From positions 1,687 through 65,686 of the IMG/VR virus record IMGVR_UViG_3300034062_004332: a stretch of DNA of 64,000 bases; one strand, given 5' to 3'. This document shows positions 1 through 64,000 of the stretch, one piece after another. The translations under genes were made by a program, and so were the position numbers. Source of the stretch: a virus. Taxonomy: Duplodnaviria > Caudoviricetes. The notes beneath the pieces were generated by a model that worked only from the letters and a program-made list of their open reading frames with translations, was not told where the DNA came from and made no database searches. Position 1 is the stretch's first letter, and the number at the start of each line of letters is the position of its first letter.

Positions 1-121
1 GATCGCTAAAGAGTAGTTCTTGTTCGTCTTCTAGGACAGCCATAAAAGCTTGCACAAGATCTTGTGTGCGGAGTGTAGCGTTAGACAGAATTGTGTTCTT
101 GTAAGTGTTGGGGAGTCGCAT
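1..121 (-). CDS. Early-region hypothetical protein (runs off window start)
   Basis: ATG at 121 preceded by the AACTAACC motif; frame open to window edge (MRLPNTYKNTILSNATLRTQDL...). Confidence 0.5.
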   Translation of the reverse strand, partial: MRLPNTYKNTILSNATLRTQDLVQAFMAVLEDEQELLFSD

Positions 122-123
122 GG

Positions 124-321
124 TTAGTTACCTTTGGTGGATTGGATGTGGGCAGCATAAGCTAAGTCGGTCGCTAGCCTTTGTGATTCACGTTCTCTTA
201 GATAGAGTTCTACGTTTTCCCTAGTCGGGATGTTGCACGCCAGCGTGGTTAAATCCTGCGCACGTTGACAAGCGCACAATGCAACATTCATCCATTGTGC
301 GCGGGTCATTCTGTTAGTCAT
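124..321 (-). CDS. Hypothetical protein
   Basis: 65-aa ORF coupled to the upstream gene by ATGA overlap. Confidence 0.55.
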   Translation of the reverse strand: MTNRMTRAQWMNVALCACQRAQDLTTLACNIPTRENVELYLRERESQRLATDLAYAAHIQSTKGN

Positions 322-671
322 TGTTCGCCCCGGTAGAACAGTTGACGCGAGCCACGTTCAATCTCCCAATCAGTTTCACCCTCAGCATGTGCGTACCAAG
401 TGTGATTCTTCTGGTAGATACCTGCGCCACAGTATGTATGCAGGAGTGCATTAAGACGTGATTTAGTTGTAGGTGTTTGCCATGAGCAATCGCTGATGTC
501 AAGTTCATCGGGTGTGATGATTGCAATGGTTGAACCATGCAACCTTACATAAATCCTGTCGATCGTAGTTTCACCGTGAGGGAAACTAACTACTTGGACT
601 TCTGTATTATCGAGACGCCAATCGCGGCGCTCGTTGATTGCTGCGATCATTTGCTGTTCGATCTTACGCAT
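318..671 (-). CDS. Conserved phage early hypothetical protein
   Basis: 117 aa; WQTPTTKSRLNALL segment resembles a common phage early protein. Confidence 0.75.
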   Translation of the reverse strand: MRKIEQQMIAAINERRDWRLDNTEVQVVSFPHGETTIDRIYVRLHGSTIAIITPDELDISDCSWQTPTTKSRLNALLHTYCGAGIYQKNHTWYAHAEGETDWEIERGSRQLFYRGEQ

Positions 672-742
672 TGATCTAGATGGTGATTGTGTTGGTATTG
701 TATGAAGGGCGCCCCGCGTTAGCGGGACTAGGTTAGTTAAAG

Positions 743-1048
743 TCAGGAATAGTAGCGTCCCATGATTACTTCATCGCCTGATGTATCGGCCCACTTGATA
801 AGTACACCGCTGAAGTAACTGTCGCCGTGGTATCCATCCCATCCTTTAAGATCGCCAGTGGATTCATTCTCCACACGCATAAAGTCACCCATTGAATACC
901 ACCAGCCGTGGTATTTAACGAACGACCCATCACGGAACTCGTCATCCGTGAGGAAGTCAAACTGTGAGCGCACAGCTTGGTTGTTGAACAACACAAAACC
1001 CGGTACAGTCTGCCGTGGCTTGTTGTTAGTCTTGATCGTTAGGGTCAC
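743..1048 (-). CDS. Hypothetical protein
   Basis: GTG start at 1048 with AGGAGG Shine-Dalgarno at 1063-1058. Confidence 0.7.
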   Translation of the reverse strand: MTLTIKTNNKPRQTVPGFVLFNNQAVRSQFDFLTDDEFRDGSFVKYHGWWYSMGDFMRVENESTGDLKGWDGYHGDSYFSGVLIKWADTSGDEVIMGRYYS

Positions 1049-1154
1049 TGTGACAATCCTCCTGTGAGTGATAATGTGACATGAAAGCCCCACACTATAC
1101 AGTGTGAGGCAATAGCTGGGCCAGGGCTTACACCTGGCCACCCGTTTGTACGGA

Positions 1155-1364
1155 TCAGCTTAAAACATGAACGTAGTCGATACTTTTAATGCACCAACCT
1201 GTTGCGCAGGTTATCTCCTCTAGCAGATCATCTTCATCATCTGCATCCCAAATCTGGCCGATTGTTTCCTCAGTGACTTCCTGCTGATAATCAGGATCTA
1301 TGTCACCCCAAGTAGGATCGTCAGACGAAAAGTCAAACTCAATGTCGATAACTTGAAACTTCAT
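1155..1364 (-). CDS. Small acidic hypothetical protein
   Basis: 69 aa, D/E-rich, ends EITCATGWCIKSIDY; preceded by AACTAAC. Confidence 0.7.
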   Translation of the reverse strand: MKFQVIDIEFDFSSDDPTWGDIDPDYQQEVTEETIGQIWDADDEDDLLEEITCATGWCIKSIDYVHVLS

Positions 1365-1382
1365 GGCTGTTAGTTAGTGGTG

Positions 1383-1553
1383 TTACTTAAGGTTGAAGCT
1401 AGTAGACTTTAGGTCAGATTCTGTGAATACATCAAAGTAACCATTCGGATAACGTTCGGAATAGTTATCCATGCAATCATTGGCATCATCCTCGTTATGG
1501 TAAATGTCAAGGATTTGTGAATCGTATTCAGTTAGTTTGACAACGTAGAACAT
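1383..1553 (-). CDS. Small hypothetical protein (56 aa, not in ORF track)
   Basis: MFYVVKLTEYDSQILDIYHNEDDANDCMDNYSERYPNGYFDVF...; fills the gap; AACTAACCC upstream. Confidence 0.55.
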   Translation of the reverse strand: MFYVVKLTEYDSQILDIYHNEDDANDCMDNYSERYPNGYFDVFTESDLKSTSFNLK

Positions 1554-1573
1554 GACAATGAAGTTGGGTTAGT

Positions 1574-1804
1574 TCAGTGCTCTTGCTTTAAGTTAGACAG
1601 TGGAACAAACTTGCTAGTTGCATAACACCAGACAGAATCCTTACCGATGTTCCCTGCTACTACATTTGCAGGGCCTCTATAAGATACAGGTCGATTACTC
1701 CTGTATCGTATAAAGTATGGATGCGTTTTACATACCCATTGCTCTGTTCGCAGCTGTTGCATGTTTCCACCACGATCCATGTAAATGAGAAAGTTTGTAG
1801 TCAT
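1574..1804 (-). CDS. Hypothetical protein
   Basis: 76-aa ORF in the operon, AACTAACCC upstream. Confidence 0.6.
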   Translation of the reverse strand: MTTNFLIYMDRGGNMQQLRTEQWVCKTHPYFIRYRSNRPVSYRGPANVVAGNIGKDSVWCYATSKFVPLSNLKQEH

Positions 1805-1861
1805 TGTGAATGTGCAGTTGGGTTAGTTAAGTGTGTGCGGCGCTCCGCGAAGCGGAACCGA

Positions 1862-2128
1862 TCAATAATCAGGCGTGGCCAATGCAACGCGACGAGACAA
1901 ACAAACACCTTCAATAATGTCGCGTTTCAGTTGCTCCTCACGGATAAACTGTTGCGTCTGCTCTGTATCCTTGTCAACACTGTTAGACAATGCGCGGAGT
2001 GTCACCACGCTATTGGCCCACCAGCGTTGCAGTTGTTCATCCGTCAGCATACATACAAACGAATGGAATACATCCATCACAGTATTGATGGACTCTTGAT
2101 TAACACGATTGCGGAAAGTGCGGTTCAT
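1862..2128 (-). CDS. Hypothetical protein
   Basis: Likely start MNRTFRNR at 2128, avoiding overlap with the upstream gene. Confidence 0.55.
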   Translation of the reverse strand: MNRTFRNRVNQESINTVMDVFHSFVCMLTDEQLQRWWANSVVTLRALSNSVDKDTEQTQQFIREEQLKRDIIEGVCLSRRVALATPDY

Positions 2129-2177
2129 TGTGATGTGAATGTAGGGGGAAAATGATGATAGCGATTTGCTGATTGTG

Positions 2178-2438
2178 TCAGCGTAGATGACTGTAGCCTT
2201 TAACTTCATCGGCCCACATAGGGCTAGGGAGTTTAAGGAACTGCCGATACTCTTTGACCGTGCATTTAATACGCTCAGCATCATAAGCTTGCTGACGCCA
2301 CATACCTGGCACAGCGTCACTGCCGTAGTATCCTTCATCCCACGCAGCTATAGCTTCCCCATCGGAGAAGAATACATAAACCCTGCGTGGGTTTCCATTG
2401 ACATCGTTGGATGCACAGTAGTGCTTAATTGTTGCCAT
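2178..2438 (-). CDS. Hypothetical protein
   Basis: 86 aa; NDVNGNPRRVY...DEGYYG resembles cyanophage early proteins. Confidence 0.7.
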   Translation of the reverse strand: MATIKHYCASNDVNGNPRRVYVFFSDGEAIAAWDEGYYGSDAVPGMWRQQAYDAERIKCTVKEYRQFLKLPSPMWADEVKGYSHLR

Positions 2439-2471
2439 GATTAGTTTGATTCAGTTTGGGTTAGTTAAACG

Positions 2472-2717
2472 TCAGCGTTTGATCTGTGCCATCGGATAAC
2501 GTTGGCGCACAATAGCTACAGCGTCATCACGATCGGATGCGCGGATGTAGTCATCCCACAAGCCATCTTCATCCTGCACATAATACAAAGGCGCACCACA
2601 ACCAAAGTAAACACCTCCACGGATGTATCCCCCTTGATTGATACGTTCCTTGCGGATGTACACCTTGCCGGTGTACTCCTTGCACAGTTGTGCAACTTCA
2701 CTGGGCCACATGGTCAT
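2472..2717 (-). CDS. Hypothetical protein
   Basis: RINQGGY..GGVYFGCGAPLY...RASDRDDA; ATG at 2717. Confidence 0.7.
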   Translation of the reverse strand: MTMWPSEVAQLCKEYTGKVYIRKERINQGGYIRGGVYFGCGAPLYYVQDEDGLWDDYIRASDRDDAVAIVRQRYPMAQIKR

Positions 2718-2754
2718 AACAATCCCCGCCAATGTAGACGGGTGCTAACAACAA

Positions 2755-2806
2755 GTGAGGGTGAATCCCTCAGGGTGGGATACATAATCCCACCGGGAGA
2801 GAATCA
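2755..2806 (-). ncRNA. Structured RNA/DNA motif, copy 1
   Basis: TGATTCTCTCCC-[GGTGGGAT TATGT ATCCCACC]-CTGAGGGATTCACCCTCAC; flanks identical to copy 2. Confidence 0.6.
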
Positions 2807-3115
2807 AACTAGAGCTGGCACATACAACTGATCGTTAAATGCTCCAAGCTGTCTAAACTTGTAGTACAGATTCTTATACGCTACACGTTCATCATTGATC
2901 TTAAATGTGTAGCGAAGTTGCCCACCGATAGTCTTACTTACTGTGCATGATAAGCACAACTCACCGTTACGCTTGCCATTAAGATCATACGTTGCCATGT
3001 AGTGCTTGCACACTCCAGGCAATCTATAATCAACAATTCCGTTGCGTTGTTCGTAATTTTCTAACGCAAGTTGCTCAGTCAACTTAACAGCGTTGAGATA
3101 ATCGTTGCAGTTCAT
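2804..3115 (-). CDS. Hypothetical protein
   Basis: 103-aa ORF, AACTAACCC upstream. Confidence 0.65.
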   Translation of the reverse strand: MNCNDYLNAVKLTEQLALENYEQRNGIVDYRLPGVCKHYMATYDLNGKRNGELCLSCTVSKTIGGQLRYTFKINDERVAYKNLYYKFRQLGAFNDQLYVPALV

Positions 3116-3145
3116 GAGATTAAGTTGCGCTGGGTTAGTTATAGA

Positions 3146-3226
3146 TCAGCGGGGAAGTTTGGCCGCTTGCTTACGCTGAAGGCCCGCAGCTTTACGTGCA
3201 ATGGCTTCGATTTGCTTGGCAGTCAT
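3146..3226 (-). CDS. 26-aa basic peptide
   Basis: MTAKQIEAIARKAAGLQRKQAAKLPR with AGGTG SD; first ORF of the early cluster. Confidence 0.4.
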   Translation of the reverse strand: MTAKQIEAIARKAAGLQRKQAAKLPR

Positions 3227-3257
3227 GATAAATCACCTGTTAATGCAAAGTGGATTT

Positions 3258-3311
3258 GTGAGGGTGAATCCCTCAGGCAAGATGTATGAAACATCCTGCG
3301 GGAGAGAATCA
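3258..3311 (-). ncRNA. Structured RNA/DNA motif, copy 2
   Basis: TGATTCTCTCCC-[GCAGGATGT TTCAT ACATCTTGC]-CTGAGGGATTCACCCTCAC; inner stem differs from copy 1 but still pairs. Confidence 0.6.
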
Positions 3312-3312
3312 T

Positions 3313-3950
3313 ACAGTGAGCCTCACTGTTACTTAACAACTAGACCAACGTGTTAGCGTCTTGCAAACATTATGGGGCGACACTTACATCTCATGGATGT
3401 AATGTTCCATGCCCTAGTTATCTGTGCGGGGCTACAGATGGCGTTGTACAGTAACAGTGAAGATCACTGTAGGCAGACTAGATACAGTTGGAAGGATAGC
3501 GTCAGGATCATTATTGATCCTCACTAGATCTAAGTTTGATCCGGTCTGCTGACAGCGTACGTTTAATCAGGCCCCCCATAAAGAGTAAGCCTGACAGCAT
3601 TTGTGAAACATAATCAGCGCACAGATTAGATACAGATCACACAATAACCTAGGCTTAGTTACATTGTCTCGCCATCGTGAGACTACCGCTCAGTGGGGAA
3701 CAATGCAGACCGGCGTGGTTACAATAACCAAACCAGTTAGCTATAGGTACAGTGTGACACTGTAACTAACCTGCACGCTGACAATGTAGATACATTGTGC
3801 CTGCAACTTAGGTAAGCTAAGAGTGTTTATCCAATACGTTAGAACGTAAGGCCTACTCAATTCGGCTACATTGTCCTAACTTACCTGTAGATTATGAGAG
3901 AATAATTGCGGCAGGTTTCGTACATCACCTCACGGCTTTCCTACTACGCG
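3313..3950 (-). ncRNA. Candidate large structured non-coding RNA
   Basis: No ORF of 60 aa or more; over 10 hairpins; long-range helices 3541-3549/3705-3713 and 3810-3821/3875-3886 (G-U pairs on the minus strand). Confidence 0.45.
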
Positions 3951-4252
3951 CACAACTATTCTGTTGTCAAGGTTCGTCAACCTTTCAACCCTTAAAGTCT
4001 GCCGCTCACGTTCAACCAAACCGCGCGGCCTTTGCTTACTGATCGGCAGCCCGTATGGGTTGCTTACGTTCGGCGGCTCGCGTGGTGGGCCGTTCGGCCT
4101 GACGCAGACTTCTCAGGTTTTCAAGGTTCAACCGATCCCTGATGGATCAGTGAACCCATATTGGGGGTGGGGGTGCCCCCCATCAACGAACCTTGTGCCG
4201 GTCTCTCGATTGGCACACTCCACCGGGTCTGGGGCAAGGGCAGGGAAGGAAC

Positions 4253-4350
4253 TGCGCACACGCACACGCACCCGCGTATGTAACGCGCACACACGCACAC
4301 ATGCGGGCACACGCACGCACACACGCACGCGCCCACGCGCACGCACGCGT
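4253..4350. repeat. Alternating purine-pyrimidine (CA/CG) low-complexity tract
   Basis: gcgcacacgcacacgca...cacgcgcacgcacgcgt. Confidence 0.85.
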
Positions 4351-4766
4351 TTATAAATAACTCAGGCACCACCCCCATAGTGTGATACAACAGATACGTT
4401 GTTGTAGCTAACTCACAAAGTATAAAGAATAGCTAACTGGTTTGTATAAGCTTATGCTTACGATTACGATTGCACTCCGGTTGTTATAGCTCACCGCAAT
4501 CGGCCTTTTTTTTATACGCGCGCGTTTCACGTCGGGGGCGGCGAGAAGGTTTTTGGTAGCGAGCGGGTAAAACGGGGTCAAAATCTCTGGTATCAGCATA
4601 GTAACAGGGGCGCAAATGCGCAAAACGCCGCGTGGCTACTGCCAAATGCGCCTTTCAAGTCTTTACGGGGCGCTGTTTTTTGTGTGCGTATGGTGACTTA
4701 GGCGCCTAGAAAAAAATTTCGGCGCGGAAATGCTGCCTAGAATATTTTTAGTCTTCTATGAGCCCT

Positions 4767-4895
4767 ATGACTGGCACTAAAGAGGAGCGTATTCGCAAGC
4801 TTGAGGCGGCTCTTGCCGTTGCTGAGCGGGTCAAAAACGGGTTTTTGGCGGCAAACCTGCGGGAAGCGTTGCGTGATGCGCTACGCGAGGTCTGA
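4767..4895 (+). CDS. Small helical hypothetical protein (42 aa)
   Basis: MTGTKEERIRKLEAALAVAERVKNGFLAANLREALRDALREV; TAGAAT -10 at ~4738. Confidence 0.5.
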   Translation: MTGTKEERIRKLEAALAVAERVKNGFLAANLREALRDALREV

Positions 4896-4986
4896 CTAAC
4901 TTCTAATTTGCTCCTAATTTGACTCAAATTAGGAGTTCGCTAGGTCGATTAGACTGACAGCAAGGGTTTTTTAGGGGATTTGCCGC

Positions 4987-5193
4987 GTGGCGTTAGGGCA
5001 AGAGGCGGATCAGTCGCTGGCGGACGTGCGGTTTGGCGACATTGTGCGGGCTTACGGTCCTGAAGCCTCGCTTGGGCCTTTTCTTGAGGAGTTTGCGGAC
5101 GCTCCAGACGATCCTTTTGTCGCCACGTCCGCTGCCAAAGTGTTTCTGAAACAGTATTTGAACGAGCTTGGGGACGTTCCGTCTTTTCGGTAA
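4987..5193 (+). CDS. Hypothetical protein
   Basis: 68-aa ORF; TAGACT -10 at ~4950. Confidence 0.5.
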   Translation: MALGQEADQSLADVRFGDIVRAYGPEASLGPFLEEFADAPDDPFVATSAAKVFLKQYLNELGDVPSFR

Positions 5194-5256
5194 GCTGTTC
5201 GTCTCACTGCAGCCTGCTCGTCGCGTCCTGTGCGCGATTTGTTTAGCTACAGTTGT

Positions 5257-5329
5257 GCGCTCGTGGCCGAATGGATTAGGCAGCATCCTTCTAAGATGCC
5301 TCATGGGGGTTCGAATCCCTCCGAGCGTG
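5257..5329 (+). tRNA. tRNA-Arg(UCU)
   Basis: Acceptor GCGCTCG/CGAGCGT, anticodon arm GCATC-CTTCTAA-GATGC, T-loop GTTCGAATC; no encoded CCA. Confidence 0.9.
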
Positions 5330-5340
5330 TTTAAAACATA

Positions 5341-5363
5341 GGAAAACCGCCCTTTCGAGCGGC
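5341..5363 (-). terminator. Rho-independent terminator
   Basis: GCCGCTC-GAAA-GGGCGGT-TTTCC after the 5373..5735 stop. Confidence 0.6.
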
Positions 5364-5372
5364 TGTTTTCTT

Positions 5373-5735
5373 TTAGTTCATCGCGTTAAGCGTAAAGTAG
5401 ATCTCATCTGGGAAGTTCGAGAAGAATTTAAGGGTTGCGGGACATAGCCAGCCTTTTTCGGTTGCATTGCCCTCAGAATTAAGCTCGTACCACGCGCCTC
5501 CGTGCTCCTCTTCTATTTTTGTAAGTCGAGTTGAGCAAGTAGGAAACTGTCGCTCGCTAAAAGTAATAGCATAGGTTGTTTTGTTTTTTTGGTCTTCGAT
5601 ATTTTCTATTAGTTTGTCGATCATTTCTGGGATCCCTAAGACGAAGGGTTCGTGCAGCAGCCCCCGTGCCTCGTCTGTGAAGCACCACGTCCCCGCGTGG
5701 CGGTAAATTTCGATGGTCATCATGCTGTTGGACAT
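5373..5735 (-). CDS. DUF6717-like protein
   Basis: IYRHAGTWCFTDEARGLLHEPFVLGIPEMID...GWLCPATLKFF signature. Confidence 0.75.
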   Translation of the reverse strand: MSNSMMTIEIYRHAGTWCFTDEARGLLHEPFVLGIPEMIDKLIENIEDQKNKTTYAITFSERQFPTCSTRLTKIEEEHGGAWYELNSEGNATEKGWLCPATLKFFSNFPDEIYFTLNAMN

Positions 5736-5833
5736 TTGATGTGTGTAGGGCTTCTACAGTGTACCACGTAGTACGGCGTTCTTAAGTCGTTTTTGGCGGG
5801 TTTCCGTATACTAGATAAAGATACATAGGTCCG

Positions 5834-8800
5834 ATGCCTCAGCAATTTAATACCGATAATCTGAGGAAGGCTCTAGATCAGTATGCTGAATACGATCGTA
5901 ATAATTATTATGAGTATGATGATGCACGAGAGGCTCTTATAGATCGTGCTGTTCAGAACAGATTATTAAATGAATACATAGAAAATGAAATAAGATATGA
6001 AAGAGAAAACGACCCTGCTTACTATGATGATCCTGATTTTGATCCTGACGGACCTATTGAACAGTATGAGATAGATGAGTACGCCAGACGTTTGGGTGTA
6101 AATGATTTACCTAATGAAGTTCCGTATTCCTCTACTGTTAACGTAGATCCAGATTACGAAGATCTTAATGTTTATAATTTAGTTAATGAGAACCCTAAAG
6201 CTAGAGAATTTTTTACAAGCAATAGAGTTCAATTTGATCCTACGGAGCGTACTGAAGTAGGTGATCGGTTCTTAAGAGCACTGCGAGCCGGTGCGTTTAC
6301 TCCAGAGCAGATCAATAATCTAGCGAACATACGGGCTATTGGGACTTCCTATGCTTTAGAAGATATTTCCGATGAGTCAACTGCATTCGAGGTTGCGAAC
6401 TTTGTTAATCGTGCTGCCACTGGGCGTGATGTGGCTCCATTAGAGCCTATTTATGAAAATACTGCTGAAACGATTAACACAGTAGCTGACTTAAGTTCAA
6501 TAGAACGAGCTTTACGACAGTATTCTTATGACCTGCGTGATACTAGAGAACGTTTAGGGAGGCTTCAGGCTGCTGGATCTACCCCTGTTTCAGGCAGTCC
6601 AGAACCTTTAGCTCAGCGTGGGCAACCGCAACAGCTTTCTCTTTCTGTTGAGTCGGACCCTACACAAGGTCGTTTAGCTTCGCTAACCACGGGTTTTGAG
6701 TCGTTACCGACTTCTTTTAATACAGTCTCTGATCTAACTGAAGCTAGAAATCGTTTACAGAATATTCAGCGAGATCTCAGTGGTCTTATAGGCATAAGGA
6801 ACGACTCTTCTGACAGAGCCCGTGACTTTATTCAATCCTCTGTTTTGCCTTCCGTAAGAGACGCTTTAGGTGATGCTGCCACTGACAGAGCTGTATATAA
6901 CGCATATAGGAACATGATGAATGAGCGTCGCGAAGCTGCGGATAGAGACCGTGATGCGAATGCGCCTAGAGCGAGAAGGAGACCTTACGATGCCTCCGCG
7001 CCTATGCCTGTGTTAGGGCGCAGTTCCGAGGGGATGGCACCTATTACTGGCCTCAACGAAGAACTCCAGCGCGGGCGGATAGAGGAAGTTCGGCAAGCTG
7101 TTGCTCAGTTTCCTGAAGTTGAGCGTTTGCTGCGTGCATCCTTAAAGGATCCAGAAAGATCTCCGATTCGAGGTGCTGCGGCTAAACCGTACCTGGCTTA
7201 CGCAGATACCCAACAGGTTATATCGATGCCTGAGGAAAGAGTACAACTGTATGAAACTCTGCTTGAAACTGAACCTGAGTTTGTTGCGGACCCTGCAGGA
7301 GGGCTAAACGTAGTTCAAGATATTGAAACGTTGTATACTAGCGGGAATCCAGAGTTGCAACAGCGAACATTTGAAACTTTAGATTCTTATGGATTTGGTG
7401 ATCGTTTGCGTGAAATTTCTGTCCCTGCTACGTCCACCACAAGACCTATCGTTGGTGGCGGTGGTTATGTAGGAGGTTTTAAAGAAACGGATGAATCTCG
7501 TGCGTTACGGGGGAAAATAAACGCACGCGCCCAAGCTTTAGAAGCTGCGATGTCGGGTAACGAGGATATTCTTCGTTCTGCTTATCCTGGGTTCTTTGAC
7601 AGACCTTCGGTTTCACGGAAGTTAGAAGTTGTCTACGACCCAGATACTGATACCGTGCGTCCTGCCGGTCCTGGGGACACTAATACCTACGGTATTGCAG
7701 TGAGCACAGGTAATCCTAGATTGAATCCTACTGAAGCAGTTTATGCTTTAGGTAATAACACTGTATCAGCTAACGCTCTGAGGTTCTTTGCAGACAATCC
7801 TGTTTTAGGTTCAACTAGTGTTTCTTTTACGACTAGAACTCCGTCTGAAGGGTATAGCTATGAACCTAAAGATTTACCGTCTGCAGTTAGTGACGCCTTC
7901 GGTCGGTTCGCCCAACGCACGGCCTTACAAGGTCTGCCCCCCGGCACTCTAGTCTCCAACAGCCCTTTAAGCTCTGAAGACTTACTTAGATCGAAGCGAA
8001 GAGAAGGCAAAACTGCGGATACCAGTTCTACTGTTCGAAAGCTAGAAGCGTTTGAAAGCGCTGGACAGCCTCTGCCGAATCTACGAGCTGCTGCGTATAC
8101 AACAGCCGGTTTTGGACCTTATACCGGAGGGTCTCAATACGCTTACATTGATGCAGAAGGCAAAGTCGTTCCTGTACAGCTTGAAAGATCTGGGGGCGGT
8201 TTTTCTGATGCACTGCGTTTTAACCCTTATTCCAATGAGATTGAAGTCGGAAGAGGACGTTTGCCTTTAACAACTAAGGCTTACTACTCTACCGATCCCG
8301 TCACTGCAGCCACGCGGGGCTTAGCCGAGCTGGGGCGTGGTATTCGACGTACTCCGGCGGCTTTAGCTCCTGGTGCTGCCGATCTTATCCCTAGTCCCGA
8401 AGCCATTCAAACCGGATATAGAGAGGGGGCTTTGCCCATGGTACGTCAAATGGGTACTGAGTTTGTGCAGAGTCTTCCTGCTGCTGCAGCTTCTGCCGCT
8501 GTTTTAGCCACGCCGGTCGCTGCTCCTTTAGCTCCTGGTATCGGCGCTGGTATGGTTGGGGTCGCTGGCACTCGCGCTTTGAATGAGGTTGTAAGGCAGC
8601 AGACTGGTGAAGGCGTTGTGCCGAAATTGCGCCAAGTCATTGGTACTGCACCTCGAACCGGCGTGGCTTCTCCACAACGTCGTGGTCCCGCTGTCACCCC
8701 ACAAATCCGTCCGTTGAACCAAGCGCAGCGTGCTGAAATGCAACGTCGGCAGAATCGCAACGAGCTACAAAAACGTATGGATCTGGCTCGTGAGCGGTTT

Positions 8801-8851
8801 AACCCCCTGCGCGGTGAGTTTGGTGTGACTGAGCTGCTGTTTGGTCGTTGA
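5834..8851 (+). CDS. Large hypothetical protein (1005 aa), possibly virion-associated
   Basis: Long ORF with acidic N-terminus and Ala/Gly/Arg-rich C-terminus; no family recognised. Confidence 0.85.
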   Translation: MPQQFNTDNLRKALDQYAEYDRNNYYEYDDAREALIDRAVQNRLLNEYIENEIRYERENDPAYYDDPDFDPDGPIEQYEIDEYARRLGVNDLPNEVPYSSTVNVDPDYEDLNVYNLVNENPKAREFFTSNRVQFDPTERTEVGDRFLRALRAGAFTPEQINNLANIRAIGTSYALEDISDESTAFEVANFVNRAATGRDVAPLEPIYENTAETINTVADLSSIERALRQYSYDLRDTRERLGRLQAAGSTPVSGSPEPLAQRGQPQQLSLSVESDPTQGRLASLTTGFESLPTSFNTVSDLTEARNRLQNIQRDLSGLIGIRNDSSDRARDFIQSSVLPSVRDALGDAATDRAVYNAYRNMMNERREAADRDRDANAPRARRRPYDASAPMPVLGRSSEGMAPITGLNEELQRGRIEEVRQAVAQFPEVERLLRASLKDPERSPIRGAAAKPYLAYADTQQVISMPEERVQLYETLLETEPEFVADPAGGLNVVQDIETLYTSGNPELQQRTFETLDSYGFGDRLREISVPATSTTRPIVGGGGYVGGFKETDESRALRGKINARAQALEAAMSGNEDILRSAYPGFFDRPSVSRKLEVVYDPDTDTVRPAGPGDTNTYGIAVSTGNPRLNPTEAVYALGNNTVSANALRFFADNPVLGSTSVSFTTRTPSEGYSYEPKDLPSAVSDAFGRFAQRTALQGLPPGTLVSNSPLSSEDLLRSKRREGKTADTSSTVRKLEAFESAGQPLPNLRAAAYTTAGFGPYTGGSQYAYIDAEGKVVPVQLERSGGGFSDALRFNPYSNEIEVGRGRLPLTTKAYYSTDPVTAATRGLAELGRGIRRTPAALAPGAADLIPSPEAIQTGYREGALPMVRQMGTEFVQSLPAAAASAAVLATPVAAPLAPGIGAGMVGVAGTRALNEVVRQQTGEGVVPKLRQVIGTAPRTGVASPQRRGPAVTPQIRPLNQAQRAEMQRRQNRNELQKRMDLARERFNPLRGEFGVTELLFGR

Positions 8852-8870
8852 TCTGACTTTGTACGGATAC

Positions 8871-8894
8871 AGGAAAGCCGCCCTTTCGAGCGGC
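8871..8894 (-). terminator. Rho-independent terminator (near-copy of 5341-5363)
   Basis: GCCGCTC-GAAA-GGGCGGC-TTTCCT. Confidence 0.55.
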
Positions 8895-8934
8895 CCTCCG
8901 AGAAGTTGTGGGAACTTCACGCAGAATCTTAGCG

Positions 8935-9072
8935 TCAAACCATCTCGATGTGGGAGATGACGTAGCCTTCTGCTAGTAGTTGCTTTTTTCGCTTAGTTAA
9001 CTCTTTCTCTGGTACGTCGATCAGTTGGAAGATGCCAGAGCGATAGGCGTGGATCCGAGCCAGCTTGATCAT
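8935..9072 (-). CDS. Small hypothetical protein (45 aa)
   Basis: MIKLARIHAYRSGIFQLIDVPEKELTKRKKQLLAEGYVISHIEMV, followed by a terminator. Confidence 0.5.
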   Translation of the reverse strand: MIKLARIHAYRSGIFQLIDVPEKELTKRKKQLLAEGYVISHIEMV

Positions 9073-9132
9073 GAGCCTTTCTGTGACAGCTCATTCTATT
9101 GCTAGACTGATCTTTAGAGACGGTAAGCAGCC

Positions 9133-9582
9133 GTGGATGAATACGAAGGTTTAACTCCTGCTGAGTATGAGGCTGACCGTTTGCGGGCTAAACAGATTCG
9201 CTTTCAGGATCTGCCTGTACAAATACAACGTAATATCTTAAGACTTAGAGAGCCTGGTGCTTTTAGAGAGATATTTAAAGGGGCTAGCAACAACGGGGAG
9301 TCTGGCGAGTTTTCAAATCGTTATATGGCTGATATGCAGCAAAATTTGCGTTCTCCTGAGCCTCCTGTGCGTAAGGCGGCTACCGGTTTGATGGAGGAGT
9401 ATATCGCTCAACTTGCTCCGCAGAACGTTCGTAATGTAACGGCGCCTAGCACTATGCCGTACATCAAAACTCCTTCCGAGAAAAGAGCTGATGAAATGCT
9501 GATGCAGCGTTTAGGGAATCAGCTTTCACCAAATGACATGAGATTCTTCTTAGAAGGTAACTACGGTTACTCTGGAGTGTAG
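9133..9582 (+). CDS. Hypothetical protein
   Basis: 149 aa; TAGACT -10 at ~9103. Confidence 0.65.
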   Translation: MDEYEGLTPAEYEADRLRAKQIRFQDLPVQIQRNILRLREPGAFREIFKGASNNGESGEFSNRYMADMQQNLRSPEPPVRKAATGLMEEYIAQLAPQNVRNVTAPSTMPYIKTPSEKRADEMLMQRLGNQLSPNDMRFFLEGNYGYSGV

Positions 9583-10209
9583 TTAGCTCTTAATACACCA
9601 GAGCTGCCAGCCGGTACAAAAAGCCTTTTCGAGACAATCTAGGGCGTTCAGTGCACCATCTGCACCACTTCGAACGTCCTCGTGGCCATAATCGTCAATG
9701 ATGACGGCCCCACCACGCCGAACGTGGGGTACGTACAGGGCGATGTCGCGACAAACGGCGGTCGGAGTGTGCTCCCCGTCGATGTACAGGATGTCAATCT
9801 CCTGGTTTTGCTCCTGAAGGGTGCGAGCAAAGTCGGGATATAGGTCCCACGAGGCGCCTTTCAGTACTGTAACTTTGCCAGGATGCTTACTTTTGGCGAT
9901 ATTTGACTTGGCTGTGTACTCAATTTGATCCAGCGTGGGGAAATTTTCTCGTGCCTGCTGGTATTCGATGTTTCCTAGGAAGGGATCGATGCAGTACAGG
10001 CGGCTGTCGGGGTGCTCCATCCAGTTATCGGACCACCAGCACGATGATGCGCCTTCGTAGACGCCGATTTCAACGATGATTCGCTTTTCGTCGGGTTTGA
10101 AGTGCAGTTTTTCGGCTGTAGGTTCTTGGGATACCTTGTAATACGCCCCTGTGAGCTGCTCGTACCAGTTGTGGGCAATCTGATATTTCTGATCGAGAAG
10201 CAGTTGCAC
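9583..10209 (-). CDS. Class I SAM-dependent methyltransferase (Methyltransf_24-like)
   Basis: VEIGVYEGASS, CIDPF, DILYIDGEH and GGAVIIDDY motifs. Confidence 0.88.
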   Translation of the reverse strand: MQLLLDQKYQIAHNWYEQLTGAYYKVSQEPTAEKLHFKPDEKRIIVEIGVYEGASSCWWSDNWMEHPDSRLYCIDPFLGNIEYQQARENFPTLDQIEYTAKSNIAKSKHPGKVTVLKGASWDLYPDFARTLQEQNQEIDILYIDGEHTPTAVCRDIALYVPHVRRGGAVIIDDYGHEDVRSGADGALNALDCLEKAFCTGWQLWCIKS

Positions 10210-10261
10210 GTTTTTCTGGGTCTGTGTCCGTATACTACCAGTGTTCTGTTGGTCTGGATTG

Positions 10262-10459
10262 ATGCCCCGCCCGTTGTTCTACGTGATTCAGGAGGAACTG
10301 GATCTGTATGGGAGCATGTGGCCGCCTAAGTTGTCTATGTTATTGGAGCTGATTGCGGATAAGGTTGAGAAACGAGGTGACAAAGGGTGGGACTTGGATC
10401 CGGGTGAGACTGCCGAGTGGTTGCGAGAAGAAGCCAGACTGGCACGCGAGGTTGATTAG
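10262..10459 (+). CDS. Hypothetical protein
   Basis: MPRPLFYVIQEEL...EWLREEA. Confidence 0.55.
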   Translation: MPRPLFYVIQEELDLYGSMWPPKLSMLLELIADKVEKRGDKGWDLDPGETAEWLREEARLAREVD

Positions 10460-10524
10460 TTAGCTATTTCAATGTGCGGTTAATCACGTCATGACGGCAG
10501 CCGTGGTATATACTGAGGCACGAT

Positions 10525-10596
10525 GCCGGGCTAGCTCAGCGGTAGAGCAGCGCTTTTGTAAAGCGAAGGTCAGCGGTTCAAATCCGTTGTTCGGCT
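10525..10596 (+). tRNA. tRNA-Thr(UGU)
   Basis: GCCGGGC/GTTCGGC acceptor, TAGCTCAGCGGTAGAGC D-arm, loop TTTGTAA, GTTCAAATC. Confidence 0.9.
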
Positions 10597-10666
10597 TGTC
10601 TTGGGTGATACCACGGGTGCTGGGTTTGTATGGTTTAATCTGTTGTAGCTGTTACTGGGCCTAGGT

Positions 10667-10882
10667 TTGTATCAGTTGGAAACAGTGTGCCCTACATGCG
10701 GCAACGGGTTTGTGCTCCGTGGCACTAGACTGCGAGAGTGGTTCAAGTCAGTTAAAGCAAAACCAGATAAAAAAGGACCATACTGCTGTTATACGTGTTC
10801 TGCAAAAGCCAATTTGATCCATGCTCAGCAAAAAAGATCTACAAAAAGTCGGGCTAAAGCCGCCGAAGTCACACAGAGTTGA
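10667..10882 (+). CDS. Small zinc-finger protein
   Basis: CPTC...CCYTC. Confidence 0.5.
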   Translation: MYQLETVCPTCGNGFVLRGTRLREWFKSVKAKPDKKGPYCCYTCSAKANLIHAQQKRSTKSRAKAAEVTQS

Positions 10883-11267
10883 GTTACTTGAGCAACTGGA
10901 GTTATTTAAAGATTTTGTTTTTAAACATGAGTCCATGATGAGCGCGGACCTTAATAAGCGTGAAATGCTGCAGAGACTAAGGAACGCATGTTATGTGTGC
11001 TGTAACTGCGGTATAGCGTTTAGTGAACCATATCAACACTCGGCTGCCGTATTTGCGACGTTCCATCAAGGAGCATGTGATGTGTGTGAAGGGGTGGCTG
11101 CTGTAACTTCTGTGCGTGACTTTGGGTATATGTTGTACGGAATTAAGACAATTGAGGGTGCTCTGATTGATGAAATGAACAGCGTGGCCCGACAAGTGCC
11201 TAAACCGAGCGTGTCGGAGAAGCTTGTTGGGAATTTTATGGATCTGTGTGACAAGAAGGGGGTTTGA
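10821..11267 (+). CDS. Hypothetical protein with CxxC pairs
   Basis: CCNCG...ATFHQGACDVC. Confidence 0.6.
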   Translation: MLSKKDLQKVGLKPPKSHRVELLEQLELFKDFVFKHESMMSADLNKREMLQRLRNACYVCCNCGIAFSEPYQHSAAVFATFHQGACDVCEGVAAVTSVRDFGYMLYGIKTIEGALIDEMNSVARQVPKPSVSEKLVGNFMDLCDKKGV

Positions 11268-11270
11268 GTC

Positions 11271-11588
11271 GTGCGGGATTTTGCGGCGAAGTTGGCCACG
11301 GAACTGCGATCGGTTTTGCGCTATGTTCCTGAGCGCCATGGTGAACCTGCGTTTAGGGTGTTAAAGGAATACGAGTTGTCAGGTGAGGTGGATTCTACGG
11401 AGGCACGGGTGTGTGCAAACTGTCGGTTTGCGTCGCAGATGGGTAGCTACCCCAGATACTTAAAGTGTCGATTTAGTCCGCCTGCGGTTGTACCCACGCC
11501 AAACGGAAGGGTCGATACAGCGTGGCCGACTGTGGAGCGTGACGACTGGTGTTCTAAATGGTTGCCGCATGTATCTCAGTCCGATTAG
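11271..11588 (+). CDS. Cys-rich hypothetical protein
   Basis: CANCRF..CRFSPP..WPTVERDDWCSKW. Confidence 0.7.
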   Translation: MRDFAAKLATELRSVLRYVPERHGEPAFRVLKEYELSGEVDSTEARVCANCRFASQMGSYPRYLKCRFSPPAVVPTPNGRVDTAWPTVERDDWCSKWLPHVSQSD

Positions 11589-11615
11589 AATTAGGGTCGA
11601 CATTACATAGTTATC

Positions 11616-12221
11616 ATGCCTGTTTCTGCTGCAGTTATACTGCCCATTATTACAGCTGCGCTTAACTGGGATGCACTAGATACCACTCAGCGTAATTACT
11701 CTACTTTTAGCCTGGACACGAACAGAGCTGGTTCTATTGTCAAGATCTCTACAAACAATCCTGGGAGCCACCTGTCAGGGTTATCAATGACTGTTACTCA
11801 GTCGCGGCAACGTACTGCTTTGCGGACTGCTGGGGATACTAAGAGTATTGTGTTAGGTTTTTATCTTGATCGAGGTATCTTTACCCGCTGGCGTTTCCGT
11901 GGCTCTACTGGGGCTGATTCGCTTACGTTCGGGCCGCAGGGGCACATTATTAGTAAGCAGAGCGGAGGAGTGGTTGACTTCCGCAACGATACCGCGCCTG
12001 ACAAATTTACATTTATGAATCGTATCGATGTGGCGAAGTGCTCTGAAAAGCACGGTTTTCAATGCCACCCACTAAACCATTTACAACGTGTGTTGATTAA
12101 GAACTTCGGTCGTGAAGATACGATTGATTTACAAGGTCGTGTGTATAGATATAGCGATGTGCGTGGGGGCTTGCTGCCGAGCGTACCTGCAGATCGTCTT
12201 CGGGTTGAGCTGATTCCGTAA
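11616..12221 (+). CDS. Hypothetical protein (RTX-like beta segments)
   Basis: 201 aa; GSTGADSLTFG and IKNFGREDTIDLQG resemble cyanobacterial surface-protein segments. Confidence 0.65.
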   Translation: MPVSAAVILPIITAALNWDALDTTQRNYSTFSLDTNRAGSIVKISTNNPGSHLSGLSMTVTQSRQRTALRTAGDTKSIVLGFYLDRGIFTRWRFRGSTGADSLTFGPQGHIISKQSGGVVDFRNDTAPDKFTFMNRIDVAKCSEKHGFQCHPLNHLQRVLIKNFGREDTIDLQGRVYRYSDVRGGLLPSVPADRLRVELIP

Positions 12222-12282
12222 GTTTGTTTCAGAATATGTCGTGAGTCACAGCGTTGCGCTGAGGTTGTTATTGTTACGTCGA

Positions 12283-12355
12283 GCGCGTCTAGCAATCTGG
12301 TGAATGCAGTGAACTCATAATTCACCTTAGGTGGGTTCAATTCCCACGACGCGCA
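12283..12355 (+). tRNA. tRNA-Met/Ile2(CAU)
   Basis: GCGCGTC/GACGCGC acceptor, GTGAA-CTCATAA-TTCAC anticodon arm, GTTCAATTC. Confidence 0.88.
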
Positions 12356-12358
12356 CCT

Positions 12359-12441
12359 GCCCTGGTGATGGAATTGGTAGACATAACGGACTTAAAATCC
12401 GTAGATCGCAGATCGTGCGGGTTCGAGTCCCGCTCAGGGCA
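12359..12441 (+). tRNA. tRNA-Leu(UAA)
   Basis: GCCCTGG/TCAGGGC acceptor, ACGGA-CTTAAAA-TCCGT, long variable arm, GTTCGAGTC. Confidence 0.92.
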
Positions 12442-12455
12442 CCTTCACTAATTCA

Positions 12456-12812
12456 ATGGAATCAGCTACTTTTCGTTGTCCCGGTTGCCACAGCCAGAAC
12501 ACCTTGAATACGATCGAAAGCCGTAAGGTTGACTTTTATGTGCGCAGGCGCAAAAAGTGCTCTGTGTGCGATAAACGGGTTACTACTTACGAGTTACCAT
12601 CTGAGCAATTTGAAGATCTCAAAAACTCCCAGATGGTTTTAAATAATTTGAAGAAGGTTTTAGAAGCCGGTGGTTTATCTACTGTAACTTCCCGCAAACC
12701 CAATTGCGCCTTGTGTATTTACATGGATGAGTTTGAGGGTTGCACTATGGGGTTCCCTGAGGCAGGAGGTTCGTTTGCGGAAGAGTGCAACCTTTATAAA
12801 GAGCTGGTTTGA
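12456..12812 (+). CDS. NrdR-like zinc-ribbon protein
   Basis: CPGC...ESR..VRRRKKCSVCDKRVTTYE matches the NrdR N-terminal ribbon; no ATP-cone. Confidence 0.7.
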   Translation: MESATFRCPGCHSQNTLNTIESRKVDFYVRRRKKCSVCDKRVTTYELPSEQFEDLKNSQMVLNNLKKVLEAGGLSTVTSRKPNCALCIYMDEFEGCTMGFPEAGGSFAEECNLYKELV

Positions 12813-13702
12813 GCGTTAAGTCGCTCGCGGCGAAGCATTTCCCGGTAAGCCAAAGCTGGATTTGCAGCGGCCCATTCGCGAAGGTTTTCCTCAGCCACCG
12901 TGGCCATAGGCTCGGCTTGATTTAACCGGCGAATCATTTCTTGGGCTCCGAGTAGTTCGCCGATCCTCTTTTGTTGAGCGTATGTTTCTGCTAACGGGGA
13001 TGTTGCTTGAACTTGAGCCGCACCTGGATCCACTGTGGCTGCAGGTAGGCTGGGTGCCGCTGGCGTCGCTGGTGTCGCTGCAGCTTGTCTCGGTGAAGGA
13101 GGCGCGACGTATCCCCGCGTGGCTTCTCTGGGTACTGGCGTTCGATAAGCGGGAGCTGCTGGTGCGGCGAGTTGAAGGTCGGCAGGGCTCGGGGCAGGCA
13201 GAGGTTGATTTTGTCGCTGTTGCTGCTTCCGTTTGTTTTCTTCGTACTCTTTACGAATCTGTGCCATGGTTTGATCTTCTGTCGATCCAACCGGAGTGGG
13301 TTTTAAAATTGCATATCCAGCTAGTCTCTGAAGCGGGCCTCCAAAAGGAAGCGATGAAAACACGTAAAAATCCGTAAGTTCTCCGCCTTGTTTTCTTGGA
13401 AGTTGTGAAGCTATCTTTTCAACTACGGGATCCACTAACAGATTGAGTCCTGCAGCTCTAACTGAGCCCTTCAGTCCTACTGGTTCTGCCGAAGACAGTG
13501 GATTTATTACCGACCTTACTGAGGGCGGTATTCGTCTATATTGCTCTACTACGGGACGGACAACAGGAGCGTTATAGACTGACCGTATAATTGGTTGTAT
13601 TTGTCGTTGCACTTGACCCGCCATGCGCGGGATGTTTTGTATAGCTCGTTGTGCTCGGGCGCCTTGCTGTTGCAGAAACTGAAGTGGGTTCCACGGGGCC
13701 AT
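12794..13702 (-). CDS. Pro/Ala/Gln-rich hypothetical protein (putative internal virion protein)
   Basis: 302 aa; shares WAAxNPxLAY with 39012..40829. Confidence 0.75.
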   Translation of the reverse strand: MAPWNPLQFLQQQGARAQRAIQNIPRMAGQVQRQIQPIIRSVYNAPVVRPVVEQYRRIPPSVRSVINPLSSAEPVGLKGSVRAAGLNLLVDPVVEKIASQLPRKQGGELTDFYVFSSLPFGGPLQRLAGYAILKPTPVGSTEDQTMAQIRKEYEENKRKQQQRQNQPLPAPSPADLQLAAPAAPAYRTPVPREATRGYVAPPSPRQAAATPATPAAPSLPAATVDPGAAQVQATSPLAETYAQQKRIGELLGAQEMIRRLNQAEPMATVAEENLREWAAANPALAYREMLRRERLNAQTSSL

Positions 13703-13755
13703 TACAAGTTTCTGCGTGGCTGGTACTCTATTGTCGATTCTACTTCTAATTTGTT

Positions 13756-14211
13756 TTGACGACTCCGTACAAGTGGGATGTCAGATTTTTATCTGCGGCA
13801 AAACATATAGCTGAGTGGAGCAAGGACCCGTCTACGCAAGTTGGTGCGGTTGCTGTGCGCGATCGAAGGATTTTAGGTACGGGGTATAACGGGTTTCCTT
13901 ATGGTATTATGGATTTATCCACGCGGCTTGAGGATCGAGCTGAAAAGCTACTACGCACAGTGCACGCTGAAGCAAATATTGTTGCCCAGGCGGCGCGTAA
14001 CGGTGTGTGCTTAGAACACGCAACTGTGTATGTATGGCCTTTTATGCCTTGCAACGCGTGCTGTACGTTGCTGATTCAAACTGGAATAGACCGCGTGGTG
14101 TTTCCTGACATCGAAATCCCTGAGCGCTGGTTAAAGAGTTTTGCGATGTCAAATGAAATGTTTCGTGAAGCTGGAGTTAGGTTGACCTTAATAGATCATC
14201 ACCTTGTCTAG
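13756..14211 (+). CDS. dCMP deaminase
   Basis: SKDPSTQVGA, GYNG, HAEAN and PCNAC motifs. Confidence 0.93.
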   Translation: MTTPYKWDVRFLSAAKHIAEWSKDPSTQVGAVAVRDRRILGTGYNGFPYGIMDLSTRLEDRAEKLLRTVHAEANIVAQAARNGVCLEHATVYVWPFMPCNACCTLLIQTGIDRVVFPDIEIPERWLKSFAMSNEMFREAGVRLTLIDHHLV

Positions 14212-14899
14212 CGATAAACATATTATAAAAAGGTTTAACTACAGAAATTTGGTAGTACATATCAGTGAGATATTTAAATAACTGCTCTTTGGAGTGCTTG
14301 TACCATTTGTGCCCGTTTGCTTCAAAAATAATCGGGGGGTACTGATTTCGTTTTAAGGTATGCGCAGCCCCTTGTAGCACCGCATATTCACTACCTTCGA
14401 CATCTAACTTGATTAAACCTACATTTTCGAGGTCGTAATTATCGAGTGCTTTGGTTTGGACTTCTTCTTTGTGTTTAACTTGTTCGGGCGTTTTTTCCAG
14501 CGTGGATCCTCCCCCGTCATCCGACACAACTGACAGCTCTCGGATGTCATTTGCGTTTGCTTTATCTGTAAGTGCTGCACGGATTGGTGTTATATTTTCT
14601 TTCTCGTTTATGAAGATGTTGCCGCAGAGCTGCATGTAGGTCCGTCTTTGAGGCTCGAAAGCCAGAACGGATTTGAATTGATCGGCGAGCAGGATGGAGT
14701 ACACGCCCATGTGGGCGCCACCGTCGATGAAATTAGAATTTGGCCGAGCTATAGATTTAGCGTAGTTAACTAAGGCAATTTCAGGGATGCCGACGCTGAA
14801 CATCTGACAGCGGCCAGATTCGTCGTCGTGCATGAGGAACGCAGGGTCAGGCACCCGTTGGATCAGCGGTTCGCGTGGCCCCCAGAGGAATGTGGTCAC
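14177..14899 (-). CDS. FkbM-family methyltransferase
   Basis: IDGGAHMGVYS, AFEP, IKLDVEGSE, PPIIFE. Confidence 0.9.
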   Translation of the reverse strand: MTTFLWGPREPLIQRVPDPAFLMHDDESGRCQMFSVGIPEIALVNYAKSIARPNSNFIDGGAHMGVYSILLADQFKSVLAFEPQRRTYMQLCGNIFINEKENITPIRAALTDKANANDIRELSVVSDDGGGSTLEKTPEQVKHKEEVQTKALDNYDLENVGLIKLDVEGSEYAVLQGAAHTLKRNQYPPIIFEANGHKWYKHSKEQLFKYLTDMYYQISVVKPFYNMFIARQGDDLLRST

Positions 14900-14962
14900 T
14901 TAACTTTGATTAGGTGGTAGCATAGTAGCAGGTTTTAAGCGGGTTTCTGACACTCGGTTCGT

Positions 14963-15730
14963 ATGGCAATACCTGTTATCGGCACTGGGGTTGTTAACGC
15001 GCCTCATTGGGTTTATAGACTGTTCTACAGTATTGATTACCCTGTTGACACTTTTGTTGTATTTAACAACAACGGGCGCGATCAGATTACTAAGGAGTTG
15101 GATCTGTTGACTCAGATTCCTCATAAATACGTCCGCGAGGTTAAGGTGTGCCACCTTCCTCACAACATCGGGTGTAGTGGGTATTGGAATCTATTAATAA
15201 AGTGCTATATGATGAGCCCCTATTGGGTTATCGTGAACCATGATATTATGTTTACACCGGGTTGTCTAGAGCGCATGGTAAGCCACGCCGCTGATGCGGA
15301 AACAGGTATTGTCCACGGGGAGGATGGGAGTTGGGACGTTTTTCTGATCAAGGATTGGGTGGTGCAGCAGTTTGGTTTATTTGATGAGAATTTAGCTCCT
15401 GCGTATTGTGAAGATATGGATTATGGAATGCGTTTTAAACACAAGGAATTAAAGCGCTGTAAGTCTATTGGTTTGCCGTATTTTCATGGCGAGACTTCGG
15501 GAGACTATGCGGACGGCTCGCAAACGTGGCGCTCGGAGCCTGAGTTGGCGGAAAAAATTCACCTGTCCCATGAGCTGAACAAACAGTACCTTCACGCCAA
15601 GTGGAGCCCAGCGTGGCAACATCATGTCGATGGGGAGGTGTACCAAACTCCGTTCAACAACCCGGCTATTCCTCTTGATTTCACTACGTACGATCTACAT
15701 TTTGTACGCTCTAAGAATCTGGGTTTTTGA
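14963..15730 (+). CDS. GT2-like glycosyltransferase
   Basis: NIGCSGYWN, VNHDI, GLFDENLAPAYCEDMDY. Confidence 0.8.
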   Translation: MAIPVIGTGVVNAPHWVYRLFYSIDYPVDTFVVFNNNGRDQITKELDLLTQIPHKYVREVKVCHLPHNIGCSGYWNLLIKCYMMSPYWVIVNHDIMFTPGCLERMVSHAADAETGIVHGEDGSWDVFLIKDWVVQQFGLFDENLAPAYCEDMDYGMRFKHKELKRCKSIGLPYFHGETSGDYADGSQTWRSEPELAEKIHLSHELNKQYLHAKWSPAWQHHVDGEVYQTPFNNPAIPLDFTTYDLHFVRSKNLGF

Positions 15731-15768
15731 TTGGGCGCTAGTAAACTGAGTTAGCGGGTTTTTAGGTT

Positions 15769-16038
15769 GTGCCTTACTATTCCTCACATACTTCGCGTAA
15801 GCGGCTTGTAAATTCCCTCAAGACGATTCTTGATTCGCGGAATATCTCGTCGTTTAAGCTGAGCCGTATTGGGGCGCTTTCACCTACTACTACGCGGCGC
15901 ATTTATACAGACCCTGAGTATATACCGTCGCCGGATGTTCTTGAGCAGATTTGTTTAGTTTTAAATGTCGAACCTGGCGATATTTTGAAGATCTCGTCTA
16001 ATATGGAATCACAGATAGCGGTATGCTCCGGTGTTTAG
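15769..16038 (+). CDS. Cro/C1-type HTH regulator
   Basis: LKTILDSRNISSFKLSR...LEQICLVLNVEPGDIL. Confidence 0.8.
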   Translation: MPYYSSHTSRKRLVNSLKTILDSRNISSFKLSRIGALSPTTTRRIYTDPEYIPSPDVLEQICLVLNVEPGDILKISSNMESQIAVCSGV

Positions 16039-16537
16039 TCCCGCCGATTACGAACTAGCTGCCCGAGTTACGGGACTGCCGGTGCCTAAAACAGCGGCTG
16101 AAAAAGCTGCGGCGACCCCCGTAGTAGCTCAGGTGTTGCGTGAGTATTCGCGGGCTCTCCCTCCGATGCCTGGTTTTGAAGATGAGGGGGTGATGAATAC
16201 TTCCGCCACACGGTCTTTGAACCGACAGCCGGATGTTTCGCAGCCTGAAGCTAAGAACCAGTTAGAGCGCAGATTGCGGGCTGGCGTCACCGATCCCGAC
16301 GACGTGGCTGAGGTGATGGAGTTAGTAGATATGCTCACAAACGACCCGTCTTTGATCGATGAGCTGTTACAGATTCTTACTACTATTCAGACTCAGGATG
16401 ATGCGTCTGGTGATTTCTTGAGTCAGCAGCAGCCTTTGGAATATGACACACCCGGCTACGGTGGTCAGTATTCCGTGCTGAACGCACCCAGCTCCAGCCA
16501 AATTCCTCCGTCCATGCGGTATCAACCTCTTAGCTGA
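16031..16537 (+). CDS. Hypothetical virion-module protein
   Basis: 168-aa ORF in a coupled operon. Confidence 0.7.
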   Translation: MFSPADYELAARVTGLPVPKTAAEKAAATPVVAQVLREYSRALPPMPGFEDEGVMNTSATRSLNRQPDVSQPEAKNQLERRLRAGVTDPDDVAEVMELVDMLTNDPSLIDELLQILTTIQTQDDASGDFLSQQQPLEYDTPGYGGQYSVLNAPSSSQIPPSMRYQPLS

Positions 16538-16538
16538 T

Positions 16539-16775
16539 ATGGATAGACGACAGCAACTTTTTGATAGGGACGTGCGAAAAGAGTCGGAACCGCTTGATCC
16601 GGTTTCGTTTCTTGATATGTACGTTCAATCTAATTTTCCTCAAACGTCTCCTATGCCGTCCGAGGAGCAAAAACAGACTGGAGTTATGCCTTCAATAGAG
16701 GAAAACGGGCTAAACTTTAAGAAGGCTAAGAAGTTCTCTTCTGGTACTTCTTACGATCGTCCGCAATTGAGTTAA
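16539..16775 (+). CDS. Hypothetical protein
   Basis: 78 aa, coupled. Confidence 0.6.
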   Translation: MDRRQQLFDRDVRKESEPLDPVSFLDMYVQSNFPQTSPMPSEEQKQTGVMPSIEENGLNFKKAKKFSSGTSYDRPQLS

Positions 16776-17458
16776 TGGCTGCTCCTGCTGTTGCTGCTGC
16801 CGCTGCCCCTGCTGTCGCTGCTGCGGCTCCTGCTGTAGTTAAGGGTGCTGCGGGCGCGGGTATAGCTGCTGGCGCTGCTGAATTATTGCGTGAGTTTGTA
16901 GCCGGTCTGTTAGGTGCAGGCGTGGTTAACGCCATGAACCCTCCTGCAATCCCTAGTGCCGGAACGGATGCTTCGGGCAAGTATTTTATCGGACCCGAAA
17001 CAGACCTCAGGTTGATTCCTGATTATCAAGCTCGTTTACTGCAAAACCGCATCTTCAATGCTCTTGGTTTCAACTTACCGGAACCTAGAACCCCTGAAGA
17101 AATTACTGGCGGTATTGAAGCACGCCAGATCAGAATGGCGCAGGACTTGACTGAACGCGAGATTCAAAAACTCAGGGAAAGCAAAGCTTTCGATCTCGCT
17201 GCGGCCCAACTTCTGCGGGATGCTGAGATCCGAAAAGCTGAGCTTGAAGCTGTGGCGGGCTTGCGTCGTCAGGAAGTTCAGAGCGCTGGCGATGTTCGCG
17301 GTCGTGAGTTAGAGAGTCTCGGACGTACTCAAGCAGAGCGCCTCCGTAGTTCGTACGGTATGGCGTCTGACGTGCTTCAGAATACGATTGAAAACGTTCT
17401 GAGGTCTGGGGTCATTAATGACCGCACGGCTCAAGTAGAGTTAGCAAAGATTCAGTGA
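16775..17458 (+). CDS. Putative internal virion/ejection protein
   Basis: Ala-rich N-terminus (AAPAVAAAA repeats), coiled-coil C-terminus. Confidence 0.65.
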   Translation: MAAPAVAAAAAPAVAAAAPAVVKGAAGAGIAAGAAELLREFVAGLLGAGVVNAMNPPAIPSAGTDASGKYFIGPETDLRLIPDYQARLLQNRIFNALGFNLPEPRTPEEITGGIEARQIRMAQDLTEREIQKLRESKAFDLAAAQLLRDAEIRKAELEAVAGLRRQEVQSAGDVRGRELESLGRTQAERLRSSYGMASDVLQNTIENVLRSGVINDRTAQVELAKIQ

Positions 17459-17467
17459 GGTAGTTTA

Positions 17468-18328
17468 ATGTCACCTTTTCCCCAGTTTCTTGACATTACT
17501 CCTGTCGGACTTCCCCTTCGTTTAGGGCAGTCCGCTCTGGATCTGACTCCGTTCGGAGCGCCGTTTAGAGTCGCCGGCCAAGTCTTCGATTATTTTGAAG
17601 ATAAAGAGAAAGCTGGGATGAAAAAGATAATTGATGATAAGCCCCATATTTACGATCCTAAAACAAATACGTTCGTACCCGATACCAGTACCCCTGAAGC
17701 CGCAGCAGCTTGGCGGAAGAGAGGAACTAAGTCCACGCTTGGTAAAAAACCCGTGGTTTGGGATGACGTAACTAAAGATTGGATTCCTGATTTTTCAGTT
17801 CAACCTACTACTTCTGCCGGTGCTGGTGCTCCTCCTGCGCCCCCTGTTGATTTAGGCGCTCCTCCGGCGGCTCCTGTTCTTCCTGAACCTTTGGCGAAAC
17901 CCCCGAGCACCGATTTCGGTGCTAGTAAGGATTCGCCTTTAAAGGGACAAAAGCCTGACTTTAATCTTCAGGATCTTCTGGCGTTCTCGGAGCGTTTGAT
18001 TCGGAATTATCAAATCCCGATGCGTGAAGCGGAGAGTCAGCGTGAGATTCAACGCAGCATTGTCACCGCAGCTCTAAGAGACCGTGGGCTTGAAGAATTA
18101 TCTCGCCGTCAGAGAGAGACTGAGAACATTAGGGCTTGGCGAGATCTGCAAGTGGCTCGGGAACAAGCTCGCGCTGCGCAAGCTATTTCTCTGGCTACCA
18201 CGGCGTACATTGCTGGCCAACCTAATGCGAATGTTATAGACGCCATGAATAGAGGTATGGAAGCTGGAATGAAGCAAGTGACTATTCAAGCACCTAACGT
18301 TCCTGCTGGTCGTAATCTCTTCGGATAA
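17468..18328 (+). CDS. Putative internal virion protein
   Basis: 286 aa; Pro-rich linker and coiled coil. Confidence 0.65.
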   Translation: MSPFPQFLDITPVGLPLRLGQSALDLTPFGAPFRVAGQVFDYFEDKEKAGMKKIIDDKPHIYDPKTNTFVPDTSTPEAAAAWRKRGTKSTLGKKPVVWDDVTKDWIPDFSVQPTTSAGAGAPPAPPVDLGAPPAAPVLPEPLAKPPSTDFGASKDSPLKGQKPDFNLQDLLAFSERLIRNYQIPMREAESQREIQRSIVTAALRDRGLEELSRRQRETENIRAWRDLQVAREQARAAQAISLATTAYIAGQPNANVIDAMNRGMEAGMKQVTIQAPNVPAGRNLFG

Positions 18329-19020
18329 TGGTTTTTGATCCTATTAGTGCTATCGGTGCTTTTGGATCCCTTGCGGGGGGTGCAGGATCTCTTATTGGCG
18401 CCCTTGGTGGCGGGGGTGGGGCTCCTGCTGGAGACTATGCTTCCCTTTACGCTGCTCAGTTATCTCCCGGTAACGTTGCGCTCACTACGGCAGCGCAGCA
18501 ACTTGCAGCTCTGACTGGACCGTATCTGCAGTCTCTAAATACTAATACCGCACTGCAAGCTTCCCAGGCTTTAGGTCAATTTAATCAAGCTGCGTATAAA
18601 GATCAAACAAACACTGATCTTCTCGCAGGCGTGGCGGGCGCTCTCCAGTCTTCTCTGATCGGTAATCAGGATCTTGCTGCTAAATACAAAACCGCAACTG
18701 AATTCCTTGGTCCTTCTACAGCGGCTAACCTGACGAATCTGTTTGGCCAGTCCGCAGCCGCAATGCAGCAAGAAGTGCTCAAGGGCGAGTCCAGTGCAAT
18801 GAATACTATTACGGCTGGTCAAGTGCAGCAGGGCCTCAACGCTGCTAACTTACGGAACCAGACCGTAGCGCGATTAGCTGATACAAATATGGACATACGT
18901 AAACAGCAGGAACAAACGAAAAACCAGTTAGCTTTGCAGCGTGGGCAGGTAGAAGGTCAGTTGGCTCTCAAGCGGTTCGGGGCTGGCATGGCAATGGCCG
19001 GTGCTAGGGCGTTCGCATGA
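18328..19020 (+). CDS. Putative ejection/pilot protein
   Basis: DPISAIGAFGSLAGGAGSLIG N-terminus and A/Q-rich helix, typical of phage ejection proteins. Confidence 0.6.
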   Translation: MVFDPISAIGAFGSLAGGAGSLIGALGGGGGAPAGDYASLYAAQLSPGNVALTTAAQQLAALTGPYLQSLNTNTALQASQALGQFNQAAYKDQTNTDLLAGVAGALQSSLIGNQDLAAKYKTATEFLGPSTAANLTNLFGQSAAAMQQEVLKGESSAMNTITAGQVQQGLNAANLRNQTVARLADTNMDIRKQQEQTKNQLALQRGQVEGQLALKRFGAGMAMAGARAFA

Positions 19021-19547
19021 TCTCACAAGCAATCGGGAATTCCAAGACTGTTGCGGACTGGCTGGCGTCTTTAGATAGCTCCAACAAAGACGCGTTTGTT
19101 CACTATGCAAAAAATGCAGTTAGTGACATCGAAGCGTATCTGTACGCCAGGTTTTTAAAGCCGAGATACGACGGCAGCATCAGCGATCTAACCGCGTGGA
19201 TTCAAGAGAAGTACCCCAAGAGTGACTTGCGAAAAGTCTTGCTTATCGAGATTGACGAGCTGCAAGACGATATTCGTAAAGTTAGAGATATGACCGTGAC
19301 GGGGATGCTAGATCACGCCACGGCGGCAACTAAGATTTCAGCGCTCCAGAAAGAACTGCGGTCACACATTCAATCGGTTCGCGCCATGTCTGATGGCATG
19401 GACCGCCGTGGTTTGTTACTGGCTGGCGCCGATCGTTGTTTGCGCGAGCTGAACCAGACCTTTGATTCGCAGCCGACGATTCAAACGTTGCTCGAAGATG
19501 CCGCGATGCTGGTCTGGTCTGTGCTCGAACGGGAAGAGAAAAGTTAG
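19017..19547 (+). CDS. Helical protein, possible terminase small subunit
   Basis: 176 aa, helical; last plus-strand gene before terL (inferred from position only). Confidence 0.4.
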   Translation: MISQAIGNSKTVADWLASLDSSNKDAFVHYAKNAVSDIEAYLYARFLKPRYDGSISDLTAWIQEKYPKSDLRKVLLIEIDELQDDIRKVRDMTVTGMLDHATAATKISALQKELRSHIQSVRAMSDGMDRRGLLLAGADRCLRELNQTFDSQPTIQTLLEDAAMLVWSVLEREEKS

Positions 19548-20629
19548 TCGATTGGTTGCAGTCGTTTAACGATGTTCTCCAGCGGGGTTCTGAAGATCCC
19601 CATGAAGGCATCGTTGACTCCCAGTGACATAACTAGCTCTGTGTTTTCAACGTAGGCACCAAACGGCAGAATCACTGCGGGCTGGAATGACACAATGTTG
19701 CCGCCCACGTCGGTCCAAGAAATCAGACGATCGTGCAGAGATCCAGAAAACAAAGGTTTTGGATCGACATGCGTTACCTTAGTGAAGTCACGGTCGACCA
19801 TGTAGGCACCCAGATGATACAGGAGATATGAAAAGCCTGTATTGTCTCGGGTCATGTGCTTCCAGTGGTAGAAGATCAGATGCCCGTAGCCTAGGTTGAT
19901 GGGTGCTAGCGAGTTGAACGTTGGACATCCGCCGGTAACACGATCTAGTGCAGACGTGTCGATTTCTGTGTTTTTATCTTTTTCCGATTCGATAATTAGA
20001 GGCCGCGTGGAGTACAGGCACTTCAGCTCATCCTTGTGCGAGAAGAAGCACCAGTTCTTCTCCGGTTTGCCTACGACCCGGTTTTGACCGATCGGGGGGA
20101 TTGCCGGGTACTGGGCTTCACCATCTTTGTTGATGTAGCAGACAATAACTTTGGGATGGTCAAAGAGTTTCTTGTCCCCTTTGTTGTACTTGCTCGCATA
20201 GGTCGATCCGACGAACTGGATATACAGTTCCTCGTCAGGTCCTCTGAACAGCCGTGGGTCTTCGTAGCTAAGCCTATGCGGCTTGGACCGAATCTTCTTG
20301 GCGCCCAAGATCGTTGTGTCGTTAGCTAGTTCGCCTAGATATACTTCCGTTGGCGTGTTGTTCAGGTAAAAGTAGTTATTGTCGTAGCGGAAGCAGAATG
20401 GCTCAGGTTGCGCTCGCCACGCGATCAAAGTTCGGTTGCCGTGTTTGATGATGCTGGGACTGAAGTTAGCTACAGCTTTGTCTGGCAGCCCATGTACAAT
20501 TCGGGTGAATTTGCCGCCGAGTTGTTCTGCCTGTTGGTAGACGTTTGGGATTCCTTCTTCTTCCGTTCGGATTAGTTGCGCAACGCCGGAATAGGCGTGG
20601 AAGTAGCGGTTGGTTGACTGCATAATCAA
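19544..20629 (-). CDS. Five-bladed beta-propeller glycan enzyme (GH130/GT91-like)
   Basis: YEDPRLF and EKNWCFF motifs; C-terminal MSLGVNDA. Confidence 0.7.
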   Translation of the reverse strand: MIMQSTNRYFHAYSGVAQLIRTEEEGIPNVYQQAEQLGGKFTRIVHGLPDKAVANFSPSIIKHGNRTLIAWRAQPEPFCFRYDNNYFYLNNTPTEVYLGELANDTTILGAKKIRSKPHRLSYEDPRLFRGPDEELYIQFVGSTYASKYNKGDKKLFDHPKVIVCYINKDGEAQYPAIPPIGQNRVVGKPEKNWCFFSHKDELKCLYSTRPLIIESEKDKNTEIDTSALDRVTGGCPTFNSLAPINLGYGHLIFYHWKHMTRDNTGFSYLLYHLGAYMVDRDFTKVTHVDPKPLFSGSLHDRLISWTDVGGNIVSFQPAVILPFGAYVENTELVMSLGVNDAFMGIFRTPLENIVKRLQPID

Positions 20630-21798
20630 ACAAGAAGATCAGTAATGGCTTTAGAGAATCCCTTGGCGATGTGCTCCCAGCGATATTCTTTGCGCTGAGT
20701 CAGTGCATAGCACGCATCGGCAACCTCCTCGTAAGTTTCCTTGTTTGTGTACAGCTCATTCAGGCAGTCAACCACGCTGTCGATATTGACTAGACCGCGC
20801 ACAACCCCAAGATCTTTATCCGTCACCCAGGTTGCAATTTCAGCAGTCATCCCTGCGCCGTCCCACAGATCGTGGCATACGGTGTGATTAGGGACTACCT
20901 GAGGTTTATGGCACCCGGCGTGCTCAAAGCTGACAAGGCCCCAACCTTCGCCATCGGCTGTGTTTAACCCAACGTCCGTGGCGTTATAGATCCGGTTGAG
21001 AAGTTCATCCGGCGGCGCATCTAGATAAGAAATTGAATTTGAGGTCAAGACAAGTCGGTTGAATGGGTCCAAACCGTACCGTTCCATTTCCCTTTGGAAC
21101 ATCGGCATGATGTCCCAACCTAGATCCTTCAGGCCCATGTGTAGATACAACATGGTATCTGGTTTATCTACGGCAAACTTGGCGAATGCCTGAACCGTCA
21201 GATCAATACGTTTTCTGGGTTGGTTTCTGTTGCCATTGAAGACAATGAATTTGTCTTTGGGGAGACCCAGGCTGTCGCGAGCTTCGTCGCGGGACATGGG
21301 TTTGAACCGCTCGCTGTCAACGCCGTGCGGCAGCACTGCCATTCGCTGCGGATTGATCTTGTGTTTCAGTAGACGCTCCGCACTACCCACGGTGAATGTC
21401 GTGGCCAGATCCCAGTGCTCGATGTTGCGGAGCATATCTGGGTAGTAGGCTTCGCTATCTGTAGGGAAGTAAGCCAGAAACTTAAAGTTGTGCTGCTCTT
21501 TCAGGAAGTGAATTTTCTCCCAAACCTGATTAAGCACCCAGATGTCATTGAGCCCGATAAATACGTCAGGTTGGACCTTAGCTACGATCTCGGGGAGCCG
21601 CTGCAGCCCAAATCGATCCGGCGCGTTCACCGTGGCTGCTGGGTAGATGTCGAACGGATACTCGTGCGGATCCCCGACTGAGTTAATCCCGATTACTGTA
21701 ACGTCGTGATCTTTATGTAGGTGATCTAATACGCTGTGTGTTACTCGCCCGAAGCCGGTATTAGAGCACGCGTCTCCATACCAAAGAACTTTCGCCAT
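20626..21798 (-). CDS. GT4 glycosyltransferase
   Basis: TGFGRV, PHGVD, NRNQPRKR, EGWGLVSFE. Confidence 0.9.
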   Translation of the reverse strand: MAKVLWYGDACSNTGFGRVTHSVLDHLHKDHDVTVIGINSVGDPHEYPFDIYPAATVNAPDRFGLQRLPEIVAKVQPDVFIGLNDIWVLNQVWEKIHFLKEQHNFKFLAYFPTDSEAYYPDMLRNIEHWDLATTFTVGSAERLLKHKINPQRMAVLPHGVDSERFKPMSRDEARDSLGLPKDKFIVFNGNRNQPRKRIDLTVQAFAKFAVDKPDTMLYLHMGLKDLGWDIMPMFQREMERYGLDPFNRLVLTSNSISYLDAPPDELLNRIYNATDVGLNTADGEGWGLVSFEHAGCHKPQVVPNHTVCHDLWDGAGMTAEIATWVTDKDLGVVRGLVNIDSVVDCLNELYTNKETYEEVADACYALTQRKEYRWEHIAKGFSKAITDLLV

Positions 21799-21851
21799 TC
21801 GGCTGTAGAATCTCGATAGAGCTACTATAGCAACACTGTCAGGATATTGAC

Positions 21852-24575
21852 ATGCCGAGTCGGGAATCGTTTGCTTACCGCCGTGGGACTCAGTTTAAAG
21901 CAGTTCGTGCGCAGGAGAGCGCTCCAGTAACCGTAGATAACATCTATGCTAAAGCGGCAAACGACTTCCAGACCTTCTGTACGGTACTGGATAAACCACC
22001 CGCTAAGCACATGTTAGAGTGGCACCAGCACTTAATTACAGGTGAGTCTAATAAGTACTTGCTAGATATTGCAGGACCTAATCTTGACATTTTAAGTCCG
22101 CGAGGGCCTCTGCATCCAGACACAGAGGTTGCAACTCCCTTGGGCTGGAGGCCACTTAAAAATTTAAATATAGGAGATTTGGTTTACGGGGACGACGGTG
22201 AGCCAACAGAAGTTCTAGATGTAATGTCCTACGGTTCCACAAAGTTATTTGAGGTGACGTTTTCGGATGGAACTTCAATGGTTTGTGATGCGTCGCATCG
22301 GTTTGATGTCAGACGCATGGGGACAGACCCAAAGGGGACCTACCGTACAATGACTTTGCAGGAGATAAAAGATTTTGTTACTACTGGGATTAAAGGTAAC
22401 TGGAGGACCGGGATTCAGCGCACAGTGCGCCAAGCGTTGCCGGGAGAAACACCGTGGCTAGATACAAGAGGTCACAGCAGGTATCAGGTTCCGGTCACTG
22501 CTCCTATTAATTATCCAGAAGCTGATTTGCCTCTCCACCCTTATTTAATCGGTGTTCTTCTAGGGGATGGAGGTTTAACAGATAAAACTTCTATAAACCT
22601 CACAACTATTGATACAGATATAGTTGATTTTATTAATACTATCTTGCCTGAAGATACTATTTTAGTTGAGCGGTCGTATGAATCTCGGAAGTACTCATAT
22701 CAGTTTCAGACGACCCAGGGTGTAAAAAAAACTATTATAGATGGCAGAAGAGGAGGCTTTAAAAAAGAAATTTCTCTACATTTAGAGAACTTGGGTATGC
22801 GAGGTAAAGGGGCGTTAGAGAAGTCTATTCCTAAACAATATTTATATGGGTCTGTGGAGCAGCGTGAATGGCTTCTGCGCGGCCTTATGGATACGGATGG
22901 CACACGAATGTCTCGTAGCCAGCATCAAAGCGATTCTGGTCGCGGAGGGTTAGCGTTCGGTAGCTCTAGCCTACAACTTATTACAGACTTTATAGAGCTT
23001 GTACGCTCTTTAGGTGGTGTTGCGTACTTTAATAAACCATATTATCCTCATTACTTTAAAGGCAAAGAAAAGATTGTAAGTAAAAATTTAGCTTATAGAT
23101 GCAGCTTTGCATTGCCTGCTGACATCAAGCCGTTTTTCTGCAAACGTAAGTCTGACGCTTATAAGGGTCCAGTATCTTCTAGATCTAATCGAGGTGTCGT
23201 TCGATCGATTATAGACATTAAACCGTGCGGGGAGAGCCCTGTAATGTGTATCCGCGTGGCTAATCCAAAAGAACGTTTCGTTATAAAAGATTATGTAGTT
23301 AGTAAAAATAGCGCCAAATCTACGGTCTTGAATTTATTTACTGCATGGATTATTGGGAGGCACACCAGCGCTCAGTTGCCTCTACAGATTATTTACGTTT
23401 CGTACAACATCAATACGGCTATACCGAAGAGTCGGATTATCAAGCAGATCATCGACTCTGTTGAGTTCAAGAAGGTATTCCCTCGTGTAAAACTCAAGAC
23501 GGGGATGCAGTCAGACGTTGGCTGGTCAATTGATTTTGAGTACGCTGGTATCCCTCGCGTAGGTGATGAAGAATTTACTCTAAGAGCTGCAGGATTAAGA
23601 GGATCAATTACATCAAAAAGGGCTCACCTTGTTATTATAGATGACCCGATCAAGTCAAGTACCGACATTAAGAACCCTATTATTAGAGAAGAGATGAATA
23701 ACAACTGGTCTTCTGTGATCTCTCCAATTATTTTTGAAGGTGGACGCTCTATATGTCTAGGGACGCGCTTCCACCCACTCGATATTCACAAAACTCTCTT
23801 CGTGGAGTCTAAGGGCTGGAAGCAGGTTACGCAAGAGGCTTTGACCTATGACAACCATGGTAATGCGATCAGTTACTGGCCCGAGCAGTGGTCTGTGAGC
23901 TACCTGCAACAGCAGAAGGAGCTGGACCCCGTGGCTTTTGCCTTCCAGTATCAACAGCAGCCCGTACTAACCTCTGATTTGATCGTTTCGCCTGAGTTGC
24001 TTGTCAAAGGTGAGGTAGTTACAGAGTTTGATTCGCTAGCGGTCGGCATTGACTTGTCGGCCAGCAGGAATGAAACCAGCGACTACACGGCTTTCGTGTT
24101 GGGCGGACGGCTCAAAGATATGTACTACATAATCGACGCGCACCAGTGTCGAAGTATCGGCAACTTAGAGAAGATTGATTTATTGTGTGACATGTTATTA
24201 GAGTGGGGGATTTTGGTTAAACAGGACAACATCTATGCACCTACATACTCCACGGTGACACTCGTGGTCGAATCCGTGGCGTATCAGGCGTCCTTGGCAG
24301 CGGACATCAAACGGGTCTTAATTAACGAGCGCGAATTGACGAATTTAAATATCCATGAAGTCAAAGGGTTCCGGGGCGACAAGCTGTCGCGTTTCCGAGG
24401 TACACTTGGTATCCTTGAACACAAGAAGGTGGTGTTTAACAAATATCGCAAGTTTGATGCGCTATTTGAACAGTTGATTAATGTGGGTGCTACGTCTCAC
24501 GATGACTTACTGGATGCTTACACACACCTGATCACGTTCCTTCAGCGTCGCGGTAGTTTTTCGATCGAATACTGA
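21852..24575 (+). CDS. terL: Terminase large subunit with intein
   Basis: Walker A PRG|SAKST split by the intein; Walker B VIIDD; GTRFH; nuclease GIDLS...DYTA...HDDLLDA. Confidence 0.93.
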   Translation: MPSRESFAYRRGTQFKAVRAQESAPVTVDNIYAKAANDFQTFCTVLDKPPAKHMLEWHQHLITGESNKYLLDIAGPNLDILSPRGPLHPDTEVATPLGWRPLKNLNIGDLVYGDDGEPTEVLDVMSYGSTKLFEVTFSDGTSMVCDASHRFDVRRMGTDPKGTYRTMTLQEIKDFVTTGIKGNWRTGIQRTVRQALPGETPWLDTRGHSRYQVPVTAPINYPEADLPLHPYLIGVLLGDGGLTDKTSINLTTIDTDIVDFINTILPEDTILVERSYESRKYSYQFQTTQGVKKTIIDGRRGGFKKEISLHLENLGMRGKGALEKSIPKQYLYGSVEQREWLLRGLMDTDGTRMSRSQHQSDSGRGGLAFGSSSLQLITDFIELVRSLGGVAYFNKPYYPHYFKGKEKIVSKNLAYRCSFALPADIKPFFCKRKSDAYKGPVSSRSNRGVVRSIIDIKPCGESPVMCIRVANPKERFVIKDYVVSKNSAKSTVLNLFTAWIIGRHTSAQLPLQIIYVSYNINTAIPKSRIIKQIIDSVEFKKVFPRVKLKTGMQSDVGWSIDFEYAGIPRVGDEEFTLRAAGLRGSITSKRAHLVIIDDPIKSSTDIKNPIIREEMNNNWSSVISPIIFEGGRSICLGTRFHPLDIHKTLFVESKGWKQVTQEALTYDNHGNAISYWPEQWSVSYLQQQKELDPVAFAFQYQQQPVLTSDLIVSPELLVKGEVVTEFDSLAVGIDLSASRNETSDYTAFVLGGRLKDMYYIIDAHQCRSIGNLEKIDLLCDMLLEWGILVKQDNIYAPTYSTVTLVVESVAYQASLAADIKRVLINERELTNLNIHEVKGFRGDKLSRFRGTLGILEHKKVVFNKYRKFDALFEQLINVGATSHDDLLDAYTHLITFLQRRGSFSIEY
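22107..23309 (+). mobile_element. Intein (401 aa) with LAGLIDADG endonuclease, class-3-like
   Basis: PLHPDTEVATPLGW...VMCIRV...VVSKN|S; LAGLIDADG helices LIGVLLGDG and LRGLMDTDG. Confidence 0.9.
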
Positions 24576-24576
24576 A

Positions 24577-25449
24577 ATGCGTTCAATCTGGGTTGCGATC
24601 ACGGCGTTCCGTCCTATGGGGCGCCTCTCGGTTTTGTTGGACACTGTTTCACAGTACACTTCGTTTCCTTTTAAGGTTACTGTATGCGTTTATATTGATT
24701 ACGACTCTCAGGGTGACTTAGAGTTCTTAGAGAGGTCTCTTGGTCTTTTCAAGAATCTGGATGTACAAGTTAAGGTTGCAAGCCCCGGTTACGAAGGCTG
24801 GTATTTGACTTGGGCGCATAAGACTGATTTAGCTTTAGAGATACTTAATCGACGGCATGACTTTTACATATACCAAGAAAATGATATGACACTGACTTTA
24901 GATAACTTCAACTACTGGTTGGCGTGGAATCCACGGTTGTCTGATCTGGGGTTCGAGCCCGGCTTTGTTCGGTATGAAGAGTACAACGGACTTAAAGTTC
25001 CTTTCGACAATCACTATGAATACTCGCTTATTGGCAAGACTCCTAATGTCTGGTCTGACGTAGGATTTACGGTGCCAAAAATATTAGTAGTTGATCATGA
25101 AGTTAGTGTATTTGTACAGGCAGCTAATCCGTATTATGGAGCGATGATTTTAAATCAAGCAGACGGTGAGAAATATATTCGCTCGGATAGCTACGATCCT
25201 CAGAAGAGTTACGAGCGGATTGGGATCCGAAACTGGCCTATTGCGGATCGGAGTTCTATGGGTTTGGCGTTTGAAGGCGTGCCTAATGGGTGTGAGCATC
25301 GTCGCTGCGTCCCTCTAGTCAAAAAAGATGGAAAGTATACGCTCAAACCGTCGAGTTTGATTAAACATAACGACTATAAATACGCCCCAGAGTTAAACAG
25401 AAAAGGGGTTAAAGTTATGGACTATACAGATATGTTTGTTTTACGGTGA
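24577..25449 (+). CDS. Putative glycosyltransferase (GT-A-like)
   Basis: LTWAHK...FYIYQENDM DxD-like motif; NPYYGAMIL. Confidence 0.55.
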   Translation: MRSIWVAITAFRPMGRLSVLLDTVSQYTSFPFKVTVCVYIDYDSQGDLEFLERSLGLFKNLDVQVKVASPGYEGWYLTWAHKTDLALEILNRRHDFYIYQENDMTLTLDNFNYWLAWNPRLSDLGFEPGFVRYEEYNGLKVPFDNHYEYSLIGKTPNVWSDVGFTVPKILVVDHEVSVFVQAANPYYGAMILNQADGEKYIRSDSYDPQKSYERIGIRNWPIADRSSMGLAFEGVPNGCEHRRCVPLVKKDGKYTLKPSSLIKHNDYKYAPELNRKGVKVMDYTDMFVLR

Positions 25450-25598
25450 AACTTTCACGAGGTGCAGAGTACGTAAAAGTCTGCTATATTCTCGATGGCC
25501 TCAACTGCACTCAAGTGCTCAAAAGGCCCGACGCATATCTGTTACGCAAGTATTTAGCTAAGCATGACGGAACAATCTACTGGTTCAATGCAGCCTAA
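25446..25598 (+). CDS. Small hypothetical protein (50 aa)
   Basis: GTGA-coupled; MKLSRGAEYVKVCY...GTIYWFNAA. Confidence 0.45.
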   Translation: MKLSRGAEYVKVCYILDGLNCTQVLKRPDAYLLRKYLAKHDGTIYWFNAA

Positions 25599-25869
25599 TG
25601 ATCTGACTGGCGTTCTTGACGAGCGTGGCAGTCGGTACGGAAGTTTTCGCGGCCACGCTGAAGTGACTCAACGGCTAAAAGAAGTCTTCTGGGAGGAACT
25701 GGCAAAGAGAAATAAAAAGTTAGATGCTGATCAAATGGAAGCTCTGGAAATGATCATGCACAAAATTGGTCGGATCATAAATGGTGACGCTAATTATGAT
25801 GACTCTTGGAGGGATATTGCAGGGTACGCCATGTTAGTTTGTGATCGTTTGAACGGAGTCATTCGCTAG
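25588..25869 (+). CDS. DUF6378-like protein
   Basis: LDERGSRYGSF...KIGRIINGD..DSWRDIAGYA. Confidence 0.8.
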   Translation: MQPNDLTGVLDERGSRYGSFRGHAEVTQRLKEVFWEELAKRNKKLDADQMEALEMIMHKIGRIINGDANYDDSWRDIAGYAMLVCDRLNGVIR

Positions 25870-25915
25870 TACAATCCTGGCGTTTAGGCTAGACTTACAG
25901 AAATAGTTTTTTGAT

Positions 25916-26209
25916 ATGGATCTTCGAGCGTTTGGTGGGGTTTATCCGTATCGAGCTGAAGTTCCGTACGCTAGCGGTTTTGGGTTTGTTCCAGATCCTA
26001 CGGGAGCGAGCGGCGTTAAGTTTGCTGCGTGTAGAGCCTTGTTTATAGAAGCCAAATCCAGTGGAGCAAAAGGTTTTCTCGCTGTGCAGCTCTCTGATGC
26101 TCCAGGTCAGGTTTTGCGGGCAGATCATCTCATAGGAGACACGATTTACCCTATATCTTGTACAGCTGTCTCCAGTGGAGACGTTGAAGGCGTTTTTGTG
26201 CTCTACTGA
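25916..26209 (+). CDS. Small beta-rich structural (spike/decoration-like) protein
   Basis: ACRALFI...LAVQLSD...YPISCTAV pattern. Confidence 0.6.
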   Translation: MDLRAFGGVYPYRAEVPYASGFGFVPDPTGASGVKFAACRALFIEAKSSGAKGFLAVQLSDAPGQVLRADHLIGDTIYPISCTAVSSGDVEGVFVLY

Positions 26210-26436
26210 TGGCTGAGATCGCTAAAAAACGAGATCCTCAGAAGTGGGCACGGGCCAAAGCTAAGGCTCGGGCCAAACTTGGCGGCCACAGTGCGCGAGC
26301 TATGCAGCTTGCGACTAAATACTATAAAGATATGGGTGGGTCCTACGAAGGTAAAAAGTCTTCTAAGAACCGTCTGTCTAGATGGAGTGATGAAAAATGG
26401 GAAACTCGTGAAGAATACGAGAAGTCCGATAAGTGA
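26209..26436 (+). CDS. Basic conserved phage protein (DUF5872 N-half-like)
   Basis: SARAMQLATKYYKDMGGSYEGKK...WSDEKWET. Confidence 0.7.
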   Translation: MAEIAKKRDPQKWARAKAKARAKLGGHSARAMQLATKYYKDMGGSYEGKKSSKNRLSRWSDEKWETREEYEKSDK

Positions 26437-26870
26437 GTTCCGTGGAGCACTCTGATTCTCTAAAGCCAAAGCTGTTTCTAGAGAAAACAGTAACGACTTT
26501 GGTTGAGAGCTGCCCCACGGCCACCGTGGACATTGAAGAGAACATCAAAAACCGAAATTGGACAATCGATAAGTTCAAATACGGTCCCTTGAACCCGGAT
26601 TATCCCGATCCTGGTTTTTGGGAGGCTAAAGCAAACATGTGGAACACAGATATTGATCATGCGATGTCAGCTCGCTGCGGAAACTGTGCGGCCTTCGATC
26701 AGTCTCCGCGAGTTTTAGAGTGCATTATGGAGGGAATTAATGAAAATCGCGCTGCTCATCCCGAAGACGTAATGGAGTTAGCCGATCTTGGATACTGTCA
26801 GTTATTTAAATTCAAGTGCGCGGCTAAGCGCAGTTGCGACGCGTGGGTTCACGGAGGCCCGATTCAGTAA
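26433..26870 (+). CDS. Cys-rich conserved phage protein
   Basis: CPTAT..YGPLNP..RCGNCAAF..GYCQLFKFKCAAKRSCDAW. Confidence 0.8.
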   Translation: MSSVEHSDSLKPKLFLEKTVTTLVESCPTATVDIEENIKNRNWTIDKFKYGPLNPDYPDPGFWEAKANMWNTDIDHAMSARCGNCAAFDQSPRVLECIMEGINENRAAHPEDVMELADLGYCQLFKFKCAAKRSCDAWVHGGPIQ

Positions 26871-27088
26871 TGGCAGATTTAGCTAGAGAAAAAGGGCGCA
26901 CTGAGCGGTATTTACCCCGTGCGGCTTGGGCGCAGCTCAGCCCAGAGGAGCGTAGAGCCACAGACGAGAAGAAAAAGCAGGCCACGCGTGGTGACAAACC
27001 CGTGAATACGAGGGTTTCGAACACGGAAGCGGCGAAAGAAGCGAGACGTAAGGCTTCTTTGTACGCGGCTCGCAAGAAATCCGACTGA
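26870..27088 (+). CDS. Basic conserved phage protein (DUF5872 C-half-like)
   Basis: ERYLPRAAWAQLSPEERRATDEKKK. Confidence 0.7.
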   Translation: MADLAREKGRTERYLPRAAWAQLSPEERRATDEKKKQATRGDKPVNTRVSNTEAAKEARRKASLYAARKKSD

Positions 27089-27140
27089 TTTGGCCTAGAG
27101 AGCAGTTGTGTATTAGCATAGTGTCAGCTTTGAGCGGCTG

Positions 27141-27986
27141 ATGCTTTTCGATTGCTTCCTGTATTTCAATGAAAAGGAGCTTCTTGAGCTTCGCTATGAG
27201 ATTTTAAAGGACGTTGTAGACGGTTTTATCATCACAGACGCAAACAGAACGTTTAAAGGCGACCCAAAACCGTTCACTTGCGTAGAAACTCTGCGTGAGT
27301 TGGGCATTCCTGAGGACAAAGTGCAGGTTTTGCACGTTGAGCTGCCCTCTAAAGAGGATATTTTGAACCCGTGGGTGCGGGAATACGCTCAGCGAGACGC
27401 TTTGGCGGTCGGAATGCGTATGACTCCCCCCGATTCGGTGTTTTTCTTCAGTGATGTTGATGAGATTCCCCGACCGGATTCTCTTTTAGAGGCTGTAGAG
27501 CTGGCAAAACAGAGTCCAGAGCGCTGTGTTCGGCTGTCAATGCCGATGTTTTATGGTCGGGCCGATTTGCGAGTCATAAATCCTGATGGCAAGCCTGATG
27601 AAGCACCGAATAACTGGATTTGTGGCACTGTTGTACTTCATCAGCACCTAGAGCAGAGTCTTTCGCAGATTCGAATGAACGTAAACGATATTGTTGTCGG
27701 TGATTGCGATGCTGGGTGGCACTTTTCTTGGATGGGGGACGCCGAACGGTTGAAAACTAAGGTGCAGTCGTTCTCCCACTGCTATGACGACATCCCAAAC
27801 TCCGTGGCTCCGGCCAACAGCAAAGAAATGCTAGATTTTATGGATTCATACAGAGCTACTGCGGGCGCTACAGATCCTTTGGGGCGTACAGATCATATTT
27901 TGATCGATTACCCGCATGAGTCTTTGCCTCCTGAGCTGTTTAGAATAGATCGAGTCAGAAGCTTCCTGCTTCCGGCTTCGAATTGA
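27141..27986 (+). CDS. GT17-like N-acetylglucosaminyltransferase
   Basis: DCFLYFNEKELLELR, SDVDEIP, GWHFSW. Confidence 0.85.
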   Translation: MLFDCFLYFNEKELLELRYEILKDVVDGFIITDANRTFKGDPKPFTCVETLRELGIPEDKVQVLHVELPSKEDILNPWVREYAQRDALAVGMRMTPPDSVFFFSDVDEIPRPDSLLEAVELAKQSPERCVRLSMPMFYGRADLRVINPDGKPDEAPNNWICGTVVLHQHLEQSLSQIRMNVNDIVVGDCDAGWHFSWMGDAERLKTKVQSFSHCYDDIPNSVAPANSKEMLDFMDSYRATAGATDPLGRTDHILIDYPHESLPPELFRIDRVRSFLLPASN

Positions 27987-28007
27987 CGGTAAACGGGTCT
28001 AGATCTA

Positions 28008-30236
28008 ATGCCTGCTGACAATCTGAGCGTTCGTAGCCGCTTTAGTGAGATTCTTGAGGCTGCTCGCACTCAGGATCGCAGCAAGCAGTCAGCGACTATG
28101 GTTGTGTTGGGCCATCTGCAGCAGATGGTCCTTTTGATGCTTAAAAAGGGGCTGTTTTTCTACTGCGATCAAGATACATACGAAGCGCGGACTAAATTTT
28201 TACAGGATCTGATTGAGCTGAACCGGCTAGACATTCGTTTTCCGGCCATTATCAGGAATTTTCTGATCGACGGGTGCGGCTTGTTCTATTTCAGGCCAGA
28301 TCAGAAACTTAAGTACCAGATTTACTTTTTTAATAAAGATCAGTACAGAGTTTACCATGATGTAAATGGCGCTATTGAAGAAGTCGTCATTCTGTACAGC
28401 TATAAAGTTCGTAACTCTATGCTGGGGCTTCCCAGTGAGTCTGTTGGTCAAAACAAGCGCTACGTTCGTCTGTCTTTGACAGCAGATACTGTTTCTGAGT
28501 ACGAATCGAACACAGAACTGAGTTTTGACCTTGAGCCCGGTGGTCTGCTGACGCCTAAGAGTCAGAAACCAAATGCGCTTGGGTTTATTCCAGCCGTGGA
28601 GGTCTTAAATAAGCCAAACGCTAGCGGCACAGAAGGCGAGGGCGAGTTTGAGCAATTCATGGAAGCGGTCGTGCTCCATGACCAAATGATGACGAACATT
28701 GCCAAGAACATTGAGTTCTTCGGCAACCCCACGCTCGTTAGCTCGCGGCCTCGGAGTGATCTGGTCGAAGCAACTGGCTCGGATCGTAACTTTCGTCCGA
28801 CTATTAGTAGTCAGAGTGGTTTCGGCGGAATCGATACTCCGTCCACGCGAGTTTCTGAGCCTTTCGGGGCCGGTAGTGCGTTCGGCGGTCTGCGGGTTCC
28901 GCGAATCATTGCCAACGTTGAGCCCTCTGACCGGGTTGGTTTCTTGACGCCTGACCCGGTGAACGGGGACATGAACCGTTATGCCCTGCTGCTGCGCGAA
29001 GAGATTCGTACAGCGCTAGGCGGCGTGGATGAGATTTCGATCTCGGCTGGCGCAACTGCAACGGAAATTAAAGGTCTGATGGGTCGGGCTCAAGCCACGG
29101 CCATGCGAAAAAACAAGAGCTTCTTGACCTACGGGTTCTGTAAACTCCTTGAGATGATTCTGTATCATCAGGAAAATGTATTCCGTCAGACGTTTGTAGA
29201 AGTTACAGGACTGAAGGCGCCGAAGCCTCCGACTGAGCAAACCCAAGAAGCGATTGCTCGGTACGAAAACCGAATAGCGAAGTTCGAGCAGGATGTCGAT
29301 CGAAAGATTGCTGAGGCGCTCGAAAAGAACAAGATCCCGCGTGGCGTGTATGGTCTGCCCCCGGACGGCGATCGTACAGTTTCGTATAGATTCCAAGGTG
29401 ATGTCTACGAAGATACAGCGTATGACATTAACCAAAAGTCTATTGTTGTTCGGAACTTACAAGAACTTGGTGTTGACAGCGTGGAAGCGCTGAAATTCTT
29501 GTTCCCCGATAAGACTGATTCTGAGCGGGCGGAAATGCTTAAAGGCTTTCCATTCAGAATGGTTCAGCAAACTCAGGGCGCATTCAGCCAATTTCTATTA
29601 TTATTGAATCAGATGTTGCAGACGCCACATCCGCTTGCGCCGAATCAGCCGTTAGCCGCTGACCCTCGGCTCAACTTAACGGCCCTGTTATACAGGACTT
29701 TCGACCACCTTGCGCAGGAATTAACCTACTCGGGCAGCTATGAGCCAGCAGATCCCAGCTTCGATCCCGAGCCCGGTATCCCCGGCGGTAGCGGCCCCGC
29801 AGGCAGCGCCTTCGGTGGATACGGGTTCAACCAGTTACCCGCAATGGGTAGCAACTACCCAGGGGGCACCTTCGGTAGCTATGCCCCAACAGCCGTTGCC
29901 GGGAACACCGGCTATGGCCCCTTCTACCAACAACCAGTTCAGCCAGTCTCCGTCCAGCTACTCCCCGAGCAATCCGTGGGAAGCGGCAATGAGCAGCCTG
30001 GAGCGGGTGGTTTCCCAAATCTCTCCGTCCCCCAGCCCGACAGCACAGTATCCCTCGTACCAAACGGTGCCGCAGGGTACAGCACAGTACAGTCCGAATT
30101 TACAGGCCCAACCGGCGCAATATCCGGCGGCCCTGGCTCCGCAGACCTCGTACAACAACGTCTCTACAACCCCGAATTCTTATCCGACTTCTACGGCAAC
30201 TCCGCAACTCAGCGCAGAAACCGCAGCCGTCGTTAA
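28008..30236 (+). CDS. Portal protein (probable)
   Basis: 742 aa between terL and scaffold/MCP; NIEFFGNP; P/G-rich tail. Confidence 0.7.
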   Translation: MPADNLSVRSRFSEILEAARTQDRSKQSATMVVLGHLQQMVLLMLKKGLFFYCDQDTYEARTKFLQDLIELNRLDIRFPAIIRNFLIDGCGLFYFRPDQKLKYQIYFFNKDQYRVYHDVNGAIEEVVILYSYKVRNSMLGLPSESVGQNKRYVRLSLTADTVSEYESNTELSFDLEPGGLLTPKSQKPNALGFIPAVEVLNKPNASGTEGEGEFEQFMEAVVLHDQMMTNIAKNIEFFGNPTLVSSRPRSDLVEATGSDRNFRPTISSQSGFGGIDTPSTRVSEPFGAGSAFGGLRVPRIIANVEPSDRVGFLTPDPVNGDMNRYALLLREEIRTALGGVDEISISAGATATEIKGLMGRAQATAMRKNKSFLTYGFCKLLEMILYHQENVFRQTFVEVTGLKAPKPPTEQTQEAIARYENRIAKFEQDVDRKIAEALEKNKIPRGVYGLPPDGDRTVSYRFQGDVYEDTAYDINQKSIVVRNLQELGVDSVEALKFLFPDKTDSERAEMLKGFPFRMVQQTQGAFSQFLLLLNQMLQTPHPLAPNQPLAADPRLNLTALLYRTFDHLAQELTYSGSYEPADPSFDPEPGIPGGSGPAGSAFGGYGFNQLPAMGSNYPGGTFGSYAPTAVAGNTGYGPFYQQPVQPVSVQLLPEQSVGSGNEQPGAGGFPNLSVPQPDSTVSLVPNGAAGYSTVQSEFTGPTGAISGGPGSADLVQQRLYNPEFLSDFYGNSATQRRNRSRR

Positions 30237-30684
30237 TCACTTCGGTATCGAGGCTCCCGGCATCCTGAATCAGTATGCCACCACGCTCGAAGATGCTCTG
30301 ATTCAACAGCAAGCTGTTCTGGAGCAAACCAGCCAGCGTGCTGCTGCTATGGAGCACATTCTGACTGATGGTGACACTCTGGCGGATTACACCAATCGTT
30401 ACTTCACTGAAGTGGAGCCGATTGATGTGCAGACTGCTGACGGCTATTATGACGAAAACGGTCAGTTCTGGCCCGCTTCTCGAACCGCAACTCCTCAGCA
30501 GTACGATCAGTTTCCCGCTGTTCCCGCTAACGCTTCGGCTGCTCCCCGTGGCACCGATCCTCAAGTTCAGTGGAATGCCTTTAGCCAGGTGATGAATCAA
30601 GCCCCCGATCAGGCGTGGCGCTATCTGTCGCAAATGAGCCCCGATGCTCTGCGCAGTAAGCTCCTGTTTATGGATCAGGGCTGA
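29740..30684 (+). CDS. Scaffolding protein (probable)
   Basis: P/S/Q-rich N-terminus, coiled coil, helical C-terminus; followed by a terminator. Confidence 0.6.
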   Translation: MSQQIPASIPSPVSPAVAAPQAAPSVDTGSTSYPQWVATTQGAPSVAMPQQPLPGTPAMAPSTNNQFSQSPSSYSPSNPWEAAMSSLERVVSQISPSPSPTAQYPSYQTVPQGTAQYSPNLQAQPAQYPAALAPQTSYNNVSTTPNSYPTSTATPQLSAETAAVVNHFGIEAPGILNQYATTLEDALIQQQAVLEQTSQRAAAMEHILTDGDTLADYTNRYFTEVEPIDVQTADGYYDENGQFWPASRTATPQQYDQFPAVPANASAAPRGTDPQVQWNAFSQVMNQAPDQAWRYLSQMSPDALRSKLLFMDQG

Positions 30685-30706
30685 TAGACTGAATAGGACG
30701 AAGGAG

Positions 30707-30738
30707 AAGACTCACCTTAGGGTGGGTCTTTTTTTTTT
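30707..30738 (+). terminator. Rho-independent terminator
   Basis: AGACTCACC-TTAG-GGTGGGTCT + T run. Confidence 0.85.
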
Positions 30739-30770
30739 GTGTAGACTTAGCTGGAGTTGGCTTAGTTACC

Positions 30771-30968
30771 GTGCCGTTCAAATCAGATAGTCAAAGACGC
30801 AAGTTTTACGCAATGGCCGAGCGTGGGGAAATTTCAAAAGCCAAAGTAGCTGAATACGAAAAAGAGACGAAAGGGGATCTTCCCGAACGGGTGCCTGGGG
30901 CTAAGTCTGAGGCGAAGAAAAAAGCTAAGATGTATGGTAGAAGAAAAGCATCTGAAAAAAATGCCTAA
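30771..30968 (+). CDS. Small basic phage protein
   Basis: MPFKSDSQRRKFYA...EKET..LPERV. Confidence 0.7.
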   Translation: MPFKSDSQRRKFYAMAERGEISKAKVAEYEKETKGDLPERVPGAKSEAKKKAKMYGRRKASEKNA

Positions 30969-31203
30969 TCCGCTTGGTCGTCGTCGCGTCGATACCACGC
31001 CTGTTGAGGCTAAAGAAGAGATTTCTAAATTAAAAGAGGAGCTGAATGATCTGCGTAAGCTGTATCTTCAGGATATGGCTAACGTGAGTAGTGACATGCG
31101 GGCGCTGGTTTCGCAGCTTTCCTCTCAGGCTGAAACGCCTCCTGCAGAGGAGCCTGCCGTTGTTGACGCCCCCGTTGAAGTTGTTGACCCCGTAATTGAG
31201 TGA
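30961..31203 (+). CDS. Coiled-coil hypothetical protein
   Basis: ATG at 30961, heptad pattern. Confidence 0.6.
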   Translation: MPNPLGRRRVDTTPVEAKEEISKLKEELNDLRKLYLQDMANVSSDMRALVSQLSSQAETPPAEEPAVVDAPVEVVDPVIE

Positions 31204-31210
31204 GGCTTAA

Positions 31211-33718
31211 GTGCCCTACTTACCTCTACCAAACTTTAACTACGACTCTGGGCCGAGACGCATACAGTCTGGCCCAAATCACGAAGGTTATGTAGTTTTA
31301 TATTCTGGGGTTGAGTCTACTGGGGCTAATGACGGTTTTGCTGTACTTGGCGCTCCTCTCAGTGGGACGTTAGCTCTTGGAGCGTGGGATTATGACTCGA
31401 ACTGGCGGTACGTTCCGTCCACGCTGCCGAGTCAAAGCGGTTCGCTAAATCCGACGCCATACAACGTCAGCGGTGCGTTAGATACGTATGACGCTACGCG
31501 TATTTATACACGGGATACCGTAGCTGGAGCCCAGGCGGCGAGTGCGATCGGGCCGGAGACTGGAAAGGTCAATCCGCGTGGTGGGGCACTACAGGCTCGG
31601 TCGGATGTCACTCGGCCTGAGACCTATATGTACTTCGGGGGTGGAGCCCCGGACAATCAAGACTATTCACCGTATAACACACCGGATGCTAACAGCGCTG
31701 CTGAGGGTAAAACCGGCGGCGGGGTTACTCACAGATCGTTTGAGAGTTCGCTGCTGACGAACGTTTTAGGCAGTCAAGGTACATCTGATCGTTCTCAATG
31801 GCGGTATCACCAGCCGGTGTACTGCAAGACGTACACGGAAACTCGCCGGTCTGAAACACCCGGCTTAATGTCCACGCCGCTTCGGTATGTTTATCGAGGC
31901 TCGGCTAGTTCATATAACTATAACTACGGTAGTGAGCTGCTTGCTAATAAGGGTGGGTTCGAGTTACTGCCTTATGACGATGAAGTTCTTGGCTGTCCGT
32001 TCCCTGTCGGTTGTCCGACAAACTCTGGTTCTTCTGACCAGTTGATTGTTGGTGATACTTTATCTGCAGTTGTTTATTGTCCTTTCGTTAAGATAGAGTG
32101 GTTTAATTCTGATAATACTTTATTGGGGACTGGTTTAACCTATACTACTACGTCTGCTGATATAGATTATAGAATATATTTTAAAGTTACTTATCCTGAT
32201 GGATCTACTGACAGCTCGTCTACTAACTGTTTCCCTGTTGTTATTGCAGACTCTCTCAGATATTGGTATCGCAGATACAGTACGGGTGCCACTAGAGCAA
32301 AAGTATACTCGTCTGTAGTAGATAATAACGGAGATATGTATGTTGTTCAGTATGTAGGTTCTAGTGTTTTTCCTGCTGTATACAAAATTTCTAATGACGT
32401 TACGCAGCAGTGGGGGCGTGTTTATACCTTAGACCCATCTAAGTTAGCTACAGCTGCGAACGACTTTGGGTCTTCTTATTACTTGTTAAATACAGGACAA
32501 AATCACATCGATTTTCTGGCGTGGCAGTGGACGCCTGCAGGGCCTCCTTATGATTATGATTATCCTGTACGTATTTACAGGTATAGAATTAGCAAAGCGG
32601 ACGGTTCTGTTATTAGCACTGTCGCTTTAGATTGGAACCCTGCTCCCACATTTCCTCCGCTTTACTTCAGTATAAGAGAAGCCAAAGTAGATAGTGACAA
32701 TAACTATTACTTTGTTGGTTCTTTTCCAATACAAGGTGAAATTTTAGTTCCGTGTATCTTAAAATTTACAGAAAGCTTCGAATTTGTTTGGTGTCGTGCT
32801 GTTCAAAAGAAAGTATATAGAACAGCGTTTGGTGATATTTTATGCTCCGCGACTTTACTTGATGGCGGCAGTCCTCAATTTTTGACCTTAAACATTACCG
32901 ACTCTAGTATTATCGGTTGTATGTCTCTATCTAGTACTACTTATGTTGTAAGTAATTATTTTGAGTTGTCTGAATCTGGAAATACTTTAAATAGCTTTTA
33001 CGCTAAATTTAGTACATCTGATTTTGCTAATGATACAAACCCTTTTCAGCCTCGTTCAGTTTGTAGGGACTCAGATGGGAACATTTATGGTGTTGGCGGG
33101 TATGAAACAAGCGTAGCTTTAGGTAGGTTCGCTAGCGTTATTGTATACAAAGATTCTCCATCAGATACTACTGTGTGGGCTAAAGATATAAGGAACACCT
33201 TTTATTATGCTAGTATATCTTCTATAAATGTTTTAAGTAATCAACTATTAGTAATTAACGAAAAACTTGTATTTGTTGCTCCGTGGACTGCTAATACGCT
33301 TCCCGTAACGCATAATTTACTACTGTTTGTTTTTGATACTGAGACAGGTGTTTTAGAACAATGTATAGAACTTAAACCTCCAGACGAAATTGGAGATCGT
33401 GTAATCATCCAACGTTTGCCGGAAAATAATAAATTTTTTGTTCAAACGGATAGTGGTTATAGAATAAGACTTGATATTACAGATCTTCCTGCTAATGGAA
33501 ACTATATCTGTACTGATAATGTTTCAAATAAATACACTGCTAGTGGTTTAGTTCCTGCAGCCAGCAATCATACTTTTTATCGTTTTACTTCTTGTACTCC
33601 TGCGGGGTTTATTACGCGAAACATAGGTTCTTATTTTACATCCGTTAGTCCTGTTGTTACAACTTCAGGCGCTACGGGCGGAATGTTTGGAGATTTTGCT
33701 GGCCAAGATATTCCTTAA
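31211..33718 (+). CDS. Virion structural protein with Ig-like and beta-propeller-like C-terminal region
   Basis: 835 aa; repeats such as VDNNGDMYV, VDSDNNYYFVG, DSDGNIYGVG. Confidence 0.7.
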   Translation: MPYLPLPNFNYDSGPRRIQSGPNHEGYVVLYSGVESTGANDGFAVLGAPLSGTLALGAWDYDSNWRYVPSTLPSQSGSLNPTPYNVSGALDTYDATRIYTRDTVAGAQAASAIGPETGKVNPRGGALQARSDVTRPETYMYFGGGAPDNQDYSPYNTPDANSAAEGKTGGGVTHRSFESSLLTNVLGSQGTSDRSQWRYHQPVYCKTYTETRRSETPGLMSTPLRYVYRGSASSYNYNYGSELLANKGGFELLPYDDEVLGCPFPVGCPTNSGSSDQLIVGDTLSAVVYCPFVKIEWFNSDNTLLGTGLTYTTTSADIDYRIYFKVTYPDGSTDSSSTNCFPVVIADSLRYWYRRYSTGATRAKVYSSVVDNNGDMYVVQYVGSSVFPAVYKISNDVTQQWGRVYTLDPSKLATAANDFGSSYYLLNTGQNHIDFLAWQWTPAGPPYDYDYPVRIYRYRISKADGSVISTVALDWNPAPTFPPLYFSIREAKVDSDNNYYFVGSFPIQGEILVPCILKFTESFEFVWCRAVQKKVYRTAFGDILCSATLLDGGSPQFLTLNITDSSIIGCMSLSSTTYVVSNYFELSESGNTLNSFYAKFSTSDFANDTNPFQPRSVCRDSDGNIYGVGGYETSVALGRFASVIVYKDSPSDTTVWAKDIRNTFYYASISSINVLSNQLLVINEKLVFVAPWTANTLPVTHNLLLFVFDTETGVLEQCIELKPPDEIGDRVIIQRLPENNKFFVQTDSGYRIRLDITDLPANGNYICTDNVSNKYTASGLVPAASNHTFYRFTSCTPAGFITRNIGSYFTSVSPVVTTSGATGGMFGDFAGQDIP

Positions 33719-33805
33719 ACTCAACCGAGGTATTTGCGACATTCACTCTGTATTCCTTCTCTTTTCCAGTTAGATTAACTTTGTAGTTCTTCGGAGGTTG
33801 GCGCT

Positions 33806-36245
33806 TTGTTCGTCGACAATGATTTTCCGAAGCTGCTCGGTGCAGAACTCTACCGTCCGCATCAATAGGTGCCTAAGTGGTGAAAGTCACTTAGCAAATC
33901 CCGTGAATTGCTGGAATCCTTCTTCCAGTGCTTAACAACCCTTCGGGGGAACCTTGACAATCAGACCCGGCCACACCGGGCGCAAAATATTTAAAGACTT
34001 CTCTTTGAGCACGGAGGAGTCGAGGAAATCAGCAGCGAAGCCGCGTGGGAACATGCGGAACGTTCAGAGACTAGATGAAGTAATCCAGACCGGATGAAAC
34101 ATCCACGAGCGCGGGACACCCTACAGGTAAGCTGAGGGTGATGATATAGTCCGAGCTTACACGATAGTAAAGTGTAAGAACTAGAAGATAAAGAGCTTCT
34201 AGGATAACAATCTGCCTGCGTACGTTGTAGAGATGGCTGCGGAGCCTGTTGTAGTCCATGACTTCAGCAAGCAACCAGGCCAGACTGTGCAGCTTGACCG
34301 TTATCGGTTCTAGACTATTACCCTGGAACCCTAAGGTGAAAGCCTTAGTTTAACAAACTCCGTGAATTGCTGGAAGCCCTTCAACGCATTAAGCGCGGGT
34401 AATCAGCAGCCGAGCCAGGTGGTAACATCTGGAAGGTTCAGAGCATAGCTGTGTCTAATCTTTCTGCGACGGATTTTGAATTTGTTTTAGGCTGCGGCGT
34501 GGGAGATGGGAGTTTTTCTCTCATTTCTACTAAGCGAGGAGACAGAAACTATTACTACCCTCGTTTAAAAATTACGCACGGTGTTGAACAAGTTGATTAT
34601 CTGAGGTGGAAAGCTGATCGCATAAACTCGATCTTTAATCGGACGACCCCTGTATCGTACGTATTCAAGAAAGAGTCCAGAGAAGGCTGGAAAGACTTCG
34701 AAGGTTATGAGTACAAATTTACTCATTCTGATCTTCGACCGTTTTACGATTTGCTTTATCCCAATCTTCAGGGTTCAAAGAAAATTACTCGCGAGCTTCT
34801 CGCTGAGTTAAACGGTGTCCCCCTTGGACTTCTCTTTATGGATGACGGAAGCGGCGGTCTCTATCTGGAACAAAATAACCGCAAACTAAAAAGCGGTTAT
34901 AAACGATACGAGTATTTAGTTCCTCGTATCGAATTTGCAACCAACGGTTTTACTTCTGAGTGTGTGACGCTTTTAGCTGACTGGATAGCGTCTGTAAGCG
35001 GTTGCGGCACACGCATTAAACAGAAGACGAATCGAATTTGCATTGTCCAGAAAGACTGTTATAAATTTAGGGATTTTATAGATCCCTATGTGCCGATTTC
35101 CTGTATGCGATACAAACTAGACCTTGAAACTGTAAAAAGTTTCAAGCGAGTCCTTACGGGACAATAAGCAGCCACGAGTGCGGAGCCCCAAACGTAACCA
35201 GCCGTGGGTGATGATGTATGCCGACCTTACGGGATGATAAACCGTAAGAACTAGAGGATAAAAAGCCTTTAGGTTAACAAATGGGGGCAATCCCGGCTCT
35301 AAGGAATCGCGTGAGCGTACTGCAGAACAAACCATTGGTACTGCGAACAGCAGGAACATTGTCAAGGACAAAGTTCTTGTAACTCTTCGTGAGTACACAG
35401 GTCCTGCTGATCCTAGCGATCCTACTCAACCTAGCACTTTTAAGATTGCTAGAGAGACCCTGATTACCGCGCAGCGTTTACTGCTGGACACTGGTAATCT
35501 GACGGCCTTCCATCAATCTATTGGTTCTCTGACTCTGTTAGACGACTATAGAAGATGGCGCGACAGAGTGTTCATTAATGAACTCCTGAAGGCTGTTTCG
35601 AAGGGTCAATCTTCTGACACCCAAGGTGGTTACTACTACCCTGGTGATCTTGCAGTTGGTGCCCTTTCGTACGCTAACGCCGAGCAAGCCAAGTTCGACG
35701 TTAAGGACGATCTTCTCCGCGTGGTTAAGTCTCTGCGCAAGAGAAACGTCCCGACGTATCAGGATGGTTTTTATCGCTGTGTGTGCGATCCGACCTTCCT
35801 TATGCACCTGAGACAGAATAGCGACTTCCGTGAAGTTGCTCGCTATCCTGGCAACGGTCAGATCAACCCTCTCATGTCTTCGATGCAGCCTAACGCTGCT
35901 ATCTACATGGGTCAGGGTTTCGGTCAGGCTACTTTTGTAGCCGGTGAACCGATCATGCCCACTGGATTTGTGTTCGAAGGCGTTAGATTTTTCGAGAGCA
36001 CAAACATGCCCTCGCAGAGTCAAACTGCCACGATCGCTTCTACTAGCGCTTCGTACGAAACTGCCATCGGCATGTTCTTCGGCCCTCAGAGCGTCGGTGT
36101 GGGTATCGGCGGCAACAACGCTCAAGTGTTGTTGAATAATAACGACGATTTCAGCAGATTTATCATGATGATTTGGAGCCTGTACGCAGGTTTCGAACTC
36201 CTGAACGCTGATTTCGCCACCATCGCTTATTCCTTCAACGCTTGA
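33806..36245 (+). CDS. Major capsid protein, spliced: join(33806..33862,34215..34311,35284..36245), 371 aa
   Basis: GGAGG SD + TTG; spliced frame MFVDNDFPKLLGAELYRPH|PAYVVEM...DRYRF|WGNPGSKE... continuous with ORF 35568..36245. Confidence 0.85.
33863..34214 (+). mobile_element. Group I intron 1 (352 nt, no ORF)
   Basis: Exon U with IGS GUGC; core GAATTGCTGGAA, AATCAGCAG, GTTCAGAGACTA, GATATAGTCC; terminal G. Confidence 0.92.
34312..35283 (+). mobile_element. Group I intron 2 (972 nt) with homing endonuclease
   Basis: P1 GGTTCT/GGAACC; GAATTGCTGGAA, AATCAGCAG, GTTCAGAGCATA, GATGTATGCC; terminal G. Confidence 0.92.
34451..35167 (+). CDS. Intron-encoded LAGLIDADG homing endonuclease
   Basis: VLGCGVGDGS and GLLFMDDGS double motif; SCMRYK end. 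Confidence 0.88.
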   Translation: MSNLSATDFEFVLGCGVGDGSFSLISTKRGDRNYYYPRLKITHGVEQVDYLRWKADRINSIFNRTTPVSYVFKKESREGWKDFEGYEYKFTHSDLRPFYDLLYPNLQGSKKITRELLAELNGVPLGLLFMDDGSGGLYLEQNNRKLKSGYKRYEYLVPRIEFATNGFTSECVTLLADWIASVSGCGTRIKQKTNRICIVQKDCYKFRDFIDPYVPISCMRYKLDLETVKSFKRVLTGQ

Positions 36246-36260
36246 TAGGAGGTATTAACG

Positions 36261-37130
36261 ATGGCTATCAACCCTAATCAGATTGCAGTTTCCAAGATTT
36301 ACCCTGGAAACTACACAAACGTGCTGAAGTACTGGCACGAAGAGAAGACCGTTGTTTATGACAACGAGAACGGCACCCCTGAGACTCTGACGGGGCAACC
36401 CGTTGGCGGTCCTGTCGGCGTGGTTTTCCGCCCCGGCTGGATTGCTCAGCAAGCCGTGGGTTTTGTTGATCTGTCCTACCAAGCTCTTGGTTCGGTCAAT
36501 CAGCTTGAGTACTACACTCAGCCTTACGCTTCTGGCGGTGCTTCGAACAAGCCGTTTACCAACGGCACTGTGATTATTCCCTCCCCGGATTATCACAAGG
36601 ATGTTCGCGCTGACATCACCACTGGTATCAAAGTGCCCTCGGGTGCTTTTGTGTACCGTGTGGGTCTCCGTGTTGACGGTGGCGATGTAGTCAGCAGCGG
36701 TGTGGTCGGCGGTTCCGCTACTCCGCAACTTGGCCTTGGCCCCGGCCTTGGCGTTGGTCTCACCACCACGCCGAGCCCGAGTGGTTTCTATGCGACCGTG
36801 GTGGGTGCCAGCAGCCGGATCGAAAACGGCTCCTATAACTCCTCTAACGCATGGAACTCGGCCAACGTGCACCGAGTTACGGCTGAGACCGAGTACGCTC
36901 TTGCCACCGTGGGCAACCTCGGCGGTTCTGCTGCCTCTGGTCTGGCTCAAGCTTCGGGTGTTTATGACCCCCGTGCCGGTGTGGGCAAACTCAGTGGCAA
37001 GAACAAAGCTCTTGCTATCTGTGAGGTGTGCTGGCTTATCCCCGATGAGCCGCCCAAGCGTGACGACATCGTGCTTCAACCGGGTGGTTTGGTTGAATCC
37101 AGCACCTATACGTCTACCGTCCCCTCCTGA
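36261..37130 (+). CDS. Capsid-associated (minor capsid/decoration) protein
   Basis: AGGAGG SD directly after MCP; same biased codon usage; shared terminator. Confidence 0.6.
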   Translation: MAINPNQIAVSKIYPGNYTNVLKYWHEEKTVVYDNENGTPETLTGQPVGGPVGVVFRPGWIAQQAVGFVDLSYQALGSVNQLEYYTQPYASGGASNKPFTNGTVIIPSPDYHKDVRADITTGIKVPSGAFVYRVGLRVDGGDVVSSGVVGGSATPQLGLGPGLGVGLTTTPSPSGFYATVVGASSRIENGSYNSSNAWNSANVHRVTAETEYALATVGNLGGSAASGLAQASGVYDPRAGVGKLSGKNKALAICEVCWLIPDEPPKRDDIVLQPGGLVESSTYTSTVPS

Positions 37131-37152
37131 TCAAACTCAGTTTGTGGATTTC

Positions 37153-37180
37153 AAGCCCCCTCACACGAGGGGGTTTTTTT
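37153..37180 (+). terminator. Rho-independent terminator
   Basis: AGCCCCCTC-ACAC-GAGGGGGTT + T run. Confidence 0.85.
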
Positions 37181-37219
37181 ATGCTTGGCGCTATACTTTA
37201 CTTAGTCAGTGCTTTCATA

Positions 37220-37654
37220 ATGACAGTCGCCGCCACGCGGGAGTACACCTTCACGCCTAACGGTGTGAAAGTCTCCATTATCAGTACTCATGATGACGGT
37301 GAGTACTTTATGGTTAAGTCCCTGACAACTGGTAAGGTTTTCTTTGCTCATAAGAACCAGATCGCTGAAAAAGATGTAGAAGTGGAGGAGGGCGAAAAAC
37401 CCGTTAAGCGCAGGCGTGGTCGGCAAATAGTTCGGCCCGAAGTTCCGGCGTTGACCAGAATCAACATCAACTCGGCGACTCCAGAGCTGCTGACTCAGAT
37501 TCTTAAAGGTATCGGGATGAAGACCGCTATCGAAATTAAAGAACTTCAGCAGTCGTTGCCAGGTGAGCGCTTCTCAAAACTCGATCAATTGAAGTCAATT
37601 TCTAACATTGACTGGGACTCTGTGTTAGAAGGAGATATTGCTTACGTCGAGTGA
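37220..37654 (+). CDS. Helix-hairpin-helix (ComEA-like) DNA-binding protein
   Basis: ININSATPELLTQILKGIGMKTAIEI. Confidence 0.75.
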   Translation: MTVAATREYTFTPNGVKVSIISTHDDGEYFMVKSLTTGKVFFAHKNQIAEKDVEVEEGEKPVKRRRGRQIVRPEVPALTRININSATPELLTQILKGIGMKTAIEIKELQQSLPGERFSKLDQLKSISNIDWDSVLEGDIAYVE

Positions 37655-37700
37655 AAATTTAAATAGCTGTCTAGAATAGGGGCACAGGTGTTTGAGCCCC

Positions 37701-38333
37701 GTGGCGCAACTCTTAGCTGAAGAACTTGCGCAGATTGAACGCTACTTGCGCGAGCAAGGCGTCATCTTTAACGGCAGTTTTACAGACTCGGCCCGTTTAG
37801 ACACTGTATACGCTGCGGTTAACTCCCTGTTTCGGGGGACACCGCAGCTAAAAGTTTCTGCGCTTGATGACTATAACTTTGAGCGCGTTTGTTATCACTT
37901 AAATTACAATATCTCTGCTGTAAGCCCTGCTGATTATGCTCGGCTTATAGAAGCTTGTAACAATATACCTAGTGACTTTTATTACTCTAAAACTATAAAT
38001 CAGATACAGCGCTGCGAAACCGCTGAGATTTACACAGAGCTGGCGTCCAATCGGGCCGCGAGCCAACAGGAAGTCATATTGGGTCAAGGCGATGAGGTGC
38101 TGAATCGTACGATTACGATTCAAGACAACCGCAAGATCATGCGGACGTGGCGAGAGAATTACTTGTACGAGTGCGACAGGTTGTCTGCGATCTTGCACGT
38201 TGTAAACTATAAGGATCCGGTTATCGCTGAATCGCGTTTTATTGCCACGGAGGGTGATTTCATCCAGAGTCTTCCAGGGCCTGTTGATCCTGCCCGGTTT
38301 GACGATCTGTACTTCTTCAACTCCTGGCGTTGA
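37701..38333 (+). CDS. Structural protein, paralog A (head-tail connector candidate)
   Basis: LDDYNFERVCYHLNYN...WRENYLYECDRL; paralog of the next gene. Confidence 0.65.
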   Translation: MAQLLAEELAQIERYLREQGVIFNGSFTDSARLDTVYAAVNSLFRGTPQLKVSALDDYNFERVCYHLNYNISAVSPADYARLIEACNNIPSDFYYSKTINQIQRCETAEIYTELASNRAASQQEVILGQGDEVLNRTITIQDNRKIMRTWRENYLYECDRLSAILHVVNYKDPVIAESRFIATEGDFIQSLPGPVDPARFDDLYFFNSWR

Positions 38334-38358
38334 GTAGACTTAGTTAAAAGGAGAGACC

Positions 38359-38979
38359 GTGGCTGACTTAACGGTTCAACAACTAGAGCAGATCTACAGC
38401 TATCTAGCTCAACAGGGGGTCGTAACTCAGCCTACGACTACCGATAGGACTAAGCGCGAGATTGTATATGCTGCGTTAAACCAGATTGGCCGCAATCCCG
38501 GTCAAGTATTTGGTTATAAATTAGATGACTTTAACTTTAGTCGTGTTACATATCACCTTGGGTATAACGTAGCGACAGTCCCTGCTGGTGACTACGCTCG
38601 TCTTGAGTTGGCTTGCACGAGCATTCCAAGTCAGTACTACTTTGACAAAATTGTTCAGCAGATCGAACGCTGCGAAGAGGCTGAGCGTATCTCTGAACTT
38701 GCAGGGGGGCGTGGCACCAGTCGCCAGGAAATTATTCTGGGTGACGTGAGCCGTACTATTAGCGTTCAGGATAAACAGGAAACTGCAAAGATCTGGAGAG
38801 AAAATTATATCTTTGAAACGGATCGTTTAGCCCAGATGTTATATGTAGCTAACTACAAGAATCCGATGGTGAATCGCTATAGATTCGAGCGTAGTGGTGC
38901 GTCTTATGTTCAGGCTTTACCTGGCGCTCCTACAATGTCTCGTGCAGATAGAATTTATTTTGCAACTAACTGGCGATAA
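38359..38979 (+). CDS. Structural protein, paralog B
   Basis: LDDFNFSRVTYHLGYN...WRENYIFETDRL. Confidence 0.65.
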   Translation: MADLTVQQLEQIYSYLAQQGVVTQPTTTDRTKREIVYAALNQIGRNPGQVFGYKLDDFNFSRVTYHLGYNVATVPAGDYARLELACTSIPSQYYFDKIVQQIERCEEAERISELAGGRGTSRQEIILGDVSRTISVQDKQETAKIWRENYIFETDRLAQMLYVANYKNPMVNRYRFERSGASYVQALPGAPTMSRADRIYFATNWR

Positions 38980-39011
38980 AAGCTAATATGGTCTTAGGTC
39001 TGAGTCTGTAA

Positions 39012-40829
39012 ATGCCGATTCTCAATAGTTTATACAGAGGATTGGGCGGCACTGCCCGTTTGAAGCAACTAGCTATGCCCGTGGCTGCTACTTTAGCTCA
39101 GCGGGGTGTTAATTTTCAGCTTATAGATGCTTTAACAACTCCGGGTACAGGTCAGCGTCTTTATAATGCTGCGCAAGAACCTGTTACTAGAGCTTTAGCT
39201 GACAGGGATCGGGCGCGTCAAGTTCAGCGAGCTGCTCAACTTGGGACTCCAGCGCCCCGACCACGCGGGTGGGGTTCTGGTCAACCCCGCCCCCAGACTC
39301 CCGCGCCTGCTCCGGCTCGTGCTCAGGCCCCCTCGCGACCTGCACCCGCACCCGAGAACTGGGGACAAGGCCCTTTGCGCGGGCAAGTAGATATGTACGG
39401 TGTGAGAGCACCGGGCGTGCCGGAGCCTTTTATGCCTCCCGGTTCGTCTACATTTCAACCAAATCTTCCAAACCCCCGTGGCCCTCGTGGTCAGTTTCAG
39501 TCGATTTACGGGGAGCCGAGTGCCGTTATTCAAGGTCGGCAACGAATGGCTGTCCCGGTTGATCCGGGTGTAACTCCTGGCCCCGCTGTTAGTCCCGGTC
39601 AGATCGCAATCGACTCCCTTGGGTACAACGCTCCCACGGGGCCTTTGGGTCGGCAGCTTCTTGCCACGGATCCTGAAACGTACAAATCTATTTCCGATAT
39701 GGCGCTTGAAGCGTCTCGGAACTATGGGCGCACCGTAACGGCAGAGGATCTGCTTAGCGCCCAAACTATGCCTTCTAGATTACTCGGTGAGTACTCTAGT
39801 AGTGGCGGCGGCCTGGTTCCGACGATGGGCCGCATCGGGGCACGTCGGCAGATTCCCGGCAGCACTCAAGCACCTGGCGTTCGTATTGGTAACTCCAGCC
39901 AACCTTGGGGCGAAATGCCGGTCCGTCCTGCCCGCGTGGTTGATCTGGGCTCTACCGGCAGGCTGACTGAAGGTGCCCCGGCTGTCGCTCGGGCTGTTGA
40001 CGATGTAACACCCGCTCAAGCTGAGGCTGTTCAAGCCGTCATGCGCAACGCTGTCGGTGGTACGCAGAAAACCAATCTCAGTAATCTTTATAAGATTCTG
40101 GGCGGTATTGCAGCGGCTGGTGCTGGTGGTGCTGTACTCGCACCGATTGCTTACAACATGTTCGGCGGCGGTGGCGCTAGTGATGCAGGTGTACCTCCGC
40201 TGGCACCTGACCTCGGTGCTCCCGGTGCCTACGATGTTCCTGCTGACACCGATCAGTATGTGCCGCCTGTTGCTGCGGATTATTATGGATCGCCTGGCGC
40301 TGCTGTTGGGTCTGCCACGGGAGGTGTGCCTGGTCAAACTGCACCGGCTGTCATTCGCACGAGCGATGCTGCTAGCAATCAAAGGCAAGCAGCAGCTAAT
40401 GCTTTAGCTGCCGCCGCTGCAATGCAACCTAGCGCTCCTGCATCCTACGGAAACATCGGAGCATACTATAAAGCTCGTGGCGCTTACGCAGGTCAACCCG
40501 GCGTGGTCGGTAATCTGATTGAACAACTTATCCAAGTTGATCCTCGATTCGATCGACCGGAGTTGCAAGCATGGGCTGCCTCCAATCCGGGTTTGGCTTA
40601 CGAGCTTCTGCAAAATCAGCAGATGCCGAATCTTCAGCAGCCAGAAATTACGACAGAGTTAGGGACTAATACTGAAAATAACGCTGTCGGGAACTCTGTC
40701 GAAGCAGCTAATGTTTTGACGGATAACATGGATCCCTCCCTTCGGGATGCCACGCAACCTCGGCTTAGCGTTTCGATTCAGCGTCAGCCGATGTATTACA
40801 CCAGACCTGGGTTTGCTGGGAGGATTTAA
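39012..40829 (+). CDS. Low-complexity putative internal virion protein
   Basis: 605 aa, P/A/G-rich, one hydrophobic segment. Confidence 0.7.
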   Translation: MPILNSLYRGLGGTARLKQLAMPVAATLAQRGVNFQLIDALTTPGTGQRLYNAAQEPVTRALADRDRARQVQRAAQLGTPAPRPRGWGSGQPRPQTPAPAPARAQAPSRPAPAPENWGQGPLRGQVDMYGVRAPGVPEPFMPPGSSTFQPNLPNPRGPRGQFQSIYGEPSAVIQGRQRMAVPVDPGVTPGPAVSPGQIAIDSLGYNAPTGPLGRQLLATDPETYKSISDMALEASRNYGRTVTAEDLLSAQTMPSRLLGEYSSSGGGLVPTMGRIGARRQIPGSTQAPGVRIGNSSQPWGEMPVRPARVVDLGSTGRLTEGAPAVARAVDDVTPAQAEAVQAVMRNAVGGTQKTNLSNLYKILGGIAAAGAGGAVLAPIAYNMFGGGGASDAGVPPLAPDLGAPGAYDVPADTDQYVPPVAADYYGSPGAAVGSATGGVPGQTAPAVIRTSDAASNQRQAAANALAAAAAMQPSAPASYGNIGAYYKARGAYAGQPGVVGNLIEQLIQVDPRFDRPELQAWAASNPGLAYELLQNQQMPNLQQPEITTELGTNTENNAVGNSVEAANVLTDNMDPSLRDATQPRLSVSIQRQPMYYTRPGFAGRI

Positions 40830-40831
40830 AA

Positions 40832-41377
40832 ATGCCTACGCCTATAGAGGTTACTCCTTACAATTCTAATAATCCTAGTTGGCAGCAGGTTTTTCCGCCT
40901 CCGTCAGTTGTTCCCGGTGATTACAGCTATTCCCCGTCTAGCAGCTCCTACGGGGATGTAATTAAATACAGCGATCAAACACTCGGGCCTGACGCACCTA
41001 GTCCTTATACAACTCCTCCTGCTTCTTCTGTTGCTTCCCAGCCTGCTTCATCCAATTGGATGGACTACCTCAAAGCGGGCGGCCTTGCTTTAAGCGCAGC
41101 GGGTGACGCCATCCGAGCTTTCCGTGGTGAGCCCACGCCTCCTGGCAGCAGTCCTTTCCAGCAATACCTTGCTCAAGAGGAGCAGAAAGAATCTGATAAG
41201 CGCCTAGCGCAGTTGCTTAAAGATGCCATGGGTGCGTCTTCGACTGAGGCTATTACCGGAGTTTTAGATCCTGCTGCTGAGAGACGCAGACAAGGATCTT
41301 TTTTCGGAGCTTTACCTTCTCTTGCCGGTATTGGTTCGAGTAGCGGTACTCGGATGGCCGGTAGTTTCCTTAGCTGA
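40832..41377 (+). CDS. Putative internal virion protein
   Basis: 181 aa, S/P-rich. Confidence 0.65.
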   Translation: MPTPIEVTPYNSNNPSWQQVFPPPSVVPGDYSYSPSSSSYGDVIKYSDQTLGPDAPSPYTTPPASSVASQPASSNWMDYLKAGGLALSAAGDAIRAFRGEPTPPGSSPFQQYLAQEEQKESDKRLAQLLKDAMGASSTEAITGVLDPAAERRRQGSFFGALPSLAGIGSSSGTRMAGSFLS

Positions 41378-41419
41378 GTACCATGGCGTCAACTCCGACA
41401 CGTATGATCGTTGTCTTAA

Positions 41420-42016
41420 TTAGTTAAAAGCTTCGGGAAGATAGATTTTCTCTAGTTCATCCACAGGCTTTACCGCAAAGGCTTTGTCTAAAGGCCAACC
41501 TTTATCCAGTCTTTTTCTCATGCTGTTAGGTTTTATCCCTACGTAATCAGCCCAGTCTTTTATACACATAGTTTTACCTTCGTAGGTGTATAAGCGAGTC
41601 GCTCTCTTACCACCTCGGTTACGTGTTTGTTCTTTATGCGTGGCCCAGCGACAGTTTTCCTTGCAGTAGTTTTTATCGTTATCGATTCTCTCTAGTTCCA
41701 TTTTAGGGTCAGGTTTCTCTCCCATATCATTTAGAAAAGCTAGGAAATTGTTCCATGCTGGATCATAAGTAATTCCCCTGGCGCCGTATCTTGAATAATT
41801 TTTGTGGTTTGGGTTATTGCAGCGGTCTTTCATCGCGCACCACGATCCGTACTCAGGCGTTCTATTTTTGTTACCTCCGTGCTTAAAAGAGGCACAATTC
41901 TTGGAGCAATAGGTGTACCCACGATCTCGTAGTCGCTTGCGGTGCCAGGCTGCTGCGTTTCCGGTTCGCACATAAAGCTGGCCACAGCGAGCGCACCTGA
42001 ATTCTGTTTGTAGCAT
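41420..42016 (-). CDS. Free-standing HNH homing endonuclease
   Basis: PEYGSWCAMKDRC..YGARGI..ERIDNDKNYCKENCRWAT; antisense to the operon. Confidence 0.88.
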   Translation of the reverse strand: MLQTEFRCARCGQLYVRTGNAAAWHRKRLRDRGYTYCSKNCASFKHGGNKNRTPEYGSWCAMKDRCNNPNHKNYSRYGARGITYDPAWNNFLAFLNDMGEKPDPKMELERIDNDKNYCKENCRWATHKEQTRNRGGKRATRLYTYEGKTMCIKDWADYVGIKPNSMRKRLDKGWPLDKAFAVKPVDELEKIYLPEAFN

Positions 42017-42065
42017 TAGAATACGAGAAGTTTTCGGAGGCCCCTGTCAAAATACCGCAGGCAGG

Positions 42066-42632
42066 GTGTTTAGTCAAATATCCAGTACTAGCACGAACAA
42101 GGCTCCCGCGCTTATCGACCGCCCGTTCCTTCGGGGCGCCAGGATCAATAACAGCACTCAGACGTGCGATCCGACAAACCCGAACCTAACTGACCTGATT
42201 CAGTTAGTCCGCGTGGGCGATCTTCCGTCTGAAGACGCTGCGCTGGTTGAAGACATCACCATCATTTCAAATGAGGATTACCCAGACAATTCTGGGCGAC
42301 GCACCTGCGACATAGGATTATATGTATACGCTCCAAACCAATCTGCGCCTTCTACTTCGGCTGCCATGATGATTGGGCGGTTTGAAGTGGGTCTCAGTGG
42401 CTCCACTTTTGGGTATCCCCTTCCGATTCAGCTGTTTGGAATCAACGCTCCTGTGCCGCAGGTCGGCGATACCAGCATCGTCGCTCCGATTCAGTTAGGT
42501 AAAGGCGAAGGACTTTACTTAGAGAAGGGTTACATCCTGTGTGTCGGCTATTTGGGTAACGGTCCCGCCGCTGTGTCTGGTGGTCTGAGTCCCTCGGGTA
42601 TCACAATCTGGAGCCAGGGCGGGTTCTATTAA
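42066..42632 (+). CDS. Virion structural protein (start uncertain)
   Basis: STSTNKAPALIDRP...QGGFY. Confidence 0.7.
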   Translation: MFSQISSTSTNKAPALIDRPFLRGARINNSTQTCDPTNPNLTDLIQLVRVGDLPSEDAALVEDITIISNEDYPDNSGRRTCDIGLYVYAPNQSAPSTSAAMMIGRFEVGLSGSTFGYPLPIQLFGINAPVPQVGDTSIVAPIQLGKGEGLYLEKGYILCVGYLGNGPAAVSGGLSPSGITIWSQGGFY

Positions 42633-42635
42633 GCC

Positions 42636-44171
42636 GTGGCCAAACGCTCCGCTGGGGATAACTTTAACCCCAAGCGTTATGAGGGCGCAAAACGCATAGA
42701 AAAGAACGGTCACTTTCATGGAGCCGACTCTTCTTTTCAGCTTTCGCGCCCGATGCCTTTTAAACAAAGGTTTCGCCCGGCTGTAGGTACAAAAGACTTC
42801 AGCATTCTTAGTGACTACGATTACGCGTCACTTTGGAGCCGATGGCGCCGTGGCTATGAACTGTCAATGTACACCCAGCAGGTGTACCAAGCGTATGAAA
42901 ATAGCTACAAGTACTACTACACTAATGTGATTGGGGTAGGGCCTTACATACCTGGCCTTATGTTTATGTACCCCAATACGCGCAATGACGAGCGTATGTG
43001 GTCGGTGTTTATTCAACCTCAGGGATCGTTTAATTTCAAAGATTTTGGGTTAGCTGTTTCTTCTGTTACTGACTATACAGACACAATATATGCTGTTCAG
43101 TTTTCAAATTCTTTTGGTTTACCTGTATCCTCTTTTAAAGGAGAAGTTATAGCCAATAGAATTGACTCCAGCGGCATCCAACGTAAATTCGGTTTTGGAA
43201 ACTATACAGTTGTTGGAGTTGGTCTTAACGGTGTCTTAGACAATAATGTAAATTATTCGTCATTGTATAACACTTTATTCTTGAGTCATGACGAAGCAAC
43301 GAGTTGGCAAGTAGTTGACGCTAATACTCTGCAAGTGCCTGCGGCTGGTCCTCCCAGTGTGGGAGATTTTTTCACCACGGAACTCAAAGCGCAGTGTAAC
43401 TGTCCTGATTTTTTAAATAGAGAAACTGTCAATCTGTATGAAATTAGTCTCAAAAAGAGATACCCGTACACGGGTGTTCTCAACATGAAGCCTGGTTTTT
43501 ATGACGCAGGGTCTCAAAGCCAAGAAGATAGAGTTTTAAGATCTATAGACGATCCAGGTTGGGCTCGAAGTTTTGGTTTTATCTATTTAAACGAGATATA
43601 CAATATTCCTAATTATACTCAAGATACATACTCAGATCCTAATTTGTATTATTTTCAGCCCAAATGGTGTAAACATATTTATGCTGCTATGTGGGATCTG
43701 CAGCGTAAATTTAATCAGGGTGATGCAGTAGCTGAATGGCTGCCTCAGCCTAACGACGAGCCTACGCACCCTGCTTATCGAGAGATGTTCGACAGGGACC
43801 TCGATAAACAAATGAACTTCTTTAAGCGCGAGCGCGATTACAGATGGTGGCTTCGGTACGGTCCAACAAGATCTGAATTACCTACTCGTGTTTTAAATCC
43901 TGATACGTATAATGTATTTTCTAAATTAACTAACGCTGGAACATTAGACAGTCCTACGGTTGTTTTGGCTTCTGGGCTTACTTTTTTTGACACTAACTCA
44001 TATACTCCTTTTGTACCTCCTTCCGGTTTAGACGTTTATGATGGCGGAACTTACGCTAGCGGTATCCGTCTGCCTCCCGCCCCCGTGGTTACTCTTGATG
44101 GAGGGCAGTATGCCAGCGGTATCTTAATTTCTGCTATTGCGTTTCCTATTAACGGAGGTATCTATACATGA
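42636..44171 (+). CDS. Structural protein with split SWIM-like motif
   Basis: CNCPDF ... CKHIYA; C-terminal DGGxY repeats. Confidence 0.65.
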   Translation: MAKRSAGDNFNPKRYEGAKRIEKNGHFHGADSSFQLSRPMPFKQRFRPAVGTKDFSILSDYDYASLWSRWRRGYELSMYTQQVYQAYENSYKYYYTNVIGVGPYIPGLMFMYPNTRNDERMWSVFIQPQGSFNFKDFGLAVSSVTDYTDTIYAVQFSNSFGLPVSSFKGEVIANRIDSSGIQRKFGFGNYTVVGVGLNGVLDNNVNYSSLYNTLFLSHDEATSWQVVDANTLQVPAAGPPSVGDFFTTELKAQCNCPDFLNRETVNLYEISLKKRYPYTGVLNMKPGFYDAGSQSQEDRVLRSIDDPGWARSFGFIYLNEIYNIPNYTQDTYSDPNLYYFQPKWCKHIYAAMWDLQRKFNQGDAVAEWLPQPNDEPTHPAYREMFDRDLDKQMNFFKRERDYRWWLRYGPTRSELPTRVLNPDTYNVFSKLTNAGTLDSPTVVLASGLTFFDTNSYTPFVPPSGLDVYDGGTYASGIRLPPAPVVTLDGGQYASGILISAIAFPINGGIYT

Positions 44172-45109
44172 CTTCAACTCCTGTAACTATTCTTGTTTTA
44201 CGGTCTAACTTAAATTCAGATAGACCTAGCGGCACTATTCTCCAGTTTGGAGAAATGGCCTTGTGCGCTGGGTCAGGTGATCCTGGATTCTATTTTCTTG
44301 ACACTAATAGCGATGTTCGTAAGATCGGTCCTGCGGGGTATGGAACGACAGCTCCTAACGCTATCTATGTAGGAGCCTCGGGCAACTCTGTTGGCGAAGC
44401 GTGGACTGATTCAAATGTACATAACTATTACAAAGTTTGGAATGGTGTTGATTGGGTTAAGGTAAGTGCAGGGTTTTCTGATACAGCTACGTTATCTTCC
44501 GGGGCTGTTCAAGCATCAGGTGCTTTACTTGCATCTGGAGCTTATCTAGCTTCTGGTGCTATACAGGCATCTGGGGCTATCTTGTCTTCGGGTGCTCTAT
44601 TAGCATCAGGTGCTTATCTTGCGTCCGGTGCTATACAGGCTTCTGGGGCTATTCTAGCTTCAGGTGCTTTACTTGCATCTGGAGCTTATCTAGCTTCGGG
44701 TGCAATACAAGCGTCTGGAGCTATCTTAGCGTCTGGGGCTATTACTAGCGAAACAGCTACACTCGCATCGGGAGCTATTTTAGCTTCTGGTGCTGTCTCT
44801 TCCACTTCAAGCACTACTACTATTCTGGCTTCAGGTGCTGTTCTAGCGTCCGGCGCAATATTTAGCGAAACAGCAGCACTAGCTTCAGGCGCTATTTTGG
44901 CGTCTGGTTCTGTTTTTAGTGATACAGCAACACTTGCATCCGGCGCTGTTTATGCCTCTGGTGCTAGTTCAATTGCCACGGTGATTGCAAGCGGACTGCC
45001 TGATCCGGTGACGATTGAATCCGGCGTGGCTTACTTGCAGCTCGAAAGTTCGGGCACGTATCCGTCTGGTTTGTACATACGTGCCGGGAGTGACTGGTAC
45101 TTTATCTAA
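44168..45109 (+). CDS. Fibre-like protein with (xxASGA)n hexad repeats
   Basis: Fibre-type N-terminus (RPSGTILQFGE...KIGP..GTTAPN) plus about 23 Ser-Gly hexads. Confidence 0.75.
   Translation: MTSTPVTILVLRSNLNSDRPSGTILQFGEMALCAGSGDPGFYFLDTNSDVRKIGPAGYGTTAPNAIYVGASGNSVGEAWTDSNVHNYYKVWNGVDWVKVSAGFSDTATLSSGAVQASGALLASGAYLASGAIQASGAILSSGALLASGAYLASGAIQASGAILASGALLASGAYLASGAIQASGAILASGAITSETATLASGAILASGAVSSTSSTTTILASGAVLASGAIFSETAALASGAILASGSVFSDTATLASGAVYASGASSIATVIASGLPDPVTIESGVAYLQLESSGTYPSGLYIRAGSDWYFI
44490..44990 (+). repeat. Degenerate 18-nt coding tandem repeat (72-nt higher-order unit)
   Basis: SGAIQASGAILASGALLASGAYLA about x3, synonymously diverged. Confidence 0.85.
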
Positions 45110-45651
45110 CCGCGCAGAGTTGCTTTAAGCATCCATGAGGACTTAAAGCAGAAGTTGACGGTGTTAGCCAATAGATTCTCGGCATCAGGTGCTTCTACTT
45201 CCCGAGCAACTTCAATAATTTCTTTAGCCATCATTCCGCACTGTTCAAGATTACGAAGATACACCGTAGACATATCGCGAGCGTCGTTTGATTTAACGTG
45301 AATAAACTTAGGACAAGCGTTATTCAAACCTCGCTCACACATAGGCATTAGATAATCCATAGAGCGGATTAACTCTGCTACTGTGTCAAACTCTTCAACA
45401 AGTTGCGTGTACTGTTTTTTAAAAAATTTGTGTAGAGGAAAGAATAACGGCCCTTCAATGTTTAAGTGGATTAAGTGCGACTGCATGTACAGTTTATCTA
45501 AAAGAGAGCACAGGGACACCATTTGGTTTATGAGATCGCCAAGCGATGCCCCCGTGGCCTCTTCCGCCTCTGGCATGTTCTCTTCGCCCATATCCGTATC
45601 CATTTGATTAGGAGTGATTTGTTGCTGAGAGAACATACCAGAGAGCGTCAT
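45106..45651 (-). CDS. dps: Dps/ferritin-like protein
   Basis: HLIHLNIEGPLFFPLHKFF..QY....DTVAELIR ferroxidase signature. Confidence 0.85.
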   Translation of the reverse strand: MTLSGMFSQQQITPNQMDTDMGEENMPEAEEATGASLGDLINQMVSLCSLLDKLYMQSHLIHLNIEGPLFFPLHKFFKKQYTQLVEEFDTVAELIRSMDYLMPMCERGLNNACPKFIHVKSNDARDMSTVYLRNLEQCGMMAKEIIEVAREVEAPDAENLLANTVNFCFKSSWMLKATLRG

Positions 45652-45655
45652 AGGA

Positions 45656-45925
45656 TCAGGCTGCGCAGGCAGCAGGCTCGGTTTCGGTTACGGTTTCTTC
45701 AACTTTAGCGTTGGTGGTTCCTTCGAGATACTCTTCGAGAGCAGACTTTTTGACCCGATACAGGGCCTTTGCACCGTTGGGTTGGAGGTTCACATAGACG
45801 GTTTTAGGCCAACCGCCGGGCTGATTGCCTTCGGAGAGCGCAATACGCTTCCGCACAAACCCACTGCTGCAGTTAAGCAGTTCAGCGGTTTCGGCGATCG
45901 TGAGCAGAGTTTTGCTGTCAGTCAT
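45656..45925 (-). CDS. Excisionase-like HTH protein
   Basis: LLTIAETAELLNCSSGFVRKRI. Confidence 0.75.
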   Translation of the reverse strand: MTDSKTLLTIAETAELLNCSSGFVRKRIALSEGNQPGGWPKTVYVNLQPNGAKALYRVKKSALEEYLEGTTNAKVEETVTETEPAACAA

Positions 45926-46008
45926 GTAGAGCGCTTAGGAGAACGCAACTGGAATATATTACCCTGAAACACGCCTATGGCAACTGACTTTTGCTGTTTA
46001 ATAATTTT

Positions 46009-46695
46009 TTAATTTTTATGAAGAGGGCTCGGACTCCTCCTAGCTCTACTGTGTTTGCCTTTAAGTCCTAATTGGTTTTTAAGCTTTGCCACGGTAGCTG
46101 TAGATACGTTGAGTGTTGAGACTATTTCGTTGACGTAGTATCCTTGCTGCAACATATCTACAATTTTATCGTTTCTGTGCTCTTTTTTCCTTGCGTAAGT
46201 TTCTTTGATTTTTGTTATTGTTTGAATTGATCGTTTTTTCCCTAGATGCGCTCGTACGGGATTATTTAATTTAGCTTGTCTTAGTTTTTCTTTATGTTCT
46301 TCAGTAAGTTTTTTACCTTTACCTTTTTTACTTATCTTCTCTCTAACTTCTTTTCTTTTCGTTGGGTTTAAATATCCCACTAAACCTCCTCTGCCTCCGG
46401 CTGCTATGTTAAATTGTGGTTTAAATTCTGCTATCCACTTTACTTCTGCTTCGTCAATACTCTCTTCAGTAACAAACTCTAGCACACCTTTTATTCCAAC
46501 TTTTTTAATTTTATTGGGAATAACACCTCCTGTGTAGTAATTAAACCTAGTTCCTGTACTTTTACCTACGTATTTAACTACTCCTTCATACGATATAGCG
46601 TATATGTGCGGCACAGCGAATGTATTATTAAAGTCGTAAGGAGATTTCCATTTATACTTGAATTGGCTAGGGTCTGGGAGTGAGCTTATGTCCAT
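46009..46695 (-). CDS. GIY-YIG homing endonuclease with NUMOD3 repeats
   Basis: HIYAI..KYVGKS; GKKLTEEHKEKL; AT-rich; likely ATG at 46695. Confidence 0.8.
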   Translation of the reverse strand: MDISSLPDPSQFKYKWKSPYDFNNTFAVPHIYAISYEGVVKYVGKSTGTRFNYYTGGVIPNKIKKVGIKGVLEFVTEESIDEAEVKWIAEFKPQFNIAAGGRGGLVGYLNPTKRKEVREKISKKGKGKKLTEEHKEKLRQAKLNNPVRAHLGKKRSIQTITKIKETYARKKEHRNDKIVDMLQQGYYVNEIVSTLNVSTATVAKLKNQLGLKGKHSRARRSPSPLHKN

Positions 46696-46936
46696 TAGAA
46701 TTGCTGGAGAAGTTTTCAAAAATTTTAACGTTCCCAAGCGGGATGTCCAGGGCGGCAAGGAATTTGCCGTGGCGGCTAAAGATGGTGACACGGTTCGCTT
46801 AGTTAGATTCGGCGATCCGAATATGAAGAATCGCAGCGATGATCCCGATCGTCGTAAAGCGTTCCGCAGCCGTCATAGCTGCGACGAGCCTAAGAGCAAG
46901 CTGTCTCCTGGGTACTGGTCTTGTAAAGCTTGGTAA
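46688..46936 (+). CDS. DUF6321-like phage protein
   Basis: VRFGDPNM..RRKAFRSRHSC..GYWSCKAW. Confidence 0.8.
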   Translation: MSIRIAGEVFKNFNVPKRDVQGGKEFAVAAKDGDTVRLVRFGDPNMKNRSDDPDRRKAFRSRHSCDEPKSKLSPGYWSCKAW

Positions 46937-47007
46937 CACTGTGCGTTCTGTGCATTTTAAATTTCTCTGGAGGGTGCCGCTAGACTGAATAGAGACACCG
47001 ATTCGCT

Positions 47008-47256
47008 ATGGGCGCTTCCGGTCACGACCACACCCTTTCGTGTAACTTGCAGCTTGAGGATGAGTTTGTATTAACTCAGATTCGAGCTAAAGCTAAAGCT
47101 TTAACTAATCAAAAAGATCGAGATCAGTTCTTTTGGTCTACTGTTTACAGATTTGTGTGCCGCGAACGAGCTTATAAGACAGTAATGAGTGACATGGGTA
47201 TACGTATAGATACTAATGTGAAAATAATCGAGGATGACGCTGCTGAAAGTAAATAG
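47008..47256 (+). CDS. Hypothetical protein
   Basis: 82 aa; TAGACT -10 at 46981. Confidence 0.55.
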   Translation: MGASGHDHTLSCNLQLEDEFVLTQIRAKAKALTNQKDRDQFFWSTVYRFVCRERAYKTVMSDMGIRIDTNVKIIEDDAAESK

Positions 47257-47317
47257 TCGTTTGATCTAGAATATCCGTATTCAGCTAAAGCTGCGGATTT
47301 TACCTTCGGCGTAAGTC

Positions 47318-48667
47318 ATGTCGGATAGAGCTTTTCTCGAACAGATTCGTCTGACGCCCGAAGGGCAGAAACTGTTGGCTGTTATTCGGTACGCGGAGGG
47401 TACGTCAAAATATGAAGAGCCTCACAGGGTTTTTTTTGGCGGCGGCAGGATCCCAAGCCTGGATCGTCACCCTGATCGCGTTATCCGCACCCGTGGTTCT
47501 CAGCGTGGTAGTTCTGCCGCTGGGGCGTATCAATTTTTAACGCCGACTTGGAATCAGCAAGCGCAAAAGCTTGGCCTTAGAAGTTTTGGTCCGCTTGAGC
47601 AAGATGTTGCGGCTCTCGGTCTAGCTCATAATCGTTTACGTAATTTGGGCGGCTTCTCGTATCTACAACAGCGAGGTTTGACAAGAGAGGCTCTGGCTGC
47701 AATGGCTCCAGAATGGGCTTCCTTGCCGACCATGGAGGGCCGCAGTTATTACGGGCAACCTGTAAAGAGTGCGGCTGAGTTGCAGAAAGTATATCAACAG
47801 TACACATCTAAGCCTCCCGCGCAACAGCCTACGGCTAGACCTACTTCGGCTCCGCGTTCGGCACAGGCAGCTCCAGCTTCTCAGCCTCGCTCAACTCCAC
47901 CGCAGAGACCCGCGCCTGATTACTTCCAGCAAATCATACGTGAGATTCGAGGTGTGTTTGGAGCGACTGGTCAACCACGTAGTTCTGCAGCGGATAACTA
48001 CTTCGACGCTGCTATGCAAGCTGACGCCATGGGTGAGGCGGACACCGCTATGGCGTTATACACAAAAGCTCTAGAAGCTGACGCTATTCCCGCTCCTCGG
48101 GGTGCTAATGAGTTAGATACATTGGGCAGTATTGTTCCTGGGATTATTTCGGAGTACATAACTGCTGCAATGACTCCGGCCCCGGCTCAGGCTGCTGTCG
48201 CTGAGACTCAAGCGCAGCCTGCAGCTACACAGCCAGCTATGGCTACAACTCCTGCCGGTAAAGCTTTGGCTGTGGGGAGAGTTGTTGATCCAAGTCAAGA
48301 CGTTTTCCCCTCCACGGGGGCTCATTTAGATGTGCGGGTTGTCAAAGACGGACAGTATGTAAACCCTGAGTTTGCTAGATCTGTTCTTAAAAATCTGTAT
48401 GTAGGAGGCAAGCCTCTATACACACAGCAGGGTGAGAACTGGAATGTCTCTTACCCGATTACTTCTAGGTTCGGTCCACGCAGCGCTCCAGCTCCGGGAG
48501 CTTCTACGTATCACCGAGGCATTGATTTAGGCGTCGGCGCTGGTACACCTTTGGAGTGGCGTGGTGGAGGCAGTTTTAAGCCGGAGCGAGGGTATGGCGT
48601 CATTGAAACAACAGATGCTCAAGGAAGACCATATACAATTAAATTGCTTCATACCACATCGAGTTGA
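47318..48667 (+). CDS. Virion muramidase (lambda R/GH104-like) with M23-like C-terminal segment
   Basis: IRYAEGT, SSAAGAYQFL..TW, EWASLP; ITSRFGPR..HRGID. Confidence 0.85.
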   Translation: MSDRAFLEQIRLTPEGQKLLAVIRYAEGTSKYEEPHRVFFGGGRIPSLDRHPDRVIRTRGSQRGSSAAGAYQFLTPTWNQQAQKLGLRSFGPLEQDVAALGLAHNRLRNLGGFSYLQQRGLTREALAAMAPEWASLPTMEGRSYYGQPVKSAAELQKVYQQYTSKPPAQQPTARPTSAPRSAQAAPASQPRSTPPQRPAPDYFQQIIREIRGVFGATGQPRSSAADNYFDAAMQADAMGEADTAMALYTKALEADAIPAPRGANELDTLGSIVPGIISEYITAAMTPAPAQAAVAETQAQPAATQPAMATTPAGKALAVGRVVDPSQDVFPSTGAHLDVRVVKDGQYVNPEFARSVLKNLYVGGKPLYTQQGENWNVSYPITSRFGPRSAPAPGASTYHRGIDLGVGAGTPLEWRGGGSFKPERGYGVIETTDAQGRPYTIKLLHTTSS

Positions 48668-48741
48668 CGGAACTCTAGTGAACCTCTGTCTATCCATATT
48701 GTTTTTGCTAGAGTTAGTTCAGCTTCGACCGTAGGTTCGCT

Positions 48742-49293
48742 GTGGGAAATTCCCCTGAAAGAGAGTTTCAACGCGCGGCTAATAGAACAATAAACGAAAC
48801 TCTTGCAAGACAAGCTGAGCAAACTGCGAATTTAACTGAACAACAGCGTGAATTTATAGGTCCGGGGTACGGTAATTATAAAAAAGTACTAAAGAAGATA
48901 GGCGGTGCGTCTGGCACAACCTTTTCTGAATATGTCGATAGATCCCGCAGAGAATTTTTTGACACTGCCGCTCGCTTAACAGAAGAGGGACAAAGAGGTT
49001 TAGAAAGATTTCAACCAGATTTAATAACCTCTAGAAGCACTGACTTAACTTCAAAGTATCTGGCTGCTTTAGGCCAAAAGTTTGCGAATGAGATTGAAGG
49101 AGTTGCTACACGCGCTGGCAGCAGATTAGATCGTTTGCCGGGCGAGGCTCAAAAAGCCTTTAGTGCTTCTGCACAAAACCCTGCATTTGAGAACTTAGCC
49201 AATGCTCAATACATGAATTTCTCTAAGAATCCCCCAACGGTACAGACTGATATTGCGATTACTGGGAGACCTTTTATGACTTACAATGTCTGA
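48742..49293 (+). CDS. Hypothetical helical protein
   Basis: 183-aa ORF. Confidence 0.6.
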   Translation: MGNSPEREFQRAANRTINETLARQAEQTANLTEQQREFIGPGYGNYKKVLKKIGGASGTTFSEYVDRSRREFFDTAARLTEEGQRGLERFQPDLITSRSTDLTSKYLAALGQKFANEIEGVATRAGSRLDRLPGEAQKAFSASAQNPAFENLANAQYMNFSKNPPTVQTDIAITGRPFMTYNV

Positions 49294-49573
49294 TGCAATA
49301 AAAAGCTCTAGACACGAACGCAGAGTCGCTTTCCACGGGTTTGCGCCGGAGGCAAAGCACGATTACAAATTCAACAGACGCTTAGACATTCGGCTAGCAG
49401 GCCAAGTGTGGAGCGAAAGTCCAGCCGAACGGAATCGTCGTTTAGCTAAAGAGCGGATGCGGGAGCGCTCTAAAGCAAACCCAGTTTGGTTCGATCGGAC
49501 AGACGTGGCCGGCCCCGATAACGACTACCGCACTCGTGAGGTACTTACGTATAAACCCGTCCCAAATTACTGA
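49286..49573 (+). CDS. Hypothetical protein
   Basis: 95 aa, coupled; contains RLAGQVW. Confidence 0.6.
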   Translation: MSDAIKSSRHERRVAFHGFAPEAKHDYKFNRRLDIRLAGQVWSESPAERNRRLAKERMRERSKANPVWFDRTDVAGPDNDYRTREVLTYKPVPNY

Positions 49574-50159
49574 AAGTTTCTTTAAATTCATACATACGTT
49601 TTTCTGTATTATAAAACGCGGGTACGTATAATATAAACCCATGACACTTAACTGACTGCAATTTAGGGAGTCCGTTTTCTTCGCATATCAATCTAGGTCT
49701 TTCTTTTAGCACACAAATTGGCAAGTCTATGCCAAGTTTTTGTGTTGTAATTAAAGCTACTTCTGTCGACGTTAAAAATATAATGGCTTCGTCGTATTCT
49801 TGTTTATTATATTTACGTAATGCTAACTCTAGCCACACGCGTTGCGCCGACTTTTTGAATCGAGTTTTTTTAACAAAAAGTCTTGTGTCTTTCGGTTGAT
49901 CGTTGTGCTCTAGAAAATCCCTTGGAGGATATAAATAAACTGTTTTAGCTCGCCATTCTTGTGTTAGCCCGTTTTCTAAGAATGTAAAGTAACGAGCTGC
50001 GTCAACAATCGTATTAGCTAAGTCACTTGACGCTGGGTCTAAGTCTATAGATCCGTTAAAAAACGCCGTGGCGGTTCCGATTACGTCAGGAGGTGAAACG
50101 TAGTCACAGACCTTGGGCAGCTTCTTCGGCTTGTTGGTCGATTCGCTGGCTGATTTCAT
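49545..50159 (-). CDS. Phage Dam-like N6-adenine methyltransferase homolog (atypical motif IV)
   Basis: SIDLDPASS..ENGLTQEW..VYLYPPR. Confidence 0.7.
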   Translation of the reverse strand: MKSASESTNKPKKLPKVCDYVSPPDVIGTATAFFNGSIDLDPASSDLANTIVDAARYFTFLENGLTQEWRAKTVYLYPPRDFLEHNDQPKDTRLFVKKTRFKKSAQRVWLELALRKYNKQEYDEAIIFLTSTEVALITTQKLGIDLPICVLKERPRLICEENGLPKLQSVKCHGFILYVPAFYNTEKRMYEFKETFSNLGRVYT

Positions 50160-50523
50160 CTAAATCCAACAAATGAATGCTCATGCCATCGCTATCTACC
50201 ATTACGACTACTGGTGTTGTGTTGTCTGAGTTTTTTTCAATAACATTGAGTGTTTTTTGCAGAAACTCTTTTGTATCGGTATCCATTAACTCTTCAGCTA
50301 ATATAATGTCATTATAGATTTCTTTAGTCGTCATATACAAAGAATTTAAAGGAGACATTGTGTTAAAAAACAGTGCTCCTAATCCTGATGCAGTTCTAAA
50401 CTCGTTATACAATGTGGTCATATCACCCAAAATAACTTTGAGTGCGTTCTTTGCGATTCGATTTTGCACCTCTGACTTGCTAAACAGCTTGTTTCCAAGT
50501 GCTTTAATGTTGTCGTTGGTCAT
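50104..50523 (-). CDS. Hypothetical protein
   Basis: MTNDNIK start, coupled operon. Confidence 0.65.
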   Translation of the reverse strand: MTNDNIKALGNKLFSKSEVQNRIAKNALKVILGDMTTLYNEFRTASGLGALFFNTMSPLNSLYMTTKEIYNDIILAEELMDTDTKEFLQKTLNVIEKNSDNTTPVVVMVDSDGMSIHLLDLDEISQRIDQQAEEAAQGL

Positions 50524-50527
50524 GTTG

Positions 50528-50842
50528 TTAACCGTAGTTAGTGAAAGAATTCCAAGCATCAGCTAAAACACGATTTAAGTTAAACCTGTAGTTAGCTGTG
50601 TTTTTTTCGTCTGGCGTCAGTTTACAGTAGTGTCTACGTTCAACCAGCCCAGACGATCCGTTAGAAACAATACCTTGAAATATCAGTTTATCGATGGACG
50701 CTGAGCTGACGCCAAGCGAAGTAGCGACTGTCTTTTTGTCGACCAGGACCGTCGTGGGCGCATCCTCAGTGCCAGAAGCGAGGATCTTTAAAGACAAGTC
50801 AATGCTTTTAAGAACCTCTAGATACTCTTTGTTGATTTCCAT
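50528..50842 (-). CDS. HTH-like hypothetical protein
   Basis: VDKKTVATSLGVSSASIDKLI; ATG at 50842. Confidence 0.6.
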   Translation of the reverse strand: MEINKEYLEVLKSIDLSLKILASGTEDAPTTVLVDKKTVATSLGVSSASIDKLIFQGIVSNGSSGLVERRHYCKLTPDEKNTANYRFNLNRVLADAWNSFTNYG

Positions 50843-50850
50843 AATGTGAA

Positions 50851-50970
50851 GGGGCCGCCGATCCACCTAGTACTAGGCAGATCAGATCGCTTGCGTCGGA
50901 CAGGAAAGGACGAAAACTGTCCGAGCCCCATAGTAACCGCACTCCGGTCCTTCTTACGGAATACGGTCGC
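50851..50970 (-). ncRNA. Candidate cis-regulatory RNA with kissing loops
   Basis: Three hairpins, two with G-U pairs on the minus strand; loop GAAGGAC complementary to loop GUCCUUU; TAAAAT immediately upstream. Confidence 0.6.
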
Positions 50971-50976
50971 TTTATT

Positions 50977-51360
50977 TTAGGTCTGTTTAAGCCACGCTGC
51001 ACCTGACGCGCATTTAGCCCGCAACGTAGGTTCGTAACTAGACCTGTAGTGGGCGGGGTTTATACAGTTGCTAGTATTGCATAGTTTTTTTAATGGCTCG
51101 TTATTTACGTCTGCTTTATAAAACGCGTAATATAGGTTCTCTATTTTGATGTATTCTCCAAAAATCTTTAAGCGTGTGTAAGACGTAGGCCAACAGTCAG
51201 CTAGATCTCTGTTCTGCAAAGTCAACTGCGAAAAAAGAGCCCGTAGATCGGGCTCTAGATCGCGTACGTCTGGCTGGCGTGGTTCTAAATGAATTTGTTT
51301 GAGACACTCCTGGCAGACTTTTTCGGTTTTCTTGTGGTTTTTGTTTCGTATGCACTTCAT
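50977..51360 (-). CDS. His-Me/HNH zinc-binding-loop protein
   Basis: DCWP...CNTSNCINPAH. Confidence 0.6.
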   Translation of the reverse strand: MKCIRNKNHKKTEKVCQECLKQIHLEPRQPDVRDLEPDLRALFSQLTLQNRDLADCWPTSYTRLKIFGEYIKIENLYYAFYKADVNNEPLKKLCNTSNCINPAHYRSSYEPTLRAKCASGAAWLKQT

Positions 51361-51788
51361 AGCATCGCTTCAAGTCTCGGCACAAAATCCACAGGATCAT
51401 CAATCAACAGTTGAATAAGTGTATTCAATCGATCGTTAAGTCTTTCTTCTGACTCTTCTCGCTCATTCAGCAGCAGCCAGTATGTGTAAGCGTTTAAGAG
51501 ATACAGATGAGTTTGCCGTGCTCTCAACGCTTGCGTTTTCCACTTTTCAAAATCAAAGTTCGATTGATGGCGGCTGTTACCTGTCTTCAGTTCCAGCTCA
51601 CGAATCTGAATCTGTAACTCAATGTCCTCGATGGTGTATTTCAGCGAGGAGATTTTGGCTCTGCACTCAGACAGATTGTTTGGTTGTTCGTTGTCTGTGT
51701 AAATCCAAGCGGGCAGATTTTCGATGACATAGCGTTTGTCCCACAAGCAGGACTTCGCGTCAGCGTGGACTGTAAAAGAGTTAGTCAT
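51357..51788 (-). CDS. Coiled-coil hypothetical protein
   Basis: 143 aa, ATGA-coupled. Confidence 0.65.
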   Translation of the reverse strand: MTNSFTVHADAKSCLWDKRYVIENLPAWIYTDNEQPNNLSECRAKISSLKYTIEDIELQIQIRELELKTGNSRHQSNFDFEKWKTQALRARQTHLYLLNAYTYWLLLNEREESEERLNDRLNTLIQLLIDDPVDFVPRLEAML

Positions 51789-52117
51789 AGACCAAGTACA
51801 GTGTTAATCAGATCATTAAACGTGCCGTTAATTACGTACAGCACATGACTCTCAAAGTTAACTTTGATGATTAGTTCGAGTGCGGTAAGTTGCCGCAACG
51901 CTCTTTGGAGTCGGTCTTTAGGAATATAGTATTCTTTTTGGATCTCAGACGTTGAGAGCGGCTGATTGAAGCTTAACAACCGCAGTAACTCGTGGTGACG
52001 GCGGATTGCTGCCAGTCTTTGCGGATTAGTTGAATAGTTCTGAGGGAGATTTTCTTTTGATACTTTTTCTGTAGAAGTTCTACGATCGTTCTGGTTGTGA
52101 TTTGAAGCTTGATCCAT
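51785..52117 (-). CDS. Winged-helix protein
   Basis: QPLSTSEIQKEYYIPKDRLQRALRQLTALELI. Confidence 0.55.
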   Translation of the reverse strand: MDQASNHNQNDRRTSTEKVSKENLPQNYSTNPQRLAAIRRHHELLRLLSFNQPLSTSEIQKEYYIPKDRLQRALRQLTALELIIKVNFESHVLYVINGTFNDLINTVLGL

Positions 52118-52668
52118 TCATCAATGTCGTTTTGCATTTGAGGAGTTATCTTTTTAGCTGGGCTCTTACCGATCATCATGTGATGCGGGTTTAAGCAGGC
52201 GGAATCACCGCAAGTAGATAGTACATGATCGTCGGGCGCCAGATCAACACCGTGGTGGACCTGATAAACGCATCGACGGGGGCGCATAATCTGCCCCTCA
52301 GAAACAAAACGCTTTAAGTTTTCAGGTAGGTATAAGTGCTGCTCTTTATCTAAGGCCAGTTTGTTGCGACGAATCCACGCTTCAACGTGATGGGTGCGGC
52401 TTTTGCACTGCTTGTACTCGGTTATGCAGCAACTGCACGCCAAAATCCCGTGAACCGGACTGGCTTTCTTTAAATCGCTCAGTGCGGCGTGGATTTTGTC
52501 GGATCGACCGCAGAGACAAGTCAAGACCGCTTCGGATTCCCAGGCTTCGACCTGAAAATTGCCCCATTTATAGGTCTCAAGGGGCGGCGTGTCGGGCACC
52601 GTTATCGGTATTGGGTCCAGAACCCCGAGACAAAGGGTGAGGGGGCTGATGCCAGGGACAGACAGCAT
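51973..52668 (-). CDS. His-Me/HNH zinc-binding-loop protein
   Basis: RRCVYQVHHG...STCGDSACLNPHHM. Confidence 0.6.
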   Translation of the reverse strand: MLSVPGISPLTLCLGVLDPIPITVPDTPPLETYKWGNFQVEAWESEAVLTCLCGRSDKIHAALSDLKKASPVHGILACSCCITEYKQCKSRTHHVEAWIRRNKLALDKEQHLYLPENLKRFVSEGQIMRPRRCVYQVHHGVDLAPDDHVLSTCGDSACLNPHHMMIGKSPAKKITPQMQNDIDEWIKLQITTRTIVELLQKKYQKKISLRTIQLIRKDWQQSAVTTSYCGC

Positions 52669-53060
52669 ACAGAGACTCCAAGTGCTACCAGCATAGCAGA
52701 GTGCATACAGCGCACACAGTAGATAGCTCAGCCGGTCGGGTTCTATTTTTTTACTCTTACTTTATAAAGGGAATTCCCTTAACCAAATTTCGCCTTTTTT
52801 GGACTCTGTAGCTAAGTGCAGACTTTTGGTGCAGTTCAAACACCCTGTATTTACATAATAATATTTTAAATACGATATAGAATTGCAGTCAAGTGCAGTT
52901 TACGTTAAGTCAGGCGTGATTTAAAAAGAGTTTTGGTAGTACGTTTTGGGGTTCGCCGTGGTAGTTACGATTTCCTGATATTCGGTTATCTGGAACTGCC
53001 GTTTTTTGGCACTTGTTTCTGATTTAAGTGTATCCTTGATACATGCGTTTTAAAAAGACT

Positions 53061-53216
53061 ATGACAACTACTACTCGTACTCGGCAGGGACCCGTACAGG
53101 ACCCTGAGGCTGAATTTTGGGCCGAGTGCCGTAGACGTGCCATGAAGCTCAACGTTCCGGCATGGGCTATCGCTGAGCAATGGTACACACACGATCTGCT
53201 TGACAAGCGGTCCTGA
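53061..53216 (+). CDS. Small hypothetical protein (51 aa)
   Basis: MTTTTRTRQGPVQDPEAEFWAECRRRAMKLNVPAWAIAE... Confidence 0.5.
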   Translation: MTTTTRTRQGPVQDPEAEFWAECRRRAMKLNVPAWAIAEQWYTHDLLDKRS

Positions 53217-53249
53217 GGCTCATACGCTGCGGCAGGCTCACCCATCAAC

Positions 53250-53597
53250 ATGTCTGCCGCACAATCTAAAAATGTAAAAACTTGGGACGCTCGTAGGCAG
53301 CGTTTCGATGAAATGTTTTCTATGTGTCTTGATGGTAAAACGTTATCTGAGATTGGAGATCATTACGGTATCTCAAAACAAGCTGTAAGTGGGTTCTTAC
53401 GATGTAATGCAAACCCAAAACAGTTTGAAATAATCCAAGAGTGTTTTAATAAACGTTTGACTGGTATTTGGCGTGAAGAAGATATTGTTTTTGCGTTACA
53501 GTCTGGTCTTACATGTTCTAAAGTTGCTGAAGTTGTTGGTTGTCATGTAAGCACAGTCAAAAGGGTTTCGGCGCGACGTAAGAAAGCACAGGCATAA
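53250..53597 (+). CDS. Double-HTH DNA-binding protein
   Basis: GKTLSEIGDHYGISKQAV and GLTCSKVAEVVGCHVSTVKR. Confidence 0.75.
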   Translation: MSAAQSKNVKTWDARRQRFDEMFSMCLDGKTLSEIGDHYGISKQAVSGFLRCNANPKQFEIIQECFNKRLTGIWREEDIVFALQSGLTCSKVAEVVGCHVSTVKRVSARRKKAQA

Positions 53598-53635
53598 CTT
53601 AGTCGGCTATACTTAAACCATTAGGTCGGATCGGT

Positions 53636-54229
53636 ATGGCCGCCAGGCGTAAGTTAAATGACGCCCTTGATTACGGGCGCCAGATTCAACCCATCCACGA
53701 TTTGCAGCAGTTAACTTCTGCGGAAGTCTCTGGCGACGATATTCTTGCGGTTCTGGATGTTAGCGAAGTCGAAGCTGACGCTCAGCCTAAGAAGATAACG
53801 ATCGGTGATTTAGGCGCCGGTATTGCCTCTGTCGACTCCGTTGCTCGCGCCAGTGGTAACGCTGCTCTCGCTTCTGCGGCTACCAAGCTTCCTTTGTCTG
53901 GCGGCACCGTTTCTGGGCAGTTTACTCAAAACATAGTTTCTCTCGGTTTATACGGTAGTGGTATAAACTGTTCTTTAGGGAATTACTTTACAGCGACTCT
54001 AAGTGGTGCAACTCAGGTTGTAATATCTGGTGCTCCTTCTAGCGTAGCTTACAGTTTTACCTATGAAGTTAGGCATGATACAGGAACTATTACATGGCCT
54101 ACTGCGGTTGAATGGCCTTCTGATACCGCCCCGACACTGACGACGGGCAAGACGCATCTGTTTATCTTTGTCACTGACGACGGTGGGTCGAGGTGGCGTG
54201 GCGCGAGTTTAGTCGATTACGATACGTGA
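53636..54229 (+). CDS. Tail fibre-related protein
   Basis: C-terminal GNYFT...ITWPTAVEWPSDTAPTLTTGKTHLF..DGGSRW domain. Confidence 0.75.
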   Translation: MAARRKLNDALDYGRQIQPIHDLQQLTSAEVSGDDILAVLDVSEVEADAQPKKITIGDLGAGIASVDSVARASGNAALASAATKLPLSGGTVSGQFTQNIVSLGLYGSGINCSLGNYFTATLSGATQVVISGAPSSVAYSFTYEVRHDTGTITWPTAVEWPSDTAPTLTTGKTHLFIFVTDDGGSRWRGASLVDYDT

Positions 54230-54233
54230 TGCT

Positions 54234-54869
54234 ATGAGATCTATTTCTGATAATTTATTGCTAGCTGCTGCTGGAGGTGGGGTTACTGGCCCTCCAATTT
54301 CTTTCATAGGGGAGGCTACTGCTTTGAGGCCTACTGAAAGTGTTGCGGCTCCCGCTCATCAAGCTGGGGATTTATTGATAGTTATCAGTAGTGTTTATAT
54401 TACTAGATCTTTTCCTGATTTATCTGGTTTTTCTACTTTAATGGCTTTTGATGCTCGTACCGATGCTCTGCCGACGAACGACGGCAAGATTAAAGTTCAG
54501 TATAGGACGGCTGCTTCTACAAGCTATACTTTAGCGGCTTGGGGTCCCACTGGATATGGAGCTGATCAAGCTACTATTTTAGTTTACAGAGCACCTACAA
54601 TAGGTGCTTCAGCTTTTACTACAACAGGTGGTTCGGCTTATCCCGCTCTAACATTTAACAATGCAAATAATACTAGTTGGGGCTTACGGATTTTTGGGAG
54701 AGGATCTGCGTATGCCTTTAATACTCCTGCTCCTGGGTTTACTATGAGAAAGCAACAGTATTTTTGTGTTATTTCTGACTCTAATTCGACTTTATCTTCG
54801 CTTTCTTCTAATGCTGTTTCTGGATTTGGGACCTTTGTGAATGCTGCTAGTATAGAACTAAAAGTTTAG
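54234..54869 (+). CDS. Tail fibre/adhesin-like protein
   Basis: PAHQAGDLLIV; beta-rich, AT-rich. Confidence 0.65.
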   Translation: MRSISDNLLLAAAGGGVTGPPISFIGEATALRPTESVAAPAHQAGDLLIVISSVYITRSFPDLSGFSTLMAFDARTDALPTNDGKIKVQYRTAASTSYTLAAWGPTGYGADQATILVYRAPTIGASAFTTTGGSAYPALTFNNANNTSWGLRIFGRGSAYAFNTPAPGFTMRKQQYFCVISDSNSTLSSLSSNAVSGFGTFVNAASIELKV

Positions 54870-54873
54870 GTTT

Positions 54874-55332
54874 ATGGAGTACGCCAAACTTGCTGCTGAT
54901 GGATATGTCGAGCAGTATCCTTACACAATTTCAGAACTTAGGTCTGCTTACCCTAATGTAAGTTTTCCTACTGTAATCACACCAGATATTCTTGCTGATT
55001 TTGGTTTGGCTCCAGTCACACCGACTGATCAGCCAACCGTTGATCACACTCAGAATCTCACCCGTGGTGTTGAACAGCTTCCCGACGGCAGTTATGCCGA
55101 GACGTGGACCGCTACTGCTGCGTCTACTGAAGAGGCTGCCGAACGCACAGCAAATAAAGCTGACTCAGTTCGATTCACTAGGAACGAGACCCTGAAGAAC
55201 TCGGACTGGACTCAGCTACCAGACTCTCCTGTTGATTCTGTTGTTTGGGCTGCGTACAGACAAGATCTGCGCGACATTCCTCAGCAAGTCGGTTTCCCCT
55301 GGACTGTGACATGGCCCACTGAACCTGCCTGA
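54874..55332 (+). CDS. Tail fibre assembly chaperone
   Basis: RNETLKNSDWTQLPD...WAAYRQDLRDIPQQVGFPW..WPTEP. Confidence 0.88.
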   Translation: MEYAKLAADGYVEQYPYTISELRSAYPNVSFPTVITPDILADFGLAPVTPTDQPTVDHTQNLTRGVEQLPDGSYAETWTATAASTEEAAERTANKADSVRFTRNETLKNSDWTQLPDSPVDSVVWAAYRQDLRDIPQQVGFPWTVTWPTEPA

Positions 55333-55360
55333 TTTAGACTTTTAGGAGGTTTCAAAGCTC

Positions 55361-56221
55361 ATGAGCGACCCCGTTTACTCTCAGAGCTTTGAGGGCATCA
55401 TCACAGTTATCACCGACATTATTGGGACAGTTAGCGGCGTGGGAACAACATCATTTACTCTTTCGCCCGAAGGGTATCCGTCGAATTTCGGAGGTGTTGT
55501 TTCTGCGCTGTCGGACCTAAACAGCACGATCAGCGGGATTTCGGGCGGCGGCGGGGGCGGGTCTGCGTTAATTGCAGCCGGTTCTGGTATCTATATAACT
55601 ACCAGCGGCTCTTATGATGTCATCAACGCTACGATTACCAGTGCGTCTGGGCTTCTGTACACCGCTGGCTCTGGTTTATATCTAGTCGGTAGTTCTGAGT
55701 TTAACGTTGACTTCGATAAAGTCTTCCAGGGTTCCGTTTCTGGCCAGGTATTAGCTGCAGGAAGTAACACCGTACTGTCTAGCGGTAATTACATCACTAT
55801 AAGTGGTACGGATGTCAGTTCTATAAAAACCTACACGGCAGGCGAAACGATTGCTGTTGGGGAGTTCGTCTGTTTCGACGCTGGGTCGCTTGTTAAAGCC
55901 TCTGCTGCGAGCGGCGTGGATCCTGTTCGATATAACACGTTTGGGTGTGCGATTACGGCAGGTAACGTTACAGATACTATTCGGGTTAACTCTGACAACA
56001 TTGTTACTCTGAGTGATCCGAATATTACTGCTGAGTCGCAGTTGACTCCTGGTGAGTCCTATTACTTATCTAAGTACTTTGGCCAAGTTACTAAGTACAG
56101 TACAGCTTCTGGCGGCATAACGTTTGCTGAAGGTTACGGTGCCCTCGTTTATGTGGGCCGTGCCTTGAGTACAACTCAGCTTGAGGTTGAGATTCAGCCT
56201 AAAATCCTGCTGACGGAGTGA
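55361..56221 (+). CDS. Ser/Gly-rich structural protein (cement/fibre-like)
   Basis: AGSG repeats; AGETIAVG..LTPGESYYLS..VGRALSTT. Confidence 0.7.
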   Translation: MSDPVYSQSFEGIITVITDIIGTVSGVGTTSFTLSPEGYPSNFGGVVSALSDLNSTISGISGGGGGGSALIAAGSGIYITTSGSYDVINATITSASGLLYTAGSGLYLVGSSEFNVDFDKVFQGSVSGQVLAAGSNTVLSSGNYITISGTDVSSIKTYTAGETIAVGEFVCFDAGSLVKASAASGVDPVRYNTFGCAITAGNVTDTIRVNSDNIVTLSDPNITAESQLTPGESYYLSKYFGQVTKYSTASGGITFAEGYGALVYVGRALSTTQLEVEIQPKILLTE

Positions 56222-56224
56222 TCT

Positions 56225-56533
56225 ATGGCTTTACGTACGCCCCTCATTCTTATCAGCGGCGGGTTTTCGCAGCTTCCTTCGGGTGATGTCGTTCCTGGGT
56301 TGGATGCAGCGGCCCAGGCCAGCGGTAACGCAGCCTTGGTTGTTGCTGCTGGTGCGGCGGCTAGTGGAAATGCGGCACTGGTTGTCGCTGGGTCTGCGCT
56401 TGTTAGCGGCACCGTAGCCCAGGCAAGTGGCAACGCTGCTTTAGTTTTGGCCGCCGAAGCTTTGGCTAGTGGTAACGCTGCGTTGGCTAATGCGGGCGGT
56501 CCTTCGGTTACGGACACACTCTTGCTGCTCTGA
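56225..56533 (+). CDS. Small protein with ASGNAAL repeats
   Basis: Four ASGNAAL repeats. Confidence 0.7.
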   Translation: MALRTPLILISGGFSQLPSGDVVPGLDAAAQASGNAALVVAAGAAASGNAALVVAGSALVSGTVAQASGNAALVLAAEALASGNAALANAGGPSVTDTLLLL

Positions 56534-56536
56534 TCG

Positions 56537-57385
56537 ATGCCTTTCAGACGGACTTCAATTCGGGCGACTAAGGCGACAGGTTTTTATTCGCCCAAGCGTT
56601 CCCGCGTGGTCGGTAGTCGTGTCGTTGGTTATGACTCTGATGCTTTGGTGTATATCAATGCAGTTGAGGCCGCTGATGGGCAAGCGTTAGAAGGTTCTGT
56701 AAAGGATGCGTATAATACTTTTGTAGTTAGTTGTAAATCTGATGGTATTTGGAGCGCTATAAAAGCATCTTGTATTATGGCGGGTGCTAGGACTTTAAGC
56801 GGTGCTCTTGTGCCGTTAGTAGGTGTAGCGCCAAGTGGATTTAACCTTGCTAGTGGGACTTACAGCAGAGTTACCGGGTTAAAAGGTGATGGTGCTGCGA
56901 TGTATTTGAATAGTAATCGTTTAAGTTCCGCTGATCCACAAGACAATAGACATCTAGCTGTTTTTGTTACTACTGGAGATACTAAGAGTAGTACTGCAGC
57001 GTATATTGGAGGAGGGGCTAGCGGCTATGCTGGAATTTTACGTGGTCCAACCAATACTCTTTCTTTCTACGTTAGCAATGATTTACAAAGCCTGGTGATG
57101 AGTCCTCCTCAAGGAGATAGAACAGGTCTAAAAAGCGCGGTTAGAAGTTCTGCCACAACCATTTCTGGACGTTCGGGAGGTGTTGTAGCCTTCTCAGGCG
57201 GTATAGCGTCTCGGACTGACACTTCTTCTCGAACTATTAATGTGTTTGCGCAACTTTATACCAGTGTAAGTGCATATTCAAACTCAAGGATGAGTTACTA
57301 CTCTATAGGAGAGTATTTAGATCTTAATAAACTTGATGCCCGCGTATCCGGCTTGATGGTCGCAATCTCCGGTGCAATCTCTTGA
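56537..57385 (+). CDS. Virion structural protein, paralog 1
   Basis: YDSDALVYINAVEAADG...ARTLSGALVPL. Confidence 0.75.
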   Translation: MPFRRTSIRATKATGFYSPKRSRVVGSRVVGYDSDALVYINAVEAADGQALEGSVKDAYNTFVVSCKSDGIWSAIKASCIMAGARTLSGALVPLVGVAPSGFNLASGTYSRVTGLKGDGAAMYLNSNRLSSADPQDNRHLAVFVTTGDTKSSTAAYIGGGASGYAGILRGPTNTLSFYVSNDLQSLVMSPPQGDRTGLKSAVRSSATTISGRSGGVVAFSGGIASRTDTSSRTINVFAQLYTSVSAYSNSRMSYYSIGEYLDLNKLDARVSGLMVAISGAIS

Positions 57386-57428
57386 TAGACTTAACTCAGA
57401 CTACGTGTACCTTTAGCTTAAGGTCAGC

Positions 57429-57779
57429 ATGACACGCCAGTATACACGACTTGCAAACATACAGCGTGTCCCTAACGCTACAGGTGTTCTGTATACCAAC
57501 CCATCTGGCACCAAAACTTTCGTCAAGGGCTTTTCGTTCTACAACGCCGGGGCTGTCTCAGGCACCGTGGCTCTGTTCAACGTGCCAGATGTCGCATCGG
57601 CAACGGGTATCCCTAGTTCGGGTAATAAGATAACCGAGATTATATTGGCGAGCACTGAAACGTTCTTGTTAGAGTATCCGTATCCTATTACTATGATTGA
57701 TGAGGGGGACAGTATTCAAGGTTATGCTACTACAGTGTCTGATGTAACTATTCAGATTCTTGGTGATACGGATGTTTGA
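57429..57779 (+). CDS. Small structural protein
   Basis: LYTNPSGTKT...EGDSIQG. Confidence 0.7.
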   Translation: MTRQYTRLANIQRVPNATGVLYTNPSGTKTFVKGFSFYNAGAVSGTVALFNVPDVASATGIPSSGNKITEIILASTETFLLEYPYPITMIDEGDSIQGYATTVSDVTIQILGDTDV

Positions 57780-57791
57780 CGGGGTGTAACT

Positions 57792-58634
57792 ATGCCTATA
57801 CGTCGGACTTCAAATAGAAGTAGTTACGATTCAGGATTTTATAATCCTGAGGTTTATAGTGAAATAGGTAGTCGTGTTGTGGGTTTTGATTCTGATGCAC
57901 TGATCTACATTAATGCAGTTGAGGCAGAGGACGGTGAATCGTTAGAAAGTGGGGTGAAATCAGCTTATAATGCGTTTATAGTTGGATGTAAGGCTGACGG
58001 TATTTGGAGTGCTATACAGTCTTCTTATATCTTAGCCGGTGCTAGAACATTAAGCGGTGCTTTAACTCCTTTAGCTGGTATACGTCCTACAGGGGTTGGT
58101 TTTGGTTCTGGTGATTATTATAGAATAACTGGTTTACAGGGTTCGGGTGGGGGTAGACGCCTTGAGACCGGACGGAATAATAATGCAGACGGTCAGAATA
58201 ATGCACACATGGCTGTTTACGTCACATTATTAGGTCAATCTGCGGATGAGACTCTCGCTGGAGGAGGGGACACTTCTTTTGTTGGTTCGCGTTATTTTAT
58301 TCGTCAGACTACAACTTCTACGTTTAATACAAACTGTATGTCTGCTAGTAATGTTTCTCGATCTGCCAGTTTTGGTGGCTCTGGTCTGTACGGAGTCGCT
58401 AGGCAAAATTCTAGCCAGATGGAACAACTGACCGGGAACTTGGCCTCTCGCTCTATTTTTTCGTCTTCATCTAGTGCCCCCAGATCCGGTCAGTTGCGTG
58501 TATTCACTACTCCTTTTGGCGGTGTCTGTAACAGTCGCTTGTCTTTTTACAGCGCAGGGAATTATTTAAATTTAGACTTATTGGATGCGCGTGTTACCAC
58601 TTTAATGAATTCTATATCCGGCGCACTTTCTTAG
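57792..58634 (+). CDS. Virion structural protein, paralog 2
   Basis: FDSDALIYINAVEAEDG...LDLLDARV. Confidence 0.75.
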   Translation: MPIRRTSNRSSYDSGFYNPEVYSEIGSRVVGFDSDALIYINAVEAEDGESLESGVKSAYNAFIVGCKADGIWSAIQSSYILAGARTLSGALTPLAGIRPTGVGFGSGDYYRITGLQGSGGGRRLETGRNNNADGQNNAHMAVYVTLLGQSADETLAGGGDTSFVGSRYFIRQTTTSTFNTNCMSASNVSRSASFGGSGLYGVARQNSSQMEQLTGNLASRSIFSSSSSAPRSGQLRVFTTPFGGVCNSRLSFYSAGNYLNLDLLDARVTTLMNSISGALS

Positions 58635-58696
58635 CGTTGTGCTGTCTGCATTTGTCCTCCCGGCGTTTAAACTTATAAGGACTGGTTTCACTTTGT

Positions 58697-58894
58697 ATGC
58701 CTACCCCCGACAGAACTGAACTTTGGGTTGCCGTGGCTTTGTTCATAGCCTCCGAGGTTATTGGCATGTCAAAAGCAAAGGACAATTCCGTTCTCCAGGC
58801 GCTATTGCACGCAGCTCGTACGATGTTTCCCTTAGAGCTTAAACAAAACAAAACTAAACCCCGAAAACGCGATGAACACGGTCGTTTTATGTAG
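58697..58894 (+). CDS. Small membrane protein (holin-like)
   Basis: LWVAVALFIASEVIGMSKAKDNSVLQ. Confidence 0.55.
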   Translation: MPTPDRTELWVAVALFIASEVIGMSKAKDNSVLQALLHAARTMFPLELKQNKTKPRKRDEHGRFM

Positions 58895-58902
58895 TTGACT
58901 TT

Positions 58903-59220
58903 ATGATTGACTGGGCCTTTAGTTTAGTTACATCTTTCGTTTTACTCGGGTTAGTCGAAGCCGTCATTAAACCTGCCGCAGCCTACTGGGTCCGTCGAAA
59001 AATCATCCGATGGACCCCCGTGGTTTTGGCGTATGTCGACAAGGTGTTTCCCGACCTTGTGACTGGCCGCAGCCCGGAAGACCTTGACCATCTTGTGCGA
59101 ACCAAGTTTTCCGAACTGACCGGCGACGATTGGTCTACCACAAACTTAGATTATTTTTGGCGCCTCTATGACCCTAGAATTACTTTGCACAAACTTGATA
59201 ATCCAGATCAAGTAAACTGA
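58903..59220 (+). CDS. Membrane-anchored hypothetical protein
   Basis: N-terminal hydrophobic helix. Confidence 0.6.
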   Translation: MIDWAFSLVTSFVLLGLVEAVIKPAAAYWVRRKIIRWTPVVLAYVDKVFPDLVTGRSPEDLDHLVRTKFSELTGDDWSTTNLDYFWRLYDPRITLHKLDNPDQVN

Positions 59221-60097
59221 GTTTTCCTTCTATCTTGTATCTCCAGTTTCTTTTGACTTTTTGCCAAAACTCTTGGCATTGTTTTTGTCTCTGTTCATAC
59301 TTGTTGTTATCTAACACTTCTTCTACTTTGTAGCGACAGTTCTCCCAGCTATCTTGAATGATAAATGGGATTTCATAAATTTCTGCGCTGCGCATAACAG
59401 CGTGCCAGTAGGACGGGTAAATCGGCAGCCTTAACGTGCGAGCTGTAGCCACTGGGATACACCCCGCTTCAAGCGCCTCATATAGCCGAAAGCTATCCAT
59501 GCTGTCTTGCCCTGGCGGACACAGCGCGAATTTGCTTTGCTCCAGCATCTGCGCGTAATCCCTCGTGGTTAGGGCATCGGATGCACAGAACCCCGAGCAG
59601 TCGTGTGTTTGATTCGGCTCCAGATCTTTAAAAACTTCAAGCATCTGCCGCCGTTCACCGTGCGGTGTTCCTGCGAACGACCACAGAAGTCGTCGTTCCT
59701 CTGTTGTCTTAGTTAAATACTCCTGAAAGTGCCGCTTGTACCCCAGTCCGACCGTCAATACTTTCGGATGTTGTACGTACATTGGATGTACATAGTTTCG
59801 TATGCAAAAAATGCATCCTGGGTCGTGCAGCCATTCGCACTGTTCGTATAGGTTTTCGTCGGACAGTAGAAATACTCCGTAGTGTCTGCTGTTTTGTCTT
59901 AGTGCGTCTAGACACACCCTGTAGTTAACTGCATGATTGCAGATTACCAGTGAGTTTTTGTCAGTTTTAAATTCTTCAAAGTTTCGTACGATGTGGATTT
60001 CGGTTCCTGAGCCATAGATACTCAGGATTTCGTTGAGCCAGTCAAGCTCGAACAGCGTGGCGTCTTGTGTAACCCACTGGATATTTATGTTTTTCAA
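59180..60097 (-). CDS. Exostosin-family (GT47) glycosyltransferase
   Basis: WSFAGT..SKFALCPPG..DSFRLYEALEAGCIPV. Confidence 0.85.
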   Translation of the reverse strand: MKNINIQWVTQDATLFELDWLNEILSIYGSGTEIHIVRNFEEFKTDKNSLVICNHAVNYRVCLDALRQNSRHYGVFLLSDENLYEQCEWLHDPGCIFCIRNYVHPMYVQHPKVLTVGLGYKRHFQEYLTKTTEERRLLWSFAGTPHGERRQMLEVFKDLEPNQTHDCSGFCASDALTTRDYAQMLEQSKFALCPPGQDSMDSFRLYEALEAGCIPVATARTLRLPIYPSYWHAVMRSAEIYEIPFIIQDSWENCRYKVEEVLDNNKYEQRQKQCQEFWQKVKRNWRYKIEGKLSLLDLDYQVCAK

Positions 60098-60126
60098 GCT
60101 GAGTGTGGTGTCACTAAGCTGTTATG

Positions 60127-60402
60127 TTAGCCCTGTCTGTCGCTCCCGGTACCTTTGATGAGAAGCTGATCAAGTTTGTCGTTGATGTCTCTTAATCTGC
60201 TTCTCATATCTTCTAACTGAAGTTCTAAATCTACTTTTAATACATATTTTAAGGGCATGTCGTTTATTCTATCTTCTATTTTCTCTATTTTTTCCTTGTA
60301 GCTTGTGAAGCGTGAGTCAACGATCCGCTGCCGTTGTTGGTGGCTCCACGTTATGAAGGCGACTGCCGACGCCACAAAGGTAGCAATAGCTTCGGCTCCC
60401 AT
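60127..60402 (-). CDS. TM + coiled-coil protein
   Basis: N-terminal TM helix; PLKYVLKVD..INDKLDQL. Confidence 0.65.
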   Translation of the reverse strand: MGAEAIATFVASAVAFITWSHQQRQRIVDSRFTSYKEKIEKIEDRINDMPLKYVLKVDLELQLEDMRSRLRDINDKLDQLLIKGTGSDRQG

Positions 60403-60491
60403 GGACCCAATCTGCCCAATCCTAGTTTATACAAGATTTAACTTCCTCATCTTAATGACTTCGTTAAACTAAAGGCAGCCGAGAAACCCGC

Positions 60492-60797
60492 GTGGGCGAC
60501 AGGCAACTACTTTTTGAGCTTCAGTGTCTCCAAAAAAGTACAGCCAAGAAAAAGTTCCGACGCGACATCTTTGACTCCTGGGGCTGCTGCGCCTACTGCG
60601 GCGTTGACCGACCAACTACCCTTGACCATGTACTAGCCAAAGCCCGTGGCGGCCTCACTGTCCGCAACAACTTGGTTGCGGCGTGTGCGATGTGTAATTT
60701 TAAGAAAGGCTCTGTAGATTTTATGGAGTGGTTTAGGAGTCAGAGTTTTTGGTCTGTTGAGCGAGAGTTGCGCTTGTTAGCCTGGATTCATCAGTAG
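60492..60797 (+). CDS. HNH endonuclease
   Basis: CAYCG..TLDHV..RGG..NLVAACAMCNFKKG. Confidence 0.85.
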   Translation: MGDRQLLFELQCLQKSTAKKKFRRDIFDSWGCCAYCGVDRPTTLDHVLAKARGGLTVRNNLVAACAMCNFKKGSVDFMEWFRSQSFWSVERELRLLAWIHQ

Positions 60798-60862
60798 TAT
60801 TCTGTTACAACTCGCAGTTCTCCGTGAGTCGGCCTATAGTGGTTTGGCCCACATAAAATCAC

Positions 60863-60991
60863 ATGGCCCGCTCTAAAGGATCTACAGACAAGATCGAACC
60901 CAAGCCCAAGACCACTTCGATCGGCAACAGTCATTTGTCCCGTCCGTCCCGACGTGGCAAGAAGAAGTCGCGAGGACAAGGCAAGGGTTAG
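60863..60991 (+). CDS. Small basic peptide (42 aa)
   Basis: MARSKGSTDKIEPKPKTTSIG...KKKSRGQGKG. Confidence 0.55.
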   Translation: MARSKGSTDKIEPKPKTTSIGNSHLSRPSRRGKKKSRGQGKG

Positions 60992-61048
60992 TTATGTCGC
61001 CGGGGCTGTTCTTTTGATCTAAACTAGGTTAAAAGTGCGGCCCTAGGA

Positions 61049-61486
61049 ATGTCTCAGTTTACTAAAGATTCTGAGTTAGATTCTACGCTAGCCAGTGGCC
61101 TACAGTCTTCGGCTTTTCGTACTGGCTCTACCCACTTTGATCAGCGCAGGACCCTCAATGCGAGCGGCGTGGTCGTTAACACCGCTCAAGCTCGGACTTA
61201 TGTGGCTGACGGCAATTATGGTATTGCTGATTACTATCCACTGACTTTTAATGCTACGGGTATTCTTCAGGTCAATATTCGTGACATTAACTCTTGCGGC
61301 GATGTCATTATTCTTAATGCTGCTGGCACTGAGGTGATGACAGCTTCGCCCTCTAAGTTCAGCTCTCGGGATAACAGTGTCACCCGCACAACCATCAACG
61401 CGTCTGGCACGCATTACGCGTACATTCAGCTTCTTGGTCGCAGCGGTTCTGAGTACAAAGTAGGTATCAGCCTGTCTAGTAGCTGA
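61049..61486 (+). CDS. Hypothetical structural protein (PPC-like beta sandwich)
   Basis: DYYPLTFNATG...ASGTHYAYI. Confidence 0.6.
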   Translation: MSQFTKDSELDSTLASGLQSSAFRTGSTHFDQRRTLNASGVVVNTAQARTYVADGNYGIADYYPLTFNATGILQVNIRDINSCGDVIILNAAGTEVMTASPSKFSSRDNSVTRTTINASGTHYAYIQLLGRSGSEYKVGISLSSS

Positions 61487-61491
61487 GCTTC

Positions 61492-62730
61492 ATGCGAACC
61501 AGTCAAGTCGGCGTAGACCTTATCAAACGTTGGGAAGGTCTGCGCCTCATCGGCTACTTGTGTCCCGCAAATATTCCCACGATCGGTTACGGCTCAACCG
61601 GACCTGATGTCCGCGTGGGGATGCACATTACTGAGGAGGAGGCTGAGGCCAGACTGAAGAAGTCTCTAGTTGTCATTGAGGACACGTTACGAGACATCGT
61701 ACGTGTACCGTTAAATCAAAATGAATTCGATGCACTTGTTAGTTTTTCGTATAACGTAGGTTCGAACGCTTTCCGTCAGTCCACACTTTTACGTTTGCTG
61801 AATGACGGTGCTGCTCGCACTGTTGTGGCGCAAGAGTTTGGGCGCTGGGATAAGGTCAACGGCTCGCCTGTTCCCGGTCTAACGAAACGACGTGAAGCTG
61901 AACGAGAGCTGTTTCTTAAATCTGTAAGGAATCCAGCCTTGGCCAGCTCTATCTACGCCCTGGAAGATACGTGGCTCAAACGTGAGCCAAAACCAGCTTC
62001 TGAATTGGTTGCTGAGAAGAAGCTTTTTGTCCCTAAGGGCAGTGCTCATCAGTGGAAACTGATTGAGATTGTTCCCGGTGAGCCTCACTATCGAGTTCGA
62101 CTCGAATCTCAGCCTGATCTACCGTGGTGGTTTTGGCCCCCGCATTTCAAAATCATCAACGATGATGGCGCCGTTCCTCCCGCTCCACCTAAGCTCGCTA
62201 CAGACGGTGTTCTTAAAGTTCCTTATTACTCTCAGTTAGATAATAAAACTCAGCCGCATAGAACTTGCTTTAGTAGTTCTTGCGCCATGCTGTTGAAGTA
62301 TCTCAAACCCAACAGCATTTCCGGCGATGATCAATACATCGATACCGTTTTTAAGTTTGGGGATACGACCGAACCGGCTTCCCAGATCGCAGCTCTGGCG
62401 CACTACGGGGTGAAAGCCAAGTTCCGCGTGGACGGCTCCTGGGCAGCGGTGAACAAGCTGATCGAGTCCGGCGTGCCTGTGCCTATGGGCATCCTTCACA
62501 AGGGGCCTGTGACCAAGCCCAGCGGCGGTCACTGGATCGTGGCGATCGGCATCTGGAAGAACCATCAGGGCTACGTTGTCCACGACCCTTACGGTGAGCT
62601 GGATCTTATCAATGGGAAGTATATAAACGACAAAGGTGCGTTTTTGCGGTACAGCCAGAGGAACCTGGGACCCCGGTGGCTGGTCGAAGATTGGAACTCC
62701 GGTTGGTATATTGAGGCTTTGTCATGGTGA
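61492..62730 (+). CDS. Endolysin: GH24 lysozyme + C39-like peptidase
   Basis: WEGLRL..TIGYGST..FDALVSFSYNVG..GLTKRREAE; VPYYSQ..CFSSSCAM..GHW..HDPYG. Confidence 0.9.
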   Translation: MRTSQVGVDLIKRWEGLRLIGYLCPANIPTIGYGSTGPDVRVGMHITEEEAEARLKKSLVVIEDTLRDIVRVPLNQNEFDALVSFSYNVGSNAFRQSTLLRLLNDGAARTVVAQEFGRWDKVNGSPVPGLTKRREAERELFLKSVRNPALASSIYALEDTWLKREPKPASELVAEKKLFVPKGSAHQWKLIEIVPGEPHYRVRLESQPDLPWWFWPPHFKIINDDGAVPPAPPKLATDGVLKVPYYSQLDNKTQPHRTCFSSSCAMLLKYLKPNSISGDDQYIDTVFKFGDTTEPASQIAALAHYGVKAKFRVDGSWAAVNKLIESGVPVPMGILHKGPVTKPSGGHWIVAIGIWKNHQGYVVHDPYGELDLINGKYINDKGAFLRYSQRNLGPRWLVEDWNSGWYIEALSW

Positions 62731-62954
62731 GCGAGACCAAGTTCGATCAAAATGAAGTTCTTAAAAGCTGGGACTTCAAAGCTGAGCAGGCTAAAGCAGA
62801 TTTTTTAGAATCATTGTTTAATCTGTATAAACCTGAGGATCGTACATACACCGGGTTATGGCAGCGCTTTATTGGAGACCTTGGTAAAATAGTCAGGGAA
62901 GAGTTTGCCAACGATCCTGAAGGGCTGCTCGCCATCTTCCGTGACACAAAGTAG
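62724..62954 (+). CDS. Hypothetical protein
   Basis: ADFLESLFNLY..TYTGLWQ. Confidence 0.6.
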   Translation: MVSETKFDQNEVLKSWDFKAEQAKADFLESLFNLYKPEDRTYTGLWQRFIGDLGKIVREEFANDPEGLLAIFRDTK

Positions 62955-63168
62955 AGACTACCGCGAAGAGTACGAGACGTACCACGGTACTGAGTCTCAA
63001 AAGAAACGACGGGCTGCTCGTAATACAGCTCGTCGTCGACTAGAGCGATCGGGGCGCGTTCATAAGGGGGATGGGAAGGATGTCGATCACAAAGACGGCA
63101 ATCCGATGAATAACAGTTCGGCTAACATACGTGTTATAGATCGAAGTAAGAATCGCGGGGATCACTAA
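62941..63168 (+). CDS. Small HNH protein
   Basis: RDYREEY..RAARNTARR..GDGKDVDHKDGNPMNNS..KNRG. Confidence 0.8.
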   Translation: MTQSRDYREEYETYHGTESQKKRRAARNTARRRLERSGRVHKGDGKDVDHKDGNPMNNSSANIRVIDRSKNRGDH

Positions 63169-63659
63169 TGGCCATCCTTCCCCAAGCCGGTATCCCCCAG
63201 CTTCCCGAAGTTACGGGATCGGATAAGTTCGACCTTGGGCTTGTCGGCTTTAACACCCCGTATCAAGTCGCCATGCGCCGAGGCATGGTGTTTGACCACA
63301 ACGGAGCTACCCGCGTGGCAGCTCAAATCGAACATGATCTTGGCTCGTACGTCCGTCCTGCTGTCGGTCCTGTCGAATACGGTGAAGGTAATATCAAAAA
63401 ATCGACTGCTGTTTCAGGCCCTGCTGGCTATAACCAGCGTGCCGTTCCTCTGCCTGACAGTCCAGACGATATGTCTCAAGAGCAGTATATGCTATCGCTG
63501 ATGCAGAATAAACCTGAACAGCGTATGCGTATGCGGATGGCTATGTCTATCCCTAAGCAGAATTTTCTTTATCGCCCACCTGTTAGCTCAGAGTATCCTT
63601 TGAATACACATAACATGATGACTAATCTGTTAGCTTTAGCTAAACAGAAGCAGGGCTGA
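63168..63659 (+). CDS. Hypothetical protein
   Basis: 163 aa, coupled. Confidence 0.65.
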   Translation: MAILPQAGIPQLPEVTGSDKFDLGLVGFNTPYQVAMRRGMVFDHNGATRVAAQIEHDLGSYVRPAVGPVEYGEGNIKKSTAVSGPAGYNQRAVPLPDSPDDMSQEQYMLSLMQNKPEQRMRMRMAMSIPKQNFLYRPPVSSEYPLNTHNMMTNLLALAKQKQG

Positions 63660-63661
63660 GC

Positions 63662-63796
63662 ATGATGGTTGACAACGACTTTCCGATTCGGATGGCTGGT
63701 CAGCGTTTTGGTCTGACCGCTCGGGACATTCAAGGGCTCACACCTACTGAGGTGACAAGTAGACTGCGGTATCAACAAACGTTCCCTAAAACCTGA
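63662..63796 (+). CDS. 44-aa peptide with capsid-like N-terminus
   Basis: MMVDNDFPIRMAGQRFGL...; fills the gap between two coupled genes. Confidence 0.55.
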   Translation: MMVDNDFPIRMAGQRFGLTARDIQGLTPTEVTSRLRYQQTFPKT

Positions 63797-63797
63797 T

Positions 63798-63989
63798 ATG
63801 CGTTTCGCTGGTCCTCAAATCTATATGGATCCCACAGAGCTGCCGTATGGTGCGGCGGATCGTTTTGCCGGGGCTGTTGCCGTGGCCAATCCCGATCTAG
63901 TCGACAGGATCAAAGCTGCTATCCTGCCGGAAGAGTCTGGTTCTATTAGTGACGGTAGCGCTATCGGGTCTGCACAAGGTCAGTCTTGA
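63798..63989 (+). CDS. Small hypothetical protein
   Basis: 63 aa with two RFAG motifs. Confidence 0.55.
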   Translation: MRFAGPQIYMDPTELPYGAADRFAGAVAVANPDLVDRIKAAILPEESGSISDGSAIGSAQGQS

Positions 63990-64000
63990 TTGGATTACGC

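Follow-up and report, generated by a model that had tools for sequence, protein, structure and literature searches.

Much of the mortality of picocyanobacteria, both marine and freshwater, is controlled by cyanophages, and to our knowledge almost nothing is known about the expression of early genes in these phages. One comparable arrangement is that of phage T7, in which E. coli RNase III cuts the early mRNA at sites between the genes; these sites, which we take to be R0.3, R0.5, R1, R1.1 and R1.3, reportedly owe their names and cut positions to the work of Dunn and Studier in 1983. A second comparable device is the trp-type leader attenuator, in which three segments enter two exclusive pairings and a ribosome at a stop codon decides between them. 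The PeSL cassettes (promoter-early stem-loop) of T4-type phages are presented as composite terminator/promoter sequences (PMC4122927; see also PMC2839356), and a further report (PMC2864571) gives manA, wcaG and PhotoRC-II as RNA motifs of cyanophages. The two repeats described here are members of a widespread, previously undescribed family of RNA hairpins, about 60 bases long, that lie between the early genes of cyanobacterial viruses.

The repeats in the window

The window, by which we mean the whole 64,000-nucleotide stretch of DNA that was analysed, comes from an S-EIVl-like cyanophage, not a T7-like one, and both copies of the repeat are on its minus strand, within a leftward operon of small genes.

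An earlier note on this DNA had placed a two-copy structured element at 2755 to 3311, and its coordinates are correct, the letters that it quoted being those of the minus strand. The shared flanks that it reported are there: on the plus strand the 20-mer GTGAGGGTGAATCCCTCAGG has two exact occurrences, at 2755 and 3258, where 0.01 are expected from 100 shuffles, and on the other side GGGAGAGAATCA is found exactly at 2795 and 3300. The inner sequences differ, as it said, and in the minus-strand fold both form hairpins, with upper stems of 8 or 9 bp that have no sequence in common. In the long-hairpin fold both copies have three outer pairs, a U.U mismatch, the six pairs UCUCUC/GAGGGA, a 2x2 loop (CC/CU), and then the upper stem of 8 or 9 bp with its 5-nt loop; the folding energies are -25.6 kcal/mol for copy 1 (z -3.6) and -23.6 kcal/mol for copy 2 (z -4.6). 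The proposal that GAGGG takes part in two exclusive pairings also holds, since each copy contains the short hairpin GAGGG-AUUCA-CCCUC, whose GAGGG is also that of the long hairpin, and copy 1 does start at the stop codon of the upstream gene, a 103-aa ORF. From 5' to 3' each copy has a 5' arm, an upper hairpin (P2), a centre and a tail, and the centre can pair either with the arm (P1) or with the tail (P3):

2755..2806, minus strand: copy 1 as a whole (5' arm, upper hairpin, centre and tail), from the fold; 83.1 bits with model R1
2795..2806, minus strand: 5' arm of copy 1, UGAUUCUCUCCC; the UGA at 2804-2806 is the stop of the 103-aa ORF
2774..2794, minus strand: upper hairpin P2 of copy 1, GGUGGGAU-UAUGU-AUCCCACC, from the fold
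2762..2773, minus strand: centre of copy 1, CUGAGGGAUUCA, with the 5' arm (P1) or the tail (P3) as partner, from the fold
2757..2761, minus strand: tail of copy 1, CCCUC, the 3' strand of the alternative hairpin P3
3258..3311, minus strand: copy 2 as a whole, preceding the first small ORF in the leftward operon, from the fold; 68.2 bits with model R1
3300..3311, minus strand: 5' arm of copy 2, UGAUUCUCUCCC
3277..3299, minus strand: upper hairpin P2 of copy 2, GCAGGAUGU-UUCAU-ACAUCUUGC, from the fold
3265..3276, minus strand: centre of copy 2, CUGAGGGAUUCA
3260..3264, minus strand: tail of copy 2, CCCUC
2804..3115, minus strand: 103-aa ORF between the copies; replaced by an unrelated 84-aa ORF in L005, a close relative
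3146..3226, minus strand: 26-aa ORF with an AGGUGA ribosome-binding site, starting 33 nt past the tail of copy 2
2472..2717, minus strand: 81-aa ORF downstream of copy 1
2725..2742, minus strand: a further small hairpin, in the gap that separates copy 1 from the 81-aa ORF start, with compensating stem changes in relatives
3312..3467, minus strand: 156-nt insertion abutting the 5' edge of copy 2, absent in L005

Distribution of the family

The description "two-copy" is right for the genome of the window and wrong elsewhere, where the family runs to well over a hundred copies: a covariance model of the kind that the earlier note had recommended was built and found 137 copies in 98 aquatic viral and metagenome stretches. 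Comparison with Rfam, which it had also suggested, gave no known family; in Rfam 15 no family overlaps the element at gathering score, and nothing falls on the element at E <=10 in positions 2600-5400 of the window or at E <=1 in 7 further loci that hold at least 14 copies. A pattern search of prokaryote genomes gave 9 matching stretches, of which eight score 12.8-23.9 bits with model R1 and the ninth has no match. None of these looks like a member of the family, and we take them as chance matches, since they reach 23.9 bits at most with this model and the copies taken as real at least 29. Among GenBank phages, megablast with a 1.3 kb query gave no match and word-11 blastn with two variants of the element gave only chance matches (E >=0.8), a result that does not show absence because the invariant runs are only 11-12 nt long. 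In the literature the literal sequence of the element was met only as unrelated primers, and searches for publications on cyanophage RNase III, on T7-like intergenic regions and on RNA motif covariation in cyanophages brought up no description of it.

The family is common to T7-like cyanopodoviruses and to S-EIVl-like phages of 86 to 87 kb, with 1 to 3 copies per genome. In T7-like cyanopodoviruses the marine copies precede the gene of the T7-type RNA polymerase (PF00940) by 0.9 to 1.6 kb, and copies ahead of this gene were found in L067, L086, L037, L112, G004 and G005. The complete 87-kb genomes have a single copy that stands ahead of the first gene, with no gene upstream; S-EIVl itself gave no model match. 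Direct cmsearch of early-region loci found two divergent copies in the cultured Prochlorococcus phage NATL1A-7, at L145:3103-3173 and 4190-4305, and nothing above 10.4 bits in S-TIP37, S-CBP1, S-B28 and S-SBP1. Some ORF families are partly shared among five element-bearing genomes that were compared, namely a family A DNA polymerase in four of them and psbA in G004, G005 and G007.

Two conserved, mutually exclusive folds

The lower stem P1 is nearly invariant (GAYUCUCUC/GAGGGAYUC) and is separated by a 2x2 internal loop from P2, which is hypervariable: it has 6 to 10 pairs and is found in 88 different sequences. Of these 88, 22 carry a UNCG tetraloop, which gives stability to RNA in particular. 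At its base P1 has a duplex with dyad symmetry, GAYUC/GAYUC, of a kind that a homodimeric enzyme could recognise; in 104 of 128 rows the central mismatch of this duplex consists of two identical pyrimidines. In the 128 distinct rows, whose alignment was fitted to the models and is biased towards the proposed structures, 99.4% of the P1 and P2 cells are paired (77.6% in shuffles), 10 of the 15 pairs show changes on both sides, and the covariation score is 0.524 against 0.122, a value reached in none of 500 shuffles.

The 3' tail, CCCUY, is able to pair with the same GAGGG as the 5' arm does, which gives P3 with a loop of 5 to 9 nt. A full 5-bp complement of the centre is found no more than 18 nt downstream in 120 of 124 distinct copies, compared with 67 in composition-matched shuffles and 2 in the stretch 22 to 40 nt downstream; in the alignment, subject to the same bias, 96.2% of P3 cells are paired and 4 of 5 pairs carry two-sided changes. 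Joint change of all three strands is seen where the centre is GAAGG, the arm UCCUUUC and the tail CCUUC, and again in NATL1A-7 (centre GAGUG, arm UCACUC, tail CGCUC); in further variants a GCUGG centre goes with a CCAGC tail and a GAGAG centre with a CUCUC tail. Comparison of the copies argues for selection on the P1/P2 structure and for conservation of both exclusive folds with compensatory changes. Covariation for both folds is the property expected of a conformational switch, and to this extent the RNA switch that the earlier note had offered as one reading appears to be partly supported. A triple helix with the 5' arm as its Hoogsteen strand was considered and discarded, because in L094 (centre GAAGG) the arm, checked by hand, obeys Watson-Crick and not Hoogsteen rules.

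Stop codon and gene context

A stop triplet stands at the 5' edge of the element in 129 of 136 contexts, as TGA at the arm in 105, as TAG one base earlier in 21 and as TAA three bases earlier in the remaining 3. Copies that have A in place of the U of UGA regain a stop, UAG, through a U just before it; in NATL1A-7 a UAA stop is matched by a change of its pairing partner to UUA. The upstream ORF ends exactly at the TGA of the arm in 57 of 110 contexts and 1 to 12 nt before it in 27, and it runs into the element in only 5; by chance an upstream frame is expected to end at the arm's stop in about one case in three. No upstream ORF of at least 45 codons is present in 26 of the 136 contexts, which include the single copies of the 87-kb genomes, and the stop triplet is still there.

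On the other side, an ATG ORF of at least 25 codons begins within about 100 nt downstream, on the same strand, in 131 of 137 copies, its start codon being at a fixed distance. The downstream ORFs make up 53 protein clusters with no relation to one another, whereas manA, wcaG and PhotoRC-II are, in their report, tied to particular gene classes. As described there, those motifs resemble the element in being cis-acting and in occurring in cyanophage and marine metagenome DNA; they are in Rfam (RF01745, RF01761 and RF01717, respectively), and none of them matches in the window or the 7 further loci. Two translational readings of the context were rejected. Bypass or read-through does not fit with downstream ORFs that have their own start codons and belong to so many unrelated clusters, nor with a P2 length that is not a multiple of three, and for masking of the downstream ribosome-binding site by a free arm or tail, the two-state folds showed no consistent change at that site.

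Within their aligned stretch, the window and L005 are nearly identical in the DNA on either side of the ORF between the copies, and this ORF is swapped, the 103-aa ORF and the 84-aa ORF of L005 giving no BLASTP alignment at E up to 100. The right-hand edge of this replacement and the edge of the 156-nt insertion both fall exactly at the 5' edge of an element, and in L074 and L060 the copies are re-assorted with different downstream genes. PeSL cassettes, as reported, are likewise short conserved intergenic motifs beside small early genes, at the edges of replacements or indels between relatives, and the element too sits at the edge of a gene swap when the window is compared with L005. It is unlike the cassettes described there in having no regular U-run and in having a second conserved fold and an embedded stop codon. 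None of the three sigma-70-type promoter-like sites in positions 1-6000 of the window overlaps either copy, and the conserved columns contain no -10/-35 pair at fixed spacing.

A possible processing site

The reading that we tentatively prefer, at a probability of about 0.4, is that the element is an RNA signal of early polycistronic cyanophage transcripts, lying between genes and in the 5' leader, and that it may be a processing site for a host enzyme of the RNase III type, where the cut would free the 3' hairpin to act as a cap-like stabiliser of the new 5' end. The comparison of copies shows two conserved folds, a stop codon at the 5' edge and a place in early operons; beyond these, we infer the cut, the enzyme and the post-cut roles of P2 and P3 as follows. 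The nascent element would fold into the long hairpin, with the conserved P1, the 2x2 internal loop and a very stable P2 of free sequence; a host double-strand-specific endonuclease of the RNase III type would recognise the lower stem and the loop and cut there. The upstream mRNA, with its stop codon at the base of the stem, would then retain P2 as a block at its 3' end, and in the downstream mRNA the freed GAGGG would pair with the CCCUY tail to form P3 at or beside the newly made 5' end. There, with the next start codon some 25 to 35 nt further on, it could guard against 5'-end-dependent decay.

An RNase III gene is absent from the four phage genomes searched, three of which carry the element, and all-against-all blastp of ORFs of at least 40 aa gave no family that is present in all five of the element-bearing genomes compared, which represent two phage types. 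Synechococcus encodes RNase III, and an RNase III transcript of Prochlorococcus MED4 is listed in a published source (PMC5082946). A host enzyme is at hand, and no phage-encoded partner is evident. The near-invariance of P1 across distant phages exceeds the known needs of this enzyme, because RNase III usually reads shape rather than sequence. Other points also speak against processing: a classical substrate would have a longer helix than the 17 to 21 base-pair equivalents found here, the single copy of the 87-kb genomes has no upstream gene to separate, and P1 would be melted by a ribosome that terminates at the embedded stop, which could impede the cut instead of helping it.

The earlier note had compared the element with the RNase III-type processing sites of T7 early mRNA, and the comparison stands for the place of the marine members in the early regions of T7-like cyanophages and for the hairpin layout, but not for sequence kinship. 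The T7 sites lie between early genes in a T7-like phage and measure about 55 to 60 nt, each being a hairpin whose lower stem is separated by an internal loop from an upper stem of about 9 pairs. Five T7 intergenic regions folded in the same manner as the element gave its shape, that of an irregular, internally looped hairpin about two helical turns long. The helix of the element, with 2+6 pairs, one mismatch, the 2x2 loop and 6 to 10 pairs, is likewise a two-turn hairpin. In the T7 gaps that have an upstream gene, the stop is in or next to the lower stem in two of three, and the next start is about 20 to 30 nt past the hairpin. An early-operon place in a T7-like phage is found for the marine members of the family, the phage of the window being of the other type. 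No sequence homology to the T7 or T3 sites was detected, model R3 with filters off giving at most 6.9 bits on T7 1-8000, so the analogy is one of architecture only. There are differences in kind as well: the lower stem of the element is invariant and its upper stem free, whereas in the five T7 folds, judged by eye, the upper stem and loop look conserved; the conserved alternative 3' hairpin was not seen in those five folds; the element is also present in 86 to 87 kb phages that apparently have no RNA polymerase of their own; and cleavage is known for T7 and predicted for the element. If the element is a processing site, the T7 early-mRNA paradigm would reach cyanobacterial hosts, with the new twist of a built-in hairpin that forms at the 5' end after the cut.

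Alternative explanations

A ribosome that terminates on the stop codon of the arm might instead melt P1 and let the centre pair with the tail as P3, P1 re-forming when translation is lacking, which would couple the downstream gene to translation of the upstream one; we regard this as possible, if rather unlikely. The near-constant stop triplet speaks for it, as does its compensation by UAG, or in NATL1A-7 by UAA with partner UUA, where UGA is lost, and upstream ORFs end exactly there more often than the one case in three expected by chance. Yet the 26 contexts without an upstream ORF keep the triplet as well, and the embedded stop does not separate this reading from processing, because two of three T7 intergenic hairpins carry it too. 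Compensatory changes in both folds favour such a toggle, and P3 formed in 13 of 14 folds when the first 14 nt were blocked, but in the 14 cases folded the downstream ribosome-binding region had the same fold in both states, so that no output of the switch is visible. The output could be re-initiation through an exposed Shine-Dalgarno-like GAGGGA, to which variants such as GCUGG are poorly suited, not being Shine-Dalgarno-like, or it could be nuclease access or mRNA life span. With the same reserve we consider that the three-strand toggle could be a portable coupling module that spread between unrelated cyanophage families as the joint of exchangeable cassettes; a ribosome-driven toggle would be a new kind of intergenic coupling device. 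Its three strands pair in two exclusive ways around a suitably placed stop codon, as in trp-type attenuators; unlike those, it has no regulatory codons, its upstream frame is a full gene and not a leader peptide, and its second hairpin is too weak and too irregular for a terminator. A transcription attenuator, in which P3 and the following U-rich stretch would be an intrinsic terminator and P1 the anti-terminator, we hold to be highly unlikely. The terminator scan does list P3 of copy 1 with the tail CUUGUUGUUA, and UUGU or UUAUUGUUU follows the tail in many copies, but P3 has just 5 pairs, copy 2 is not in the scan, and several copies (L046, L059, L035) have no U-rich stretch past the tail. 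Long hairpins are not followed by a U-run, U-rich tails past P3 occur in part of the copies, and a terminator would rarely form because P1 is transcribed first and is far more stable. NATL1A-7, as a cultured carrier of two divergent copies, could serve for tests.

It seems improbable to us that the element is an operator at which some sequence-specific RNA-binding protein distinct from RNase III binds, either a host factor or a phage early repressor or antiterminator, with P2 as a mere clamp. This reading agrees with a P1 and loop that are nearly invariant beside a free P2, with the dyad-symmetric GAYUC/GAYUC base and with the small number of copies per genome, but it leaves no role for the conserved P3 or the embedded stop codon, and its partner would have to be a host protein because the five genomes compared share no ORF family. 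It is barely credible that the element is a small self-cleaving ribozyme or a promoter used by a single-subunit phage RNA polymerase. Part of the 3' half presumably resembles the T3/T7 promoter core (ACCCTCACT; GACTCACTAT), which we count for a promoter; this stretch is, however, the P3 loop, whose length varies, so its spacing is not fixed, and PF00940 was not found in G000, G001 and G002, in a search whose controls also gave no match, though the family is readily found in marine loci. The variable hairpin within invariant flanks recalls small ribozymes, but no Rfam ribozyme appears at E <=10 in the window or E <=1 in the seven further loci, and two helices unable to coexist give no known catalytic core. 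It is very unlikely, finally, that the element is purely a recombination joint or mobile cassette boundary in DNA (attC- or miniature-inverted-repeat-like) with no RNA function. The unrelated gene between the copies of a relative whose flanking DNA is nearly identical, the insertion abutting copy 2, exchange edges exactly at 5' edges of the element and the re-assorted downstream genes of L074 and L060 all suit such a joint. Against it, orientation is tied to the genes, with a same-strand ORF downstream in nearly all copies and its start codon at a fixed distance, the G.U pairs and UNCG tetraloops point to RNA, and no recombinase was seen with the element, as judged from the five genomes that lack a common ORF family. 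Exchange at conserved sequence is, moreover, expected of any repeated signal, and the conserved flanks may, as a by-product, provide homologous joints for the exchange of early gene cassettes. Whether it is read as a processing site or as a ribosome-driven toggle, the element would account for where such cassettes are exchanged and would be a marker for early regions in uncultured cyanophage contigs.

The repeated element

All convincing ORFs between positions 1 and ~3226 of the window lie on the minus strand, and the earlier note quotes its sequences as minus-strand RNA. On the plus strand, exact copies of the 20-mer GTGAGGGTGAATCCCTCAGG stand only at 2755 and 3258 (0.01 expected), and the 12-mer GGGAGAGAATCA has exact occurrences at 2795 and 3300; these word matches, together with folding, bear out the shared flanks and inner hairpins of 8–9 bp that had been described.

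Features of the two copies (minus strand; structures are predicted folds, the same in each copy)
2755..2806: copy 1; as the earlier note had it, this copy begins at a stop codon, its opening UGA (2804-2806) ending a 103-aa ORF (2804..3115)
3258..3311: copy 2, preceding the 26-aa ORF with which the leftward operon opens
Outer pairs of the long hairpin: 3, UGA/UCA
Mismatch above the outer pairs: U.U
Pairs above the mismatch: 6, UCUCUC/GAGGGA (with the outer pairs and mismatch, the lower stem P1)
Internal loop: 2x2, CC/CU
Upper stem (P2): 8 or 9 pairs, sequences unrelated between copies
Terminal loop: 5 nt

The fold energies of the two copies are -25.6 and -23.6 kcal/mol (z-scores -3.6 and -4.6). 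In both, the predicted folds recover the two exclusive uses claimed for the 3'-strand GAGGG, which can pair with the 5' arm or, in a short alternative hairpin (P3), with a CCCUC just downstream.

Family size and covariation

Searching IMG/VR for the two flanks separated by a free gap gave six stretches, which with the window's two copies have seven different inner sequences, all hairpins; a looser pattern gave 44 stretches in IMG/VR and, in metagenomes, at least 115. An inner hairpin of at least five pairs is present in 124 of 145 distinct model matches, and the remainder are chance matches to the pattern. Covariance model R1, built from seven copies, gave 137 matches at E ≤1e-4 (128 distinct rows) in 98 sources, each picked because it held a pattern or model match. 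The description "two-copy" therefore holds for the 65.7-kb virus record, where there are only two, but not beyond it. R1 also recovered copies whose flanks depart from the search pattern, and these are the informative ones. Nine stretches in prokaryote genomes match the pattern; model scores are 12.8 to 23.9 bits for eight of them, and the ninth has no model match, against at least 29 bits for copies taken as real, and all nine were taken as chance. Rfam 15 gave no match at the element at any threshold tried, so the covariance search of phages and metagenomes that had been proposed yields a family outside Rfam, and no description was found in literature searches, which did not extend to paper supplements. 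Genomes carry one to three copies, grouped near each other. The data strongly support a real RNA motif family in the early operons of cyanophages, apparently undescribed.

Long-hairpin statistics (128 distinct rows, 500 shuffles)
Cells paired: 99.4% observed, 77.6% shuffled
Pairs changed on both sides: 10/15 observed, shuffled mean 7.5/15
Covariation score: 0.524 observed, 0.122 shuffled

None of the 500 shuffles attained the observed value for any of the three measures, and sliding the 3' partners along lowers pairing to 32 to 60%; this alignment, like those used for P3 below, was fitted to the models, and some of the conservation in the flanks is imposed by the fixed search patterns. P2 is free in sequence: its 88 different versions have 6 to 10 pairs and a median energy of -10.7 kcal/mol, and 22 of the 88 carry UNCG tetraloops. 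P1 is near-invariant yet covarying across the 128 rows: U-A is replaced by A-U in 7 rows and by C-G in 4, and C-G by U-A or A-U at one pair in 3 rows and by U-A at another in 1. At its base, GAYUC/GAYUC forms a dyad-symmetric duplex (columns 7-11 with 60-64 of A4, the 128-row alignment) whose central mismatch consists of two identical pyrimidines in 104 of the 128 rows (U.U 60, C.C 44), which may reflect lineage or homodimer reading.

A full 5-bp complement of the centre lies no more than 18 nt downstream in 120 of 124 distinct copies, compared with 67 in composition-matched shuffles and 2 for the stretch 22 to 40 nt downstream; the P3 loop is 5 to 9 nt in nearly all copies. P3 is 96.2% paired in a second model-based alignment, with two-sided changes in four of its five pairs, in few rows. 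Copies in which arm, centre and tail have changed jointly are the most telling.

Copies with joint changes of 5' arm, centre and tail
Loci L094:758 and L052:3340: arm UCCUUUC, centre GAAGGG, tail CCUUC
Locus L035:653: arm with one mismatch, centre GCUGG, tail CCAGC
Locus L101:10284: arm pairs with centre, centre GAGAG, tail CUCUC
Prochlorococcus phage NATL1A-7, copy at 4190-4305: arm UCACUC, centre GAGUGA, tail CGCUC

Gene context and possible function

Upstream ORFs of at least 45 codons in 136 distinct contexts
Ending at the arm's TGA: 57
Ending 1 to 12 nt before the arm's TGA: 27
Ending further upstream: 21
Ending inside the element: 5
None found: 26

Of the 136 contexts, 129 have a stop triplet at the 5' edge: in 105 it is the TGA of the arm, in 21 a TAG shifted one base upstream and in 3 a TAA shifted three bases upstream. 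Downstream on the same strand, an ATG ORF of 25 codons or more follows 131 of 137 copies, and its start codon is mostly 16 to 25 nt past the point where the model ends. The distinct proteins encoded downstream, 127 in all, form 53 clusters, and the element is therefore not tied to one gene.

With gene ends taken from the T7 record, the T7 early intergenic regions (five sequences) fold into a lower stem, an internal loop and an upper stem of ~9 pairs; the gene 0.4 UGA is within the lower stem, the gene 0.7 UGA immediately precedes the hairpin, and the next start codon is ~20 to 30 nt past it. We take these hairpins to be the RNase III sites of Dunn and Studier (1983). The T7-type RNase III site suggested in the earlier note is paralleled in layout and genomic place, but the cyanophage element has no sequence similarity to the T7 hairpins (best 6.9 bits), and their conserved stem, by eye in the five folded sequences, is reversed relative to its own. 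The element most probably works like the T7 sites, with a conserved second fold added.

Our preferred reading, to which we assign a probability of roughly 0.4, is that the element would be a signal for mRNA processing and stabilisation, cleaved by an RNase III-type enzyme of the host. The cut would fall at the internal loop (in T7 sites, reportedly on its 3' side), the very stable, sequence-free P2 would be a 3' block for the upstream mRNA, GAGGG...CCCUY would be left as hairpin P3 at the new 5' end, and the dyad-symmetric base would suit a homodimer. Processing of this kind would account for the shape, the place, P2, the basal stop codon and P3. The main rival, a toggle flipped by the terminating ribosome, would explain why the stop triplet is kept even where its sequence changes, and in modelled folds blocking 14 nt gave P3 in 13 of 14 cases, P3 being already present in the free fold in 2 of 14; the downstream ribosome-binding region, however, shows no visible output, and we consider the toggle rather unlikely as the function. 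Processing and toggle are mutually compatible. A protein operator, a pure DNA joint, an attenuator, a phage promoter and a ribozyme are lesser rivals.

Phages carrying the element

The marine copies are on contigs with T7-type RNA polymerase, primase-helicase, family A DNA polymerase and T7-type terminase genes; the polymerase encoded on one of them (locus L112) shares 72% identity with its counterpart in Synechococcus phage S-B28. A T7-like record estimated 100% complete (G004) has a copy 0.9 kb upstream of the polymerase gene, and in the record G005 two copies stand 1.2 to 1.6 kb upstream of it. The window, which makes up most of a record estimated 81% complete, has structural genes, a terminase bearing a putative intein, a group I intron and four tRNAs, and its 742-aa protein is 45.7% identical to a Synechococcus phage S-EIVl protein. 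In this phage and two complete 87-kb relatives no match was found to T7-type RNA polymerase (control genomes also gave none) or to an RNase III gene (controls matched in 8 of 14 genomes, including Synechococcus). The element is thus common to two unrelated cyanophage types; among ORFs of at least 40 aa from five element-bearing genomes of these types, no family able to encode a partner was shared by all.

Direct model searches of early-region loci gave at best 10.4 bits in S-TIP37, S-CBP1, S-B28 and S-SBP1, and a model search of S-EIVl gave no match. NATL1A-7 has two divergent copies: one (33.8 bits) has the stop UAA with its pairing partner changed to UUA, centre GAAGGA and tail CCUUC, and the other has a P2 of ~78 nt.

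We note that G004 (47 kb) and an 86-kb record, G007, also estimated 100% complete, both have psbA (L197:5562-6590 in G004; 88% protein identity) and share several small ORFs, which indicates gene flow between the two element-bearing phage types. Three marine metagenome loci have tRNA genes a few hundred bases ahead of their element arrays (L034 171-772, L018 1044-1115, L045 177-248).

Modular exchange and other features of the window

The window and its close relative L005 are near-identical through copy 2 and the 26-aa ORF; from the next ORF's start they differ wholly as far as the 5' edge of copy 1, and across copy 1 itself identity returns. The replaced ORFs give no BLASTP alignment with each other. 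A 156-nt insertion (3312-3467) adjoins the 5' edge of copy 2, and loci L074 and L060 have the same hairpins in front of different genes. Because one end of the swap and the insertion lie at element edges and genes are re-assorted in L074 and L060, the element is also a joint for modular exchange. In this it resembles the PeSLs of T4-type phages, which are such joints (PMC4122927).

The ~2 kb that separate the leftward early operon from the rightward genes (3312-5370) have no convincing ORF and contain GATC-rich repeats (~3490-3545), a G/T-rich low-complexity run (~4260-4350) and a tRNA (5257-5329). For a 1005-aa ORF (5834-8851) there is neither a Pfam family nor a tblastn match in GenBank phages; L060 has a 1007-aa ORF (3131-6151) that likewise belongs to no Pfam family. 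Weak Hint and LAGLIDADG signals in the first half of the 907-aa large terminase (21852-24575) suggest an intein. The group I intron (33840-34173; Rfam, 72 bits) directly follows an 835-aa ORF without Pfam match and is followed by a LAGLIDADG endonuclease ORF (34451-35167).

A second small hairpin (2725-2742, minus strand; CCCGUC-UACAUU-GGCGGG), followed by GAUUGUUAUG, lies between copy 1 and the start of an 81-aa ORF. Its stem in relatives is GCCAGC/GCUGGU or GCACGC/GCGUGU between unchanged flanks, so compensating changes have kept the hairpin, which overlaps the likely ribosome-binding site.

Follow-up and report, generated by a model that had tools for sequence, protein, structure and literature searches.

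The hairpin-rich stretch at positions 3313–3950 of the analyzed DNA is one copy of a non-coding element, several hundred bases long, that is common to a group of uncultured freshwater phages. Structure, conservation, and covariation are all observed for this element, and the element is probably a minus-sense structured RNA. The window (the whole 64,000-nt stretch analyzed) derives from an IMG/VR record, 81% complete, of an uncultured freshwater phage that is a distant relative of Synechococcus phage S-EIVl; the latter is the sole cultured relative found via a portal-like protein. At least 26 distinct sequences belong to the family, all of them in IMG/VR phage contigs. Searches of Rfam 15 and the literature returned neither the large element nor the 5'-UTR motif that accompanies it, which suggests that the element is previously undescribed. 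Large structured RNAs supported by covariation are rare and their functions mostly obscure; this family adds one at a fixed genomic position, and its placement directly ahead of small, probably early, genes makes its function testable once a host–phage pair exists.

The initial annotation had proposed a large structured RNA here from ten hairpins, two long-range helices, and a lack of open reading frames. Each of the ten hairpins is a genuine inverted repeat whose stem is 5–7 bp long. The 9-bp helix (3541–3549 with 3705–3713) is Watson-Crick at 9/9 positions, and the 12-bp helix (3810–3821 with 3875–3886) comprises 10 Watson-Crick pairs and two that are A.C on the plus strand, equivalent to G.U on the minus strand. 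The ORF list confirms that no ORF of 60 aa or more lies inside 3313–3950. Between the flanking motifs (3301–3975), the longest stop-free stretch in six frames is 56 aa; across 22 elements the corresponding values range from 46 to 91 aa with none shared, so we see no coding potential.

Both strands of 3313–3950 carry excess structure relative to dinucleotide shuffles (20 per strand), none of which reached the native energy: the plus strand folds at -211.0 kcal/mol vs. -171.8 ± 7.8 (z -5.0), and the minus strand at -231.6 kcal/mol vs. -180.2 ± 8.0 (z -6.4). We also scanned all 64 kb in 200-nt windows with a custom script, in which z came from a regression against a single shuffle of each window on each strand; over all windows the mean was about -0.6 (sd 1.2). 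Positions 3601–3800 (z -5.1 plus, -7.5 minus) form the second most structured 200-nt window, exceeded only by one near 44.6 kb that is an 18-nt coding tandem repeat, and both 3301–3500 (-3.6/-4.2) and 3701–3900 (-2.8/-4.4) are within the nine lowest-scoring windows. When 16 family members were folded, the native energy lay beyond the shuffled mean by 12–59 kcal/mol. Mapped onto the minimum-energy folds, the 31 differences between the window's copy and the close relative L042 include only one compensatory pair and many that break pairs; this comparison is uninformative because those folds differ from the conserved structure.

The conserved structure emerges from alignments of 23 distinct sequences for the core, 10 for the right-hand domain, and 14 for a set comprising P5, P6, and a pseudoknot. 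The homologs and covarying helices that the annotation had called for both exist, and the helices are kept by compensatory changes above the level of shuffled and slid controls, as in comparative analyses of structured RNA. In the core (32 pairs), 92.9% of cells are paired vs. 77.3 ± 0.9 in shuffles, and both-sided changes occur in 114 cells vs. 35 ± 4.5, with 0/500 shuffles as high on either measure; slid controls paired at only 29–36%. The helices described here are assigned to the minus strand. P1 (3623–3635 with 3760–3772), recognized by comparative pairing, encloses the core; five of its 12 pairs are invariant, and covariation is seen in the two outermost (UA 10, GC 5, AU 2, CG 2). Two mismatches in P1 were noted in the window's own copy and more in L042. 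Inside P1, a three-part hairpin, P3 (3665–3670/3697–3702, 3673–3675/3693–3695, and 3678–3682/3688–3692), surrounds a near-invariant GCCATCG; tested as helix 2 of the core, it has 16 pairs, 13 of them with both-sided changes, and 89.6% of cells paired. Two of the hairpins first listed do not belong to the family fold as drawn: the one at 3666–3683 gives way to the conserved three-part P3 (3665–3702), and the one at 3748–3764 competes with P1.

Two further hairpins flank the core. P2 (3567–3594) is conserved in position, its stem sequence varying among members (variable stems at the same site were recognized by eye in the alignment), and it is more stable in the minus sense (-13.1 kcal/mol) than in the plus sense (-6.8 kcal/mol). 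P5 (3781–3798) lies directly outside P1, and 14 relatives have a hairpin at its position (82.5% paired, one compensatory pair). The same number of relatives carry a pseudoknot adjoining the core, with 3/6 pairs compensatory, a module that is missing from the window's copy. For the P5/P6/pseudoknot set, percent paired and cells changed beat 500/500 shuffles, and two type-count measures did not.

The right-hand domain (37 pairs) is 90.5% paired in 10 sequences vs. 75.5 ± 1.2 in shuffles, and has 20 compensatory pairs vs. 10.9 ± 2.1 (0/500 as high). Its "alpha" part (3810–3885) is closed by a long helix (3810–3822/3874–3885) around inner helices 3824–3826/3868–3870 and 3851–3853/3864–3866. The long helix is the 12-bp helix noted above, which proves to be conserved and covarying (helix 5 of the domain; 12 pairs, 8 with both-sided changes). 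The variable hairpin 3835–3848 is inserted at a variable site of the alpha domain. A terminal helix (3904–3910 with 3951–3957; helix 2; 7 pairs, 4 compensatory) contains a small hairpin (3927–3929 with 3934–3936) whose loop is GUGA in the minus sense. At least three swapped versions of the right-hand domain occur among members, suggesting a possibly composite unit.

The annotated end at 3950 is too short: conservation spans from the 5'-UTR motif (3260) across the right motif (3964–3982) to about 4400. The right motif consists of TTGTCAAGGTTC, found exactly in 33 IMG/VR stretches, and a small hairpin (3971–3973/3980–3982). A second, similar copy was seen at 4118–4129. To the right of the motif, 3983–4400 is a conserved non-coding continuation, as read by eye in an alignment of 24 members; an alternating CACACGC-type tract at about 4250–4350 recurs in relatives. 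The left (5') and right (3') motifs are both present in 14 distinct sequences, separated by 441–774 nt, and the distance from left motif to core is 130–137 nt in 20/24 rows having the left motif.

Between the element and the small leftward genes stands the 5'-UTR motif, copy 1 of which occupies 3260–3311 on the minus strand. Its parts in gene sense are GAUUCUCUCC, then a hairpin that varies between copies, UGAGGGAUUC, and CCCUC, and the motif directly abuts the Shine-Dalgarno sequence of the first gene, a 26-codon ORF identified by eye (3148–3228, minus strand; ATG at 3228, AGGTGA 7 nt upstream of it). The same start, MTAKQIEAIARK, likewise follows the motif in L042 and L084. Copy 2 (2757–2806, minus strand) lies between leftward ORFs 2804–3115 and 2472–2732. 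With one mismatch per box permitted, fetched loci contain 65 distinct copies, each 20–40 nt before an ATG; the exact pattern occurs in 43 IMG/VR stretches. In genome contigs the pattern matched 21 stretches vs. about 29 expected by chance, with the hairpin in 1/21. That single case is a Prochlorococcus single-cell contig, L214, whose surroundings match no cultured phage usefully.

This motif is an RNA element in the gene sense. Its variable segments form a hairpin of at least 5 bp in 47/48 distinct segments, with 26 G.U pairs in gene sense vs. 2 in the opposite sense, and its loops include nine UNCG and two GNRA (UUCG or GAAA among them) in gene sense vs. 0 and 2 in the other. The GAGGGA box has two predicted pairing partners, UCUCUC upstream of it and CCCUC downstream, giving two mutually exclusive helices. 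By eye, both show compensatory change: in one, C-G replaces U-A in L039 and in two copies of L029, with U.G in L032 as the intermediate; in the other, GAGGG/CCCUC becomes GAGAG/CUCUC in L084. Such a motif may be a general device for controlling gene expression in uncultured aquatic phages. A T3/T7-like promoter (CCCTCA ... GGGAGA) was also considered for the left motif; the 17–24-nt hairpin between the boxes misfits that geometry, and the lack of any match to an RNA-polymerase family among the 57 window ORFs scanned counts against it as well.

Transcription signals were sought in 3000–6000, with conserved blocks inspected by eye, and no convincing promoter or terminator bounding the element was found; a sigma-70 unit with -35/-10 boxes upstream and an intrinsic terminator downstream was likewise not found there. 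The scan returned one promoter-like site (minus strand, 4448–4419) vs. 3.4 ± 2.0 in shuffles, and two terminator-like sites near 5220–5238, with none at the element's edges. Four of 24 RNA runs were compared as contigs, from which depth, strand, and ends cannot be read; X19 and X20 are RNA by guess. The true metatranscriptome, X18, yielded a single 255-nt contig that covers 3759–3976 and then diverges from the window, for which DNA carry-over is possible.

The reading we favor, at about even odds, is that a multi-domain structured minus-strand RNA forms the long leader of the leftward small-gene operon, or is processed from that leader. We infer that the large element lies on the same transcript as the small genes and would act in cis on the genes behind it. 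Read in the minus sense, such a transcript would present the right motif and its hairpin (3982–3964), the right-hand domain (3957–3810), P5, and the core (3772–3623), followed by P2, a GAUC cluster, a 151-nt domain, the 50-nt 5'-UTR motif (3311–3260), and the ribosome-binding site. The pairing choice of GAGGGA, with UCUCUC or with CCCUC, might then set read-through, stability, or translation, and the large fold could serve as a docking platform for a host or phage factor. This specific cis-acting mechanism is put forward tentatively, as less likely than not.

Two known systems resemble the 5'-UTR motif. The put RNAs of phage HK022 are cis-acting antitermination elements in early operons; like them, the motif comprises two adjacent stem-loops of about 50–60 nt in gene sense and recurs inside a single operon, here one of small genes of early type. 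We know of no sequence relation between the two, and unlike put, the motif lies 20–40 nt from start codons, where it could equally suit control of translation or stability. As in the early-gene hairpins of T7 cut by RNase III, structured spacer elements recur with conserved flanks and variable stems. The T7 sites, in contrast, are single long irregular hairpins.

A free-standing, trans-acting large non-coding RNA, made early in the minus sense and set free where its transcript is terminated or cleaved at the 5'-UTR motif, is the strongest alternative, and we think it unlikely. Size, the multi-domain fold, the relatives' pseudoknot, and conserved unpaired blocks are typical of large non-coding RNAs, and the GAGGG/CCCUC hairpin, followed in many copies by the U-rich run UUUGUUGUU, could end a transcript; more speculatively, three palindromic GAUC sites might mediate RNA–RNA contacts. 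The potential terminator hairpin, however, has only 5 bp, the U run is missing after the window's first copy, and the motif also stands between genes with no large RNA preceding it. A role as scaffold, sponge, or ribozyme, as suggested for GOLLD and ROOL, was noted as what such an RNA might do. GOLLD and ROOL are large non-coding RNAs of phages and bacteria and are Rfam families. The present element is like them in being several hundred nt long, multi-domain, phage-associated, known from lake or environmental sequence, near tRNA genes, and likewise obscure in function. It differs in having no sequence or covariance-model match to them, and in being fixed directly upstream of a gene block and joined to a recurrent 5'-UTR motif, with a modular right-hand domain. 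The boldest form of this alternative, in which a freshwater cyanophage-like lineage makes a discrete early multi-domain RNA of about 0.7–1.2 kb with its own function while the 50-nt motif gates each early gene as a two-state switch, seems to us a long shot of similar standing. If true, it would mean a new class of giant structured RNA, GOLLD/ROOL-sized and catalytic, scaffolding, or self-assembling, and a 50-nt switch that is far more widespread.

The element might instead work at the DNA level, as a control region in the gap between the divergent genes (a replication origin, packaging site, or operator array), which we consider decidedly improbable. It does sit at a switch in gene orientation and at the cumulative GC skew minimum. 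GATC sites cluster at 3506, 3516, 3527, and 3538 (region 3506–3541), three of them family-conserved at a spacing of about 10–11 nt, or roughly one helical turn; in alignment A3 the first is invariant and the second nearly so. Their variable flanks do not covary (by eye), which points to conservation of the GATC sites as such. On the DNA-level reading, hairpins would arise in single-stranded or supercoiled DNA, and proteins would read GATC methylation. Short words also cluster (TACATTGT has 4/5 of its window copies inside the element and TAGATACA 3/6), relatives again contain words resembling GACAAG and TAGTTAC (by eye), and an alternating purine-pyrimidine CACACGC tract and a T8-ATATA block (near 4505, about 550 nt right of 3950) lie nearby. 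Wobble counts in the core, moreover, are balanced between strands, as if neither RNA strand were selected. Against this, free covariation in many helices with arms 20–150 nt apart, the relatives' pseudoknot, and a GNRA loop that varies only at N and R are unexpected for duplex protein-binding sites, and the greater minus-sense stability detailed below suggests G.U pairing. There is no adjacent replication or packaging gene, and Pfam searches of 43 large ORFs, from a record that is itself incomplete, gave no initiator, polymerase, primase, or helicase. Phage P1 pac and oriC-type clusters similarly have several TGATC-type sites, conserved as sites, within a few helical turns; unlike them, the element has just three or four GATC sites, its other parts covary like RNA, and it is 18 kb from the terminase genes. 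ColE1 RNA II, a structured primer RNA of about 550 nt from a replication origin, is a comparable several-hundred-nt RNA with several stem-loops in a non-coding region, and a role of that kind could reconcile RNA-type covariation with the GATC cluster, repeats, and skew minimum. ColE1 RNA II has an origin, an antisense partner, and RNase H-type processing, whereas the element is likened to it by length, stem-loops, and non-coding position.

The minus sense, co-oriented with the small genes, had been proposed from mismatches that become G.U on that strand. That orientation is favored by several independent lines of evidence; counting wobble pairs in the core does not tell the two strands apart. 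One homologous hairpin loop (columns 61–64) is GNRA in the minus sense in 10/10 sequences (GUGA 5, GCGA 3, GCAA 1, GUAA 1), and excess stability is greater in the minus sense in 13/16 members (mean -42.9 vs. -32.7 kcal/mol). A change in L042 at 3543 would preserve the 9-bp helix only as a minus-sense G.U pair, and wobble cells in the right-hand domain number 57 minus vs. 38 plus. The adjoining 5'-UTR motif, with its 26 G.U pairs vs. 2 and its UUCG loops, points clearly to the minus sense. The tetraloop census outside the homologous GNRA site is weak (8 minus vs. 4 plus among 209 hairpins). A plus-sense structured RNA, transcribed away from the small genes, would account for a U.G pair in P3 that is invariant in the plus sense (24/24 sequences), for the 53 G.U vs. 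17 A.C cells among predicted core pairs in that sense, and for one pseudoknot pair that is U.G, again in the plus sense, in 5/14 sequences. It would also suit the A-rich unpaired core (A 0.317 vs. T 0.207 on the plus strand) and the A-T skew, which among 22 elements is positive in 20, with one at zero and one below it. The GNRA site, the stability asymmetry, the G.U-only rescue in L042, and the constant distance from the 5'-UTR motif, itself RNA in the minus sense, all oppose it, as does the fact that a plus-strand RNA beginning at motif copy 2 would overlap a gene in antisense; we judge a plus-strand RNA very unlikely.

Not all of the window's copy belongs to the family fold. A 151-nt insert (3312–3462, minus strand) folds as a separate domain between arms of 29 nt (3312–3340/3443–3471). 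L042, 93–99% identical in the flanks, lacks it and has an ATCA junction in its place; 22 other aligned family members lack the insert too. The annotated hairpins at 3313–3329, 3384–3402, 3420–3439, and 3454–3470 fall within it and are thus lineage-specific. That the whole stretch consists of chance or decaying repeats without function, such as remnants of small inverted-repeat mobile elements, is hardly credible: the insert, with its inverted arms, does behave as a discrete inserted or deleted unit, although neither the window nor the fetched loci hold a second copy of it, and for all other parts this reading is already contradicted by position, length, and pairing kept, with compensatory changes, across the at least 26 distinct sequences.

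Scans against Rfam 15 bear out the earlier statement that no known signature is recognizable. At E ≤ 1, positions 2500–6500 gave five matches, one tRNA and four sub-threshold matches at 4179–4386, and none within 3230–3990, where GOLLD, ROOL, group I/II introns, RNase P, 6S, tmRNA, and riboswitches are all without a match. At the gathering score, the whole window returned a group I intron (33840–34173) and four tRNAs, which indicates that the scan works on this DNA; the same scan of four relatives' loci gave tRNAs only. BLASTN in distant mode with 3100–6000 and one relative's element found no match among 50,697 phage records. S-EIVl has no match at E ≤ 1 to R1, our model built from 24 training sequences, and no exact 5'-UTR motif, an empty result that is little proof. 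A neighboring 1005-aa protein had no tblastn match in the phage records and fell into no Pfam or PHROG family, and neither a PDB relative nor an Atlas lead emerged for it.

Among loci retrieved by other means, L013 and L014, reached through the 103-aa left neighbor, are without the element. L007, a 66%-identical relative by the 1005-aa protein in a metagenome scan, lies on a contig whose first base corresponds to about 4165, which leaves the element uncovered. The pattern TTAGTTACAG-N115-145-CTGTAACTA gave 31 new loci, mostly chance hits; 0/36 loci searched matched R1, and they resemble coding DNA. The model does detect two sequences outside its training set, L074 (58.7 bits) and L104 (52.2 bits). 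DNA of the phage was found in lake-water and freshwater metagenomes, 17 of which hold at least half of the sampled words.

The source record, from which the window takes bases 1687-65686, is a 65.7-kb IMG/VR virus with a completeness rating of 81%. Gene products in the window include a large terminase, a portal-like protein, lysins and a tail chaperone. The sole match to the portal-like protein among 50,697 phage records was Synechococcus phage S-EIVl (45.7% identity across 78% of the length). The hairpin-rich non-coding element at 3313-3950 is located within an ORF-poor gap. Small minus-strand ORFs flank this gap on the left, among them a member of the Kyano_Gp96 family (318-671) and, last before the gap, a 26-codon ORF (3148-3228, read by eye). 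To the right, the earliest plausible plus-strand genes begin near 4758, followed by a tRNA-Arg (5256-5330) and a 1005-aa ORF starting at 5834. The segment 4914-5333, which holds a 68-aa ORF and the tRNA-Arg, is 81% identical to 767-1185 of a related locus (L007), above the 73% of the neighbouring 1005-aa gene. Right after a small plus-strand ORF (4758-4895) lies a perfect palindrome, 12 bp with a 1-nt centre (4911-4935), which may be a bidirectional terminator.

All of the ten hairpins and two long helices listed in the initial annotation are present in the sequence, and the 638 nt fold with z-scores of -5.0 (plus strand) and -6.4 (minus strand), none of 20 shuffles reaching the native energy. 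When all 64 kb were scanned by sliding window, 3601-3800 ranked second (minus strand, z = -7.5), while 3301-3500 and 3701-3900 were within the nine lowest-scoring windows. Together, these results confirm the observation of excess structure, well beyond chance. The only stronger window, 44478-44800, contains an 18-nt (6-codon) tandem repeat of ~13 units inside the ORF 44168-45109; as a coding repeat in which no inverted repeats were found, it was rejected as RNA structure.

Direct nucleotide searches of cultured phages for the element gave no match. Loci reached with the adjacent 1005-aa protein as query (37-38% identity) have a syntenic gap with excess structure of its own, and two short boxes are common to this gap and the window: a left box, GAATCCCTCA, then 17-24 nt, then GGGAGAGAATC, and a right box, TTGTCAAGGTTC. 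Exact-pattern scans of IMG/VR found the left box in 43 stretches and the right box in 33; both flank 441-774 nt in 14 distinct sequences (654 nt in the window), and a third scan, with a core pattern, added further family members. A covariance model of the core (R1), built from 24 sequences, scored these at 80-156 bits and matched two loci outside the training set, L074 (58.7 bits) and L104 (52.2 bits). It had no match in 36 further loci, 31 of which merely share words of P1, the core-closing helix (3623-3635 with 3760-3772). The core lies 130-137 nt from the left box in 20 of 24 rows having that box, and its distance to the right box is 241-330 nt in 21 of the 24 rows with the latter; the window is a spacing outlier, at 318 and 199 nt, respectively. 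A weak second R1 match outside the training set (L154, 576-731, minus strand, 30.8 bits) adjoins the main copy, so this locus may carry a tandem partial duplicate of the core.

For the core, RNAalifold predicted 32 pairs from the 24 sequences, 16 of them with compensatory changes. Cells were paired in 92.9% of cases vs. 77.3 ± 0.9% in shuffles, and 114 had changed on both sides vs. 35 ± 4.5, with 0 of 500 shuffles as high for either measure; as a control, sliding the partners by 1-3 columns gave 29-36% paired. The P3 hairpin (3665-3702), around a near-invariant GCCATCG, has both-side changes in 13 of 16 pairs. In the right-hand domain (~3810-3957; 10 sequences aligned in the minus sense), 37 pairs were predicted, 20 compensatory, with 90.5% paired vs. 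75.5 ± 1.2%, and all five measures were above all 500 shuffles. The 12-pair helix of this domain is the 12-bp helix proposed initially (3810-3821 with 3875-3886); its two sides read AGGTAAG/CTTACCT in the window, and other members have ACAGTG/CACTGT, AGAGTG/CACTCT or TCAGTG/CACTGA. In 14 relatives a hairpin adjoins the core and its loop pairs with a downstream segment to form a pseudoknot (3 of 6 pairs compensatory), for which percent paired and cells changed were above all shuffles and the two pair- and type-count measures were not. The window's copy is without this module, hence its shorter right half.

Set against the conserved fold, the hairpins and helices first listed fare unevenly: all exist and the 12-bp helix is conserved, but several helices and boundaries differ. 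Hairpin 3781-3798 is P5, and 3567-3594 is P2, whose place is conserved and whose stems vary (alignment by eye). Hairpin 3835-3848 is present at a variable insertion point, and 3504-3521 pairs two conserved GATCs, with flanks that do not covary across the family. Hairpin 3666-3683 represents an alternative fold to P3, and 3748-3764 competes with P1. The first four (3313-3329, 3384-3402, 3420-3439 and 3454-3470) fall outside the family fold, inside a lineage-specific 151-nt insert closed by 29-nt arms. Exactly 3312-3462 is missing from the close relative L042, the flanks of which are 93-99% identical, as well as from all other aligned members; no second copy of the insert was found in the window or the relatives' loci examined. 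The 9-bp helix (3541-3549 with 3705-3713) is present, but confined to the window lineage; with the G-to-A change at 3543 in L042, it would be kept only as a G.U pair in the minus sense.

Although the two are otherwise 91-99% identical, 3801-4188 is exchanged in L042 for ~496 unrelated bases. The right-hand domain has at least three versions within the family, and RNA and DNA contigs from other samples break exactly at 3859 and 3976. These comparisons suggest that modules have been exchanged within the element. A perfect 16-nt inverted repeat (3729-3744 and 4429-4444, arms 684 nt apart) has one arm in the core and the other at the gap's only sigma-70-like site (4448-4419, minus strand); compared with L042, the left arm is identical and the right arm lies in a 97%-identical block, too conserved to judge covariation.

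A search of the whole 64-kb window with Rfam 15 at gathering score gave no match to the element, and neither did a scan of 2500-6500 with the cut-off relaxed to E ≤ 1, in agreement with the earlier remark that no GOLLD or ROOL signature was recognised; as a positive control for the gathering-score search, the same scan found a group I intron and four tRNAs. Scans of four relatives found tRNAs only. No such element was found in the accessible portions of the literature on S-EIV1 and cyanophages, phage GOLLD and ROOL, and cyanophage intergenic noncoding RNA. We conclude that the feature is real and represents a new family, found in uncultured freshwater phages, of large structured elements that do not code for protein.

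The left box belongs to a 5'-UTR RNA motif in the minus sense, with 65 distinct copies, laid out in the gene sense as GAUUCUCUCC, hairpin, UGAGGGAUUC, CCCUC, 20-40 nt and ATG. Hairpin segments form at least 5 bp in 47 of 48 distinct cases, with 26 G.U pairs in the gene sense vs. 2 in the opposite sense; loops are UNCG in 9 vs. 0 and GNRA in 2 vs. 2. Among 21 control matches to left boxes in bacterial genomes (a number near the chance prediction), only one had the hairpin. This match, in a Prochlorococcus single-cell genome contig (L214, ~6988-7029), hints that the motif may also occur in marine cyanophage-like DNA; a search of S-EIVl found neither core nor motif. In the window the motif directly precedes the first small gene (3260-3311), and a second copy (2757-2806) lies ahead of another gene. 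These results establish a conserved, covarying multi-domain fold and a gene-sense 5'-UTR RNA motif ahead of the first small gene. The motif box GAGGGA can pair with upstream UCUCUC or downstream CCCUC. By eye, both helices have one compensatory change among the copies: the former goes from U-A to C-G in three copies, with U.G in two more, and GAGGG/CCCUC goes to GAGAG/CUCUC in L084. A two-state device of this sort could control read-through, transcript stability or the access of ribosomes; the large fold would be the leader of the leftward small-gene operon, or cut from that leader, and would work through the motif.

As first proposed, the element is probably an RNA that runs in the direction of the leftward small genes. 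Four lines favour the minus sense: a GNRA site, the stability excess, the L042 change at 3543 and the left box within a minus-sense RNA motif. In all 10 sequences, the loop of one small hairpin in the right-hand domain is GNRA when taken in the minus sense (GUGA 5, GCGA 3, GCAA 1, GUAA 1), varying at N and R only. For 13 of 16 members, the minus sense shows the greater excess stability over shuffles (mean -42.9 vs. -32.7 kcal/mol; six near-duplicates and four rows lacking a motif left out). Wobble counts in predicted pairs, the kind of evidence initially cited, do not decide: the core in the plus sense has 53 G.U vs. 17 A.C cells, including one U.G pair invariant in 24 of 24 sequences, and the right-hand domain runs in the opposite direction (38 vs. 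57). On the plus strand, core positions outside the pairs are rich in A. Because the 5'-UTR motif adjoins the large element at a constant spacing, a single minus-sense transcript is the simplest reading, and we consider it likely, over all alternatives together, that the two share one. Expression data consist of a single run on record as RNA, with one contig over 3759-3976.

Alongside a minus-sense RNA, a DNA-level function (an origin or methylation-sensitive control) may overlap the element, or even be primary. Consistent with this, the family conserves three GATC sites at a spacing of about one helical turn, short words recur, cumulative GC skew reaches its minimum in the gap, no promoter or terminator was found bounding the element, and conservation to its right takes in an alternating CACACGC tract and a T8-ATATA block. 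The tract, ~100 nt of alternating purine-pyrimidine sequence at 4250-4350, is a compositional feature found at the corresponding position in several relatives (e.g., L017, L084, L169); it is in principle Z-DNA-prone. The non-coding block, at 4490-4550 and in relatives, reads CCGCAAT, a T8 run, ATA, then GACGNNGGGGGCGGCGAGAA, and the minus-strand ORFs overlapping it (4408-4623 and 4484-4645) may be spurious.

Elsewhere in the window, the N-terminal part of the 907-aa large terminase (21852-24575) also matches PHROGs annotated as DnaC-like helicase loader (E = 1.7e-7) and primase (E = 3e-5); Pfam gave no family at E 1e-4 for this protein. A LAGLIDADG endonuclease ORF (34451-35167; Pfam, E = 3.6e-12) comes after the group I intron (33840-34173; Rfam, 72.3 bits, E = 2e-16), the pair lying right behind an 835-aa ORF (31211-33718) in a low-GC stretch (0.387).

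Follow-up and report, generated by a model that had tools for sequence, protein, structure and literature searches.

A stretch of about 120 intergenic bases between two phage genes (minus strand, 50967-50851) is a folded RNA that, as far as its pattern of conservation can tell, represents a new structured-RNA family without a match among catalogued ones. By its kind, we class it as a structured leader RNA or orphan riboswitch candidate. We propose that a phage transcript begins with this RNA as its outermost 5' leader and that the RNA regulates the following genes in cis, a putative role on which we are evenly divided. Coordinates refer to the window, i.e., the whole stretch of DNA analyzed, which covers 64,000 nt of a 65.7-kb IMG/VR virus record.

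Architecture of the element

The element is composed of a 5' hairpin (P1) and a three-way junction built from helices P2, P3, and P4, and lies between a short conserved box and the first downstream start codon as follows:

50979-50974, minus strand: box TAAAAT, the form that the family box TA(G/A)A(C/A)T takes in the window
50979-50977, minus strand: TAA stop codon of the upstream 127-aa ORF, within the TAAAAT box
50967-50936, minus strand: P1 hairpin ACCGUAUUCCG[UAAGAAGGAC]CGGAGUGCGGU, from direct sequence inspection
50967-50957 with 50946-50936, minus strand: P1 stem, 11 bp
50956-50947, minus strand: loop L1, 10 nt
50952-50947, minus strand: 5' strand of the pseudoknot, AAGGAC, within L1; its partner is 50911-50906
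50935-50930, minus strand: linker J1/2, UACUAU, unpaired in the consensus
50929-50851, minus strand: three-way junction domain, closed by P2
50929-50925 with 50855-50851, minus strand: P2, GGGGC/GCCCC
50924-50896, minus strand: P3 hairpin UCGGACAG[13-nt loop]CUGUCCGA with an 8-bp stem
50916-50904, minus strand: loop L3, 13 nt
50911-50906, minus strand: 3' strand of the pseudoknot, GUCCUU, within L3
50895-50890, minus strand: junction J3/4, CGCAAG, with the conserved core G-Y-A-A
50889-50856, minus strand: P4, a long hairpin with GAUCUGCCUAG-UA-CUAGGUGGAUC inside its helix; from its base it runs through 2 bp, a 2-nt bulge, and a helix of constant length (13 bp) up to a YR loop of 2 nt
U50879-G50864, G50878-U50865, C50877-G50866, minus strand: wobble/C-G block of P4
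50850-50843, minus strand: pyrimidine-rich 8-nt spacer UUCACAUU without a Shine-Dalgarno sequence, followed by the ATG at 50842
50842-50528, minus strand: p104, the first downstream gene (104 aa), a probable winged helix-turn-helix protein
50559-49545, minus strand: p151 (unknown function) and p204 (weak Dam-like match), the rest of the presumed transcription unit

An earlier note on this DNA had described the TAAAAT, a hairpin, a closed junction, and a distance of 8 nt to an ATG. All of these are present on the minus strand, and the irregular pairs within the stems are G-U on this strand, as had been claimed. Thermodynamic folding with RNAfold returned the same structure (P1, P2, P3, and P4) for the minus strand with a minimum free energy of -55.2 kcal/mol, compared to -41.75 +/- 4.1 for shuffled sequences (z -3.28), and 0 of 200 shuffles were as good. 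The plus strand is ordinary by the same measure (z -1.14; 29 of 200 shuffles did equally well). Among relatives, the element ranges from 132 to 138 nt in length.

We rejected a protein-coding, read-through, frameshift, or bypass reading of this stretch because no sense frame stays open in 49 of the 72 elements and because the offsets from the upstream stop to the ATG fall into all three frames (35, 27, and 17 of 79 loci). ARAGORN found no tRNA- or tmRNA-like gene at the element and four tRNAs elsewhere in the window. A scan of 49300-53400 revealed no intrinsic terminator at 50843-50979, where the last helix of the element closes the three-way junction and is followed directly by UUCACAUU instead of taking the form of a hairpin with a U run.

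Distribution and comparison to known RNA families

The downstream gene p104 has 22 homologs (53-100% identity) whose alignment recovered at least 80 viral loci, and the 200 nt upstream of the p104 gene show the same architecture in all of these. From 25 diverse copies we built a covariance model (R1) in which the pseudoknot was left out. It found exactly one copy in each of 80 out of 80 sequences formed by the window and 79 loci (71-138 bits), recovered 70 of 70 viral loci that had been found by an RNA-only pattern (77-138 bits), and matched 76 of 80 metagenome loci (57-131 bits); there is no second copy within the window by this search. A 59-nt pattern that matches 52 of 82 collected loci gave 6 matches in 185,579 species genomes, 0 of which were confirmed by R1, and this pattern search of species genomes thus found neither a prophage copy nor a host.

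The phage is a tailed dsDNA phage encoding a terminase, a portal-like protein, a head protein, tail fibre proteins, and endolysins, and its nearest isolate is Synechococcus phage S-EIV1 (TerL 51.5% identical over 57% of the query). The window sequence is present in lake or freshwater metagenomes of 13 studies, two of which are possibly its source. The carriers of the RNA are uncultured aquatic relatives of Synechococcus phage S-EIV1. The genome of S-EIV1 itself (79,178 bases) gave no hit with the covariance model, and neither a blastn search with 50400-51400 nor a tblastn search with p104 yielded a match among 50,697 phage records.

The earlier note had not recognized the element as a member of any known family, and the comparison to Rfam 15 (4,227 models) bears this out for the window, the element itself, and related loci. 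At the gathering threshold, no hit falls on the element, and twenty related loci (105,913 bases) gave 0 hits. Relaxing the threshold to E<=10 for 50700-51100 brought up only speF, which scored 9.9 bits where 37 are required and lay on the plus strand, i.e., noise. The window has 5 Rfam hits elsewhere, which are one group I intron and four tRNAs. No description of the motif was found in the literature searched. One study (Fremin, Bhatt, Kyrpides 2023, PMC10690425) mined IMG/VR and catalogued 8,495 candidates for structured RNAs. Like the RNA described here, the catalogue comes from IMG/VR intergenic sequence and contains unnamed covarying motifs, some of them consistently upstream of one gene, but the passages of its main text that we compared name no such motif. 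Our RNA may be one of its "DNAVirus_X" entries.

Covariation supports four helices and a loop-loop pseudoknot

Across 72 distinct sequences, 89.3% of cells are paired compared to 63.7% after shuffling, with 0 of 500 shuffles as high, and the covariation score of 0.667 stands against 0.220 for shuffled sequences and 0.08-0.15 for partners displaced by 1-3 columns. Because shuffling takes no account of relatedness, the displaced partners are the fairer control, which the structure clearly passes. All helices covary, and both-side changes occur in 40 of 46 pairs (same 72 sequences). In P1, all 11 pairs vary, and only one of them (15/51) does so on a single side, while both-side changes are seen at all 6 pairs of P2, at all 8 pairs of P3, and, in the case of P4, covariation is found at 12 of 15 pairs. 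RNAalifold applied to an unbiased MAFFT alignment recovers P2, P3, and P4.

The pseudoknot between L1 and L3 is the best-supported helix of the RNA. It is paired in 431 of 432 cells of the 72 distinct sequences and covaries at 4 of its 6 pairs, with base pairs distributed as AU 30, CG 19, GC 18, and UA 5 at one variable position, GC 53, CG 17, and UA 1 at another, GC 57, GU 10, and AU 5 at a third, and CG 31, UA 21, GC 19, and GU 1 at the fourth. This support is independent because the pseudoknot was absent from the model that made the alignment. The earlier note had drawn a kissing loop of 7 bp and suggested looking for loop-loop covariation in homologs. Of this drawing, the pairing between the two loops is conserved and covaries: 113 sequences (those scorable among 114 distinct full-length ones in alignments A4 and A5) contain 20 different loop pairings with 665 Watson-Crick pairs, 13 G-U pairs, and 0 mismatches. 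The seventh pair (columns 32/84 of alignment A3) did not survive the comparison: of 59 distinct sequences, 50 have G-U at this position and nine have a C/U that is left unpaired. Since it lacks any compensating change, the conserved pseudoknot comprises 6 pairs, AAGGAC at 50952-50947 with GUCCUU at 50911-50906. A mutual-information scan over all column pairs ranked the proposed helices first and returned no further pairs, nor any partner for the box or for other unpaired columns.

P4 is peculiar in that its loop consists of just two bases, mostly CG or UA, so that its apex reads as a DNA palindrome, e.g., CCTGGCGCCAGG or CCTAGTACTAGG. With a palindromic P4 apex in most members, and with genes for HNH endonucleases inserted alongside the element and in one case inside a copy (see below), the conserved feature could be a site in the DNA, such as an operator for a helix-turn-helix protein, an origin, or a homing-endonuclease target, and no functional RNA at all. 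We consider this highly improbable. The helices covary instead of keeping their sequence, they fold well on one strand only, a pairing between two loops would be meaningless in duplex DNA, and G-U pairs occur throughout, including the U-G / G-U block of P4. This invariant block reads U-G in all 72 sequences, G-U in 63, and C-G again in all 72, and its wobbles are mismatches (A-C / C-A) on the opposite strand. The covariation and the G-U pairs in the P4 apex thus argue for selection on RNA.

Beyond its helices, the element has more than a dozen unpaired positions that are invariant or nearly so. In alignments of 59 sequences, an AA on the 5' side of L1 is (near-)invariant, the UUUU at the start of L3 and the UC at its end are invariant (with the UUUC tail in 59 of 59), and the core of J3/4 reads G (58/59), Y (58/59), A (58/59), and A (59/59), while the linker J1/2 starts with U (45/59) followed by A (47/59). 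Lengths are fixed for P3 (8 bp) and P4 (2 + 13 bp). The element is thereby a conserved and structured aptamer-like domain with four covarying helices, a pseudoknot, and invariant unpaired bases, and the box upstream of it suggests that it would occupy a 5' leader position.

A promoter-like box and the putative transcript start

The box upstream of P1 reads TAGACT in 21, TAAACT in 19, TAAAAT in 10, and TAGAAT in 3 of 58 distinct relatives, with 5 showing other variants. All 58 keep the leading T, the A, and the last T, and with them the A at position 2 and the T at position 6 of a -10 hexamer. The box often contains the stop codon of the upstream ORF, whereas one subgroup reads CTA GAC TGA or TTA GAC TAA, i.e., has it in a different frame; because it is kept even out of frame with the upstream stop, the box behaves as a nucleic-acid signal. 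In the window, TAGACT is present in 24 copies, 13 of which lie in the 9.4% outside our rough ORF calls, and most of these 13 are found 20-50 nt before a start codon on the same strand. When all 180 permutations of its letters are compared, TAGACT ranks first for positions 15-60 nt upstream of same-strand ORF starts, with 8 of 24 copies there in the window versus 4.2% for the other permutations and, for 40 relatives' loci that span 9 kb or more, 41 of 137 versus 1710 of 43,011. The window's own box at the element is TAAAAT and not the enriched form.

The first base of P1 follows exactly 7 nt after the box and is a purine in 57 of 58 sequences, and the first pair of P1 (columns 15/50 of alignment A3) is R-Y in 57 of 58 (GU 24, AU 19, GC 14). 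A scan reported no -35 hexamer 16-18 nt upstream of the box, and neither a -35 nor an activator or other upstream consensus emerged from 23 aligned box sites. Based on this pattern, TA(G/A)A(C/A)T is probably the -10 hexamer of a promoter without a -35 element. The sequence T-A-n-n-n-T without a -35 is the typical look of -10-only promoters such as those of the T4 late type. The family box resembles these in keeping the T, the A, and the final T, in lacking a -35, and in lying 20-50 nt before many genes, though its sequence is not the same as that of the T4 late box. A sigma-70-like promoter is found at 52892-52863, ahead of the whole leftward gene set.

Since the box is enriched upstream of genes and P1 begins exactly 7 nt after it, we read the RNA as an extreme 5' leader. 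Transcription would most likely start at 50967, i.e., 7 nt after the -10-only box and at the first base of P1. If the box is indeed a promoter, the transcript would thus begin with a flush 5' hairpin.

Downstream genes and the spacing to the start codon

The element is embedded in a conserved set of leftward genes and lies on the same strand. Among 79 loci, this set comprises p231 (75 loci), the MarR-like p110 (56), p143 (77), and an optional ORF B (24), and, after the RNA element, p104 (79), p151 (79), and the Dam-like p204 (78). Every copy belongs to a single, syntenic phage family, so that the tie to p104 is no independent evidence of a functional link. No Pfam or PHROG match was found for p104, nor any match to a PDB sequence at E<=10. 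Its AlphaFold2 prediction (pLDDT 83.6) has weak Foldseek matches to excisionase-type and other winged-helix proteins, none of them at E<=0.001, and the atlas leads for it, HTH_17 and MerR_1, score below 0.9. Based on the predicted fold, p104 is a probable winged helix-turn-helix protein and looks DNA-binding. For p204, the Pfam Dam match has an E value of 0.0048, which is below the family cut-off, and phrog_111 matches at 2.7e-07.

Of the 71 relatives that could be evaluated, 45 have their start codon 8-13 nt past the element. In about five relatives, an additional hairpin intervenes and leaves the start codon at a distance of some 55 nt. In minimum-energy and ensemble folds of 71 sequences, the start region is mostly unpaired (mean probability 0.65) and no recurrent helix sequesters the start codon. 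Shine-Dalgarno-like 4-mers precede only 17 of the 77 ORFs in the window, so the missing Shine-Dalgarno sequence at p104 is normal for this phage. The earlier note had suggested a cis-regulator or small RNA controlling an operon of helix-turn-helix and Dam-like genes; the shared strand, the promoter-like box, and the short spacing all favor such a role.

These findings bear on whether the RNA is a riboswitch for a metabolite or ion whose junction and kissing loop form a ligand pocket and thereby tune the regulatory operon. Its near-invariant unpaired positions (L1 AA, L3 UUUU/UC, J3/4 GYAA) amount to an aptamer-like conservation, its tertiary fold is compact and in the position of a 5' leader, and no catalogued RNA family matches it. 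However, no expression platform turned up, as the scan gave no terminator at the element and the minimum-energy and ensemble folds gave no conserved helix masking the largely open start codon region, the downstream genes are DNA-binding-type, unknown, and Dam-like with none for metabolism or transport, and the motif is confined to one phage lineage. The invariant A/U runs beside the kiss could also be structural, e.g., as parts of base triples. We therefore regard a metabolite or ion riboswitch as a rather unlikely explanation.

In four metagenome loci, homing-endonuclease genes separate the RNA from p104

In 4 of 76 metagenome copies (L162, L230, L197, and L194), a homing-endonuclease gene of the HNH_3 + AP2 type has inserted between the RNA and p104. 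The inserted genes encode 193-208 aa and were identified by Pfam in two of the four cases, L194 and L197; counted on the sequences, their ATG lies 11-17 nt after the RNA and so adopts the short spacing usual for p104, in keeping with a position in cis. In L162, p104 starts 13 nt past the stop codon of the inserted gene. The RNA is intact in L162, L230, and L197 with p104 about 600 nt away from it, so it is not an obligatory operator of p104 translation. In L194, a second and partial copy of the element (junction, P4, and the 3' strand of P2) is found directly before the p104 ATG, and this locus also keeps a full copy upstream of the interrupted one. Mobile genes thus flank the unit of box and RNA on either side, with an insertion inside a copy only in L194. 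As a whole, the insertions argue against a dedicated translational operator of p104 and for a role at the head of the transcript.

Alternatively, the element could be a separate gene for a small RNA of some 125 nt that has a promoter to itself, ends leakily, and is linked to p104 by synteny only. Such an RNA would act in trans, for instance on targets in the host or the phage or as a decoy. The promoter-like box, the mobile genes on both of its sides (ORF B upstream in 24 of 79 loci, HNH downstream in 4 of 76), and a U-rich tract after P2 in many members fit this idea. Yet the terminator scan finds nothing at the element in the window, by eye only a minority of spacers begin with a U run right after the helix, the short distance to the start codon in most evaluable relatives suggests coupling to the downstream cistron, and the loops that might serve as seeds are taken up by pairing with each other. 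We find a trans-acting small RNA doubtful.

A processive antitermination RNA comparable to HK022 put, i.e., a nascent RNA that binds the polymerase and lets it pass downstream terminators, would also explain why a 600-nt insertion before p104 is tolerated. A precisely folded, single-copy, promoter-proximal cis element that leads several genes in the regulatory region of a phage is what one would expect of it. However, the minus-strand scan shows nothing like a terminator from the element up to where the last gene starts, and the single such site further on (49735-49718) is within the Dam-like ORF. HK022 put consists of two adjacent hairpins, an architecture unlike the one found here, and we rate antitermination by this RNA as improbable. 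Like put, the RNA is phage-encoded, cis-acting by our proposal, folded, and promoter-proximal at the head of an operon; it differs in its architecture and in the missing terminator-like site. Ordered by likelihood, the metabolite riboswitch comes first among these alternatives, followed by the trans-acting small RNA, put-like antitermination, and finally the site at the DNA level.

Discussion

Our preferred reading, the cis-acting 5' leader, would work as follows. The RNA folds as P1 and a three-way junction of P2, P3, and P4, and the 6-bp kiss shown by the covariation locks the loop of P1 onto that of P3. Around 10 nt separate the end of this folded block from the first start codon, and the phage and its host largely do without Shine-Dalgarno sequences. 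The precise tertiary fold, the invariant unpaired bases, and the wobble block in a P4 of fixed length point to recognition by a partner, for which a protein, the ribosome, or a small molecule are candidates. The most likely outcome would be control of how translation of the first cistron initiates, or of decay that depends on the 5' end, or of both, and the transcript under control would be the one encoding the winged-helix protein p104, p151, and the Dam-like protein. Against this proposal, it should be noted that the box has no -35, that the folds examined show no conserved helix sequestering the start codon, and that the scan found no canonical terminator.

Several known RNAs share aspects of this design. 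The purine riboswitch aptamer and the hammerhead ribozyme are three-way junctions held by loop-loop contacts. Just like these, the phage RNA has a three-way junction fixed by the pairing of two loops along with conserved junction nucleotides, and it shares the location in a 5' leader with the purine riboswitch. It differs from both in that its kiss joins the junction arm P3 to P1, which lies outside the junction across a 6-nt linker, and in that this kiss is a regular, covarying 6-bp helix; the respective Rfam models do not match it. Cobalamin riboswitches have a kissing loop between their aptamer and a regulatory hairpin, and the phage RNA resembles them in tying a multi-helix junction domain to a separate hairpin of the same leader. 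In the phage RNA, however, this separate hairpin is 5' of the junction and has no ribosome-binding site, and there is no match to the cobalamin model.

Translational operators that contain a pseudoknot and are bound by a protein occur in the leaders of phage and ribosomal-protein genes. The leader of T4 gene 32 is an example cited in PMC10690425. Leaders of this type are similar to ours in having a pseudoknot directly upstream of the gene for a phage nucleic-acid-binding protein. By this analogy, autoregulation by a protein is plausible, but p104 looks like a DNA-binding winged helix, and the RNA stays intact where p104 is 600 nt away.

The evidence for this RNA is unusually clean, above all with regard to its tertiary contact, and demonstrates that a genuine new RNA family can be recognized from raw sequence alone. 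Complex and well-supported RNA folds without an assigned function are rare and have often proved to be riboswitches, ribozymes, or protein-binding regulators. With around 120 nt, the RNA is a concrete object that can be made and probed in vitro, and its analysis has also provided a candidate promoter signal for the whole phage family. A more far-reaching idea, which we think is unlikely, is that the RNA belongs to a new class of sensors and times the expression of the regulatory operon. It would do so as a riboswitch that responds to some metabolite or signal of the host, or by docking directly on RNA polymerase or the ribosome. If so, the kissing-loop three-way junction would be a new ligand- or machine-binding fold, and a lineage of lake cyanophages would read the state of the host cell while a late-type promoter drives its regulatory operon. 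What is already apparent is that the RNA heads a regulatory gene set in widespread uncultured lake phages related to a Synechococcus phage.

Mobile elements around the RNA element

The DNA between the pseudoknotted RNA element and p104, the first gene downstream of it (a probable winged helix-turn-helix protein), varies among related loci. In four metagenomic loci (L162, L230, L197 and L194), a homing-endonuclease gene (HNH_3 and AP2 domains) sits between the two, and L194 additionally carries a second copy of the 3' half of the RNA element (3369-3466) that is not identical in sequence to the full upstream copy. This divergent second copy would be consistent with a homing event that targeted the DNA encoding the RNA and co-converted the flanks. 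Members of one subclade (L068, L070-L073, L154 and duplicates) have an additional hairpin of ~45 nt between the RNA element and the p104 start codon.

Upstream of the TAAAAT box that precedes the RNA element, the following features were found:

50977-51360, minus strand: optional 127-aa ORF, found in 24 of 79 related loci
51256-51236: terminator-like hairpin within this ORF
52863-52892, minus strand: good sigma-70-like promoter (TTGACT, 18 nt, TAAAAT) heading the leftward gene set
53250-53597, plus strand: divergent 115-aa gene with two HTH motifs, one a sigma-70 region 4-like match

Possibly a mobile endonuclease gene that has degenerated, the 127-aa ORF ends in a C-x-N-P-x-H motif, similar to one in a 231-aa ORF (51973-52668) with a match to an endonuclease family in PHROG.

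Intron, terminase and tRNA genes

Elsewhere in the window, the plus strand carries:

5256-5330, 10525-10596 and 12283-12443: four phage tRNA genes (Arg-TCT, Thr-TGT, Met-CAT, Leu-TAA)
21852-24575: large terminase ORF, 907 aa
33840-34173: group I intron (Rfam, 72.3 bits)
34451-35167: LAGLIDADG homing-endonuclease ORF adjoining the intron

A head-protein match (35568-36245) lies shortly downstream of the last two, and the intron may split a head gene. The terminase may contain an insertion, since its alignment to the terminase of Synechococcus phage S-EIV1, the nearest isolate, falls into three pieces covering only 57% of the window protein's length.

A recurrent box upstream of phage genes

Many genes in the window are preceded, 20-50 nt upstream on the same strand, by TAGACT or its variants TAAACT and TAGAAT, for example:

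9103, 25890, 30742, 38335, 46981, 55335 and 57386, plus strand: TAGACT-type boxes upstream of same-strand genes

A T-run immediately precedes the box at 30742, and no -35 element accompanies the boxes upstream of window genes. TAGACT and its variants are probably the promoter signal of this phage family.
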